The position numbers and the translations under genes were made by a program. A DNA stretch of 64,000 bases from Pseudomonadota bacterium (GTDB lineage Bacteria; Pseudomonadota; Gammaproteobacteria; Comchoanobacterales; Comchoanobacteraceae): the NCBI GenBank assembly GCA_036148435.1, contig JAYYHL010000007.1, positions 52,830 through 116,829 on the forward strand, in the 5' to 3' direction. The notes beneath the pieces are model-generated. The model did no database searches. It was not told the DNA's origin and saw only the letters and a program-made list of their open reading frames with translations. Of this stretch, positions 1 through 64,000 are shown piece after piece (the stretch's first letter is position 1; each line of letters begins with the position of its first letter).

Positions 1-477
1 AGCATTAGCCAACCTGTTATTTATATCCTCCTTTTTTTCTCTAGCTTTGGCTCCATGGCATCCAAAATCATCTCCACTATCTACTGTAAGCGCACCAAAC
101 AATTTCATAACTTTTATCACATTCCTATGTTGTTGACCGTTTTGGTTTTTGGCCTGGTTTCAATCAGCAATAACCTGCATGCCTGGTTCTGTGCTTATGT
201 ATTAATAGGTGCTATTCAAGGACTTGTGACACCGCTTGTCTATATTGCTGCTATGGGATTGCCTGATACAAGATCTCAGCTTTGTGCTCGTGCCTCCGTT
301 AATCTTCTTTATCTATTTTCAGCAGGAATTCTGAGCTTTTGGGTTACTTGTGATCGTGTTTATCATCTGTCCACCACAGCTACTTCTCTGGGTATTTTTG
401 GTGTATCCTTGGTTTTGTATGTTTTGCAATATAGGCTTGGTATTTTTACAAAACGTCAAATCATCTCAAAATCATAG
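1..477 (+). CDS. 3' end of a polytopic membrane transporter gene (MFS-like by topology only), truncated by the window edge
   Basis: Frame 1 is open from nt 1 (SISQPVIYILLFFSSFGS precedes the listed Met at 55). The product is a run of hydrophobic helices (MLLTVLVFGLVSISNNL, LIGAIQGLVTPLVYIAAMGL, LLYLFSAGILSFWV, LGIFGVSLVLYVLQY). No diagnostic motif seen. Confidence 0.4.
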   Translation, partial: SISQPVIYILLFFSSFGSMASKIISTIYCKRTKQFHNFYHIPMLLTVLVFGLVSISNNLHAWFCAYVLIGAIQGLVTPLVYIAAMGLPDTRSQLCARASVNLLYLFSAGILSFWVTCDRVYHLSTTATSLGIFGVSLVLYVLQYRLGIFTKRQIISKS

Positions 478-563
478 CTTATCCCATTAACAGGTGCTAA
501 TACGATTTACACTCGTCGGTTAGGCAACCGTACAGAAACACACTTTACCAAGAAATCCTAATG

Positions 564-586
564 GCTTGGTTTTTCAAAAACCAAGC
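564..586. terminator. perfect inverted repeat GCTTGGTTTTT-C-AAAAACCAAGC between convergent genes (possible bidirectional terminator)
   Basis: Read directly at 564-586, between the stop of the + strand transporter fragment (477) and the stop of the - strand ORF (660). The A/T runs lie inside the stem rather than trailing it, so terminator function is uncertain. Confidence 0.35.
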
Positions 587-659
587 ACCATGGTTCATGA
601 TCGACACCTGACTTTTTCTTTATCTGTAGTTACGACTAGTATCGCTTATCACCCAAACT

Positions 660-926
660 TTAGATATAAGGGTATCTATTTATAATTTTCCACAACATAG
701 TTGCTGGCGTTAAGAAAAAAACTATTAGTCCTAGAACAAGCATTAACCACCACCACCCTATTTTGACCGAATGGTCTTTGCCCATGAGCTTAATAATTAA
801 CCAATACATAACATACGCGAAAAATATACTCAGAAAGATTAGGCCAAATGCTATCTCCAAATTACTCATCATAATCTCTGTCTGCAATTCACTTTGCACA
901 ATACGTGTGGCAGTCTCATCATCCAT
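660..926 (-). CDS. small two-helix membrane protein, hypothetical
   Basis: ORF 660..968. The preferred ATG at 926 is preceded by GAGGGG + A6. Two hydrophobic helices (IAFGLIFLSIFFAYVMYWLII; WWWLMLVLGLIVFFL). Same strand as, and just downstream of, the 983..1855 ORF. Confidence 0.45.
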   Translation of the reverse strand: MDDETATRIVQSELQTEIMMSNLEIAFGLIFLSIFFAYVMYWLIIKLMGKDHSVKIGWWWLMLVLGLIVFFLTPATMLWKIINRYPYI

Positions 927-982
927 TTTTTCCCCTCTATCAACATAAATCCACGATATAACACACAACCTTTACTTGATTG

Positions 983-1855
983 CTATTTTATTAATCTATA
1001 CTTCTTATTCAACTTGTCAGCGATGCTTTTCTTAATCGGCTTAACTGCATAAAGCCGCCATCTGGAGAATCTGTATTTCTTATGAAACACCAAATAGTCC
1101 CATAACAACTGGGGTGATAAATCTTCCCTTGAAAATGGCGCCCCTCTCAAAGAGGTATCATCAATCATATAACTCTGTACCGCTACCAGCATGTGTCGTG
1201 AGTCCTGGTATAATACCAGCTTTTCAAGTCTATCCACTATTTTTATCTCATGATGCTTTCGGGTTTGCTTAAGATTTAAGACTTTGCTTTTCATCTCGTG
1301 ATATAAGTTTTCCCCCGCTGTAAAACCTAACAACCAGGTTCGCTGTTTGCTCAGGGCTTTGTGTAGTCTGTGGTAAGCGTTATCTATTTTCATCCGCCAC
1401 CAACAACGAGGGGATGTCAGGCCTCTCCAGTTTTCCTTTTGCTCGAGGTCGTATTTTGAAAACACTTCACGACAAACATCGGCTTCGTATCGACTAAACT
1501 TGCCCCCACTCTTGGCTGAACTATATCTAAAGTGAAGTAGAAACATCAAGTAAATGGGTAATTGTGAAATCATATAAGTTATCTCCCACCATGATTTTGG
1601 TAAAACATGTGTAATCACAGGTACTTCATAGCAACCATATTCACCACATGTGTATTCACCACCATAATAATCGCCATAATACCTCATGCTACGACTTCTA
1701 ATCCCACCATGAACTTGACGCCTAGTGCTCATGGCTTCTCGCCCAATGAATCTAGATGATTTGGCACTCGTTTTAACTACTAAGCTTTGGGCGTCCATAA
1801 CACCCATCCAAATCAAACTTGTTAATAGCGTATATTTCATAATTTTGTTCATCAT
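983..1855 (-). CDS. hypothetical protein with signal-like N-terminus, no recognised family
   Basis: 290-aa ORF. N-terminus MKYTLLTSLIWMGVMDAQS, a Tyr/Gly/Cys patch YYGDYYGGEYTCGEYGCYE, and a W/R/K-rich remainder. No conserved catalytic motif recognised. Confidence 0.5.
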   Translation of the reverse strand: MMNKIMKYTLLTSLIWMGVMDAQSLVVKTSAKSSRFIGREAMSTRRQVHGGIRSRSMRYYGDYYGGEYTCGEYGCYEVPVITHVLPKSWWEITYMISQLPIYLMFLLHFRYSSAKSGGKFSRYEADVCREVFSKYDLEQKENWRGLTSPRCWWRMKIDNAYHRLHKALSKQRTWLLGFTAGENLYHEMKSKVLNLKQTRKHHEIKIVDRLEKLVLYQDSRHMLVAVQSYMIDDTSLRGAPFSREDLSPQLLWDYLVFHKKYRFSRWRLYAVKPIKKSIADKLNKKYRLIK

Positions 1856-2053
1856 TACTCCTTTAATCCGACTGTTGTATTTTCTCTTATTTGCTATCGT
1901 GATATTTTTGTGAACACACTTGGCTGATTGTTTATAAAAGCCTTGGGTGTTCTTTATCCTTGCGTGATGAGTTATCCGCTTTATTGTTTATGCAGGGTGC
2001 GCTGAGGGAAGGGTTTTGTCAACTATTTTTATAAAAAAACTAGCCTGGTGGCA

Positions 2054-2380
2054 CTAACCTTGAAATTTCCTGACTTTATATCGAGCTTTACTAGTGTAGG
2101 TTGAGGCTGGCTTTTCGTCTTTGTTCTTGATGACATGTAGCCATTTGATCTTTAGGTTTCCTGCTTGGGATTTAATTTGCTTGAGTACCTGATTTGTTTG
2201 GCCTAAGCTGTACCTTGAGTTAGGGTTTGAGCTTGAACTAAAGCAACCAACTTCACTGGCTTGCTTGTGCTGACTACGGTTTACCTGAGCTCTGGCAAAA
2301 GAATGCAAATTAAATGCCATAACCATCACCACCGCAAGGGTAAGTTGCGTTAAGGAAAAGAGTCGCTTTTTTAAGTTCAT
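2054..2380 (-). CDS. small secreted hypothetical protein
   Basis: 108-aa ORF with signal-like LFSLTQLTLAVVMVMAFNLHSFARA and a basic, low-complexity mature part. No family recognised. Confidence 0.4.
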   Translation of the reverse strand: MNLKKRLFSLTQLTLAVVMVMAFNLHSFARAQVNRSQHKQASEVGCFSSSSNPNSRYSLGQTNQVLKQIKSQAGNLKIKWLHVIKNKDEKPASTYTSKARYKVRKFQG

Positions 2381-2505
2381 ATTGTAATCCTGAGAGTTCT
2401 CGTGTTTAAACCGCTTGCTTCTTTGTTGGTGTATGTTAACATATTATTGTATATCAGCGCAACGGTTTTTAAACCTTCTTTTTTAGTATTTAGAACAGGC
2501 AACCT

Positions 2506-3321
2506 ATGTCATTATTCAATGTAACGCATTGTAAAGCACTGTGTTTTGCGGAAACATTCAATTTATCGCTCCTAAATGAGCGCCTAAAAAAGGATCCAGC
2601 TGTTTCATTGCATCGTTTTTCCAAGTTGCTTTTTGTGACCCATAGCTCAGCTCAATTTGAAATGGCCATATTTGAGTATGGGTCTGTTGTTTTTTGGAGC
2701 TGCGCCACTGATGATGTTAACACCACCAGGCAATGGTTAAATCGTTTTGCTAAAACCCACTACCCTAATACAGAAATGGAACAGTTTTTTGTGGTTTCTG
2801 GTGTAGAAAACAAAGTTTATGGTAAATCAATCACATTAGCAACTGACAATATGGCTACTAAAATCGCCATCAGTTATGCACTTGCCCAGGCTGTTAAACT
2901 TAATCAGTATGAGAATACTGTAGAAAAAACCATGTCAGAACTCGAGCATATTCCCGTGTCTTTGTATAAAACAGGACGCATACCCATTAGTCGCCACCAA
3001 GCCTTGAAAAAGACCGGGCAAATCTTTGTAGTTAAATCTCAAATCAACCTTCACAGCGACCTTATTGATACACCTGACTACTTTTGGGACAGGCCCGAGT
3101 GCGAGAAAATTTACATTGAAACGCTAAAAGAAATGGATATGTCTATTAGAATATCAAATCTTAACAGACGACTTGATATTATGAAAAATCTTTACGAACT
3201 TCTGTCTGATCACATACAGCACAGCCACAGTATCCTACTTGAGGTCACTATTGTTATCTTAATCAGCTTTGAGATTATCTTATCACTTGCCAGTATTTAT
3301 CTTGGAAAATTCCACGTCTAA
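2506..3321 (+). CDS. RMD1/DUF155 family protein
   Basis: 271 aa. The FEYGSVVFW motif is typical of the DUF155 core, and there is a single C-terminal TM helix (LLEVTIVILISFEIILSLASIYLG) as in the family. Confidence 0.6.
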   Translation: MSLFNVTHCKALCFAETFNLSLLNERLKKDPAVSLHRFSKLLFVTHSSAQFEMAIFEYGSVVFWSCATDDVNTTRQWLNRFAKTHYPNTEMEQFFVVSGVENKVYGKSITLATDNMATKIAISYALAQAVKLNQYENTVEKTMSELEHIPVSLYKTGRIPISRHQALKKTGQIFVVKSQINLHSDLIDTPDYFWDRPECEKIYIETLKEMDMSIRISNLNRRLDIMKNLYELLSDHIQHSHSILLEVTIVILISFEIILSLASIYLGKFHV

Positions 3322-4583
3322 ATATACAACCGCTTTCTAAGAGGATCACAACCACGCCCCTCCAGCCTTCTGAGGGTGATGTACCACCAAGCCATTAGGT
3401 GCATATACTTGGCTGCTTTCTCAAGCAAAACAACTATCCAAAAAGTCAACAAACTTAGTTGTCCTACCCAGGCTAAAACGATAAGTAGCGGTAGTTTTAA
3501 ACCGTAGGGCCAAGCTAAATTAATGATAGCGGCGGCGCCACCTTGATCCAGTGTCAGTAACCCCTTAGTCATGACTTGGGCGCCTATGTGAAATGGCAAA
3601 CAAAGCATCAACACATAAAACGCCCCTATTAACTCGGTATCGACAAAGACTTCACGAAAGACTGCATCTCGAGCAAACAGTAACAACACCACACAAAATA
3701 ATGATAATATTGATATATTTATAGCCATACGCTTTCCCTCTTGATAAAGTGAACTGATTGCGCCACCTAGGGCACTCCCTACACTATTAATTGCTGCCAT
3801 GGCTAACCCCATACCAGGCACCATACCCAATAGGTTAAATAACAGATATACATAAGACATGGACAGCGTATCCATAATACTTCCAGCAACACGATACATC
3901 ATTACTGTTCCTAAATGGTCACAAAAACCCAGTATGATTAAAGGCCAACTATTTCTCAATATTTTACTTGTCAACGCGCTTGAATCGGCAATACCGACGC
4001 CTCCCTTAATAATCCCTGGGATGAAAATCAGAGCACGTGCAAGCGCAGTTGTTAAAAACAACTGACCTAAAAAACTTAATGATATCTGGTCTAACACCCC
4101 TATCATTAGCGCTACCCCATAATAAGCAGGCCCTAAAAAAGCCATCAATGACGACAACGCAACTATGCCTGCTTGCTTTTTTGCAGCTCTGTTACTCATC
4201 ATTAGCTCACATGCAACTTCTATGCTTGACGCTATCAAAATCATTGATAAATAATTCAGTTGCTCTGAACTTAAAAACCCTTTATGCCAAACGACAAGCC
4301 AATAAGGCTTTAAATATAAAACAAAACAAAACATGCTGACTATTGAAGTCACGCCCACCGTCAATAGATTAGAGGCCATCTGCACATGTCTCGTAACCTG
4401 ATGTTGAACAAGGATGACTTGCATCGAGCTGCCAGCTGCTCTGCCTATAACCTGTAAAAAATACATCATGAGGTCAACGCTTCCTACAAACACCAACTCG
4501 CTAGCTGGCAATGTTGAAATCAACAAAAACTTTATAGATGACCTAGCATTGAGTAGGAGACAACTCAGTATTAATAATGTCAT
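3318..4583 (-). CDS. 12-TM MATE/MOP-superfamily-like efflux or flippase protein
   Basis: 421-aa ORF, almost entirely hydrophobic helices with short loops. Size and topology fit MATE-like transporters. No strong signature motif recognised. 4-nt convergent overlap with the DUF155 gene. Confidence 0.45.
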   Translation of the reverse strand: MTLLILSCLLLNARSSIKFLLISTLPASELVFVGSVDLMMYFLQVIGRAAGSSMQVILVQHQVTRHVQMASNLLTVGVTSIVSMFCFVLYLKPYWLVVWHKGFLSSEQLNYLSMILIASSIEVACELMMSNRAAKKQAGIVALSSLMAFLGPAYYGVALMIGVLDQISLSFLGQLFLTTALARALIFIPGIIKGGVGIADSSALTSKILRNSWPLIILGFCDHLGTVMMYRVAGSIMDTLSMSYVYLLFNLLGMVPGMGLAMAAINSVGSALGGAISSLYQEGKRMAINISILSLFCVVLLLFARDAVFREVFVDTELIGAFYVLMLCLPFHIGAQVMTKGLLTLDQGGAAAIINLAWPYGLKLPLLIVLAWVGQLSLLTFWIVVLLEKAAKYMHLMAWWYITLRRLEGRGCDPLRKRLYI

Positions 4584-4946
4584 TTAAACTTAGGCTTGTT
4601 ACAAGATGTATGGTATAGGCTATTATACCAAACAATTGTGCATAGATGTGAGTAAATCAAAATTCTTCTTCAAATATCTGCCTATGGTTGACGGAGGCGT
4701 TTGAAAAACAGTGTCATGAAGCATTCAAGCACTCTACTAAATCATAAAAAATCCAAATAAGCGTATTTGTATAACTAACCATGATTGTTTGTTTCTGGAA
4801 CATACTGGATGTATAAAAGCGATGGCACCCAAGGTCGGTGTAGTGATATCAATTGCTTTAAACATTATTAATAGTGTTGGCTTAAAAAAAATGATATCAT
4901 GTACTCAATTGTTAATTATGGGAAAAACCAAGTGGTATCCAGCACG

Positions 4947-6104
4947 ATGAGTTTATTTTCTTCAGAATCAGTCTCGCCAGGCCACCCAGATAAAGTAGCA
5001 GATCAAATTGCAGATGCATTCCTTGATACTGTTTTAACTCAAGACCCGAATGCCAGGGTTGCCTGCGAATGCATGGTAACAACCGGCATGGTACTTGTTG
5101 GAGGTGAAGTCTCTACCCACACATGGGTTGATGTTGACAGCATTGTTAGAAAAAAGCTACACGAAATTGGATATGAAAACCATATTTATGGCTTTTCCGC
5201 TGACCATGTTGCAGTCATCACCACCATCAACAAACAGTCAGCTGATATAGCTCAAGGGGTCACTCATAGCAACCCACAGCTTCAAGGCGCGGGAGATCAG
5301 GGGATTATGTTTGGCTTTGCTTGTAATGAGTCACCTAATTTTATGCCACTACCCATCACACTTGCCCATGAACTGATGCAAGCCCAAACGAAGGCTTTTA
5401 AATTAAAACAACTACCATGGTTGGGGCCTGATGCCAAGGCTCAAGTGAGTATTGTTTATGATGGGCATACGCCTATATCCATTCATAACGTTGTGTTATC
5501 CACTCAGCACCTGGACCAGGTTAGCCCAAAAGAAATCAAAGAAGGCGTCATTGATACTATTATTCTACCCAATCTTCCTAAAGACATGATTACAGCTAAC
5601 ACCAGCTTTCATATTAATCCAACCGGTCGATTTGTCCTGGGGGGCCCAGCTGCGGATTGTGGCCTGACGGGTCGAAAAATCATTGTTGACACCTACGGTG
5701 GCTATGCTCGCCACGGAGGCGGGGCCTTCTCTGGAAAGGATCCTTCCAAAGTTGATCGCTCCGCTGCTTATATGGCTCGCCACATTGCCAAAAACATAGT
5801 AGCTGCTGGCCTAGCTGAGAAATGTGAATTACAGTTAGCCTACGCTATTGGTGTTGCCAAGCCTACATCCATAAGAATTGAAACGTTTGGCACATCAAAA
5901 TGTAGTGAACAGGCTCTTGTATCGCTTGTTGATGAATATTTTGATCTGACACCACACGGTATCATTCAATATCTTGCACTCAAGTCCCCCATTTATCAGC
6001 AGATAGCTGCCTTTGGTCACTTTGGTCGCGAGGATCTTAACCTAGCCTGGGAGCAGACTCAACACGCACAAACATTTAAAAGTCTAATATTACCAAAGCC
6101 CTAA
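4947..6104 (+). CDS. metK: S-adenosylmethionine synthetase
   Basis: [23 protein letters not shown] matches the MetK N-terminus. [20 protein letters not shown] and [19 protein letters not shown] motifs are present. ATG at 4947 is preferred over the ORF-track start at 4899. Confidence 0.97.
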
Positions 6105-6160
6105 ACAAATTCAAGATTGTAATCTGTTTAACCAATAAAACCTTTTTATTGACCTTTTGC

Positions 6161-6691
6161 ATGAAACCCTATAAAATGTCAGGCTATAAACCAAGACTTA
6201 ATCTTTATAGAATGGACCCCAAAGTTACTACTGCCCCTCATGCCGAGCAAACCGAACAATTCTTTACGATTGATCACGCGAACACTCTGGTACCCTTTTT
6301 GGAAGAGACTTTTTTAAAGATACGATTGATGCAACTCATGGTTCAAAAAAACCTAAACATCATTAAACACAAAGGCGTTGGCCACCTGGGCATTAAAGAC
6401 ATCAAAGAACTGAACCACCTCAGCGCGGAATTGGACGAAGAAGCAGTTGATGCTGTGAGTAGCTTACAAGTATTGCTGGAGGAGATTCAAACCAGGGTCA
6501 AAGCCGTGGCTAAAGTTGGTTGCCAGATCGACAACCTTGATCAAGGACGAATTAGCTGGCCCAGTAAACATATGGATGCTCGTATTCAACTTTTATGGTC
6601 GCTAGGGGATACTGTTATAAACCGTTGGCGTTATCCAGAAGATAAGGAAAAACATTATCCTATTCATATGCTCGAGGCACAACTTCTCTAG
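6161..6691 (+). CDS. DUF2203-like hypothetical protein (start uncertain: TTG 6149, ATG 6161/6176/6212)
   Basis: FFTIDHANTLVPFLEETFLKI resembles the FT-x-EEAN-x-LLP N-terminal signature of DUF2203 proteins. The rest is predicted helical. Confidence 0.4.
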   Translation: MKPYKMSGYKPRLNLYRMDPKVTTAPHAEQTEQFFTIDHANTLVPFLEETFLKIRLMQLMVQKNLNIIKHKGVGHLGIKDIKELNHLSAELDEEAVDAVSSLQVLLEEIQTRVKAVAKVGCQIDNLDQGRISWPSKHMDARIQLLWSLGDTVINRWRYPEDKEKHYPIHMLEAQLL

Positions 6692-6849
6692 CACACTATT
6701 TAAGTTACCTTGTAGCATCAACTTTCGAGGCCACTCAACACTCAACCCAGATTAATGCTTATTTGTGAGCACGAGTAGTATAGAAAAGATTTTTTGTCAT
6801 AGTATGCGCAAATTTATTCACGATGAATAAATTGTTTGATAAATTCTGG

Positions 6850-7557
6850 CTATTTGCTACGTTCGCGAACAGTAATTTCATCGATTAACGTGATCAAATG
6901 AGTTGGTCTACAGTGAGCAAACAAACCATGCCCTACTACACCTGTCATTTTTGCTATCCGGTCATCAAGACCAAACGCATCAGCACAGCTCATACCAGAA
7001 CAGTCTATGATGGGATTTCCATCAGAGCTCAAGACGCCAGATCTTCGATTAATTGAACTACACAGAGGAGTAAGACTCCTTGAAACCTTTGAAACTGCCC
7101 ACTCAATTACCTCTATACATACAGGCTTGGTTAAACGCTCAACCACCTTGTGTGATTCAGCAACAACAACAAAAGAGGTAGCCATTTCAGCACACAAGCG
7201 CTCTCCTGTCATGGCAGCGCCACTATGACCCTTTAAACAAACAAAATCTGGATCAATCTCATCAACCCCGTCTATATAGCAATCGATATTGCCAACCTCA
7301 AAAGGCAACACCACCCCTAAGCCAGCTTTTTCGCAATAGTCTTTTGTACTATCAGCTGCTACAACTAATGTATTTGGCTGAATATTCTGACTTACCATAG
7401 CATCTATAACTGCATTGACACTCCTGCCCGCACCAAGTCCTACGATTTGTTGTGAATCTATAAACGTTAATGCCTTTTCTGCAATACGTTGAAGGTTTTG
7501 TTTGGAGCGTATGGGTTCTGAATGATTGGACGCCGTTGGGCCTTTGATCTTAGACAT
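6850..7557 (-). CDS. rpiA: ribose-5-phosphate isomerase A
   Basis: VGLGAGRSV (nucleotide-type loop), YIDGVDEIDPDFVCLKGHSGAAMTGERL, and GVVGHGLFA near the C-terminus are colinear with RpiA. Confidence 0.9.
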   Translation of the reverse strand: MSKIKGPTASNHSEPIRSKQNLQRIAEKALTFIDSQQIVGLGAGRSVNAVIDAMVSQNIQPNTLVVAADSTKDYCEKAGLGVVLPFEVGNIDCYIDGVDEIDPDFVCLKGHSGAAMTGERLCAEMATSFVVVAESHKVVERLTKPVCIEVIEWAVSKVSRSLTPLCSSINRRSGVLSSDGNPIIDCSGMSCADAFGLDDRIAKMTGVVGHGLFAHCRPTHLITLIDEITVRERSK

Positions 7558-7709
7558 GACTTACCTTGTAGAACCTCTAGCAATGATTTAACATAACACA
7601 ATCCTTGACAGAGCACAAATCAACCCAATACTTGTAACCAACTCACAAAACAAATATTAATACTAGCTTAGCACCCAGCTCTTACCCATGAGTCAGTGCT
7701 ATCTCTTGC

Positions 7710-7738
7710 TTGTATGAATCTAAAAACAACCCTATAAT
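7710..7738 (+). promoter_or_regulatory. candidate sigma70 promoter for apaH (TTGTAT-17 nt-TATAAT)
   Basis: -35 TTGTAT at 7710-7715, exactly 17 nt spacer, perfect -10 TATAAT at 7733-7738, about 80 nt upstream of the apaH ATG. Sequence match only. Confidence 0.3.
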
Positions 7739-7820
7739 CTTTTTAAGTCTTTTTTATTTTACAACACACCTAAAGGCCCTACCCTTAGCTTTAACATCTT
7801 TACTGTGGTGATACTCAATT

Positions 7821-8597
7821 ATGGCTGACTACGTTCTTGGCGACATTCATGCAAACCCTAACGCTATCAAAGCCATGTGTGACCTAATACAGTTTAACAA
7901 ACACCATGATCATTTATTTTTCATTGGCGACTTGGTCAACTCAGGCCCTGACAGTTGGGGTGTTCTTGACCTCATCTACCACCATTATATGGATCAAGTA
8001 ACTCTTATTTTAGGCAACCATGATATAAGCTTCATGGCCAAACAAGAAGGCAAATCACTCTCGCCACATCAGCGCCTATTGCTTAGTGTCCTCACCTCTG
8101 GCAAACTTGCCCATCATCACAAAGCCAGCGACTCTTTGCTGGTTCATGCTGGTATCTGGCCCTCATGGACACTCAACACCACACTCAATTTAGCACACGA
8201 GGCTACACTTGATATTCAAGCCGCTTTTAAACGACAAGACCTATCCAAACATCTATACTCAGACATCCATATTTGGTCTGATCGTTTAAGGGGATGGCAA
8301 AGAACCACTGCTATCATTAATATCATGACTCGAATGCGTGTTGTTGATCAAATATCAGGCGCACTGAACCTGTCGTATAAAGGTGGAATATTAAAACAAC
8401 CGGATGGATGCTGCGCCTGGTTTGATCGAATTCAGACCCCACCAACTAAGCAAGTTATTTTTGGCCACTGGTCGCTGCTTGAGCAAAAGAATCACCCCTC
8501 TTTTATCTGTATTGATCATAGCTATACCTACGGAGGTAAGCTCATGGCGTTGCGGCTAGACGATAACCAAGCTTTTTTCCTGGATGCGGGTTTTTGA
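7821..8597 (+). CDS. apaH: bis(5'-nucleosyl)-tetraphosphatase, symmetrical (ApaH)
   Basis: Metallophosphatase motifs YVLGDIHA, FIGDLVNSGPDS and LGNHD. Colinear with ApaH through TRMRV and FGHWS. Confidence 0.85.
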   Translation: MADYVLGDIHANPNAIKAMCDLIQFNKHHDHLFFIGDLVNSGPDSWGVLDLIYHHYMDQVTLILGNHDISFMAKQEGKSLSPHQRLLLSVLTSGKLAHHHKASDSLLVHAGIWPSWTLNTTLNLAHEATLDIQAAFKRQDLSKHLYSDIHIWSDRLRGWQRTTAIINIMTRMRVVDQISGALNLSYKGGILKQPDGCCAWFDRIQTPPTKQVIFGHWSLLEQKNHPSFICIDHSYTYGGKLMALRLDDNQAFFLDAGF

Positions 8598-8633
8598 TTT
8601 TATTTTAGGCGGTAGGTGTGAATAGGGCCCGCT

Positions 8634-8649
8634 CGTTTCACGTGAAACA
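8634..8649. promoter_or_regulatory. parS site 1 (ParB-binding centromere-like site)
   Basis: CGTTTCACGTGAAACA, a 15/16 match to the parS consensus TGTTNCACGTGAAACA. The inner 14 bp are a perfect palindrome. Intergenic between convergent apaH and cca. Confidence 0.8.
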
Positions 8650-8861
8650 ATTTTGACTATCTAGAAACCACATCTTCTTTCATACCTTGTTCATTGGGTT
8701 TTGATCAGCTCTTGGCAGGTGCTTCATGGCTTTTTCAAGTTATTCAGCTTAATCGCAAGCAATAAGAAATACCTCACAAAAAACTTAAACATCATCTTAA
8801 AAACCCTACTCATATTGATGACGAGGTTTTACTTAGAATAGCCAATAGCGTTCAAAACAAG

Positions 8862-9965
8862 CTAGGTCTCCCTTGGCTGATTTATTAAAGTCTCGAGCAA
8901 AGCCAATCTTGCTTCCCTTATTTGCTGTGCGATCACCGTGCCTTTGTATTGACTTATGATGGGTTTTAAATCAAGGTCCCCCAATACTCTTGAATACCAT
9001 GACCAAGCATTCATCACACCCACTGTTGCTAATTGACTTGCCTCTATCAACACGCAGGCTTTTTGAAATCGTTCATGGCGTCTAAATACATCCCATCTAT
9101 AAAACTGTGTTAATAAATGACAAGCTTTTTCTTTTTGGGTTGACCGCTGCTTGGTATAACTGAGTATGTGATTGATCAGAATGCCCAACTGTATTATTTC
9201 ACGCGGTGCTTTGAAATGTTTTAAGTTTTTAGAGTATGATGTAGAATCCAAGTACTGCCCTAGCAAGCAAAAACGCTCAGTACCGTACTGAATTCCTAAG
9301 CGGCCTAATACAGCACTGTCTAGCTCAGGCTTACAATAACCTGGCATGACTACCGGCCAAGCATGGGTGAGCACTAAGGCATCTACAAAGCGACTGGGCT
9401 CTGCTAACGTGAGTGCTTTTCGCCACTCTTGCCAAACACGCTCAGGTGTTAAATAAGACAGCTCGCCTGAGGCAACCATGTGCTGACTTATTAATAACGT
9501 GTCTGGATGAATGCTAAAACCCGGTAGCTTTGCATAAAACCTTGCAAGTCGTAACACTCTTAGTGGATCTTCCTCAAAGGCCTTTGATACGTGCCTTAGC
9601 CATTTTTGACCAAGGTCTGACAAACCACCATATGGATCAATGAGGACCCCGTTTTCGTCTTCTGCCATAGCGTTAATGGTTAAATCTCTTCTCAACAAAT
9701 CTTCCTCTAGCGTAACACACGGTGAGGCATCCACACTAAAACCGTGATATCCATGACCCTGTTTTCGTTCAGTTCTGGCAAGCGCATACTCTTCTTTTGA
9801 TTGAGGATGTAGAAAAACAGGAAAATCCTTGCCCACCTGTTGGTAACCCTGATTAAGCAAATCCTGAGGGCTTGCCCCCACCACAACCCAGTCCCTCTCT
9901 TGAACCGACTTACCAAGCCGTTTATCTCTGACTGCGCCCCCAACCAGGTATGTTTTCATGGCCAT
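8862..9965 (-). CDS. cca: tRNA nucleotidyltransferase (CCA-adding enzyme), short form without HD motif
   Basis: [42 protein letters not shown] and [10 protein letters not shown] are colinear with class II Cca. 367 aa. Confidence 0.9.
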
Positions 9966-10032
9966 CTCCCTCTTAAGTTATTGCTTTAAGTGTTTATGTG
10001 TAGTACCATTTATACCTGGAAGGATTTTAGAT

Positions 10033-19508: not shown

Positions 19509-19747
19509 AATCCGTTAGCAAGACCCTCCACCGCTTCCGAAGGGGGTGCTGTGTTTGCATCCAATCCTTCTCCGTCTGTTCTAGGATTAATTTCGACCCC
19601 TTCTTCAATTAAGGCCAAACATATTTCAGTGGCTCCCATCCTAGCTGCAAGGTGTAGAAAGTAGAAACCAGGATCCATAAAGGGTGGGTTATAATTATTG
19701 TTGTGTATGATATCCAAGTGAACATTCCTTTCTGTTAACTTTAACAT
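19409..19747 (-). CDS. N-terminal ankyrin fragment, upstream frame of the same split gene
   Basis: FLHLAARMGATEICLALIEEGVEINPRTDGEG is a canonical ANK repeat. The ORF ends ..NTALHTAAMGGG just after the poly(G) tract, where the downstream ORF continues the repeat (GGGHAETCRVLI..) in another frame. Confidence 0.65.
   Translation of the reverse strand: MLKLTERNVHLDIIHNNNYNPPFMDPGFYFLHLAARMGATEICLALIEEGVEINPRTDGEGLDANTAPPSEAVEGLANGLWERIGYLGDRWHANTALHTAAMGGGMLKHAGY
19434..19442 (-). repeat. homopolymeric tract, G9 on the coding (minus) strand, at the frame break of the ankyrin gene
   Basis: The + strand reads ATG CCCCCCCCC ATCG (nine C, 19434-19442). With G10 or G7 the two ankyrin ORFs fuse in frame. 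Confidence 0.9.
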
Positions 19748-20268
19748 AAAAAAAAAGCAAACACTTATAGAAATTTCATAAGCAAAAATGCTCAGTTTTT
19801 GATCCTAGCTCCTGAGCCATGAATGACTATCCCTCCTCAATCTTGAATACCTTGCGTCTACCTGCAGAGTGATGCTTACAAACAATCATGATGCTTTTTA
19901 TGCTCGATCTGTTAGGTATCATGATAGGGAAATAGATGGCAGCCGATTTTGAAGCATCATATCCGAAATAATTCGGTCTTTTTCACGATATAATCCAAGA
20001 AGCCGAGCAATTATCCCTTGAGGCAAATTCATAAACTGTATAACAACCCAGCATAATATACACTATAAATATCCAGTAAAATTTCTTTTACAGTGAGGTA
20101 ACCCAACAGAGGTCCGTTTGTAGCATGTGATTTACTTTTTTCTATTTTGACTCAATCATAACATTTTCATTGAACAACCACTTTTCTTGAGTTGTATCAG
20201 AAATATATTGAAATTGATAAATATTAGTATAATAATACATATTATCGTTTTAGGTTTTATAGGTTTTT

Positions 20269-20844
20269 ATGCACAATACTTTTAAGGTGCTAATTTTTTT
20301 GATTTTAATTTCCATTATAGAAGCAACCGCCGGAGAGCACAATGTAGAAAATATAGAGGGCAAGTGGTGTGGTGATAGCTTGGCAATAAATACTGAGCGT
20401 AATCGGATTGGAAAGATATGCCTTGAGTTTAAAATCGACAAGAAAACTGAAAATCGGGCGGTTGGGCGTGTTGTTGGATACGTTGAAATAACCTACGATC
20501 AATCCTTTGGTTTAAAGAGGCATCCACTTGAAAAATCAAACCAGAAAAAGCAGGTTTATGAGACAGTCTCACCCGCACTTTTTTCAGTGGTTAAGCTTGA
20601 TAATGGATCATTACCCGTTAGTATAGTTAGCCTGTCGCGGGAAAACAGAACAGCTCAGTTTTTTCTTGACACTGACTCTAAAATAAAAGGAGTGGTAAGC
20701 TTTCCACCTATGAATAAAAATCTAAATATTGCTTATTCATCAACTTATATGGGATCGAAGGTTACCGATACTGTGAGTAAAGATTTTGATATTAAATATC
20801 AAAGTTTAGTGTTGCAACTGAAAGCCGTTGGCTCACCTGTTTAA
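20269..20844 (+). CDS. secreted hypothetical protein, paralogue A
   Basis: Signal-like MHNTFKVLIFLILISIIEATA. 191 aa. Gapless alignment to paralogue B. No family recognised. Confidence 0.65.
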   Translation: MHNTFKVLIFLILISIIEATAGEHNVENIEGKWCGDSLAINTERNRIGKICLEFKIDKKTENRAVGRVVGYVEITYDQSFGLKRHPLEKSNQKKQVYETVSPALFSVVKLDNGSLPVSIVSLSRENRTAQFFLDTDSKIKGVVSFPPMNKNLNIAYSSTYMGSKVTDTVSKDFDIKYQSLVLQLKAVGSPV

Positions 20845-21204
20845 CTTCTCGAAAGTGACTCTTTCATCGAGAAGAAGCTAACGTATAGCAAAAGAAATTG
20901 TCTATTTAAGCAGCCTTATTACCCACAATTTTTTACTGTTACATTAAGTACTAGCAGCTGCAATATGCTTATGAATTTTTTAGAAATATTTTCAATTAAA
21001 TATAGAAACAAGCACCGGACAGTTCTTTGTCACATGGTTGATAAAATTATACCATACAAACTCCAACATGCTTCAAATTTGACTAACTCATGCAATTTCA
21101 ATTAAATGACCTCTTTTCTTGAGTTGTGTCAAAAATATATTGAAAATAATAAACATAATTATTATTATAACATATATAATGGTCATACTTTTTCTTAGTT
21201 TTTC

Positions 21205-21780
21205 ATGCACAACACCTTTAAAGCTCTAATTTTTATATTTTTTATTGTAATTTTAGAAACACATGCTGGTGAGCAAAATATAGAAGATGTAGAAGGCAAG
21301 TGGTGCGGCAATAGCCTGGCAATAAATACTGAGCGTAACCGGACTGGAAAGAGATGCCTTGAGTTTAAAATCGATAAGAAAATTGAAAACCAGGCCGTTG
21401 GGCGTGTTATTTCATACGTTGAAATAGCACAAGATCAATCCTTTGGTGTAAAGAGGCATCCACTTGAAAAATCAAATCTGCAAAAGCAGATTTATGAGAC
21501 AGTCTCACCCGCACTTTTTTCAGTGGTTAAGCTTGATAATGGATCACTGGTATTTAGTATTCTTAGCCTATCTCGAAAAAACGGCCCTTCTCAAGTTTTT
21601 CTTGACACTGACTCTAAAATAAAAGGAGTGGTTAGCTTTCCACCTGTGAATAACAATCTAAATATTGCTTATTCCTCAGTTTACATGGGCTCGAAGGTTA
21701 TCGGTACTGTGAATAAAGATTTTGATACTAATTATCAAAGCTTAGTTTTTCAATTGAAAGCCGTTGGCTCAACTCGTTAA
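21205..21780 (+). CDS. secreted hypothetical protein, paralogue B
   Basis: MHNTFKALIFIFFIVILETHA. 191 aa. By my hand alignment, 44 differences out of 191 positions versus paralogue A, with no gaps. Confidence 0.65.
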   Translation: MHNTFKALIFIFFIVILETHAGEQNIEDVEGKWCGNSLAINTERNRTGKRCLEFKIDKKIENQAVGRVISYVEIAQDQSFGVKRHPLEKSNLQKQIYETVSPALFSVVKLDNGSLVFSILSLSRKNGPSQVFLDTDSKIKGVVSFPPVNNNLNIAYSSVYMGSKVIGTVNKDFDTNYQSLVFQLKAVGSTR

Positions 21781-22135
21781 TTTTTCGAAAGCGACTCTTT
21801 CATCTCTCGTCTATTTAGGCAGCCGTATTTCTCGCCATTTTTCTACTGCTACATTCAGTACTAGTAGAGGTAATATGATTGTGAATTTTTATAAATATTT
21901 TCTATTAACCATAGGCATAAGCACCGGATAGTTCTTTGTTATATGATTGCTAATTTTATACAAATAAAATTCCAATATGCTTCAAATTCGATAGTTACCC
22001 CAAGATATACCCAATTTCACCCATATTTTTAATTTGTCAGCAGTTTTGTCTCATTGGGTGGTGTTTTTGTAAACCTGCACTATTGCATTTTGTAATTCGG
22101 ATTGATGGCATCATCCTCGCTGTAATAGCTAGGTT

Positions 22136-22585
22136 TTAACTCAAAGATGACCGTAACATCCACAAATGCTTATCGTAAAAACGCAACCCCGTGCCCCCCA
22201 AGTCGGCAGTGGCAAAATCCTGCTCTTCCTCTGCTATCACACACAAATCATTCATGGCATCTATGGTTTTCTCATAGCCTGTGATCAAGGATTTTAAATA
22301 CTCAGACCGGGTTTGAAGACCATGATCCTCTATAGTAATATTACTCAGTTTCTCATAAACTGAAAGCCCAACAGGTACATGGTACATTTTGGTTCGCATG
22401 TGCTCGGCCAATAAATCAATTTGCTCAACCAACTCTCCCACGTGCCCATCAGTCAACTTGTGCAAGGCATAAAAATCCTCGCCGGTGTAATTCCAATGCA
22501 AGTGTTGATTCAACAACAGTAACTGATAGGTATTTGCAAGTACTAAGCTTAGCTGATTTAATAAAACATTGTTTTCATGTGACAC
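22136..22585 (-). CDS. dps: Dps family (ferritin-like) DNA-protection protein
   Basis: LHWNYTGEDFYALHKLTDGHVGELVEQIDLLAEHM matches the Dps ferroxidase-site helix pair (H..W....F..H......E....D..AE). 149 aa. Confidence 0.8.
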   Translation of the reverse strand: MSHENNVLLNQLSLVLANTYQLLLLNQHLHWNYTGEDFYALHKLTDGHVGELVEQIDLLAEHMRTKMYHVPVGLSVYEKLSNITIEDHGLQTRSEYLKSLITGYEKTIDAMNDLCVIAEEEQDFATADLGGTGLRFYDKHLWMLRSSLS

Positions 22586-22725
22586 GATACTTCCCGCTTT
22601 TTAGATCATAACTATTAATAGCACACAGACCCAATACTTGCTGTTACTTTTTTTTTTGTATCATTTGTGATAAAATATAATTGTTAAAATTGCGGTGTAA
22701 CTGTACCCTAAACAGACTTACCTGA

Positions 22726-25143
<2,418 letters not shown>

Positions 25144-25185
25144 CCCCTAGATACGTACAACCTCACGCATAAACAGGACGCCTCA

Positions 25186-25965
25186 ATGGAGCCCAAACTT
25201 TTAGTCACTTTATCGCCTGCAAAAAAAATGCATGAGCCAGGCTTAGAAGTCTTTAATCGGCAGCAGCTCACTCAACCAGCATTTGCTAAAGAGTCTCAGG
25301 AACTTGCATCATTGATGCAAACGCTCACTCTGGATGGGTTTATGGCAACCATGGGCGTAAGTCAAAAAATCGCAACCATGAATATGGCGCGCTATCAAAA
25401 CTTTGGGCAACAAGCACCTAAACATGCGGCCATTGAGCTTTTTGCAGGTGACGTCTACAGGTCGCTATCTGCAGGAACGCTCAAACATCCCTCTTTGAAC
25501 CGTTTAGCAGACCAGGTCTTTATTATATCTGGGCTATATGGCCTTTTACGAACCACCGACATGATACACCCCTATCGACTGGAAATGGGATCTAAACTCA
25601 AGCAACACTGGTCCTTTGACTTGTACCAGTTTTGGTCTGATCGCCTTACACACTACCTAAATCGGCAAATTGAACAACATCACTTCACTGAGCACATCAA
25701 CCTCGCCTCCTCTGAATACGCCAAAGCCTATAAAACCGATGCACTGTCCATCCCAAGCATCAACGTAGACTTCAAAAAACCTGACTCATCAGGCCAATTT
25801 AAAACGATTGGTATTGTTGCTAAACGTGCCAGAGGTGACATGGCAAGGTTTATTGTTGAGGAGGCTATTACAAACTCAAACGCACTTAAATCCTATCGAG
25901 GACTTGGCTTTAGTTTTAATTACAACCTATCAAATAAAAACCTTTTGGTTTTTACTTGCCCCTAG
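25186..25965 (+). CDS. yaaA: peroxide stress protein YaaA (UPF0246/DUF328)
   Basis: LVTLSPAKKM N-terminus and SGLYGLLRTTDMIHPYRLEM core are typical of YaaA. 259 aa. Confidence 0.8.
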   Translation: MEPKLLVTLSPAKKMHEPGLEVFNRQQLTQPAFAKESQELASLMQTLTLDGFMATMGVSQKIATMNMARYQNFGQQAPKHAAIELFAGDVYRSLSAGTLKHPSLNRLADQVFIISGLYGLLRTTDMIHPYRLEMGSKLKQHWSFDLYQFWSDRLTHYLNRQIEQHHFTEHINLASSEYAKAYKTDALSIPSINVDFKKPDSSGQFKTIGIVAKRARGDMARFIVEEAITNSNALKSYRGLGFSFNYNLSNKNLLVFTCP

Positions 25966-26074
25966 CAGCTCATCAACCTCAATTAAGTGGCTTAATTGTG
26001 ATTGACAGCTGCTTATGTACTTTTTACAATAGTTTTTGAAAGACCTTTATTTGAATAAAACTAGCCGAACGACT

Positions 26075-26090
26075 GGTTTCACGTGGAACA
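26075..26090. promoter_or_regulatory. parS site 3
   Basis: The reverse strand reads TGTTCCACGTGAAACC, 15/16 to TGTTCCACGTGAAACA. Intergenic, 62 nt upstream of the priA ATG. Confidence 0.75.
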
Positions 26091-26151
26091 ATCGATTCCG
26101 GCTTCAGAGCGCTAAAGCCCCGTCCCTACCTATGAATACCAAGTCCTATCT

Positions 26152-28332
26152 ATGACCAATATATCCCTCCAGAGTCAAGAATGGCTTGTGACCGTCGTTA
26201 TTCAGGGCGTAAAGCTACCTCTTAGCTATAAGCACTTTGCTGAAGCCCCTCTCACGCATGGCGCAAAAGTGCTTGTTGATTATCGAAATCGAGAAAAAAT
26301 TGGTTTTGTCATTCATGTTAAGCCTTATCTCGAACACCAGCAAACTTATACTGTTAAACCCACCATCAAAACGATTTCAAAGTCGGGTCCTCACACTCCA
26401 TCATGTTTTACTTTACACCGTAAAATTATGCATACGTATTGTGCATCGGATGCTGAAACATGGCACCTGATGCTCCCCTCTATGTTTTGGCAAGACTTTT
26501 ACCCCTATCAATGCACCTATTATTATGTTACCATTTCGGAAGATATACATTTATATGGGAAGCAACTTAGACCAATAGCACGAAAGCTGATTGGTCTTGA
26601 TCGGGCATCCCAAGATCAACTTCTAGAACTAAAAATAACACTTAAACAACAGCAAAAACTCCAAGAACAGGGCATACTCACACAGGCCCCGTCCCCGAGC
26701 CTTAACAATCTAGTACGGGATTTAGTAAAAAACATCGTTCTCAGCAAGTCCCAGCAAGATGTGTTTGATCACGTTATATCCAATTTTAACCAAAATAAGA
26801 CACAATACATACATGGTGTTACCGGATCGGGAAAAACCTTTTTATATCTTGCTCTTGCAAGGCATATTATCCAAAAAGGCAAACAGGTCATGATACTTGT
26901 GCCAGAAATAAGCATAACCCCTCAACTAATGCATCAGGTTGAGCAATACTTCCCTCCTGAAGCAACCACCTGTCTTCATAGCGGCCTTAGCGATAAACAA
27001 CGTTATTATGCATGGCTACGTTGCTGCAAAAGCGAAATTTCGCTGCTCATCGGCACACGCTCCTGTTTATTCACCCCAATGCCAAACCTTGGGCTTATCA
27101 TCATTGATGAAGAACACGACAGCTCCTATAAACAACAAAGTGGCATTCGCTATCATGCTCGAACTGTTGCGTTTCTTAGATGTCGGATTAACTCAACACC
27201 GCTGATCATGGGTTCAGCCACACCCAGCCTTGCATCATACCACCACATTATGTTGCAAAGAATTATATACCACCCTTTGACGAGCCGGTATGGTAACGCA
27301 CCGCTTCCTAAAATCGTCCTCGAAAATACGACCCAGCAAAGAACTGAGGCGGGTATAGCGCAGAACGTCTGGGTACAGATCCAACAACATCTTAATGCCG
27401 ATCAAAAAGTACTTGTTTTTATTAACAGAAGAGGCTACTCACCTATTGTTTGGTGCACATCCTGTGATAAAGCCCAACTATGCAAACACTGTGACAAGCC
27501 CTATACCTATCATCAAAAAGACCATATATGCATATGCCACCGTTGTTTTGTAAAACAAAAAGTTCCGGAGCGCTGTGCTTATTGTAACCGTGAAAGCACC
27601 ATTCCTTTAGGACATGGTACAGAAAAAATCACATCACTCATACAAAAAAAAATCCCCACATCTTCTGTTATACGCGTTGACAAAGACACCTGCGGCACTT
27701 TTAATCAGCTCTCAGAAACCTTAGAAACTATCCATAAGCACACCGCCGCCGTCATTGTGAGCACACAACTCATGATTAAAAGCCATCATATAAAAGGACT
27801 CTCACTCGTTGTTTTTATAGATGCGGATAAGGCACTTCATAGCCGTGACTTTAAAGCAAAAGAGCACTTATTACAGGAAGCCTACCAACTTGCAGGCAGG
27901 GCGGGTAGAGAGGGCGACCATCCTGCTGAAATGATCATACAAACCACGCTGCCACACCATACTATCTGGCCCATCATTATAAACCAAGACTACCTAGGGG
28001 CTGCAAAAACATTGTTGTGTGATCGCGAACAAGCTCAACTACCACCGTTTTCACATCAAGCTGTTTTTAACTTCCAGCACAAAAATGACACCACTGCTCT
28101 GAATTTTGTCAATAATTTATATCAAAACCTCCCCAGAAACGTCTCCACAGACTGCCTCCCCCCATTTAAGAGCTTTACAGGAAAGCTGAGTGGTTATTAT
28201 CGATATAGCCTACTCGTTCAAACAACTGACAGATATCACCTTATCCAACAACTTAGAACCATTCTATCCTATATGACCAAGTTAACGAGGGGCATACGTT
28301 GGCACCTTGACTTAGACCCCCTTGAGCTTTAA
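26152..28332 (+). CDS. priA: primosomal protein N' (PriA helicase)
   Basis: Walker A GVTGSGKTFLYL, DEEHD box, and the Cys-rich zinc region CTSCDKAQLCKHCDKPYTYHQKDHICICHRCFVKQKVPERCAYCN. Confidence 0.93.
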   Translation: MTNISLQSQEWLVTVVIQGVKLPLSYKHFAEAPLTHGAKVLVDYRNREKIGFVIHVKPYLEHQQTYTVKPTIKTISKSGPHTPSCFTLHRKIMHTYCASDAETWHLMLPSMFWQDFYPYQCTYYYVTISEDIHLYGKQLRPIARKLIGLDRASQDQLLELKITLKQQQKLQEQGILTQAPSPSLNNLVRDLVKNIVLSKSQQDVFDHVISNFNQNKTQYIHGVTGSGKTFLYLALARHIIQKGKQVMILVPEISITPQLMHQVEQYFPPEATTCLHSGLSDKQRYYAWLRCCKSEISLLIGTRSCLFTPMPNLGLIIIDEEHDSSYKQQSGIRYHARTVAFLRCRINSTPLIMGSATPSLASYHHIMLQRIIYHPLTSRYGNAPLPKIVLENTTQQRTEAGIAQNVWVQIQQHLNADQKVLVFINRRGYSPIVWCTSCDKAQLCKHCDKPYTYHQKDHICICHRCFVKQKVPERCAYCNRESTIPLGHGTEKITSLIQKKIPTSSVIRVDKDTCGTFNQLSETLETIHKHTAAVIVSTQLMIKSHHIKGLSLVVFIDADKALHSRDFKAKEHLLQEAYQLAGRAGREGDHPAEMIIQTTLPHHTIWPIIINQDYLGAAKTLLCDREQAQLPPFSHQAVFNFQHKNDTTALNFVNNLYQNLPRNVSTDCLPPFKSFTGKLSGYYRYSLLVQTTDRYHLIQQLRTILSYMTKLTRGIRWHLDLDPLEL

Positions 28333-28375
28333 GTTTTGATTTGACCTTCCCAAACAAAACTTTTATGATGCAACT

Positions 28376-29725
28376 ATGTTTGCCTTGATTAACCTTATCC
28401 CGTGTGCGTACAGTACCAAATCTTATATTGCTAACAATAAGCTTAAAGAGATTATAAACTTCATTGTTCTAAGGTCTCAGCAAGAAGACGCTTTGAATGC
28501 TCCCATTAGCCATAGTGCATGCATTAAGGATATTCTGAGCAAGTTTTGCATCCCCCTCAATGGCATTCCGCTGAGTCATATTTATCATTACGAGAATCAT
28601 GATGATGGTACCATCTGGTGCTCTTATACATGCCTTACAGCATTTGAGTCCAATGTTTCCAATGCGAATGTTGTATTTCTTTGCGCACAGTCTCAGACTC
28701 TAAAAACCATATACTTTGAAGAACAAGCAAATTTAATTGAAGACATTATACAGCAAAAACTGTTAAACACTCGAACTCTTGTGACAAAAAACATCTACCA
28801 ACAAGTGGACGAGTTACGATCATCAGTAAAAAACTATCGTGAACAACAAGCACCTAATACACCATTAAATCAACACTCATTGAAAAAGCTATCGAATATA
28901 ATCCCTCTTTCTAACGTCACCTGCCGCATAAGAAAGTGTGACCTGTCCATTGTTGACCTTGTCATAACCAGCCCATTTTACACCCATAGGACGAACTTTG
29001 TAACACCACCATGGAGTCGAATTGTTCCTAGCATACTACATATGAGTAATGCAGACTCCCTGTACCAGCACTTGGGCTATAGTAAGCAGCACAAAAAAAG
29101 CATCAGTAAACAGGTTACTATACTTCTTTATACACCTCACCATGAGAAAAGATCTAAACCGGTCTCGAATTTTTGGCAATCGGTTTCATTGCGCTCAAAC
29201 CATTTCATTTGGAATCACGAGGCGGTCAGAAATGAGCTAGCACTTGGTTTGCTCATCATGATTAGCACTGTTAGCTTTTTTAGTGCGGGATTTCCTTATC
29301 TGGTTAATGAGGAGCAAATGGCTTTACGCATTATGGCGCAAAGCCTTCTTGTGGCTGCATCTATGCTTGTTCCGTACCTGGGAAACCAATGGAAATCATG
29401 GATAGAAAAAAAACAAGCCTTCTTCCCTGAGCTTGGCCCCGAACACCAGGCCTACGTTAAACGCTCAAAAAGTCAAAGTGTTTGGTCAGGTTGGTCCATA
29501 CCTACCTCTTCGAAAAATGACGTTACCAAAGTACCTCATGATACCGCCAATGGCACCTCAAGCAGGGAAGGCTCTGAAAAATCAAGCAATTCACCTGAAT
29601 CTCTTAGGTCTTTTTCTTTTTTTTCTGGTTCCCAACGTCACCCCAATGCTGCAACGAATGCCTCAAAAGAGTGTACTATTTTGTTTGACCCTGAGCTTGG
29701 ACAATATGAGCTTCAGGTCTATTAG
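28376..29725 (+). CDS. hypothetical protein with a central two-helix hydrophobic hairpin and Ser-rich C-terminus
   Basis: 449-aa ORF. LALGLLIMISTVSFFSAGFPYLV - NEEQMA - LRIMAQSLLVAASMLVPYLG forms a bilobed hydrophobic unit. The tail is rich in S/T/N. No family recognised. Confidence 0.55.
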   Translation: MFALINLIPCAYSTKSYIANNKLKEIINFIVLRSQQEDALNAPISHSACIKDILSKFCIPLNGIPLSHIYHYENHDDGTIWCSYTCLTAFESNVSNANVVFLCAQSQTLKTIYFEEQANLIEDIIQQKLLNTRTLVTKNIYQQVDELRSSVKNYREQQAPNTPLNQHSLKKLSNIIPLSNVTCRIRKCDLSIVDLVITSPFYTHRTNFVTPPWSRIVPSILHMSNADSLYQHLGYSKQHKKSISKQVTILLYTPHHEKRSKPVSNFWQSVSLRSNHFIWNHEAVRNELALGLLIMISTVSFFSAGFPYLVNEEQMALRIMAQSLLVAASMLVPYLGNQWKSWIEKKQAFFPELGPEHQAYVKRSKSQSVWSGWSIPTSSKNDVTKVPHDTANGTSSREGSEKSSNSPESLRSFSFFSGSQRHPNAATNASKECTILFDPELGQYELQVY

Positions 29726-29876
29726 CATGCTTTTCTAACCATACTCTTTACGTGTGTAGCGTCACTTATGATTAAACCTTTCTTTAAGTATTTTTTATTT
29801 TATTATTAATACGTCTTCATGGAGCGCTTATGCTTTGGTTAGCTTAATCACACTCAAGCACTCAACTACGGCTAGA

Positions 29877-31136
29877 CTAATCAGACTTCATGGTTTCAAA
29901 GAATTCAGAGTTTTTGGCTGTTTTTTTGAGCCTATTGATTAAAAACTCCATTGCGGCAACTTCATCCATGGTTTGAAGATACTTTCTTAAAATCCAATGT
30001 TTATTAATCTCGTCCTTTGGTACAATAAGATCATCTCGACGGGTGCTTGAGGCGTCTACTTGTATGGCTGGATAGATTCTTTTTTGTGCTAACTGACGAC
30101 TTAATTGAATTTCGTTATTGCCGGTTCCTTTAAACTCTTCGTAAATAAACTCGTCCATCTTGGATCCAGTGTCAATAAGTGCAGTTGCAATGATAGTAAG
30201 GCTTCCTCCTTCCATTATATTTCTCGCTGCGCCGTATAGTCTCTTGGGTCTTTGCAGTGCCTGTGAATCTACACCACCAGTCAAAACTTTACCGGAAGAG
30301 GGCGTGATGGTGTTATAAGCACGGGCTAGCCTGGTTATTGAGTCCATCAAAATAACAACATCTTGCTTATTCTCAACAAGTCTTTTTGCCTTTGATATTA
30401 CCATCTCAGCGACTTGAACATGACGAGCGTGTGACTCATCGAAGGTGCTGGATATCACTTCGCCTCTTACCATGCGTTTCATCTCTGTAACTTCCTCTGG
30501 CCGCTCATCTATCATTAAGACAATTAACTTACATTCTGGATGATTGGAGGTAATAGCATGAGCAATGGTCTGGAGCATCATGGTTTTTCCTGTCTTAGGG
30601 GGCGCTACAATAAGTGAACGTTGCCCTTTACCAATGGGCGCTACCATATCGATGATTCTAGAGGTGATATCTTGGGTCGTTTTGTTACCTATTTCGAGAC
30701 GAAGCCACTCGTTAGGAAACTCTGCAGTTAAGTCTCTAAACAGCTGTTTGGGCCTGGACAAAGGTTTGTTTCCATTAATGAGCTTTGGCTCAACAAGGGC
30801 AAGGTAACGCTCCCCTTTGTCTGGCAACCTCACGACTCCTTCGATAGTATCGCCTGTTCTTAGGCGATATTTTCTTATCTGGTTTGGCGAAACATAAACG
30901 TCGTCAGGCCCAGCCATATAGGAAGTGATAGGAGACCTCATGAACCCATAACTATTATCTTGCATGGTTTCAAGCACGCCTTCGCAGACCAGAGGTTTTC
31001 CCTCTTTTGCAGACATCTTGAGTATTTGCTGAATGATTTCTTGCTTGTTTCCTGTTGATTCAAGCCCCATATCTAGGCTTGCTTTTTTTAGCTCCTCAAA
31101 GCCTACGCTTCTAAGCTCATTAATTAAAATAGACAT
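29877..31136 (-). CDS. rho: transcription termination factor Rho
   Basis: N-terminal [18 protein letters not shown].., RNA-binding [22 protein letters not shown], Walker [13 protein letters not shown], and [11 protein letters not shown]. Confidence 0.97.
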
Positions 31137-31157
31137 TTCTTTCCTTGATCAAAAAAA

Positions 31158-31487
31158 TTAGCCGATGGCTTCCGACACAAATCGTTCTATACGATCTTTT
31201 TCGACGTTGCCAACAATGACCCCTGACTGCTCACCGTTGACCAACATTAAGAGCGTTGGGATTCCCCTTACGTTGTATCGACTGGCAAGTGTAGGGACTT
31301 CATCAACATTAACCTTACAAAGCACTAACTGCTTATGCTCTGTCTGTGACACGTATTCTTTAAGTACAGGATCCAAATGCTTACAAGGTCCACACCAGGG
31401 CGCCCAAAAGTCCACTAAAACCTGTGGGTTACTTTGGACAAGATTGTCAAAATCTGCCTCACTGGAGACGTTGTGTATACGAGTCAT
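31158..31487 (-). CDS. trxA: thioredoxin
   Basis: WAPWCGPCK active site. 109 aa. Located immediately upstream of rho, as in E. coli. Confidence 0.95.
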   Translation of the reverse strand: MTRIHNVSSEADFDNLVQSNPQVLVDFWAPWCGPCKHLDPVLKEYVSQTEHKQLVLCKVNVDEVPTLASRYNVRGIPTLLMLVNGEQSGVIVGNVEKDRIERFVSEAIG

Positions 31488-31591
31488 GATTAGTTTCCCT
31501 CTTTCTAACAGGGTGAATACGATTTATATTCTTTATATTAGCACATAAGCATCGTTCGCACAACCTGCTCGTCTATTAAAACAGCTGATTC

Positions 31592-32521
31592 TTAAACTTC
31601 CACACGATCTACCTGTTCGCAAGCCATGGCAATTCGATCAACGACAGCTTCTAAATCATCTTTTGTGGTGCACTTTAACGTAATCCACCCTCCGTTTTGA
31701 TCCACTTTGCCTTTAATTGCCACACGACCGCCTGCTAAGTTGCTGAGTTTAACTCGAAGGCGATCAAAGCCTTCTGATTTTGAAGCAAGCGATTTTCCCT
31801 CAAAGGGGCTCAGTATCTCATTTTGAACAACTGATTTTTTAATCATGACCTCAACTTCTCGAACAGACAACCCTTGTTCAATTATTTTTTCCGCTAAAGA
31901 CTCTCTCATGCTCTCCGGAGCAGATAGCAAGCAACGCGCATGTCCCATATCTAAAAGACCCTTGACCATCAGCTCTTTTATGGGCCTTGATAACTGTATT
32001 AAGCGTATAAGATTAGTAACAGTCGCTCTTGACTTTCCGATAAGCTTACCCACCTCTGCATGAGTCATCCCATAGCGAACAGCCAATGACTGTAACGACT
32101 CCGCGAGCTCAATGACGTTTAGAGCCTCTCTCTGGATATTTTCAATAAGCGCTAAAACCAAGCAAGCCTGGTCTGATATGTTGTTGATAACAGCAGGTAT
32201 TTTTCCAAGCCCCGCGATCTGACAGGCACGCAAGCGGCGCTCACCGGCGATCAACTCATAGAAACCACTACTTGCCTCACGGACAGCAACTGGTTGTAAC
32301 ACCCCTTGGGCCTTAATAGAAGAGGCTAGCTTTTCAAGCTCTTCTGCTGAAAAAAACTTTCGAGGCTGGAACGGATTAGGCCTGACCTTTTCAATATCCA
32401 GCATAAATGCTTCAATTTGATTGTGATGGTCACTTCCTTTAACAAAGCTAGTGCTACTGAGTAGGTCTGCTATGCCAAGGTCGTCGAGTGAAACTCCAAG
32501 CGCTTTTCTTTCTTCAGCCAT
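31592..32521 (-). CDS. parB: chromosome partitioning protein ParB (Spo0J)
   Basis: NPFQPRK, IAGERRLRA box, and HTH MTHAEVGKLIGKSRATVTNLIRL. 8-nt overlap with parA. Confidence 0.95.
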   Translation of the reverse strand: MAEERKALGVSLDDLGIADLLSSTSFVKGSDHHNQIEAFMLDIEKVRPNPFQPRKFFSAEELEKLASSIKAQGVLQPVAVREASSGFYELIAGERRLRACQIAGLGKIPAVINNISDQACLVLALIENIQREALNVIELAESLQSLAVRYGMTHAEVGKLIGKSRATVTNLIRLIQLSRPIKELMVKGLLDMGHARCLLSAPESMRESLAEKIIEQGLSVREVEVMIKKSVVQNEILSPFEGKSLASKSEGFDRLRVKLSNLAGGRVAIKGKVDQNGGWITLKCTTKDDLEAVVDRIAMACEQVDRVEV

Positions 32522-33308
32522 TTAGCACGTCCTCCAATACACCTTCCGTGACTTGGCTACGCTGAGCGAGCTCCGCGGCCAAAGCAAAATAAGAAGCAGC
32601 GCCCTGCGATCGCCGATCATAACCGGTGATGGGAACCCCATGGCTAGGCGCTTCGGCCAACCGAACGTTTCTTGGAATGATTGAGCTGAATAGTTTGGCC
32701 TTGAAATTCTTATTTAATTGATGAGAGACCTGCCTGGATAGCAAATTTCGCCCATCATACATCGTTCTAACTACACCACAGATTGCCACATTCACACCCA
32801 GTGATTGATTAAGAACACCTATGGTTTTTAAAAGCTTAGACACCCCCTCTAGCGCAAGATACTCGCACTGCAATGGCACCAAGACAGAGTTGGAAGCAAC
32901 CAAAGCATTGAGTGTTAATATGTTGAGGGAAGGCGGGCAATCGATTAAAATATAATCATAACGAGACTGTTCTTCACGCAGGGCATTAGCTAGGCGCCAC
33001 TCTCGTTTATGCTCGGACATTAAAGCCACTTCTGCGCCCGTTAGCTGATGTGTACTGGGCAGCACATCAAAACCATGCTCGGTGGTGAGCACACAGTCCC
33101 GTACTTTTTTAGACCCCATTAACACATTTGCAATGGACCCGATCACTGAATTGAGGGGCACACCTGCAGAAACCGTGGCATTACTCTGGGGGTCGCAGTC
33201 AATAAGCAACACACTATAGCCCATCAGCGACAAGGCTGCAGACAAGCTTACCGCGGTGGTTGTTTTTCCAACCCCACCTTTTTGATTTGAAATGGATATT
33301 GTGACCAT
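32514..33308 (-). CDS. parA: chromosome partitioning ATPase ParA (Soj)
   Basis: Deviant Walker A NQKGGVGKTTTAV, DCDPQSNAT, and ILIDCPPSL. Confidence 0.95.
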   Translation of the reverse strand: MVTISISNQKGGVGKTTTAVSLSAALSLMGYSVLLIDCDPQSNATVSAGVPLNSVIGSIANVLMGSKKVRDCVLTTEHGFDVLPSTHQLTGAEVALMSEHKREWRLANALREEQSRYDYILIDCPPSLNILTLNALVASNSVLVPLQCEYLALEGVSKLLKTIGVLNQSLGVNVAICGVVRTMYDGRNLLSRQVSHQLNKNFKAKLFSSIIPRNVRLAEAPSHGVPITGYDRRSQGAASYFALAAELAQRSQVTEGVLEDVLNG

Positions 33309-33512
33309 AATAGCCCGATTGATCGTTCGTCAATATTTATATCCTAGCTAAAATCAAAACGAAGGTCTAGCGCTTTGTGTAAAAACATTAAGATTACCAC
33401 GACTTACGAACCGATCTTGTTCTACACCCACGCACAAATCCGGAGGCCATCAAACCACCCGTGTGGTTTTTGATAGCTTTGATGATTGAAATCAACCGCT
33501 TCCTTTTTTAAG

Positions 33513-33520
33513 CCCCCCCC
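33513..33520. repeat. poly(C)8 tract in the parA / outer-membrane-gene divergent intergenic region
   Basis: TTTTAAG CCCCCCCC ATTAAAA read at 33513-33520, 227 nt upstream of the ATG at 33747. Confidence 0.9.
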
Positions 33521-33746
33521 ATTAAAAACACATAAAGATATCTTTACGTCATCAAAAGATTGTTATGTTAGTTTGATTTTTCAAGACAAGACTGACCATT
33601 AGCAATACAAAAGGATAAGCGCCTTGTTGACAATGGTTTAATTAATATTTAATCTTTATCAAACGCAGTCACAGCCACGGTGCCACCAAACTGTTTCCAC
33701 GGTGGTGACCTGCGCACCCACCACTACTAAGGAGTATAGCGCTGTC

Positions 33747-34727
33747 ATGCCTAATTTTAAAACAACCCAAAGCATCCTTGCACTCACCACAAGTCTGTTG
33801 GCAATGAGCCTAGAGGCTAACTATGCAACAAACGCCACGGCTAGAGATACAACCAACCCAAGGGCCTTTACAAAGCGTCTGCAAGCCGCCCCCACCCCCT
33901 CCACACACAACTATGAACAGACAACAGGTCACCGTCATACTCTCGATGGGAAGCCACGCCGGCTACTATCAGGCTCAGTAGCCTACGGTAGCCAGTACTG
34001 GTCATATGCCAAGGTAGACTGGATGGAGCCCATCTGGCAAAGCCGGGGCAAGCAGCTGTACACCTCGTTAGATTACATGAACCATCTACACAAAAGTAAT
34101 AGCCATAGTCATGAAATAGGCTCAGGCTTAGTGTTGTGGCAGCCATTAGCATCAGGTACGGAGATAGGCATGGGCGCTTATTGGTTGAATTATAATTCCT
34201 GGCACAATCTTAGGCATCATGGGCTTAGGCTGGGCGCCAAAGTTATTTGGCAAGATTGGCAGGTGACGGGTAATGGTTTTCTAAGGATTAGTAAAGCCAA
34301 ACAAGGCAAGCCAGCTCAAATAAAACACTCGTATTTTGGGACAGGTGTTTTCGGTTCAGAAGTCCTGGTAAACGGGTTAGATCTCATCCTAGAAAGGACC
34401 TTTAGCCCGCTAGAGGTTCAGATGCTTGCCTACCACTACCCTCAGGATGCCAACCAAAACCCACAACTACTGACTACGGGGGCCGGTGTGCAGATTAGAG
34501 CCCATCCAGACACATTAACAAAAAACGTGGTCCTCGTGCTGGAAGCCAAACATGACCAAGCTAAACGCTGGCTGTATATGATCGGCCTTCGTACAAGACA
34601 CGCTACCCACCACCATATTGGTAAGACCGATACAGACGCTAATAATCTTAAAAAACCGATGGCGAGGCGGGTGGAGGAGCCAGCAGTACGGCCGGATAAG
34701 CGAGCAGGGGAGCATCGGGGTAAATAG
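33747..34727 (+). CDS. inverse-autotransporter (intimin/invasin-type) beta-barrel-like outer membrane protein without passenger
   Basis: AAGGAG RBS 12 nt before ATG 33747. Signal peptide MPNFKTTQSILALTTSLLAMSLEA. GMGAYWLNYNS..GLRLGAKVIWQDWQVTGNGFLRIS, VNGLDLILERTFSP and GAGVQIRAHP..LVLEAKHD..LYMIGLRTRH are colinear with my memory of the intimin beta-domain (GYNVFID..RLGIGGEYWRDYFKSSVNGYFRMSGW, ANGFDIRFNGYLP, GVNYTP..MGIDYRHG..YSMQFRYQF). Confidence 0.5.
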   Translation: MPNFKTTQSILALTTSLLAMSLEANYATNATARDTTNPRAFTKRLQAAPTPSTHNYEQTTGHRHTLDGKPRRLLSGSVAYGSQYWSYAKVDWMEPIWQSRGKQLYTSLDYMNHLHKSNSHSHEIGSGLVLWQPLASGTEIGMGAYWLNYNSWHNLRHHGLRLGAKVIWQDWQVTGNGFLRISKAKQGKPAQIKHSYFGTGVFGSEVLVNGLDLILERTFSPLEVQMLAYHYPQDANQNPQLLTTGAGVQIRAHPDTLTKNVVLVLEAKHDQAKRWLYMIGLRTRHATHHHIGKTDTDANNLKKPMARRVEEPAVRPDKRAGEHRGK

Positions 34728-34841
34728 AGCGAAGGCCTGCGGCATTAACGATAGCGTTTGCAATTCTGCCTGTAGAGGTCAATCAGATTGACCCAGCTCA
34801 GCCCGCGCCTGCATACGGCGCAAACGTGGTCTAGCCGGATT

Positions 34842-35468
34842 CTAAGCAAGACTTTTACCATACACAAGCCCCCAAAGACCCAGCGTCTTATCCAGGCAGA
34901 CGGTTTCACTTGGCTGTACTTTACTGCTTGACTGCTGCTGGCTTTCTTGGGTTTGCACGCTCAACAACAGCGTGCCGTGCTGCCGCCAGGCCTGTGTCCA
35001 TTGTAACTGCGTGTCCAGTGGGGCACTCCCTCTTGAAACAATCACCCCTACATCCCCACGAGGCTCAAGATCCAAAAAATTAACCTGTGAAACGTTTAAG
35101 TTCTTCAGGCCTAGCTCTGCGGCTGCAACCTTTATAAACGCAGCTTTTTTTCCAACTTTTTCCACACAGGTAACGGTTTGGTCGTCTTGAGCCAGCGCCG
35201 CTAGCACCACCCCGGGAATGCCGCCGCCTGAGCCTAAATCCATGATGGTGCTAAACCTTGAGACGACCTCAAACATTCGAATCGAAGGCACCACTAAAGA
35301 CCTAACCACCTCTTGTTCTTTCTTAATGGCCGTGAGGTTATAGACCCGATTCCAAGAACACATCAGTTGTACGTATTTTAAAATGTTATCCACCGCTGAT
35401 GGCGGTGTGGCAACATTTAACTGATCCAACGTGTTTTGTACCATACCTCTAACTGAATCAGACATCAC
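34842..35468 (-). CDS. rsmG: 16S rRNA (guanine527-N7)-methyltransferase RsmG (GidB)
   Basis: WNRVYNLTAI and the SAM motif DLGSGGGIPGVVLA. 208 aa. Confidence 0.9.
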   Translation of the reverse strand: MMSDSVRGMVQNTLDQLNVATPPSAVDNILKYVQLMCSWNRVYNLTAIKKEQEVVRSLVVPSIRMFEVVSRFSTIMDLGSGGGIPGVVLAALAQDDQTVTCVEKVGKKAAFIKVAAAELGLKNLNVSQVNFLDLEPRGDVGVIVSRGSAPLDTQLQWTQAWRQHGTLLLSVQTQESQQQSSSKVQPSETVCLDKTLGLWGLVYGKSLA

Positions 35469-36051
35469 CGCACCCTCTAAACATCAAAACACCAAACCGA
35501 ATACGCCCATGCACGGCCACACGGCAAGTGATAAACTTATCATCTAAAGGCCACGTATCAGACTTATCTTGCTCACAATACACCAAGCAACCTTTCTTTA
35601 AAGAAAAAGCACTCGACAACCACTCAAGCCCCTCTGTAACTGAGCAAAGCTGATAAGGTGGGTCCCAGAAAACAATATCTGGCGCCAGTGTTGTCAATAG
35701 GCTGTTTGGTAACGCATCCGGAAACCGCCATTGAATAGCCTGCCAGCTTGGTTCCTTAAACTGTAGGGCCAGTTGGCTCAAGTGATCTACCACATCTGCT
35801 TGGGCTTCAAGCGAATAAACAGTAGAGGCCCCTCGCGATAAAGCCTCCAACGAGAGAATACCTGAGCCGCTAAAACAATCAACCACTAGGGGGTCGTCTA
35901 CCGGGGTCAGATGGTTTAGCCAAGCAAACACGCGCTCCCGAATAAGTGACTTGACTGGCCTTATGCCGCTTGAGGGGACACTTGGCACAGACCGACCTCT
36001 GTGCCTGCCAGATAACACCCTGATTTTGCCTTTTTCTTTTGAGTCTGCCAT
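35458..36051 (-). CDS. rsmD: 16S rRNA (guanine966-N2)-methyltransferase RsmD
   Basis: RVLSGRHRGRSV, IRPVKSLIRERVFAWL, DCFSGSGILSLEALSRGA and FWDPPY. Divergent from ftsY, as in E. coli. Confidence 0.88.
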   Translation of the reverse strand: MADSKEKGKIRVLSGRHRGRSVPSVPSSGIRPVKSLIRERVFAWLNHLTPVDDPLVVDCFSGSGILSLEALSRGASTVYSLEAQADVVDHLSQLALQFKEPSWQAIQWRFPDALPNSLLTTLAPDIVFWDPPYQLCSVTEGLEWLSSAFSLKKGCLVYCEQDKSDTWPLDDKFITCRVAVHGRIRFGVLMFRGCGDV

Positions 36052-36133
36052 GGAAAAGACCGCGCGAATAAACCTTGCGCCCTTCGTTTTGTTTGTGTAA
36101 AATCAACCTTATCGCTTGATTTTTTATTATATC

Positions 36134-37078
36134 ATGATTTTTAACCCGTTTAAATGGGGGCGAGCCGCCGAAGCAACAGACGACAGCCTTCCTGCCTCTA
36201 AACTTGAAGCACAACAAAAACACAGGAGTAGCTGGTCAGGCTGGCTAGCCTCTTTTTGGCAATATAACACGGTTTCGCCAGAAAGCCTGTCAGTCTTACG
36301 AAAAGCGCTTATTAAGGCAGATGTCGGCCTGGTCACTGCCAACCGCATCCTTGACTTGTTGCAATCAAGGCATCGCCAAAACCAAGACGTCAAAGAATTG
36401 CTAAGACAGATTTTAAAAGAGGTGTTAGCGCCTTCTGATAGCCCTCTGGTCATAAACTCAGCACCAGAGGTTATCATGCTAGTGGGTGTAAACGGTGCCG
36501 GCAAAACCACGGCTGCCGCCAAATTAACCCACTACTTTAAGTCCCAGCACAAAAAAGTCATGTTGGCGGCTGGTGACACTTTCCGAGCAGGTGCCATTGA
36601 TCAGCTCAAAGTTTGGGGGGATCGACTGTCAACCCCTGTTATAGCCCAGAAACCAGGATCAGATAGTGCTTCAGTTATATTTGATGCCTATCAGGCAGCT
36701 CAATCACAGCAGGTAGACATTCTCATTACCGACACTGCTGGCCGCCTACAAAACAAAACCAACCTGATGCAGGAGCTTGAAAAAGTCCAGAGGGTTCTCA
36801 AAAAGAAAAACCCCCTGTGCCCACAACAAACCTGGTTAGTGCTTGATGCAACCGTGGGTCAAAATGGTCTTGAACAAGCTAAAGTGTTTCATCAAACCCT
36901 TCCGCTAACAGGGGTGGTCTTAAACAAAATAGACGGTACGGCCAAGGGGGGGATCGTGTTTTCAATTTCTGATCAACTGAACCTTCCTGTTCGTTTTTTA
37001 GGCACCGGTGAGCGAACCGAAGACCTCCTCCCCTTTGATAGCACGGCATTTGTAGGCACGATTATGGCTGCCGATTAA
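36134..37078 (+). CDS. ftsY: signal recognition particle receptor FtsY
   Basis: GVNGAGKTTAAAKL (G1), DTAGRLQNK (G3), LNKIDGTAKGG (G4) and LPVRFLGTGE. Confidence 0.95.
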   Translation: MIFNPFKWGRAAEATDDSLPASKLEAQQKHRSSWSGWLASFWQYNTVSPESLSVLRKALIKADVGLVTANRILDLLQSRHRQNQDVKELLRQILKEVLAPSDSPLVINSAPEVIMLVGVNGAGKTTAAAKLTHYFKSQHKKVMLAAGDTFRAGAIDQLKVWGDRLSTPVIAQKPGSDSASVIFDAYQAAQSQQVDILITDTAGRLQNKTNLMQELEKVQRVLKKKNPLCPQQTWLVLDATVGQNGLEQAKVFHQTLPLTGVVLNKIDGTAKGGIVFSISDQLNLPVRFLGTGERTEDLLPFDSTAFVGTIMAAD

Positions 37079-37113
37079 CACCCAAGCGGGCCCAAGTCCG
37101 CAGCGGCCATCTG

Positions 37114-38235
37114 TCACAAACCGCGTTCTTCTTTTAGGCTTGTCCTCAAATGCTTTCTTCTTGTAAACCCATCAACACAGTGCCGGTCTAGTGAATAAAC
37201 AAGCCCGCTTACCAGGTGACACATATGCAGGTAGTCTGACCAACTCATAATGCCCGCATGACAATGTATGTATCGGGCCGGTACCCCTATGACAACCACA
37301 GGTACTCCCTTGCCGTATTGTTGATAGCCTCTTGCATTGGTGCCGCCACTTTCTCTTACTGCAAGTTGCACCGGTATGTTTAGATGATCGGCAACTTTTT
37401 TAATATGCGCACAGAGTTCTTGGTTCATGATACAGGTTGGGTCATATAGCCTTAGCTGTGGCCCACACCCCAAACGCCCTTGACAACAATCTTGTTCCAG
37501 CACATCATCTGCGGGTGGGGCTTCCAAAACTACAACCACATCAGGCTTTGCAAGATGCGCCATGGCGGCAGCGCCTCTGATGCCTACCTCTTCTTGAACA
37601 CTTCCCCCTGCGATCAACGTGTTTGGTAGTGTTGCGTTTTCTAAATGCCTCATCACCTCAATCATCACCCCGACACCCGCTCTGTTATCTAATGCCTTGG
37701 CGCACACTCGATCTTGATGCGCCATGTTTGAAAATTTTGTGGCAGGAACAGCCACGTTACCAATGGTAATCCCTAGGCCTTTGACCTCACTTTCACTAGT
37801 TGCTCCCACATCAATACGCAGCTCGGCAAAAGCAGGGTTTTGCTTAAAGTGAGCACTTCTGGCAGTTATGACTCCAAGTACGGTCCCGTTTGGGGTATGA
37901 ATTTCTACCATTTGAGCCGGGAGCACCTCAGGCGCCCACCCTCCTAAACAAACAAAACGTATAAGCCCATTTGACTGAATTGCCTTCACCATGAAACCAA
38001 CCTCATCAAGGTGTGCATCAAGCAGTATCCGAGGCCCCCCTTTGCTCCCTTCGCGCTCAACCATGGCGCCACCGAGACCATCATGTACCACCATTCCTAG
38101 CTGGCCAACCTGTTCTAAAAACAGATCCTTAACCGGCTGCTCGTGACCAGAGGCGCCAGGGGTATTACACAAAGCAGCCAGCAATGACCGCTTTGGCCTT
38201 GGCGGGTTAAGCACTGTATCAAAGTTAAAAGACAT
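37114..38235 (-). CDS. M42 family metallopeptidase (glutamyl aminopeptidase / FrvX-like)
   Basis: LLDAHLDEVGFMVKAI, ALDNRAGV and GGSVQEEVGIRGA. AGGAGG RBS before ATG 38235. Confidence 0.85.
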   Translation of the reverse strand: MSFNFDTVLNPPRPKRSLLAALCNTPGASGHEQPVKDLFLEQVGQLGMVVHDGLGGAMVEREGSKGGPRILLDAHLDEVGFMVKAIQSNGLIRFVCLGGWAPEVLPAQMVEIHTPNGTVLGVITARSAHFKQNPAFAELRIDVGATSESEVKGLGITIGNVAVPATKFSNMAHQDRVCAKALDNRAGVGVMIEVMRHLENATLPNTLIAGGSVQEEVGIRGAAAMAHLAKPDVVVVLEAPPADDVLEQDCCQGRLGCGPQLRLYDPTCIMNQELCAHIKKVADHLNIPVQLAVRESGGTNARGYQQYGKGVPVVVIGVPARYIHCHAGIMSWSDYLHMCHLVSGLVYSLDRHCVDGFTRRKHLRTSLKEERGL

Positions 38236-38589
38236 CCAAACCTCCTGTCTGTGATCAAAAAACCCATTATAGCACAAGCTGAGTATTCCATAGAAAATCA
38301 GTGCTTAAAACCATCCTGATCACTTCACTTAAACCGACCGGTCTGGAGGTTTCTGGTATTGTCGCCTGCGCCTTGAATGTTGTGCAAATCCCTCTAAAAA
38401 CCAACGACGCCCTAACCAACACTCAGAATAGTCTTTATATTTTTTAGTCAAGTTTCCTATCTGGGCAATCCTGCTTGTTTTCTGCACCCTCGCCCCAAGA
38501 AGTCTTGTGCGCTCGCCTCATCACAGTGTGACACTTGCTTAACCCAGGCAACCATGGTAGGTTTAATATGATCTTATTCGGTGTTATGA

Positions 38590-39222
38590 TTGAAAGCCGT
38601 GGCAACCTTCCATGAAGTCAAGTTCTCTTCGCTTTTAAGTCCACTTAATTGGACCATAAATGAAGGAGAGTTTGCTTGGTTGACCATCCCACACCCTGCA
38701 GATCATTCCGCTGCTATTGATACTATTTTTTATAGAAAGCCTCCTCGTCATGGTCATATAACCCTTTGGCCATCTGTAACACATAAACACTGCACACGTT
38801 TAGTGTCACTGCGGGCACCAGCCTTACATAAAAGAAGCTTATTGTACAATATCAGGTTCCCCCACAGCCTAAACCACAAACACTTAAACGCCCCCCTGGA
38901 TGACTCAGTAGCTGACCTGCTTAGCTTGTTTGAATTAGACAACTTAGCTCAAAGGCCTTTTGAAGAGGTGGAACCGAGTGCCCAAATCAAAACTTTGATT
39001 GCCAGGGCCTTGCTGTTTTCACCCAGGCTTATCATTCTTGATAATATCTTACCAACGATTGAATCAGAAGTAGCCTGCCGACTCTTTACCATACTTCACG
39101 CACTAACAAGGCATGGTCTATGCGTTTTGAACTTATCCCCCATAACCCCTAATTGTAGTCAACAATCACTTGTGGGTATCAATGCGACTGTGCTCGTTGA
39201 GGAAACGCAGCATGAACAGTAG
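38590..39222 (+). CDS. FtsE-like ABC-fold protein with all nucleotide-binding motifs degenerate (TTG start, uncertain)
   Basis: Colinear with FtsE (FHEVKF..INEGEFAWLT.., LDNLAQRPF.., ..LIARALLFSPRLIILD.., ..HGLCVLNLS). Walker A, signature, Walker B and H-loop are all replaced. Synteny ftsY..[this]-[FtsX-like]-rpoH. Confidence 0.6.
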   Translation: MKAVATFHEVKFSSLLSPLNWTINEGEFAWLTIPHPADHSAAIDTIFYRKPPRHGHITLWPSVTHKHCTRLVSLRAPALHKRSLLYNIRFPHSLNHKHLNAPLDDSVADLLSLFELDNLAQRPFEEVEPSAQIKTLIARALLFSPRLIILDNILPTIESEVACRLFTILHALTRHGLCVLNLSPITPNCSQQSLVGINATVLVEETQHEQ

Positions 39223-39946
39223 GGTCAAGAATGTTGGCTGCTGTCTTGGGCTTGCTTGTTGTGTTCTTCTGGGACTGTTTAGTCAGTTGTTTGTCTTCGC
39301 TGTTTTTAAGGGAAAGCTGACCGCGGTCATGACCTTCTCTGAGGCAGGACATCAGCAGCTCTTTTCACAATCACCTCTTTATTATCAGTACTATCCTAAA
39401 AGTAAGGGGCTTTTTTCTGCGTCGGACTACCAAGATCTTGCGTCAACTTTTCGAGACAAATCAAGTATTCCTGATGCTTACTGGTTCCTACTGTCTAGTA
39501 ATACGCCACTGCTGTCATCTGAAACTCAACGATTAGGCCCTGATCTTTTTGTGGACAACCCACTGAGTATGCCAGGTTCCGCACCTTTGGTCGTACTTTG
39601 CTACCTCGTTTTTATGTGTTGCTTTTTTCTACTTTGCCCAGCTTGTCTGTTTTTACCTCAAGACTACTCAGCACATCTTTGCGTGCTGGCTCACGAGCAT
39701 CAACCCTTGGGGGCTGTGATTAAATTTAGCATGGCCATGCTTTTAAGAGCCGAGCTGGTTAGCCTAACAGTCTCGCTATTTGTTTATTTAGCTATCGCTA
39801 GCTGGCTGAATAGCCTAGCTATAACAAACCCGTGGTTGACCAACCTCATGAGCGGTATATGGACTATTTTTTGTCTGCACCTATTGCACTTTATTGCCAA
39901 TGCCATACTCAAGCCCATTCATCAAGCACGACTTCAAACACGTTGA
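39212..39946 (+). CDS. FtsX-like membrane protein (assignment mainly by synteny and topology)
   Basis: One N-terminal TM (CCLGLACCVLLGLFSQLFVFAVF), about 100 aa of extracytoplasmic domain, then three C-terminal TMs. Overlaps the FtsE-like stop. Immediately upstream of rpoH. Confidence 0.45.
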   Translation: MNSRVKNVGCCLGLACCVLLGLFSQLFVFAVFKGKLTAVMTFSEAGHQQLFSQSPLYYQYYPKSKGLFSASDYQDLASTFRDKSSIPDAYWFLLSSNTPLLSSETQRLGPDLFVDNPLSMPGSAPLVVLCYLVFMCCFFLLCPACLFLPQDYSAHLCVLAHEHQPLGAVIKFSMAMLLRAELVSLTVSLFVYLAIASWLNSLAITNPWLTNLMSGIWTIFCLHLLHFIANAILKPIHQARLQTR

Positions 39947-40002
39947 TTTCTAATGGCTCCTGTGTTATAATATTCCTCTTTATAAATATCAGGAGAGGGG
40001 CC

Positions 40003-40863
40003 ATGATAACACAAACCATGCTGCCAGCCTGTTGTGGTCTAGGAAGCATTGAAGCCTATATCAGGTGGACACACCAAGTGCCGATTTTGTCAAAAGATGA
40101 AGAGCGCATGCTCTACACACGGTTCAAAGAAACCGGTGATGTTAGTGCAGCAAGAAAGCTCATCATGTCTCACCTACGGTTTGTGGTTTATGTGTCAAAG
40201 AGTTATTTAGGCTACGGGCTGCCTCAGGCTGACATTATTCAAGAAGGCAATATTGGCCTTATGAAGGCGCTCAAGCGTTTTGACATCAGTGTGGGGGTGC
40301 GCTTTGTGTCGTTTGCCGTCTACTGGATTAAATCAGAAATTCAGGAGTTTGTCTTACGAAACTGGCGGATCGTGCGCGTAGCAACCACTAAGTCACAACG
40401 CAAGCTCTTCTTTAAACTCAGAAGCTTTATGCGTAGTAACCATTGGCTCACCAGTGATGATGTTGCCCATATATCGTCATCTCTAAACGTCCCTGAAAAA
40501 GATGTCACGACCATGCAGCAACGACTGTATGCTGCCGATGTTGCCTTAGCGGCCCAAGACAGTCTTGAACAGGGTCAAACATCTTCGTCAAGACAGGTGG
40601 CACTGAGCTCTACAACGCCTTCACCAGAAGTTCACTATATAGAAGAACTCACTCAAAGGCAACAAAAGCAATGGCTAGAACAAAGCTTACAGCACCTTGG
40701 ACAAAGGAGCGCAGATATCATCCGAAAGCGTTGGCTGCAATCCCCTAAAGCAACCTTGCAATCGTTAGCCACTCACCATAACGTTTCTGTAGAACGTATT
40801 CGTCAGCTTGAGCACAAGGCCCTTGAGACACTCAAAGCAGCTTGCCAAACAGATGAAGCTTAA
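40003..40863 (+). CDS. rpoH: RNA polymerase sigma-32 factor RpoH
   Basis: SHLRFVVYVSKSYLGYGLPQADIIQEGNIGLMKALKRFD, the RpoH box QRKLFFKLR, and VSVERIRQLEHKAL. AGGAGAG RBS before ATG 40003. Confidence 0.96.
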   Translation: MITQTMLPACCGLGSIEAYIRWTHQVPILSKDEERMLYTRFKETGDVSAARKLIMSHLRFVVYVSKSYLGYGLPQADIIQEGNIGLMKALKRFDISVGVRFVSFAVYWIKSEIQEFVLRNWRIVRVATTKSQRKLFFKLRSFMRSNHWLTSDDVAHISSSLNVPEKDVTTMQQRLYAADVALAAQDSLEQGQTSSSRQVALSSTTPSPEVHYIEELTQRQQKQWLEQSLQHLGQRSADIIRKRWLQSPKATLQSLATHHNVSVERIRQLEHKALETLKAACQTDEA

Positions 40864-40969
40864 ATAAGCGCCCGCCCATTATTAATATAACTTAAGCATT
40901 CCTTGTTTCCCCTTGGATTATAAACTTTAATGCGCTATGATTGTACTAACCAAAAAGGAGTCACCCACT

Positions 40970-41749
40970 ATGGTCAAACATGCCCCGCGATTTTATAGAA
41001 TGCTTTTATCGAGTAGCGTTTTATTATCCTTGTTTAGTAATGTACACGCCGTATCTAAAAGGAAACCTGATGACGTGCCCATGACACAACAACGTGTGGA
41101 GAGTATCATTCAACGTTATATTAATGCTAACCCAGACTTGGTTTACCAGGCTTTGGTTAAGTACCAGAAAAAACAGCAAGAAAAACAAGCCCAAAATACG
41201 CTCGATTACTTAAAAAACAACTTTGAGATGGTTTTTAAGAACCCAAAAGATGGAACCATTGGTAACCCTGATGGCAATATCCACCTAGTTGTTCTTAGTG
41301 ATAGGCAATGTGGCTACTGTAAAAAGGCATGGCACTCTATGGAAAATCTTGTTAATAACAATAAAGCTGTTCGTGTGTCCTTTAAAGAGGTCCCCATTCT
41401 AGGTCCAGCGTCAGTCCATGCTGCTAAAATCGCTATTTATGCTCAACAAAAAGGTGTGTTTTCTGGTATAGACCGGGCTCTGATAGAAGCTAGTACGCCG
41501 TTAGACAATAGTAAAATATCCCAAATCGCTTTACAGAATGGGCTGACGCAAGAAGATGTGAAAGCAGCAACAGAGTCAGACTCGATAACGCAGACGCTTC
41601 AAGAAAACATGAAGATGGCTCAAGAAATTGGCCTTCAGGGAACCCCCATGCTCTTTATAGCCAGTGCTAACGGAAAAAAAGTGGCACAACTCAATAACTT
41701 CATGGATGAGAACGCCGTCTCAGCCATGATTGCATCTTTCCAAAAATAA
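40970..41749 (+). CDS. DsbA-family thiol:disulfide oxidoreductase, Com1-like
   Basis: AAGGAG RBS. Signal peptide MVKHAPRFYRMLLSSSVLLSLFSNVHA. CGYC active site in ..LVVLSDRQCGYCKKAW.., FKEVPILG and LQGTPMLFI (cis-Pro loop region). Confidence 0.8.
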   Translation: MVKHAPRFYRMLLSSSVLLSLFSNVHAVSKRKPDDVPMTQQRVESIIQRYINANPDLVYQALVKYQKKQQEKQAQNTLDYLKNNFEMVFKNPKDGTIGNPDGNIHLVVLSDRQCGYCKKAWHSMENLVNNNKAVRVSFKEVPILGPASVHAAKIAIYAQQKGVFSGIDRALIEASTPLDNSKISQIALQNGLTQEDVKAATESDSITQTLQENMKMAQEIGLQGTPMLFIASANGKKVAQLNNFMDENAVSAMIASFQK

Positions 41750-41769
41750 CAGGCTGTTTACACCAAAAC

Positions 41770-41796
41770 AAAAAAGCAGTGATGCACTGCTTTTTT
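41770..41796. terminator. bidirectional rho-independent terminator (A-tract, GCAGTG-ATG-CACTGC, T-tract)
   Basis: AAAAAAGCAGTGATGCACTGCTTTTTT read at 41770-41796, between the convergent dsbA-like gene (+) and mnmG (-). Confidence 0.7.
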
Positions 41797-41947
41797 GTTT
41801 CTCGGCCGTAAAAACTCAACAGATTTGGCACGTGCTCGCATCGCTTATGGTGCACTCCCGTCAGCGTCCACTTGATGATAATCGTTGGGTAAGCGTAAGC
41901 TCTTCACCAGGGGCAAATTCATCATGCGCCCCCTGTAATTTGAATAT

Positions 41948-43828
41948 TTAATCAAGAGCGGTCTCTGTTTGTTTCTTTTTTAATGCCACTCGTAAAAGCG
42001 AAATAGCAGCCGGTGTAATGCCACTTATTCGGCTTGCTTGCCCTAGGGTATAAGGCCTTGCTTTTGACAACTTTTCAAGACACTCGGTAGACAAGCCTTT
42101 CACATCATTGTAATTAAAATCACTGGCAATACATTGACTATCGTCCTTTTTAGCTCGGGCAATCTCTATCTTTTGTCTCTCAATATAGCCATGGTACTTT
42201 TCTTCGACTAGTACTTTTTTTAGTGCTTTTCCACAGGGGAATTTAGACGGGTATAGGTTTTGGAGCAAGCTGCTGCTGATGCCTTTTCGTTTGATCAAGG
42301 CTAACAAGGCGGTCGACTCATTGACCTCGCCTTCAACGGCTTGGCAAAAAACACCATGTTCGGGGCTTCCTGGCACAAGTTTGATGGCTTCCATCTGCGC
42401 TCTTGCCTGTATAACTTTCTCTTTATCTTGCATGATCTGTCTTTGCTGGTCGCTGGTAAGCAAGCCTAGTTTTACCGCATTATCAGAGAGTCTATCGCAT
42501 GCATTATCCTCTCTTAATAACAGTCGATATTCAGCCCTACTTGTAAACATTCGATAGGGCTCCAACGTCCCTTGGTTAATTAAGTCATCAATCAATACAC
42601 CGATGTATGCTTGATCGCGGGTAGGAAACCAGGGGCGCTCGTTTTTTTGCTTAAGCGCTGCGTTAATGCCCGCAATGAGTCCTTGTGCAGCAGCTTCTTC
42701 ATAGCCAGTGGTGCCGTTGATTTGCCCCGCCAAAAACAGACCTTTTATGTTCTTGGACTCAAGCCAAGGATAAAGCCCTTGAGGGTTAAAAAAATCATAT
42801 TCAATCGCATATCCTGGTCTTGTTATGTGCGCTTTCTCTAAACCGAAAATCGTTGTAACCATGGCATGTTGGATCTCAAACGGCAAGCTTGTTGAAATAC
42901 CGTTTGGGTACACTTCATCAACATCAAGCCCTTCTGGTTCTAGAAAAACTTGGTGTGACTGCTGATCTGCGAACCGATATACTTTATCTTCTATAGAGGG
43001 GCAATATCTTGGGCCCTTACCCACAATGTCACCACAAAACATGGGCGACTTCTGTATGTTCTGCTTAATTAGCTCATGCGTCATAGGGTTAGTATGCGTG
43101 ATAAAGCAAGAAACAGAAGGAGGCCTTGTGATTGCCGTCCCCCAAACATTAAACCCCTCGGTTAGGGGGTCTGTTGGCTGTGCTTGTAGATCAAGAAAGT
43201 TGATTGAGTTCTTAGCAATTCTTGGAGGGGTTCCTGTCTTCAAACGGCCAAAATCATCCGAATTAGTGTGGGTCCGCAGAAAAGTTGATAACTGGGTAGA
43301 GGAGGCATCTCCCGCTCTGCCACCGTCTATGTTTTTGCGCCCCACATGGATCTTTCCAGATAAAAAAGTGCCTGTTGTTAATATAATTTGACAGGCTTTA
43401 AATCGGGCCCCCATATCAGTCACAACACCTGTAACTTGGCCCTGCTCAAGGAGTAAGTCCGAAACACCTTGTTGAAAAACCTTTAGGTTTTCATGCTTAT
43501 CCAATAGCATTCGAATTGTTTTTTTATAAATAAACCGATCAGCCTGAACTCGGGTTGATCGAACAGCAGCACCTTTATTTTCATTCAGTGTTTTGGCATG
43601 AATGGTTGCGTGATCAGCAGCAACAGGCATGAGTCCCCCCATGGCACTGATTTCCTTAACTAAGTGCCCCTTTCCGATCCCACCTATGGCAGGGTTACAT
43701 GAAAGAACGCCCAAGGTGTCAATGCTGTGGGTAATCAAAAGCGTTTGCGCACCTATTCTTGCACTAGCAGATGCAGCCTCAACGCCAGCGTGGCCGCCGC
43801 CGACTACGATAACATCATAACTAAACAA
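41948..43828 (-). CDS. mnmG: tRNA uridine 5-carboxymethylaminomethyl modification enzyme MnmG (GidA)
   Basis: YDVIVVGGGHAGVEAA FAD motif, SCNPAIGGIGKGHLVKE and GPRYCPSIEDK. Confidence 0.97.
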   Translation of the reverse strand: MFSYDVIVVGGGHAGVEAASASARIGAQTLLITHSIDTLGVLSCNPAIGGIGKGHLVKEISAMGGLMPVAADHATIHAKTLNENKGAAVRSTRVQADRFIYKKTIRMLLDKHENLKVFQQGVSDLLLEQGQVTGVVTDMGARFKACQIILTTGTFLSGKIHVGRKNIDGGRAGDASSTQLSTFLRTHTNSDDFGRLKTGTPPRIAKNSINFLDLQAQPTDPLTEGFNVWGTAITRPPSVSCFITHTNPMTHELIKQNIQKSPMFCGDIVGKGPRYCPSIEDKVYRFADQQSHQVFLEPEGLDVDEVYPNGISTSLPFEIQHAMVTTIFGLEKAHITRPGYAIEYDFFNPQGLYPWLESKNIKGLFLAGQINGTTGYEEAAAQGLIAGINAALKQKNERPWFPTRDQAYIGVLIDDLINQGTLEPYRMFTSRAEYRLLLREDNACDRLSDNAVKLGLLTSDQQRQIMQDKEKVIQARAQMEAIKLVPGSPEHGVFCQAVEGEVNESTALLALIKRKGISSSLLQNLYPSKFPCGKALKKVLVEEKYHGYIERQKIEIARAKKDDSQCIASDFNYNDVKGLSTECLEKLSKARPYTLGQASRISGITPAAISLLRVALKKKQTETALD

Positions 43829-44239
43829 GCATTGATCCTAAAAAATTAAATCTTACCAAAAAACAATGAAGAAGTCAAAGCACAACCCCTTGTTAGATTG
43901 TCATAAAAGTGTTAATTCTTGTCTTGCTAGTATGAACAGGACTTCCTTTTTTGAGGTCCGACTTTTTACTACAGTGCGGGTATTGTGCTGGGGGTTCTCT
44001 TTTGTGCTTTCTTACGCTGTCTCCATTCTCTTCTTTGTTTCCACCTGGATCATGGGGGCTCTTTTCGTTGAAGGATCTACCTATCGTTTTATCAACATAC
44101 GGCTCTTCTTTTTGATAAGCTATGTATCCCCCTTGGGGGGTGCTATGCGAATGTCGAGAGGTTACAACAAAAAGCGTTGCATACACCTTGGCAGTCCCAA
44201 ATGAGAATTATGCCACCTTCTTTTTAGCCGCGATGAACC

Positions 44240-45556
44240 TTATTTGCCTAAGCAAAATTGTCCAAATATGGAGCCCAAGAGATCTTCTGTTGTGTAGGAG
44301 CCAACAAGTTCCGCAAGGGTGTTTTGTACCAGCCTTAGGTTTTCTGCTAGCAAATCGACACTATTGACAACAGTTTCGGCCGTTTTGCATTGCTGGTAGG
44401 CACGGTCAAGCGCCTGAACATGTCGGTTTCTCACAAAGAATGTTTCTTGGGGGGGCATGGGCGAAAGCTTTTTAATAGATTTATCTAGCAGGGTATTTAT
44501 GCCTTGGTTGTTTTTTGCAGAAATAACGACATCCATTGACGAAGTATTTGATGGTGCAACAAGGTCCGCTTTACTCTGAACCCATAACACATTATCAAAG
44601 TTTGGGGTGAGCGATTGCCAATGTGTTTGCTCGTCGTCGGCAGGACAAAGGCACCATACTAAATCAGCCTTGCTAGCTAACTGAATGGCTTTTTCTATAC
44701 CTATCGTTTCAACTTTGTCGTGAGTTCCTCTAATGCCAGCTGTGTCTGTCAACTTGAGTAACGCATTTTTATGATAAAGCTGTATACTCAGCGTGTCTCG
44801 AGTTGTGCCAGGCTGGTCGGTAACAATGGCAACGTCCTCATTCGCTAGTAAATTGAGAAGTGTTGACTTGCCACTATTAGGTGGGCCGATGATGGCTATA
44901 GAAAAGCCATCTTGATGCCTCAATACTCGTCTGGAGGAGACACACAACGCGTTAATATCTTGAGCAAGGCTGTTGATGTCAGTCTTTAATCGGCTGTGTT
45001 TATGGGGCGCGATATCTTGATCAGAAAAGTCAATGCTTGCCTCGACCTGTACTCGTATCGCTTCTAAGCGCTTTTGTATCGGGTAAACTTGATCTGCAAA
45101 CGCACCACTCATACTTGCTTGTGCGGCCTTTGCTTGGGTAACGGTTTGAGCGTCTATCAAATCAACCACAGCTTCTGCTTCCAATAAATTCATCTTGCCA
45201 TTGAGGTATGCCCGCTGTGTGAACTCTCCTGGTAGCGCGGCTCTTGCTCCATGGCTGATAAGCGTGCTTATCATGGCATCAATGATTAATGGGTTTCCGT
45301 GAGCATGAAGTTCTAACACGTCTTCTCCTGTGTAAGAGTGGGGCCCTGGAAAATATAAATATAGCGGCTTATCGATAACCTTTTGGTCTTCGCAATAAAA
45401 GGGGCCAAGCGTGGCAACTCTTGGTTGCAATCTCGCGGCGTGTTGCCTAGTAATAGAACGATACAACGCCAAACATAAGCTGCCGCTCACACGCACAATA
45501 CCTATGCCTGATCGCCCCATGGCAGTCGAACAGGCAACAATAGTATCATCCGTCAT
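44240..45556 (-). CDS. mnmE: tRNA modification GTPase MnmE (TrmE)
   Basis: DTIVACSTA.GRSGIGIVRVSG, G1 GPPNSGKSTLLN, DTAGIR, and the C-terminal FCLGK. Confidence 0.96.
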   Translation of the reverse strand: MTDDTIVACSTAMGRSGIGIVRVSGSLCLALYRSITRQHAARLQPRVATLGPFYCEDQKVIDKPLYLYFPGPHSYTGEDVLELHAHGNPLIIDAMISTLISHGARAALPGEFTQRAYLNGKMNLLEAEAVVDLIDAQTVTQAKAAQASMSGAFADQVYPIQKRLEAIRVQVEASIDFSDQDIAPHKHSRLKTDINSLAQDINALCVSSRRVLRHQDGFSIAIIGPPNSGKSTLLNLLANEDVAIVTDQPGTTRDTLSIQLYHKNALLKLTDTAGIRGTHDKVETIGIEKAIQLASKADLVWCLCPADDEQTHWQSLTPNFDNVLWVQSKADLVAPSNTSSMDVVISAKNNQGINTLLDKSIKKLSPMPPQETFFVRNRHVQALDRAYQQCKTAETVVNSVDLLAENLRLVQNTLAELVGSYTTEDLLGSIFGQFCLGK

Positions 45557-45559
45557 CGC

Positions 45560-47200
45560 CTAGGTGTTTTTTTTGTTGAACGCGCCATATTTGCTCATGA
45601 TGTAGTACTGTTGTAGATAACTGAGAACATTGTTTGTGATGGAATAGAGCACAAGTCCTGCAGGAAATTGGGAAAACATGAAGCACATCATCAAGGGCAC
45701 GATCATCATGGCCTTTTCTTGTGCGGGATCTCCTTGAGGTGGTGACAACCGTTGCTGTAGCAACATACTCACCCCCATTAGAACAGGTAAAATGTAATAT
45801 GGGTCTTTACTGGCTAAATCAGGGATCCATAAAAACGGTGCAAGTCTTAACTGGACACTTTCGATAAGAACATAGTATAAGGCGATGAAAAAAGGCAAGG
45901 GTAGAACTGTCGGTAAACAACCACTGCGGATGGGGTTTATGGACTCTTCCTGATACAGCTTCATCAACGCTTGATTTTTTAGAGAGGACTCGTCTTTATA
46001 CTGTTCATTGATGGCGTCAATTCTTGGTTTTAGCTTTTTTTGCTTCGCTATCGTTCTGTAGCTTGATTCTGACATTTTATAAAAGACAAGCTTAACTAGC
46101 ACTGTGGTCATGATGATCGCAACGCCCCAGTTTCTAAGGTATTTCTGAATGAAGACCATAACCTTAAAAAGTATGTCTGAAAGAAACCACAACCACCCAT
46201 AGTCAACGGTCAACTCTAACCCCTTCGCCAATCCAGACAATAATCTGGCAATTTCTGGACCAGCGTAGAGTGTAGACAAGACCTCGGCCTGTTGCCCAGG
46301 GAGTAGTGTAATCTCCGGCCGCTTATTGTCGAACCACAAGGATTTTCGAGTTAAAACCTCACTATTTTTGGACAAAAAATTTGAAGTAACGATCTTCTCG
46401 GCCTTGCTACGGTCCACCCATGCTGTGATGAAATATCGTTGCTGCATGGCAATCCAATTTTCGCCCGTGACAATCTTTTTAAATCCTTTTGACTCTATGT
46501 CTTTGAACGGTAGTTTTACGTATGGGGTCTCTTCTGTGTAGAGAGCAGGCCCTGTGTATGTACTGAACGTGAACCATCCAGGTTTAGGCTGGTTTGGGTC
46601 TATGGCCAACGACGGGGATTTTTCTTCAATTGGGAAATCTTGTTGTAAATTGAAGCGGTTGTGATGCGCTGTTACTAGATTGCTTTGGGACTGGTTGAGA
46701 ACCCTTGACTTGAAGTCTATTGCATAGGACCCGCGTTTACAGGTTATGGTTTTTTCATACACAACGCCGCTTGGCTGTTTGGCCGTGAAGGTTGCCACTA
46801 CCTCGTCGCTATTTTGCGCCAGTTTAAAGTAACTTGAGTCAGTTACAAACTCTAGCTGGTGATCTTTGCCAAACCCTGCCTGAGCAGTATACAGGTGCCT
46901 AGGCTGTTTGCTGAATAAGTCGAACGGTTCGGCGTTTGTTGTACTTTGGGGGTACCCTTTAAGTTGTACTTGGGTAATGGTTGCGCCCAACTTGTTAACA
47001 CTGACCCGTAGTAAGTCTGTCTCAATGGTCACTTCTTTGGCTCGGACAATTTCAGGCTCTTTGATTTGACTGTTAGGCGTTGCAGATACCCCCAAGACCT
47101 CACGACTGTCTTGCTTGTGGTCAATAACCCACGCTTGCCAAAGCATGACTAACAGAAACGACAACAGTAGTAATAACAGTGGTTTTTGTGATGAACTCAT
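45560..47200 (-). CDS. yidC: membrane protein insertase YidC
   Basis: N-terminal TM, a large periplasmic domain, and the conserved C-terminal core (WGVAIIMTTVLVKLVFY, NPIRSGCLPTVLPLPFFIALYYVL, YILPVLMGVSMLLQQ). Confidence 0.95.
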   Translation of the reverse strand: MSSSQKPLLLLLLSFLLVMLWQAWVIDHKQDSREVLGVSATPNSQIKEPEIVRAKEVTIETDLLRVSVNKLGATITQVQLKGYPQSTTNAEPFDLFSKQPRHLYTAQAGFGKDHQLEFVTDSSYFKLAQNSDEVVATFTAKQPSGVVYEKTITCKRGSYAIDFKSRVLNQSQSNLVTAHHNRFNLQQDFPIEEKSPSLAIDPNQPKPGWFTFSTYTGPALYTEETPYVKLPFKDIESKGFKKIVTGENWIAMQQRYFITAWVDRSKAEKIVTSNFLSKNSEVLTRKSLWFDNKRPEITLLPGQQAEVLSTLYAGPEIARLLSGLAKGLELTVDYGWLWFLSDILFKVMVFIQKYLRNWGVAIIMTTVLVKLVFYKMSESSYRTIAKQKKLKPRIDAINEQYKDESSLKNQALMKLYQEESINPIRSGCLPTVLPLPFFIALYYVLIESVQLRLAPFLWIPDLASKDPYYILPVLMGVSMLLQQRLSPPQGDPAQEKAMMIVPLMMCFMFSQFPAGLVLYSITNNVLSYLQQYYIMSKYGAFNKKNT

Positions 47201-47223
47201 CGAGATAGCTCCTAAGGTTTATT

Positions 47224-47448
47224 TCATAATGGGTCGACACCCCCTCTCGCGAATGGGTGACATCGTAATAGGCGAAAGAGGACAAGCTTGGTGGCTTTGA
47301 TACAGCCGTGGGTTCTGTATGCATCCAGGGCGTATTGTGAACAAGTCGGTTCAAAGCGGCACCGTTTGTGAAGATGTGGGCTTACCCACTTTTGGTACAT
47401 CAAAATCATGGTAATACAGAGTTTATTTGCTTTTCTATGTTGCTCCAT
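47224..47448 (-). CDS. yidD: membrane protein insertion efficiency factor YidD
   Basis: YQKWVSPHL..RCRFEPTCSQYA...CHPFARGGVDP. 74 aa. Confidence 0.9.
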   Translation of the reverse strand: MEQHRKANKLCITMILMYQKWVSPHLHKRCRFEPTCSQYALDAYRTHGCIKATKLVLFRLLRCHPFARGGVDPL

Positions 47449-47735
47449 TGATGCATTGTTCCTCTATAAAAGTCTCTTTTGACAAAAGGGTCCGGCTTCT
47501 TGTGGGCAATAACAACAACCTGTGCTGTTCTGTTTAATTTTGACTTTTGCCAACATGTACGGTGTATGCGCTTAAAGTAGTTTCTTGCCACGGCAAGCTT
47601 CCAGTCTTTTTTTTTACAAATTACTCTTAACGATGGCAAAAAGGGGACACTGTTTGTGCTACACCGTACTTTCATGGTAAAGGTTTCACAGTGGTAACTT
47701 TTTCCGCAAACCATCTGCTTGTACGTTACACGCAC
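47406..47735 (-). CDS. rnpA: ribonuclease P protein component (start uncertain; the GTG at 47735 overlaps the rpmH end)
   Basis: Position between rpmH and yidD. Basic 109-aa product with [15 protein letters not shown] (the RNR-motif region) and VVVIAHKK. Confidence 0.85.
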
Positions 47736-47860
47736 AGGCTATGACGCCCTTTCTGACGCCGTCTGTTGATCACCTTGCGTCCATTCGCTGTCCTCATTCT
47801 CACCCTGAACCCATGGGTGCGTTTTCGGGATTTAACACTGGGATTGAACGTTTGACTCAT
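47726..47860 (-). CDS. rpmH: 50S ribosomal protein L34 (not in ORF track, below its size cut-off)
   Basis: Hand translation of the minus strand from ATG 47860 gives [44 protein letters not shown] (44 aa). GAGGTG RBS upstream. Confidence 0.93.
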
Positions 47861-47940
47861 GTGCTTACACCTCAAATAAAGGCTTTATTATATATGAAAA
47901 GTAAAAGGAGGTCAAATCCTGAGAGATTAGTTTCAAATGT

Positions 47941-48190
47941 TTATCCTGCGGTCCCAACCGTTTTGTTTACGATTCACCGAATGTATATTATTAATAGTTA
48001 TTATGAATAGTTGTTTGTTTATAGACGCTAGGAAAACAGTGATAACTAAAATTTTTATTTTTTTATCAGGGCATTAAGATGTGTTGATCTTGTGGATAAG
48101 GCTTGACAAAACATACCGCTGGGCTGTGAATAATAAGGTTCTCATGTGACCACACGGTTGTAGGTTGTTTTACTGGGATCTATCCACAGA
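47941..48190. other. candidate oriC: DnaA-box cluster plus AT-rich stretch upstream of rpmH
   Basis: Perfect DnaA box TGTGGATAA at 48091-48099. 8/9 boxes TGTGAATAA (48125-48133) and CTATCCACA (48180-48188, opposite orientation). 6/9 box TTATCCTGC (47941-47949). AT-rich 47975-48065 (..ATGTATATTATTAATAGTTATTATGAATAG..AAAATTTTTATTTTTTTATC..). GATC at 48077 and 48177. Confidence 0.5.
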
Positions 48191-49477
48191 CTTTTGCAGT
48201 AAGCTTGCATAGCCGCCGTCTTGTTCCATGTTAGGGTAAAAGATAATCCCGTGCAATGTTGGTTCTGCACGGGGGTGGTTCAATGGTATGACTTTGGCCT
48301 CAGGATGGTTTCGTGTGTGCTTTGCTATAACCTGGTCATTTTCTTCCTTGGTGATCGTGCATGTACTGTACAGTAGATACCCGCCTGGCTTCAGATAAGG
48401 CCACACAGAAGATAAAATAATGGTTTGTTGAGTTGATAGGAGGGGTTGGTTTTCTTTGCTCTGTATGAACTTTACATCAGGATGTTTTTGTATGGTCCCT
48501 AGCGCGCTACAGGGCGCATCAACCAGAATAGCATCAAACGATTGATTAAACTTGGCATTGGGAACGGTTGCATCCATAACCAAAAAGTTTGTTTGTGGGT
48601 AGTGTTTTAGATTATCTCGAGTTTTGGCTACTTTATCTTCTGATTTGTCGCATGCCGTCACGTGTATTTCTGTTTGATGGTTGATTAGTGCTCCTGTTTT
48701 CCCGCCAGGTGCTGCACAGCAGTCAAGCACTTTGGCTCCTTTGCCTAATTGGGGGAGTAATGAGGGAATAACTTGATTGACAATGTTTTGTGCATACCAC
48801 CCCGCTTCAATGATTAAGCTCGTTTGCTGCCGAGAGAGGGCTTCTGCCTGGAAGCATCCGGTTACCCCTGAGGGTTTTAAACCCAGGTCTGCAGCTTCTT
48901 GTTGTGTGACGCTATCTAGAGTATTGGGTTTGTTTATTCGAAAGTGTTGTATACTTGGCTTTTTTGACCAGGTGTTAAAAATTTCTTTTTGATGTTGCTC
49001 AGGCACGCTTTCTTCAATAGACTTGAAAAGCCAAAAAGGCACATTGACTTGAAGGTGCGGCGCGAGACCAGGCAATGTTGATGGTGGTGAAATTTTTTTT
49101 AGCACGGCATAAACAAGATGTTTAGCTGATGATTTCCTGAGTAGTCGACAACTCTCTGCAGCGCTATGAATAAATTGGTTTTTTGATATTTTTTTGTAGT
49201 GGTGTAGTTGGAATACGGCCGTGACTAAAAGATAAAAAATGACTCGATCTTTGTGTTTTATTTTACAGTTTTGTGATACCCAGGCTTCGTAGGATGGGTA
49301 AAATCTAAGTGTGTCCTGGCACACAGAATACAACATAGGGTTATGATCTGAACGCGTGACTTGTTTGATGGCATCCTTAGTGTGTTGCCTGTGGGTGAAT
49401 ATTTGATCGAGTGATAGTGCTGTTTGAGCAAGGTTTTGGGCTAAATTAGACATATTTATGCATAGGGAAATAGACAT
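48170..49477 (-). CDS. rsmB: 16S rRNA (cytosine967-C5)-methyltransferase RsmB (alternative ATG at 49453)
   Basis: NusB-like N-terminal half, SAM motif DCCAAPGGKT, catalytic DAPCSALGT, and YSTCT. Confidence 0.9.
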   Translation of the reverse strand: MSISLCINMSNLAQNLAQTALSLDQIFTHRQHTKDAIKQVTRSDHNPMLYSVCQDTLRFYPSYEAWVSQNCKIKHKDRVIFYLLVTAVFQLHHYKKISKNQFIHSAAESCRLLRKSSAKHLVYAVLKKISPPSTLPGLAPHLQVNVPFWLFKSIEESVPEQHQKEIFNTWSKKPSIQHFRINKPNTLDSVTQQEAADLGLKPSGVTGCFQAEALSRQQTSLIIEAGWYAQNIVNQVIPSLLPQLGKGAKVLDCCAAPGGKTGALINHQTEIHVTACDKSEDKVAKTRDNLKHYPQTNFLVMDATVPNAKFNQSFDAILVDAPCSALGTIQKHPDVKFIQSKENQPLLSTQQTIILSSVWPYLKPGGYLLYSTCTITKEENDQVIAKHTRNHPEAKVIPLNHPRAEPTLHGIIFYPNMEQDGGYASLLQKSVDRSQ

Positions 49478-49537
49478 TTAGGTTAACATGTGTTTTAATG
49501 TCAGGTCTATAAGCATGTATGAAAGCTGGTATTCAGT

Positions 49538-50038
49538 ATGATTCGCCCCATATTACAATTCCCACATCCAGCGCTATTGAAGCCATGCGACGATGTTCGC
49601 CCTGGTGACAGCGCATTTATTGAGGAGCTGGATGCTTTGATCGAGACGCATTATGCACAAGAGAACTGCGCAGGTTTAGCTGCTCCTCAAATAGGCATAA
49701 GTAAGCGCTTTGTGATCATTGACTTTTCAGAAAAAAAGGATAAGCCACTCGTTCTCGTAAACCCTGTTATCACCTATGCTTCGCAGGATCTTGATGTCGA
49801 AGTAGAGGGTTGTATGTCCATAAAAGGCGTGCAGGCAAAGGTTAGAAGGCCTGCTATAATCTCGGTGAAAGCCAATGATCGTAATGGCGATGAGTTTATC
49901 ATGAGCCATGTAGATGGCTTTATGGCTAGATGCATCCAGCACGAGGTGGACCACTTGGATGGCCGCTTATTTTGGGACCATTTGTCGACGCTAAAGAAAT
50001 CGCTACTTATGAACCAATTTAAAAGACGCTATGGTTAG
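49538..50038 (+). CDS. def: peptide deformylase
   Basis: The three deformylase motifs GLAAPQIG, EGCMS and HEVDHLDG. Confidence 0.96.
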   Translation: MIRPILQFPHPALLKPCDDVRPGDSAFIEELDALIETHYAQENCAGLAAPQIGISKRFVIIDFSEKKDKPLVLVNPVITYASQDLDVEVEGCMSIKGVQAKVRRPAIISVKANDRNGDEFIMSHVDGFMARCIQHEVDHLDGRLFWDHLSTLKKSLLMNQFKRRYG

Positions 50039-50996
50039 GCGAAAATTGAAAGTTGTTTTTGCAGGAACCCCTGGGTTCGCTTTGCCCTCTCTCAAGCTTC
50101 TGTACGATGATGACCGGATAGACTTGTTGTGGGTCTATACCCAGCCAGATAAACCCCAGGGTAGGGGGTTGAAACAGCTGCCATCGCCCGTGAAAGAATG
50201 GTGTTTACAAAACTCGGTTACATGTCGACAGCCGACAAGACTTGGCCCTGTCGATGCCCAATTATTGGTTGATCATGCTGTTGATTTTGTGGTGGTGGTC
50301 GCCTTCGGTCAGCTTGTGCCCGATGCCATGCTCAAGGCGGTGTCCATGCGGTGTGTTAACTTGCATGCCTCCCTGCTGCCAAGGTGGAGAGGTGCCTCTC
50401 CTGTCGTATCTGCAATTCTTGCCGGTGATGAACTCATTGGTGTTTCAATCATGCAACTAGAAGCTTCACTAGATGCAGGCCCGGTCTTGGCGCAGTCTTA
50501 CTTTAGAAATGACCAACAGTCAGCTGATGAGTGTTTAACGATTTTATCTGAGGATGGCGCTAAGCTTTTGTTAAAAGTCTTGACTGCATGGGAGATACAC
50601 CTTAAGCACGCCAAGGTACAAGACATATCACAGGTTACGTGGTCTGGGCGTATTGAGAAGCGCCAAGCGGCAATTTCATGGTTGCAGAGCTCAGATCAGG
50701 TATGCCGGCATATTAGGGCCTATAACTCTAACCCTGTTGCATACAGTTGGGTTAATAACTTACGGGTGCGGTTTTTTTCAGCGGTGCCGACCGCTCAAGG
50801 GGCCAATGTGCCGCCTGGAACCCTTGTTTCCACACGCTCAACCGGCCTTTTAGTTGCTTGCGGCGATGGTGCGCTGCTTCGTGTCACAAAGCTACAGTTT
50901 CCTTCCAAGCGAATGCTTGATTTTAATGGAAATCCCAACATGCAAATTCCACAGTATTTAAAAAATATTGAAGAGCAGTGTTTTCATGAAAGGTAA
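50031..50996 (+). CDS. fmt: methionyl-tRNA formyltransferase
   Basis: VVFAGTPGFALPSL and NLHASLLPRWRGASPV. 8-nt overlap with def. Confidence 0.95.
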   Translation: MVRRKLKVVFAGTPGFALPSLKLLYDDDRIDLLWVYTQPDKPQGRGLKQLPSPVKEWCLQNSVTCRQPTRLGPVDAQLLVDHAVDFVVVVAFGQLVPDAMLKAVSMRCVNLHASLLPRWRGASPVVSAILAGDELIGVSIMQLEASLDAGPVLAQSYFRNDQQSADECLTILSEDGAKLLLKVLTAWEIHLKHAKVQDISQVTWSGRIEKRQAAISWLQSSDQVCRHIRAYNSNPVAYSWVNNLRVRFFSAVPTAQGANVPPGTLVSTRSTGLLVACGDGALLRVTKLQFPSKRMLDFNGNPNMQIPQYLKNIEEQCFHER

Positions 50997-51002
50997 ATAA
51001 AT

Positions 51003-51707
51003 ATGTCCTACTTCCCTCCTATCGAATTCACAGAAAAAAAACAGCACACTTGGTTCTTTTTTGTCACGTTGGTGATCAATGTTATTCTGTATGCGTGGTT
51101 GATTGCCTATGAGCCGAAATTTCCCTTGTTGTGTATATTGGGGCTGTGCATTTGCTTTGTAATGGATTTTTTGTTGCCATCTTGGGGTCATCAGTCTTGG
51201 TGGTCGTGTGTGTTTTTAGTGTTGGCGATGATGTTACTGATCAAGGGAACTCTCTTGTGGGTCGTTCTTATTCATGTGGTACTTATTGCTCGAGCGTTCA
51301 CTTTTTCTATATTGCTGTTAAGTTTGTTGTGGGCTAGGCGGACTATAAAGTTAGGGGGGCTGTTGTCTATTTGGTTGTCCTATTTTTTGTTTTGGGTTTC
51401 GGCTGCGCTTCTTGATCGATTGACCTTGACCTTTTTGCCTGAAGCCTTTGCGGGGCCTGCTGTTGAGGGGGGCGACCTGTCTATGTTATCTTTATGGGTT
51501 TCTTATCAGTTTGTAACTGGCTCAACAGTAGGGGATGTTATTCCTGTCCATGCATTGTCTCGATGGCTGCTGATTGCACAGGGATATTTGGGGATGGTCT
51601 ACCAATTTGTAGTTATTGCGCATTATTCGAATATTTTTTGGTCAAATAAGAAGGTTTTAGGCGATAATTCTTCAGTAATTTCTAAAGAAGAAGAGAGTCA
51701 AGGCTGA
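51003..51707 (+). CDS. ion-channel family membrane protein with a two-TM pore module and atypical TVGD filter
   Basis: Four N-terminal TM helices, then SLWVSYQFVTGSTVGDVIPVHALSRWLLIAQGYLGMVYQFVVIA (pore helix, filter and inner helix pattern of the Ion_trans_2 type). Confidence 0.55.
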   Translation: MSYFPPIEFTEKKQHTWFFFVTLVINVILYAWLIAYEPKFPLLCILGLCICFVMDFLLPSWGHQSWWSCVFLVLAMMLLIKGTLLWVVLIHVVLIARAFTFSILLLSLLWARRTIKLGGLLSIWLSYFLFWVSAALLDRLTLTFLPEAFAGPAVEGGDLSMLSLWVSYQFVTGSTVGDVIPVHALSRWLLIAQGYLGMVYQFVVIAHYSNIFWSNKKVLGDNSSVISKEEESQG

Positions 51708-52791
51708 CACTCTCTTTTTTTACAGACCGTGTGTCTCTAACCCATGGTTTTCCTGACTTTAGTGCATTGGGTAGCAGTAGAAGCGCTTCTTTAGATGCCG
51801 CTTGGGATGAAAATGGTGCGAGCAAGATGATGTGGTATTTTTTGCCGTTACGCATAGCTGTGTAGCGCAAGATCTTGTTTTTGAAGGCTTGGGGCACCTG
51901 ATTCATGATCGTGGAGGCTTCGTTGTCCGTTAGTGTCGCGCTAAGTTGTATGGCCCACGATTGGTTCGCTGGAGAAGGAAGGCAACAGTAGCAGCCTATC
52001 CCGATGAGCACAAGCCCCAAAAAAGATGTTGATGGTTTTGAAAAAAGCTTATGTGTTGAAGCTGTATCTGGTGTGTGGGTTTGTTTGTCTGGTTGTGGTC
52101 GGGTAGCAGAGATAGACTTGGCTACTGTTATCAAGGTTTCCCTTAGGTTGCCTGATGAAGACTGGTAGGCCGACCGTGATAGTGTTTGTATTTGCTCATT
52201 GGTTAACTGGTTATGTGTGAGTGCAATGAGGTGTTGCTCGGTATCTCTTAAAGAAAGGCGCTGAAGCTGAATGACATCAACAGGTGTTGATGCGGACAAC
52301 CCTGGGCAAGACGTTGATGAGGACAGAATGGTCCGAATGATGGTTTGTTGTGATTGAATGTCTGTTATTTTTTCAATACACTGAATGGCAGAAGGTGGTA
52401 GACATTCGGCATTGTCTATGATGAGCGTAAGTTGTTGATTGTTTTTATGTGCAGATCGAAGTATTTGAACTAGAGCCTCTTCAATGGCGGCGTGTCTTTT
52501 GGGTTGAATGGACATTTTCAAGCCGATTGCCTTTAAAATATTCAAGGGGGTCAGACCCGCACTTCCTTTAAGATACAAAACAGAATTGCTGTTGCAGACC
52601 CGTTGAAGCAACTTTAATAGCGTTGAGGTGCCACTTCCAGGATGGGATTTGAGCAAAATCAAGCTGGTGTTTTGGTTTAGAGACTGTAATACTTGTTTAT
52701 AACACCTTTTTACCGTGGGTGCTAATGCGGTTTTTGTGAACGGAAGGTGGGCTTTTGTAAGGGGGGGCGGTGGTGAAACAATGCTGCTCAT
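51682..52791 (-). CDS. ExeA-like AAA-fold + TM + C-terminal SPOR domain protein
   Basis: P-loop-like HPGSGTSTLL (Lys replaced by Thr), IIDNAE Walker B-like, TM FLGLVLIGIGCYCCL, and a C-terminal SPOR-like WAIQLSATLTDNEASTIMNQV..YHIILLAPFSSQAASKEAL. ATG 52791 is preferred over TTG 52803. Confidence 0.6.
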   Translation of the reverse strand: MSSIVSPPPPLTKAHLPFTKTALAPTVKRCYKQVLQSLNQNTSLILLKSHPGSGTSTLLKLLQRVCNSNSVLYLKGSAGLTPLNILKAIGLKMSIQPKRHAAIEEALVQILRSAHKNNQQLTLIIDNAECLPPSAIQCIEKITDIQSQQTIIRTILSSSTSCPGLSASTPVDVIQLQRLSLRDTEQHLIALTHNQLTNEQIQTLSRSAYQSSSGNLRETLITVAKSISATRPQPDKQTHTPDTASTHKLFSKPSTSFLGLVLIGIGCYCCLPSPANQSWAIQLSATLTDNEASTIMNQVPQAFKNKILRYTAMRNGKKYHIILLAPFSSQAASKEALLLLPNALKSGKPWVRDTRSVKKESVSLDSLLL

Positions 52792-52979
52792 GGTACATCT
52801 CAAATAAGCGTGTTCATGTTTATTTTATCAGAAACAAACTTGGTTTCAAGGGGGAAGGGGCGGCATTTCCATCTGTTTTAATGTGATTTTTGTGGGAAAT
52901 CAACCAGGCATCATGACGGTCTTTTGTTTGACAGGTGCGTCGGTTTTTGGTAGTTTGTCTAGAAAATATGTGTGCGCTT

Positions 52980-55193
52980 ATGGCTGGCCCGTTAAATATT
53001 GTTGATTTTGCTGAAAAAGCATATCTTGATTATGCTATGTATGTCATTCTGGATAGGGCACTGCCTTGCGTACAAGACGGGCTCAAACCGGTACAGCGAA
53101 GAATTATTTATGCCATGCACTTATTAAAGCTTTCTTGGCAGTCTAAATTCAAAAAGTCCTCAAGAACCGTGGGAGATGTTATTGGCAAGTTTCATCCCCA
53201 TGGGGATGCAGCATGTTATGAGGCAATGGTATTGATGGCTCAGTGGTTTTGTTTCAGATACCCCTTGGTTGATGGGCAAGGAAATTGGGGGGCAATAGAC
53301 GACCCAAAAAGTTTTGCGGCCATGCGTTACACCGAAGCCAGACTGACGCGATTTGCACAGGCCTATTTAAAAGATATTGATGCTGGCGGTGTTAGCTGGG
53401 TGTCAAACTTTGATGGAACATTGAAGGAGCCCTCTCGCTTGCCTGCAATATTGCCTTGTCTGTTATTAAATGGGGCGACTGGTATCGCTGTGGGCATGGT
53501 TACCAATATTCCACCTCACAATGCTTGTGAGATTATTGATGCCTGTGTTCTCTTATTAGAAAACCCAGAGGCTAATGACGGTGCTCTTCTTGATTGTGTT
53601 CCCGCCCCAGACTATCCAACAGGTGGGGTTTGTATTACCCCGCTGCCGCAAATGCGAACGATTTATCAGCGGGGAGAGGGCGCCATTAAGCTGAGGGCCC
53701 GATATACCGTTCAAGGGTGTCAGATTGTTGTGGATGAGCTCCCCTTTAAGGTATCACCCGCAAGGGTCTTTGAACAAGTTGCGGGTTTGATGAAAGAGGG
53801 TATACTTCCTGAAGTCGTTGACTTACATGATCAGTCAGATCATGAATGTCCTTTAAAGATGGTCATACAGTTAAAAAAAGAACATCAGGCGAATGATGTT
53901 GTGGCGGTTTTATTTGAGAAAACAGATATGGAGCATGAGGAGCGGTTCGTGTTCAATGCTATTGACAAGGATCGTGGTCCTCGGTTGTTTTCTTTGGCAG
54001 GGATGATAAGGGCGTGGGTCTCGTTCCGATTGTGTAACGTTTCCGCACAAATGAGGCACCGATTAAATGGCATTGAACACCGTGTACATGTTTTAGACGG
54101 GCTGATACTTGTGTTTGCCCATATAGATGAGATTATTTTATTGATAAGGAATCATGAGAGTCCAGCACCTGTCCTCCAAGAGCGTTTTAACCTAACGGAA
54201 CAGCAAGCGGAGGCTATTCTTGAGATTAAGCTGCGGGCTTTGTCACGTTTGAAGGAGGTTGCGCTGCGTGATGAGCGGTCCTTGTTGAAACAAGAGGCTG
54301 AGTCTATCGCCGCAAAACTAAATAGCCCAGAGGCCCTAAGACAGCATTTAGTTGAGCAGTTGCAAGAGTGCCGCTTGTTGTATGGAGATAAGCGAAGAAC
54401 AAAAGTTGAAGAGGCTGTTGAGCCTCAAAAGAGTCTGCCGTCTCGTGCCTGTGAGCCTGTGACGGTCTTGGTTTCCTCACAAGGATGGGCGAGTGCCAAA
54501 AAAGGCCATAGCGAACTTTGGAATATGACTTACAAACAAGGCGACCAATTGCTTGCTAGGTCTCTGGGGGATTGCCAATCTAAAATATTGATAGCAACCG
54601 CTCAAGGGGTTTTCTTTAGTCTGTCGCCGACGCTGCTGTTAGAAGCAGGCCCTGCAGGCCGGCCGCTAAACCAGTTTCTACAAATGAAGCAGGCTCTGCT
54701 GGTGGCGGCTTTTTTTGAGCGAAGCGACGCGCCGTTTGGTTTAATTGTCACTACTGAAGGTTATGGTTTGCGATGTGTGTTTTCAGATTGTCATGCCCGT
54801 CTGAAAGCAGGGCGTCAGATTATTGTATTGCAGGCCCCGGATACAAATAAAATGTTTCCTCCTATACCGCTGTCACCCCATGAAGATCAAACCTTTTTAG
54901 GGCTATTTACAGAGGCGGGACGGTTGTTGGTGTTGCGAATCAAAGACGTGCCGTTCCAAAAGAAAGGCAAGGGTCGTCGGCTTGTACATTTAGCAACAAC
55001 TGACCGGGGAGGAGATGCTGTTGTGGCATCTGTTGTGCTGACAGATAGGCAGTCACTGTGTGTGGCCTCCGGTAAGCGTCAATTCACATTGGCGCCTTCT
55101 ACATGGTCTGGGTTTGTGTCATCAAAAGGAAAGAAAGGGGCCTTATTGCCTCGAGGTTTTCGTCGGGTTGATGGGGTAACGGTGTTAGACTAA
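52980..55193 (+). CDS. parC: DNA topoisomerase IV subunit A
   Basis: [59 protein letters not shown] and [10 protein letters not shown] (catalytic Tyr). ParC-like rather than GyrA-like (no GyrA box; about 735 aa). Confidence 0.9.
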
Positions 55194-55206
55194 AAAAGGT
55201 ATAAAT

Positions 55207-55992
55207 ATGATTGTTGACTCACATTGCCACCTGAACCTCTTGCCCAATGCCAAGGTGTCAGGCTATCTTGATGAAGTTGTCAAGGCTGCAACTGTGGCCG
55301 GCGTGTCTGAAATGCTGTGTGTTTCGGTGTCACGAAGCGATATAGCATCAGTCGTTGCGCTGGCTGATCGATACCCCTGCGTGGTGGCAAGTGCTGGCAT
55401 CCACCCGTGTGATGCTGATCAAGAGCCCGATGGATGGTGCAGGGTTGTCGAAGCTTCTATTAGCCATAAAAAATTAGTGGCCATTGGCGAGACAGGCTTA
55501 GACTATCGCGAACGGCCTACGCTTAATAAAGAAAGGCAAAAAGAGCTTTTTGCCCAGCAGATAGAGATGGCATTGACTCATGGTAAGCCGGTTATTATCC
55601 ATACTCGTGATGCAGATGAGGATACGATTGCCATCATAAAAGAGGCAGGAAAGTATCAATTGCGTGCTGTTGCTCACTGTTTTACTGGAACGTATGAGTT
55701 TGCATGCCGTTTGTTAGATTTAGGGCTTTATGTCTCCTTTTCCGGTATTATAACGTTTAAAAATGCAGAGTCATTAAGGGCTGTTGCGAGCGCAATGCCC
55801 TCTGATCGTGTGTTGTTGGAGACTGATAGTCCTTATTTAGCGCCTGTGCCATTTAGAGGTAAAACAAACCAGCCTGCTTTTGTAACTCATGTAGGTAGTT
55901 GTTATGCGGAGGCTTGTGGTAAGTCTTATGAGCAGGTCTGTAAAGAAACCACTGATAATTACAGGGCCCTGTTTTATCACGAGGTGGATTAG
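55207..55992 (+). CDS. TatD family metal-dependent hydrolase
   Basis: IVDSHCHL, IGETGLDY, VIIHTRDA and LLETDSPYL. Confidence 0.9.
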   Translation: MIVDSHCHLNLLPNAKVSGYLDEVVKAATVAGVSEMLCVSVSRSDIASVVALADRYPCVVASAGIHPCDADQEPDGWCRVVEASISHKKLVAIGETGLDYRERPTLNKERQKELFAQQIEMALTHGKPVIIHTRDADEDTIAIIKEAGKYQLRAVAHCFTGTYEFACRLLDLGLYVSFSGIITFKNAESLRAVASAMPSDRVLLETDSPYLAPVPFRGKTNQPAFVTHVGSCYAEACGKSYEQVCKETTDNYRALFYHEVD

Positions 55993-56256
55993 ATGTTGGC
56001 CGGTGTTATCACTGCGGTTGTCGTTGTCGTGGCGAACAGGCTTGCGCGTGTGTTTCTTGTTGGTTTGTTTCGTTTTCGTAGAAGGGCACCGGCTCTTTTG
56101 TACTGTGGTTGCGTGCAAGGTGTAAAAATGTTATTATTGGCAGTGTCGTTCATTATAATCTTTGGTTGTTGGCCTGGCAACATGCACTCAGTTTGTCTGG
56201 GGGTTTTGTTGGGAAGCACGTTAAGCACGCTCAGGTTGTTTATTTCAAGTCATTAA
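55993..56256 (+). CDS. small membrane protein upstream of atpB, possibly ATP synthase protein I
   Basis: 87 aa, 2-3 hydrophobic helices. Abuts the tatD stop (TAG ATG) and precedes atpB by 11 nt. Positional inference only. Confidence 0.35.
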   Translation: MLAGVITAVVVVVANRLARVFLVGLFRFRRRAPALLYCGCVQGVKMLLLAVSFIIIFGCWPGNMHSVCLGVLLGSTLSTLRLFISSH

Positions 56257-56267
56257 AGGAGCCCTAA

Positions 56268-57035
56268 ATGGCAACAACAGCATCTGCCTATATCCATCAT
56301 CACTTGCAACACTGGCAGGCAACAGTCCCTGGTGGTTGGGTTATCAACTTAGATACTATTTTGTTGTCCACAGGTTTGGCTGTGTTGTTTTGGCTAATTA
56401 TGCGCATGGTTGTGTTACGTTTTTCCATTGAGAAACCAACCAAAACGCAGATTGTCGTTGAAGAGTTGGTGGTATTTGTGCGACAGCAAGTTGGAGGCAA
56501 CCTTCCTCCAGAACTGTTATCATCCGTTGGAGCTCTTGCGCTTACGGTCTTTGCATGGGTTTTTTTGATGAACTGCATGGACCTAGTTCCTGTTGACTTG
56601 CTGCCTGTGTTAGCGATGGCTTTAGGGAGCGAATACTTTCGACCTGTACCTACTGCTGACCTAAATGTAACGTTTGCCTTATCGATAGGTGTGATGCTGG
56701 TTGTTTATGTGCATGCATTCAGGGCTAACGGCATTTTGGGGTGGCTTAGAGAGACTTTATCGCAACCCTTTGGTTGGTACTTGTTTCCTGTTAATGTTAT
56801 CAAACACCTGATTACGGACTTGGCAAAGGTGATTTCCTTATCGCTAAGGCTTTTTGGAAACCTCTATGGCGGGGAGCTTATTTTTATACTGATTGCCGGG
56901 CTTGTCCCATACGCTCTTCAGGCCGTCCCATACTGGGGCTGGATGACGTTGCATTTATTGATTGTGACTTTACAAGCCTTTATATTTATGATATTAAGTG
57001 TTATCTATATCGCATTGGCTAGACAAGGTCATTAG
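56268..57035 (+). CDS. atpB: F0F1 ATP synthase subunit a
   Basis: LSLRLFGNLYGGELIF (essential Arg), and TLQAFIFMILSVIYI. Confidence 0.96.
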   Translation: MATTASAYIHHHLQHWQATVPGGWVINLDTILLSTGLAVLFWLIMRMVVLRFSIEKPTKTQIVVEELVVFVRQQVGGNLPPELLSSVGALALTVFAWVFLMNCMDLVPVDLLPVLAMALGSEYFRPVPTADLNVTFALSIGVMLVVYVHAFRANGILGWLRETLSQPFGWYLFPVNVIKHLITDLAKVISLSLRLFGNLYGGELIFILIAGLVPYALQAVPYWGWMTLHLLIVTLQAFIFMILSVIYIALARQGH

Positions 57036-57048
57036 TCTTTTGTTTTAG

Positions 57049-57381
<333 letters not shown>

Positions 57382-57402
57382 CTAACGTAAGGGTGAGAAT
57401 AG

Positions 57403-57894
57403 ATGAATGTTAATGCAACGCTGTTTGTAGAGCTTGTACTGTTCTTTTTGTTTTGGTGGGCTGTCCGCTATTTTGTATGGGATCACTTGATTTCGTTTTT
57501 AGACCAGCGGCAAGCATTGATTGATCAGGGCATTAGAGAGGCTGCACAGGCTAAGAGCGCTTTGGAGGAAGTCGGCCGGCTTAAGGCTGAGGCAGAGCTC
57601 AAGGCTAAGGAAGATGCCCGTAGTATTCTTGATGAAGCCAGAGAGGTAGCCAAAGGTATCGTTGCTGAGGCAAAAGAAGCTGCCCGGACGCTTCAGAAAG
57701 CAACAGAAGAATCTCTTGTTGAAGCAGAGAAGCGTGCAAAGAAAGAAGCCCTGGATGGAGTTTCTGATGGTTTGGTAGATATGTGCGTGGCCCTCACCCA
57801 GCGATTGGTGTCGGATAAAATCGTAGGTAGTAAGACAAAGCAAAGAGCTCTCTTAACACAGTATGTTTCTGAGCGAGATGAGCATGGCACATGA
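57403..57894 (+). CDS. atpF: F0F1 ATP synthase subunit b
   Basis: N-terminal TM NATLFVELVLFFLFWWAV followed by a long charged A/E/K-rich helix. Operon position supports the call. Confidence 0.9.
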   Translation: MNVNATLFVELVLFFLFWWAVRYFVWDHLISFLDQRQALIDQGIREAAQAKSALEEVGRLKAEAELKAKEDARSILDEAREVAKGIVAEAKEAARTLQKATEESLVEAEKRAKKEALDGVSDGLVDMCVALTQRLVSDKIVGSKTKQRALLTQYVSERDEHGT

Positions 57895-58423
57895 TCTTGA
57901 GCTGTCTGTTGCTGCCCACTACGCCCAGGTCGCGGCAGACTTGACTGAGAAAGGCTGCGATGGTTGGGATACCGTTTTTGATCTTGTGTGTCAGCTTATG
58001 AAGCACGAGCGCGCTGGTCGGTTGTTTTCTAGTGGAAGGCTCTCTTTTGAAGACCTGTCCGGTTTTTTACCAAAGGGCGTAAGTCCTAGATGCGTAAGGT
58101 TCGTGTGCATCATGTTTCAGAATGGGCGTGCCAGCTTGCTGCCGACTGTATCGGAGCAGTATAAGAAAATCATGGATGTCAAAAGGGGCGTGTGTCGACT
58201 TGACATTTACCTTGCTGCGTCGCAAACGATGACCAAAAAATTACAAGATGAGATAAAGAAAGCTACTGAGCCCTTACATGGTGGCAAGATAGTTGAGCTT
58301 TCTTTTTTGGAGGATCCAAAAATATTAGGCGGTTTCATTGCTGTGTCTGGTTATAGAAAAATAGACGCGTCACTAGCAGGAAAACTGGAGCAGATAAAAA
58401 AGCGTTTAAGGAGGACGTCATGA
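57884..58423 (+). CDS. atpH: F0F1 ATP synthase subunit delta (start uncertain: 57863/57878/57884)
   Basis: Operon position. OSCP-like length. C-terminal [29 protein letters not shown]. Confidence 0.85.
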
Positions 58424-59976
58424 ATATAGCGCCGTTAGATGCCGATGAAATAAGTCGCGTGCTAGAAGCAAAAATCAAAAATGTGTCGTTTGGTCTTGAA
58501 GTAGATAGTGAAGGAGAGGTGGTCTGCGTTAAAGACGGTGTTCTGCACATTTACGGCCTAACAGATGTTCAGAGTAATGAGCTGATAGATTTGGGTAATA
58601 ATTTATTTGCACTTGCTATGAATCTCGAGTCTCATCATGTCGGGGCTGTTGTGCTTGGTGGATATAGTCATATACAGCAAGGGCACAGGGTCAAAAGAAC
58701 AGGGAAGTTGTTATCAGTTCCTGTTGGCAGGGGATTACTAGGAAGGGTTGTTGATGCATTGGGGCAGCCTGTCGATGGCAAGGGGGCTTTAAGAGATGTT
58801 CAGTTCGATGCTGTTGAAAAAATAGCCCCAGGGGTGATACAAAGAAAGTCTGTCTCAGTTCCATTGCAAACAGGAATAAAGGCTATCGACAGTATGGTTC
58901 CTGTTGGTAGAGGCCAAAGAGAGTTGATTATAGGAGATAGGAAAACAGGAAAAACAACCCTCGGGGTTGACACCATATTGAATCAGAAGGACAGCGGTGT
59001 TTTGTGTGTCTATGTTGCGATTGGTTGCAAGCAATCTTCATTAGCCGAAGTTGTGGAGACCTTAAGAGCTCACGATGCGCTTAAATACACCATAGTCGTC
59101 GCAGCAACAGCATCTGACTATGCCCCCTTGCAGTATCTTGCGCCGTATAGCGGATGTTCAATGGGCGAGTTTTTTCGAGATCGAGGTGAGGATGCTCTTG
59201 TTGTATATGATGATTTAAGTAAGCATGCGGTGGCTTACCGACAAATATCGCTGTTGCTTCGCCGCCCTCCTGGTCGAGAGGCTTTCCCCGGTGATATCTT
59301 TTACCTGCATTCACGTTTGCTAGAGCGCGCAGCTTGTGTCAGTGAATCATACGTTGAGACAATCACAAAAAATAAAGTTAAAGGGCAGTCGGGGTCTCTA
59401 ACAGCGTTGCCTATTATTGAAACACAAGCAGGGGACTTGTCGGCTTTCGTGCCCACTAATGTGATATCCATAACGGATGGCCAGATCTTTCTAGAGGCAG
59501 ATCTCTTCAATTCTGGCGTGAGACCCGCTGTGAACACTGGCTTGTCTGTATCTAGGGTAGGAGGCGCTGCTCAAACATCTATTATAAAGTCGCTTAGCGG
59601 TGGCCTCAGAATTGGTCTTGCTCAGTATAAGGAGGTTGAGGCGTTTGCTCAATTCAGTCAAGATTTGGATCCTGAAACAAAGGCACAACTGCAACATGGA
59701 AAAATGATGGTTGAGATGTTAAAGCAAGGTGTTTCCTCACCTATGAGGGTCTCTGAGATGGCGTGTGTTCTCATGGCCCCCAACTTGGGCTTGGTTGATG
59801 TGCCTGTCAAGAGAACTTCGTTGTTCATTCAAGAAATGCTTACGATACTCAGAACAGAGCATGGTCCTTTGTTGACCGCTTTGGACAAAAACCCCAGTGT
59901 TGATGAGCCTGCAGTACAAGAATTGAAAGAAATCATTAAGAAAATTTTGAAAAATGAAACCGGTGGTTCTAAGTAG
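58420..59976 (+). CDS. atpA: F0F1 ATP synthase subunit alpha
   Basis: [11 protein letters not shown]alker [47 protein letters not shown] overlap with atpH. Confidence 0.97.
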
Positions 59977-60837
59977 ATGAGTAAGCTGATACACATAAGG
60001 AAAAAACTGGCCACGACACAGGAAGTGGGGCGGGTAACCAATGCTATGCAGTTGGTGTCAGCGAGCCGGTTTCATCAGTCTTTTATCAAAATGAAAAAAA
60101 GCCGTCCGTTTGTATCCTCGATTGTTGATATGCTGGCTTCTTTAGATCATGGCGCCATGAGCGATTTGAACCACCCTTACTTGACGACAACAAATAAAGC
60201 GAGAAAGCCTGGTATTATTGTTGTGGGAACGCAAAAAGGACTTTGTGGCAGTTTAAATCAACGTCTTGTGAAGTTTGTATTAAGTCAAGCGTGGTATCGG
60301 GCGGGTGAAGGGCCTTTGTTCTGGTCTTACGGTGAGAAGATGCGGCACGTTTTAGATGCTGTAGGTATTAAAGTGGCTGGCTATTGTAACGAAGAGGTTG
60401 GGGGGGAGAATTTTTTTGAGGTGTTATTTGACGCTATGAGCCAATATCGTGATGGAAGTATCAACCGTTTGTATGTTTGTTACAACACTTATGTATCAGC
60501 CATGGTACAGGAGCCTCAAACCGTTCAGCTGTTACCTGTGCCAATGATGCAGGAGCAAAACAAACAAGCTGGGCAGTTGAACCATTTATTCTTAACAGAG
60601 CCGAGTCTGTATGATGTGGTTGAGTGGCTGATTACACAGTTCCTTCGTTCGGTGTTTTACCAGGCGGTGCTTGAAGGTTGTGCCTCTGAACACGCCGCTC
60701 GTATGGTTGCAATGAAAACCGCTACAGACAATGCTAACCGTGTTGTGGAACAGACCATGTTGCTTTATAATAATGTCCGACAATCATTGATAACCAGTGA
60801 GCTCATAGATATTGTTTCTGGCTCAGAAGCGGTGTAG
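59977..60837 (+). CDS. atpG: F0F1 ATP synthase subunit gamma
   Basis: IRKKLATTQEVGRVTNAMQLVSASR N-terminus and the C-terminal ITSELIDIVSGSEAV. Confidence 0.95.
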   Translation: MSKLIHIRKKLATTQEVGRVTNAMQLVSASRFHQSFIKMKKSRPFVSSIVDMLASLDHGAMSDLNHPYLTTTNKARKPGIIVVGTQKGLCGSLNQRLVKFVLSQAWYRAGEGPLFWSYGEKMRHVLDAVGIKVAGYCNEEVGGENFFEVLFDAMSQYRDGSINRLYVCYNTYVSAMVQEPQTVQLLPVPMMQEQNKQAGQLNHLFLTEPSLYDVVEWLITQFLRSVFYQAVLEGCASEHAARMVAMKTATDNANRVVEQTMLLYNNVRQSLITSELIDIVSGSEAV

Positions 60838-62678
<1,841 letters not shown>

Positions 62679-62680
62679 CC

Positions 62681-64000: not shown

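Follow-up and report, generated by a model that had tools for sequence, protein, structure and literature searches.

Between ftsY and rpoH, an uncultured marine gammaproteobacterium carries two overlapping genes that are kept by purifying selection, the first of which encodes a 210-aa protein that is derived from FtsE and apparently devoid of a working ATPase site. On balance, it is probable that the two genes are an orthologous ftsE-ftsX pair in which FtsE is an old pseudo-ATPase, kept for an ATP-independent structural role. FtsE of the FtsEX system belongs to the type VII ABC family (NCBIfam TIGR02673; structures 6z4w, 8idb, and 8hd0), while FtsX is the permease-like subunit (Pfam PF02687, with the FtsX extracellular domain PF18075). 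The window analyzed here is a 64-kb stretch of DNA (64,000 nucleotides). Among sequenced genomes, the closest relatives of its organism are MAGs and single-cell genomes that bear the label 'uncultured Coxiella sp.'. The lineage is probably host-associated, and the clade as a whole probably consists of protist-associated marine gammaproteobacteria. The contig of a sister MAG carries glmU, glmS, murB, dapF, and a YkuD-type gene just beyond the window, which indicates that the organism makes peptidoglycan.

The locus contains the following genes and signals, with positions counted within the window:
36116..37078, plus strand: ftsY, SRP receptor, the upstream synteny anchor (TIGR00064 FtsY, 318 bits; PF00448, E=2e-74)
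37114..38235, minus strand: M42-family aminopeptidase gene (PF05343, E=3.8e-83)
38590..39222, plus strand: putative FtsE-derived pseudo-ATPase with a predicted ABC nucleotide-binding-domain fold, 210 aa (best match TIGR02673, E=4.7e-9)
39199..39204, plus strand: Shine-Dalgarno-like GAGGAA, 7 nt upstream of ATG 39212 (read from the sequence)
39212..39946, plus strand: FtsX-like membrane protein, 244 aa (hydropathy; gapless orthologue in a Global Ocean Sampling contig)
39943..39971, plus strand: sigma-70-like promoter match, TTGATT and TATAAT with a 17 nt spacer and a TG (consensus scan, 10/12 matches)
40003..40863, plus strand: rpoH (sigma-32), the downstream synteny anchor (TIGR02392, 329 bits)

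The original prediction had placed an FtsE-like and an FtsX-like gene between ftsY and rpoH, with an M42 peptidase gene interposed after ftsY, and the TIGR00064, PF05343, and TIGR02392 matches bear this order out. The ftsY ORF opens at TTG 36116, and the start annotated in the sister MAG is 36134. The order common to the relatives is rho-parBA-rsmG-rsmD-ftsY, the FtsE-like gene, the FtsX-like gene, rpoH, and a dsbA-like gene. In two marine genomes labelled 'uncultured Coxiella sp.', CAXGBK010000154 (L001) and SAG AG-899-I04 (L003), the FtsE-like gene directly follows ftsY, which identifies the M42 gene as a lineage-specific insertion; it is absent from the ftsY-rpoH slot there and in two sister lineages, L002 and L004. 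In the window it places the FtsE-like gene outside the ftsY transcription unit. The promoter match lies where the FtsX-like gene ends, upstream of rpoH, and as a consensus match alone it is no proof of function.

Derivation of the 210-aa ORF from FtsE is confirmed. As had been predicted, the frame lies where it was placed and is free of stops and frameshifts, and its start is either TTG 38590 (the NCBI call, 210 aa) or GTG 38599 (the ENA/Logan call, 207 aa), there being no ATG anywhere in the ORF. Homology by profile holds as well: the FtsE family TIGR02673 is the best NCBIfam match, with residues 14-180 colinear with model positions 16-191 of 214. The score, 36.2 bits, falls below the family cut-off of 264.85, and Pfam ABC_tran is likewise below its cut-off (16.5 vs 25). 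The proteins of L001 and L003 score 98.7 and 94 bits on TIGR02673, with the next family at about 65-68 bits (a lead of about 26-34). In hhalign comparisons, the window group matches the L001/L003 group at P=97.4% (E=9e-12), and the L001/L003 group matches a set of 56 canonical FtsE proteins at P=99.2% (E=2e-19). Taken together, synteny, the best NCBIfam match, and this chain of profiles establish FtsE ancestry. An AF2 model of the protein (pLDDT 71.8, pTM 0.74) has the ABC nucleotide-binding-domain fold, its input alignment having included canonical ABC proteins that bias it towards that fold. Foldseek returned 948 PDB matches at E<=0.001, and 50/50 of those listed are ABC nucleotide-binding domains, the top one among them being S. 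pneumoniae FtsE 6z4w (E=7e-10, TM 0.65). A PDB profile search with the four degenerate proteins gave YtrE, BSEP, MetN, and FtsE at similar scores and did not discriminate FtsE. Like canonical FtsE, the window protein sits after ftsY and before ftsX and rpoH, is of comparable length (210 aa vs about 220), and aligns colinearly, sharing the predicted ABC fold, the Walker B Asp, an N..FP segment, and an IARAL..P..hhhD block.

The motifs were compared in a MAFFT alignment (A1) with canonical gammaproteobacterial FtsE from Methylobacter luteus (L008) as reference, together with the colinear NCBIfam match. In hmmalign to an HMM of the 56 canonical FtsE proteins, mostly from Methylococcales, only the C-terminal part of the window protein was aligned. 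The motif-equivalent segments in A1 are:
38680..38718, plus strand: Walker A-equivalent LTIPHPADHSAAI, residues 31-43; canonical counterpart LTGHSGAGKSTLL
38842..38862, plus strand: LYNIRFP, residues 85-91, a conserved N..(F/L)P segment after the Q-loop
38968..38991, plus strand: signature-equivalent VEPSAQIK, residues 127-134; canonical LSGGEQQR
39031..39063, plus strand: Walker B/D-loop-equivalent IILDNILPTIE, residues 148-158; canonical ILADEPTGNLD
39130..39144, plus strand: H-loop-equivalent NLSPI, residues 181-185, with no His; canonical IASHD

The Walker A-equivalent segment has no glycine-rich loop, Lys, or Ser/Thr, the GxxGxGK(S/T) pattern being replaced by IPHPADHS (canonical GHSGAGKS). 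The Q-loop Gln is absent (LRAPALHK vs canonical IFQDYKLL, in a less certain part of the alignment), and the ABC signature LSGG(Q/E) reads VEPSA where the canonical protein has LSGGE. In the Walker B-equivalent, Asp151 survives, but Asn stands in place of the catalytic Glu. Thus, the claim that every ATPase motif is ablated stands for Walker A, the Q-loop, the signature, the Walker B Glu, and the H-loop His, and fails for D151, which is invariant across all lineages. Also retained, as predicted, are the scaffold segments GEFAWLT, IARALLFSPRLIILD, and HGLCVLNL. N87 and P91 of LYNIRFP are invariant in 4/4 aligned sequences, and by inference from general ABC architecture this segment may correspond to the part of the helical subdomain that faces the membrane subunit.

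Unlike canonical FtsE, the window protein is therefore without Walker A, the Q-loop Gln, LSGGQ, the catalytic Glu, and the H-loop His, and judging by its sequence it would lack every residue needed for ATP binding or hydrolysis. In contrast to the FtsE proteins studied so far, it would seem to allow no ATP-driven conformational cycle for activating EnvC/amidases or RipC/PcsB. With its catalytic residues gone and selection maintained, it fits the definition of a pseudoenzyme, its inactivity being a reading of the sequence. It could be argued that nucleotide is still bound or hydrolyzed via relocated, non-canonical residues, given that D151 is invariant, that a glycine-rich GxSGSG(L/V)TT loop persists in the L001 and L003 proteins, and that reviews describe some 'pseudoenzymes' as having migrated catalytic residues (PMC10211241). 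Such a cryptic ATPase is extremely unlikely, however, as the P-loop Gly/Lys/Ser-Thr, the Q-loop Gln, LSGGQ, the catalytic Glu, and the switch His are absent together, and the sequence of the window protein shows no other glycine-rich loop.

The second gene was predicted to be a four-TM ORF without stop or frameshift, which agrees with its hydropathy profile. The frame is open from TTG 39170, and the most likely start is ATG 39212, favored by the GAGGAA located 7 nt upstream, within the 3' end of the FtsE-like gene, and by use of the same start in the sister MAG and in the orthologue from the Global Ocean Sampling (GOS) contig. With this start the gene overlaps the end of the FtsE-like gene, whose stop codon is 39220-39222, by 11 nt; in the GOS contig, L001, and L003, too, the pair either overlaps or directly adjoins. 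Predicted TM segments fall at about 14-32, 124-142, 180-200, and 215-233, and TM1 and TM2 are separated by a loop of ~90 aa. The prediction rests on Kyte-Doolittle hydropathy, which is crude, and the pattern is the same as in Methylobacter FtsX. The overlap with the FtsE-like gene, the four predicted TMs, and the large TM1-TM2 loop all resemble FtsX, and, by way of the L001 and L003 proteins, the loop bears a weak, colinear resemblance to the FtsX extracellular domain. In contrast to canonical FtsX, about 75 N-terminal residues are missing and the loop is shorter (about 90 aa vs about 130). Also unlike FtsX families, the ORF reaches neither HMM nor profile-profile significance. The FtsX-like proteins of the window, the GOS contig, L001, and L003 had no Pfam or NCBIfam match at E<=10, and hhalign against 57 canonical FtsX proteins gave E=0.05-0.4, which is not significant; the L001/L003 group is colinear with FtsX over 202 columns, again below significance. 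An AF2 model built from a three-sequence alignment had a pLDDT of 39.7 and was unusable. The 244-aa protein is accordingly termed FtsX-like, on the basis of position and topology.

In searches for further relatives, a word-indexed search of 5.8 billion proteins matched the window FtsE-like protein only to itself, and HMMER, run in full on 1.84 billion representatives, yielded a single genuine addition (GOS fragment P0006) along with generic ABC proteins. Alignment-based searches with the FtsE-like and FtsX-like sets gave nothing beyond the four lineages already known, and a scan of metagenome contigs returned only the same GOS contig. That contig, from a related species, carries the same pair, with the FtsX-like gene complete and the FtsE-like gene cut by the contig end. 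VEPSAQIK and IILDNILPTIE are identical in the GOS orthologue; the FtsX-like proteins are 64% identical over 244 codons without a gap, and for rpoH the identity is 94% over 106 aa. Between the window and the sister MAG it is 99.9%, with 14 SNPs in 20.6 kb (two of them in the FtsE-like gene and one in its FtsX-like neighbor), and marine metagenome contigs contributed three variant sites. With so few strain-level variants, dN/dS is not usable at that level. Of the sequencing runs on record for this locus, none is an RNA run.

Neither ORF is disrupted in the window, the sister MAG, L001, or L003. The L001 and L003 pairs, in genomes whose RpoH identity is 51-53%, resemble that of the window in locus and two-gene arrangement, with a catalytically dead FtsE-like gene followed by a short FtsX-like gene. 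Their FtsE-like proteins have Leu or Val for the P-loop Lys, LCP(K/Q)A as signature, Arg for the Walker B Glu, and no H-loop His. They share with the window protein the derived features KT(L/I)(I/L)ARAL, D(N/R)(I/F)(L/F), and ILH.LT.HGL. Unlike the window protein, they are less eroded, keeping a glycine-rich P-loop and scoring about 95 bits on the FtsE model, and at only 22-27% identity they mark the window type as a further-eroded branch. As these more distant relatives are less eroded but also dead, the loss of the catalytic residues is old. In L002 and L004, both genes are cleanly deleted from the ftsY-rpoH locus, so the role of the pair is dispensable in some backgrounds. The clade thus displays four states, namely canonical, dead with a P-loop, fully eroded, and deleted.

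These comparisons also bear on the possibility that canonical ftsEX lies elsewhere in the genome and that the pair described here is a redundant, fast-evolving extra copy. The inspection for a second copy took in the 64-kb window and about 10 kb beyond it, with about 85 kb of the genome seen in all, which leaves room for another copy, and one canonical ABC ATPase is encoded in the window at 9958-10965. This protein is 335 aa long and has an ABC-2 permease as its partner, hence it is not FtsE; as the sole other ABC ATPase of the 64-kb window it belongs to an ABC-2 exporter, and no second ftsE was found there. Moreover, the pair occupies the ancestral ftsY-ftsEX-rpoH slot, in which relatives have either the same degenerate pair or nothing. 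A diverged paralogue is for these reasons quite improbable.

Both the FtsE-like and the FtsX-like gene are kept by purifying selection. Their dN/dS (omega) against the GOS relative, proposed earlier as the test for neutral evolution, is well below 1 in each case: 0.155 for the C-terminal half of the FtsE-like gene (bootstrap 95% interval 0.07-0.29) and 0.218 for the whole FtsX-like gene (0.14-0.32), with 0.038 for rpoH and dS of about 0.9-1.3 over the three comparisons and of about 1.1-1.3 for the two genes of the pair. At 0.16-0.22, omega is 4-6x that of rpoH, which shows that constraint is relaxed. Synonymous sites are saturated in the comparison between L001 and L003 (pS about 0.8), and amino-acid identities are given for them in place of dN/dS. 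In neutral simulations at the window-GOS divergence, the 244-codon ORF remained open in 0/2000 runs and the 113-codon FtsE-like segment in 0.45% of runs. Constraint is uneven along the FtsE-like protein, with an omega of 0.085 in the core (residues 99-182), the most constrained block and the one that contains IILDNILPTIE, and of 0.51 in the tail. In the FtsX-like protein, constraint is strongest in the periplasmic loop (omega 0.105). The selection test covers the C-terminal half of the FtsE-like protein; the N-terminal 96 residues, which include the former Walker A, lie outside the GOS fragment, have no BLAST similarity to the L001 protein, and may be under much weaker constraint than the core. 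An overlapping feature was considered as the source of the selection signal and rejected: the predicted rpoH promoter touches only the extreme 3' end of the FtsX-like gene and does not account for constraint at the level of codons over 1.3 kb.

The original prediction had offered, as one of its two alternatives, a very early stage of gene decay, in which ftsE and ftsX are free of selection and have yet to gain stops or frameshifts. Several observations fit such a view, including the loss of all catalytic motifs, the tiny score on the FtsE model (36 bits against 265), the failure of HMMs to recognize the FtsX-like ORF, the lack of an ATG start in the FtsE-like ORF, and the absence of both genes from L002 and L004, and obligate intracellular bacteria have often lost FtsEX (PMC10591338). 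However, the upper bootstrap bounds of omega are 0.29 and 0.32 at a dS of about 1, the 244-codon alignment has no gaps, and neutral simulations almost never keep the frames open. The degenerate motifs are, in addition, identical between the two species, and intact ORF pairs occupy the same locus over about 50% RpoH divergence. Early decay is accordingly rejected on the dN/dS values, the gapless alignment, and the shared degenerate motifs, and is very improbable. The window resembles cases of complete ftsEX loss, as in obligate intracellular bacteria (PMC10591338) and in L002 and L004, in that the lineages are host-associated or probably so and under pressure to reduce the divisome; it differs from them in that the genes are retained and constrained rather than deleted.

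The other alternative, a pseudo-ATPase FtsEX complex that works without ATP hydrolysis, is supported in part, by ancestry, motif loss, purifying selection, and the presence of dead pairs in relatives, with the 244-aa protein as a candidate FtsX. We propose that the two proteins may form a complex, that this complex may act in division, and that it may bind no nucleotide. The FtsE-like protein would then cap the FtsX-like membrane protein on its cytoplasmic side, statically and independently of nucleotide, and the complex would serve as a scaffold or anchor rather than as an ATP-driven switch. It might act by way of the constrained loop that the FtsX-like protein would extend into the periplasm, by contacting division proteins in the cytoplasm, or in both ways. 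The FtsE-like protein keeps the predicted ABC fold, D151, the N..FP segment, and the helix-strand block at the former signature and Walker B. In E. coli, the part of FtsEX function that concerns divisome assembly, via FtsZ and FtsA, is independent of ATP hydrolysis (Du et al., PMC7343993). The partial function of FtsEX without hydrolysis in ATPase-dead laboratory mutants of E. coli such as FtsE D162N (Du, Pichoff and Lutkenhaus 2020, PMC7343993) is thus a precedent for an ATP-independent role. The laboratory mutants retain ATP binding and prevent the synthesis of septal peptidoglycan; unlike them, the window protein has lost its whole binding site and has co-evolved for long with its partner.

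A different possibility is that the pair is under selection but no longer takes part in division, forming instead a membrane complex with a new periplasmic or cytoplasmic partner, or that the FtsE-like protein acts alone as a regulatory adaptor. The extreme divergence from canonical FtsE and FtsX, the missing N-terminal cytoplasmic region and shortened loop of the FtsX-like protein, and the uncoupling of the pair from ftsY by the M42 insertion are in keeping with such a change of function, and the omega of the periplasmic loop fits binding to some partner without saying which. On the other hand, nothing points to any specific new function, the locus, gene order, and gene overlap are all ftsEX-like, and ATP-independent activities of FtsEX in E. 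coli division are already documented; neofunctionalization is therefore rather doubtful. Within the preferred reading of an ATP-independent FtsEX pair, a more specific suggestion can be offered tentatively: the pair may be a natural separation-of-function FtsEX, long nucleotide-free and surviving only for the ATP-independent half of its job, with control of the septal hydrolases passed elsewhere. In that event, the loop of the FtsX-like protein would recruit or anchor a periplasmic partner, or the pair would organize FtsZ and FtsA.

FtsEX is described in a review as a signal transmitter that depends on the ATPase activity of FtsE (PMC11627006), and there is continuing debate over which of its functions truly require the ATP cycle (PMC7343993). 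The open-access texts searched contain no account of an FtsE that is ATPase-dead in nature; if the separation-of-function reading is true, this would be the first reported FtsEX to work without any ATP cycle. With the nucleotide site lost and both proteins under selection, the pair would constitute a natural experiment on the ATP-independent core of FtsEX function, and its constrained parts point to key interfaces, namely the FtsE block where the signature and Walker B used to be and the periplasmic loop of FtsX. The case also shows an intermediate stage of divisome reduction, with intact FtsEX at one end and, at the other, the total loss that is usual among obligate intracellular bacteria. 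Both genes are at present annotated as 'hypothetical protein', and searches that apply family cut-offs would miss them.

The genome segment comes from an uncultured marine bacterium, and the FtsE-like gene lies within the following block.

Genes surrounding the FtsE-like ORF (window positions, strand, identity)
34842-35468, minus strand, rsmG
35458-36051, minus strand, rsmD
36116/36134-37078, plus strand, ftsY
37114-38235, minus strand, M42 aminopeptidase
38590-39222, plus strand, 210-aa FtsE-like ORF
39212-39946, plus strand, membrane-protein (FtsX-like) ORF
40003-40863, plus strand, rpoH, followed by a DsbA-like gene and then mnmG

The FtsE-like ORF contains no ATG codon and must therefore start at TTG 38590 or GTG 38599; gene callers are split between the two, and the uncertainty voiced in the original prediction stands. 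The FtsX-like protein most likely begins at ATG 39212, which is preceded by GAGGAA 7 nt upstream and overlaps the FtsE-like stop codon by 11 nt. The order rho-parB-parA-rsmG-rsmD-ftsY-[E][X]-rpoH-dsbA-like is common to the window and to the related marine loci whose contigs are long enough (L001 and L002), while the shorter contigs of L003 and L004 cover the ftsY-to-rpoH core only. Between parA and rsmG, which are directly adjacent in L001 and L002, the window carries an ORF (33702-34727, plus strand, 326-341 aa) whose N-terminus is hydrophobic and which matches no Pfam family; this ORF and the M42 peptidase gene both seem to have entered the conserved block in this lineage only.

A MAFFT alignment with the canonical FtsE of Methylobacter luteus and the FtsE-like proteins of L001 and L003 shows that all five ATPase motifs are replaced in the window protein, in agreement with the catalytic-motif differences first reported relative to E. 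coli FtsE.

ATPase motifs in the alignment (canonical M. luteus FtsE; window protein)
Walker A: GHSGAGKS; IPHPADHS
Q-loop: FQDY; RAPA
Signature: LSGGEQQR; VEPSAQIK
Walker B: ILADE; IILDN
H-loop: ASHD; NLSPI

The broader statement that every motif is ablated is only almost right, since the Walker B aspartate (D151) and an N..FP segment behind the Q-loop are kept. D151 is among ten columns invariant across the canonical and the three degenerate proteins, which also include G55, N87, P91, A138, R139, P145, and G176. The only other ABC ATPase in the 64-kb window belongs to a canonical ABC-2 type exporter (9958-11741, plus strand; a 335-aa ATPase and an ABC2_membrane permease), and its ABC_tran score of 103 bits, well over the cut-off, shows that erosion of ABC ATPase motifs is not general across this genome.

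Homology to FtsE, which the gene order had suggested, is borne out by profile comparison: FtsE (TIGR02673) is the best NCBIfam model and matches colinearly, though at 36 bits it falls far under the cut-off of 265, and Pfam ABC_tran reaches 16.5 bits against a cut-off of 25. What we consider the decisive evidence for derivation from FtsE comes from two relatives that carry the label 'uncultured Coxiella sp.': L001, a MAG from Tara Oceans, and L003, the single-cell genome AG-899-I04. A genome-collection scan with RpoH placed the nearest genomes at 50-54% RpoH identity, and in L001 and L003 the interval between ftsY and rpoH encodes a protein of 213-215 aa and a membrane protein of 249-258 aa. 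The FtsE model scores the former at 98.7 and 94 bits, ~26-34 bits above the next ABC family. These two proteins (L001:8581-9228 and L003:1330-1971; 38% identity over 194 aligned residues by BLASTP) are predicted to be likewise catalytically dead: the P-loop GxSGSG(L/V)TT has lost its lysine, the signature reads LCP(K/Q)A, Walker B has ID(R) with Arg in place of Glu, and the switch histidine is gone. As the lysine-less, glycine-rich P-loop GxSGSG(L/V)TTLLR is conserved in both, they may represent a separate, intermediate kind of dead FtsE that could still contact phosphate or nucleotide. In profile-profile comparisons, the window type matches the L001/L003 type (P=97.4%, E=9e-12), which matches 56 canonical FtsE (P=99.2%, E=2e-19), while the window type matches canonical FtsE directly at E=1.7e-4 only. 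Derived features common to both types, namely KT(L/I)(I/L)ARAL, D(N/R)(I/F)(L/F), and ILH.LT.HGL, are consistent with one old inactivation, after which erosion continued. The AF2 model adopts the ABC nucleotide-binding-domain fold (pLDDT 71.8, pTM 0.74) with S. pneumoniae FtsE as its top PDB match (6z4w, E=7e-10), a result that is supportive only, because the supplied alignment held canonical ABC proteins. Protein, full HMMER, and alignment-based searches turned up such degenerate FtsE-like proteins in four lineages only, the window's own included.

The original prediction also allowed for a very early stage of gene decay. Among 1.84 billion representative proteins scanned in full with HMMER, one closer relative emerged: a 112-aa fragment encoded on a 1,446-bp Global Ocean Sampling (GOS) contig, which covers the FtsE-like C-terminal half, all of the FtsX-like gene, and the beginning of rpoH.

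Nei-Gojobori comparison of the window with the GOS contig (omega = dN/dS, bootstrap 95% in brackets; FtsE-like residues 1-96 lie outside orthologue coverage)
FtsE-like C-terminal half: 110 codons, 66% aa identity, dS 1.33, omega 0.155 (0.07-0.29)
FtsX-like: 244 codons without gaps, 64% aa identity, dS 1.06, omega 0.218 (0.14-0.32)
rpoH: 106 codons, 94% aa identity, dS 0.93, omega 0.038 (0.011-0.08)
FtsE-like residues 99-182: omega 0.085
FtsE-like C-terminal tail: omega 0.51
FtsX-like periplasmic loop: omega 0.105
FtsX-like TM2: omega 0.08
FtsX-like cytoplasmic loop: omega 0.37
FtsX-like TM3-TM4: omega 0.46

The FtsE-like C-terminal half and the FtsX-like gene are far from neutrality, even at their upper bootstrap bounds. 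In neutral simulations at those distances, a 244-codon frame stayed open in 0/2000 runs and a 113-codon segment in 0.45% of runs, and the degenerate motifs VEPSAQIKTL and LIILDNILPTIE do not differ between the two species. Constraint this uneven points to proteins with functional surfaces and away from drifting DNA, and together these results speak strongly against early decay. The window protein is very probably a selected, FtsE-derived pseudo-ATPase. Its NCBI record reads 'MAG: hypothetical protein VXW87_01800 [Pseudomonadota bacterium]', a 1-residue variant. A sister MAG contig (JAYYAM010000013, GCA_036043205.1) is 99.9% identical to the window across 20.6 kb, with 14 SNPs; the FtsE-like gene has those at 38976 (synonymous) and 39007 (A140S, also present in marine metagenome contigs), and the FtsX-like gene has the one at 39283. 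The sole indel is a 5-nt intergenic insertion at 33512, TCCCC in the sister. Among the runs listed for the region, none is an RNA run.

The 244-aa partner is probably an FtsX orthologue, as suggested by its position, overlap with the FtsE-like gene, and hydropathy. Like canonical FtsX, it has four predicted TM segments and a loop (~90 aa) between TM1 and TM2, but it lacks ~75 N-terminal residues. The four FtsX-like proteins match no Pfam or NCBIfam model, and hhalign finds no significant similarity to 57 canonical FtsX; the L001/L003 pair scores best, colinear across 202 columns with recognisable extracellular-domain patterns, yet with E=0.05. The AF2 model has a pLDDT of 39.7, too low for use.

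Where FtsEX has been studied, FtsE binds and hydrolyses ATP, driving conformational changes via FtsX that activate periplasmic hydrolase regulators (PMC11627006). In divisome assembly the complex acts on FtsZ and FtsA as well, and an ATPase-dead FtsEX unable to block division rescues ΔftsEX phenotypes given a redundant separation pathway (PMC7343993). Lacking the P-loop, signature, and catalytic residues, the FtsE-like protein would form no ATP-sandwich dimer. In the simplest model, it would sit on its FtsX-like partner as a static cap, and the pair would be retained in a structural or recruiting role. The working interfaces would be two constrained regions, the periplasmic loop and the part of the FtsE-like protein surrounding the former signature and Walker B. 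Our confidence in this scaffold mechanism is modest, and a selected pseudo-ATPase working in this manner is, as a whole, moderately probable. The open-access literature searched yielded no account of an FtsE that is ATPase-dead in nature.

In L002 and L004 (MAGs DS_MAG35 and UBA1673), rpoH directly follows ftsY across spacers of 154 bp (L002:9835-9989) and 59 bp (L004:2797-2856), and ftsE and ftsX have both been lost by clean deletion, the rest of the synteny being conserved. The clade thus shows three derived states: dead with a P-loop (L001/L003), fully eroded (window), and deleted. Peptidoglycan genes (glmU, glmS, murB, dapF, and a YkuD-type L,D-transpeptidase) lie just past the window end on the sister contig (L086:10420-20417), indicating that division in this organism still involves a cell wall. 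The same stretch encodes fructose-bisphosphate aldolase, a small GTPase (MMR_HSR1 domain), an Fe-S cluster biosynthesis protein (PF01521), efp, and dksA.

Ankyrin and leucine-rich-repeat proteins are typical of host-associated bacteria, and a 617-aa ankyrin-repeat and BspA-type leucine-rich-repeat protein (17655-19508, minus strand) is a candidate eukaryote-like effector that suggests host association. Marine sequences carrying the name 'Coxiella' or 'Coxiellales' often fall within GTDB order UBA7916, Candidatus Comchoanobacterales, which are obligate choanoflagellate associates with reduced genomes (PMC9418006), and most obligate intracellular bacteria lack FtsEX (PMC10591338). The 3' end of the 617-aa ORF overlaps the convergent 3' end of recF (16780-17838, plus strand) by ~184 nt. 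Between the ankyrin gene and gyrB, a low-GC island (34% vs ~43%) holds two tandem 191-aa paralogues (20269-20844 and 21205-21780; 78% identical) whose N-termini resemble signal peptides and which match no Pfam family. An RMND1/DUF155-family protein is encoded at 2506-3321 (plus strand, E=1e-44). dnaA-dnaN-recF lies at 14220-17838 (14.2-17.8 kb), the cumulative GC-skew minimum falls at ~44 kb (42000-48000) among mnmG, mnmE, yidC, and rpmH, and rsmB, not dnaA, adjoins rpmH; the replication origin may thus lie ~30 kb away from dnaA.
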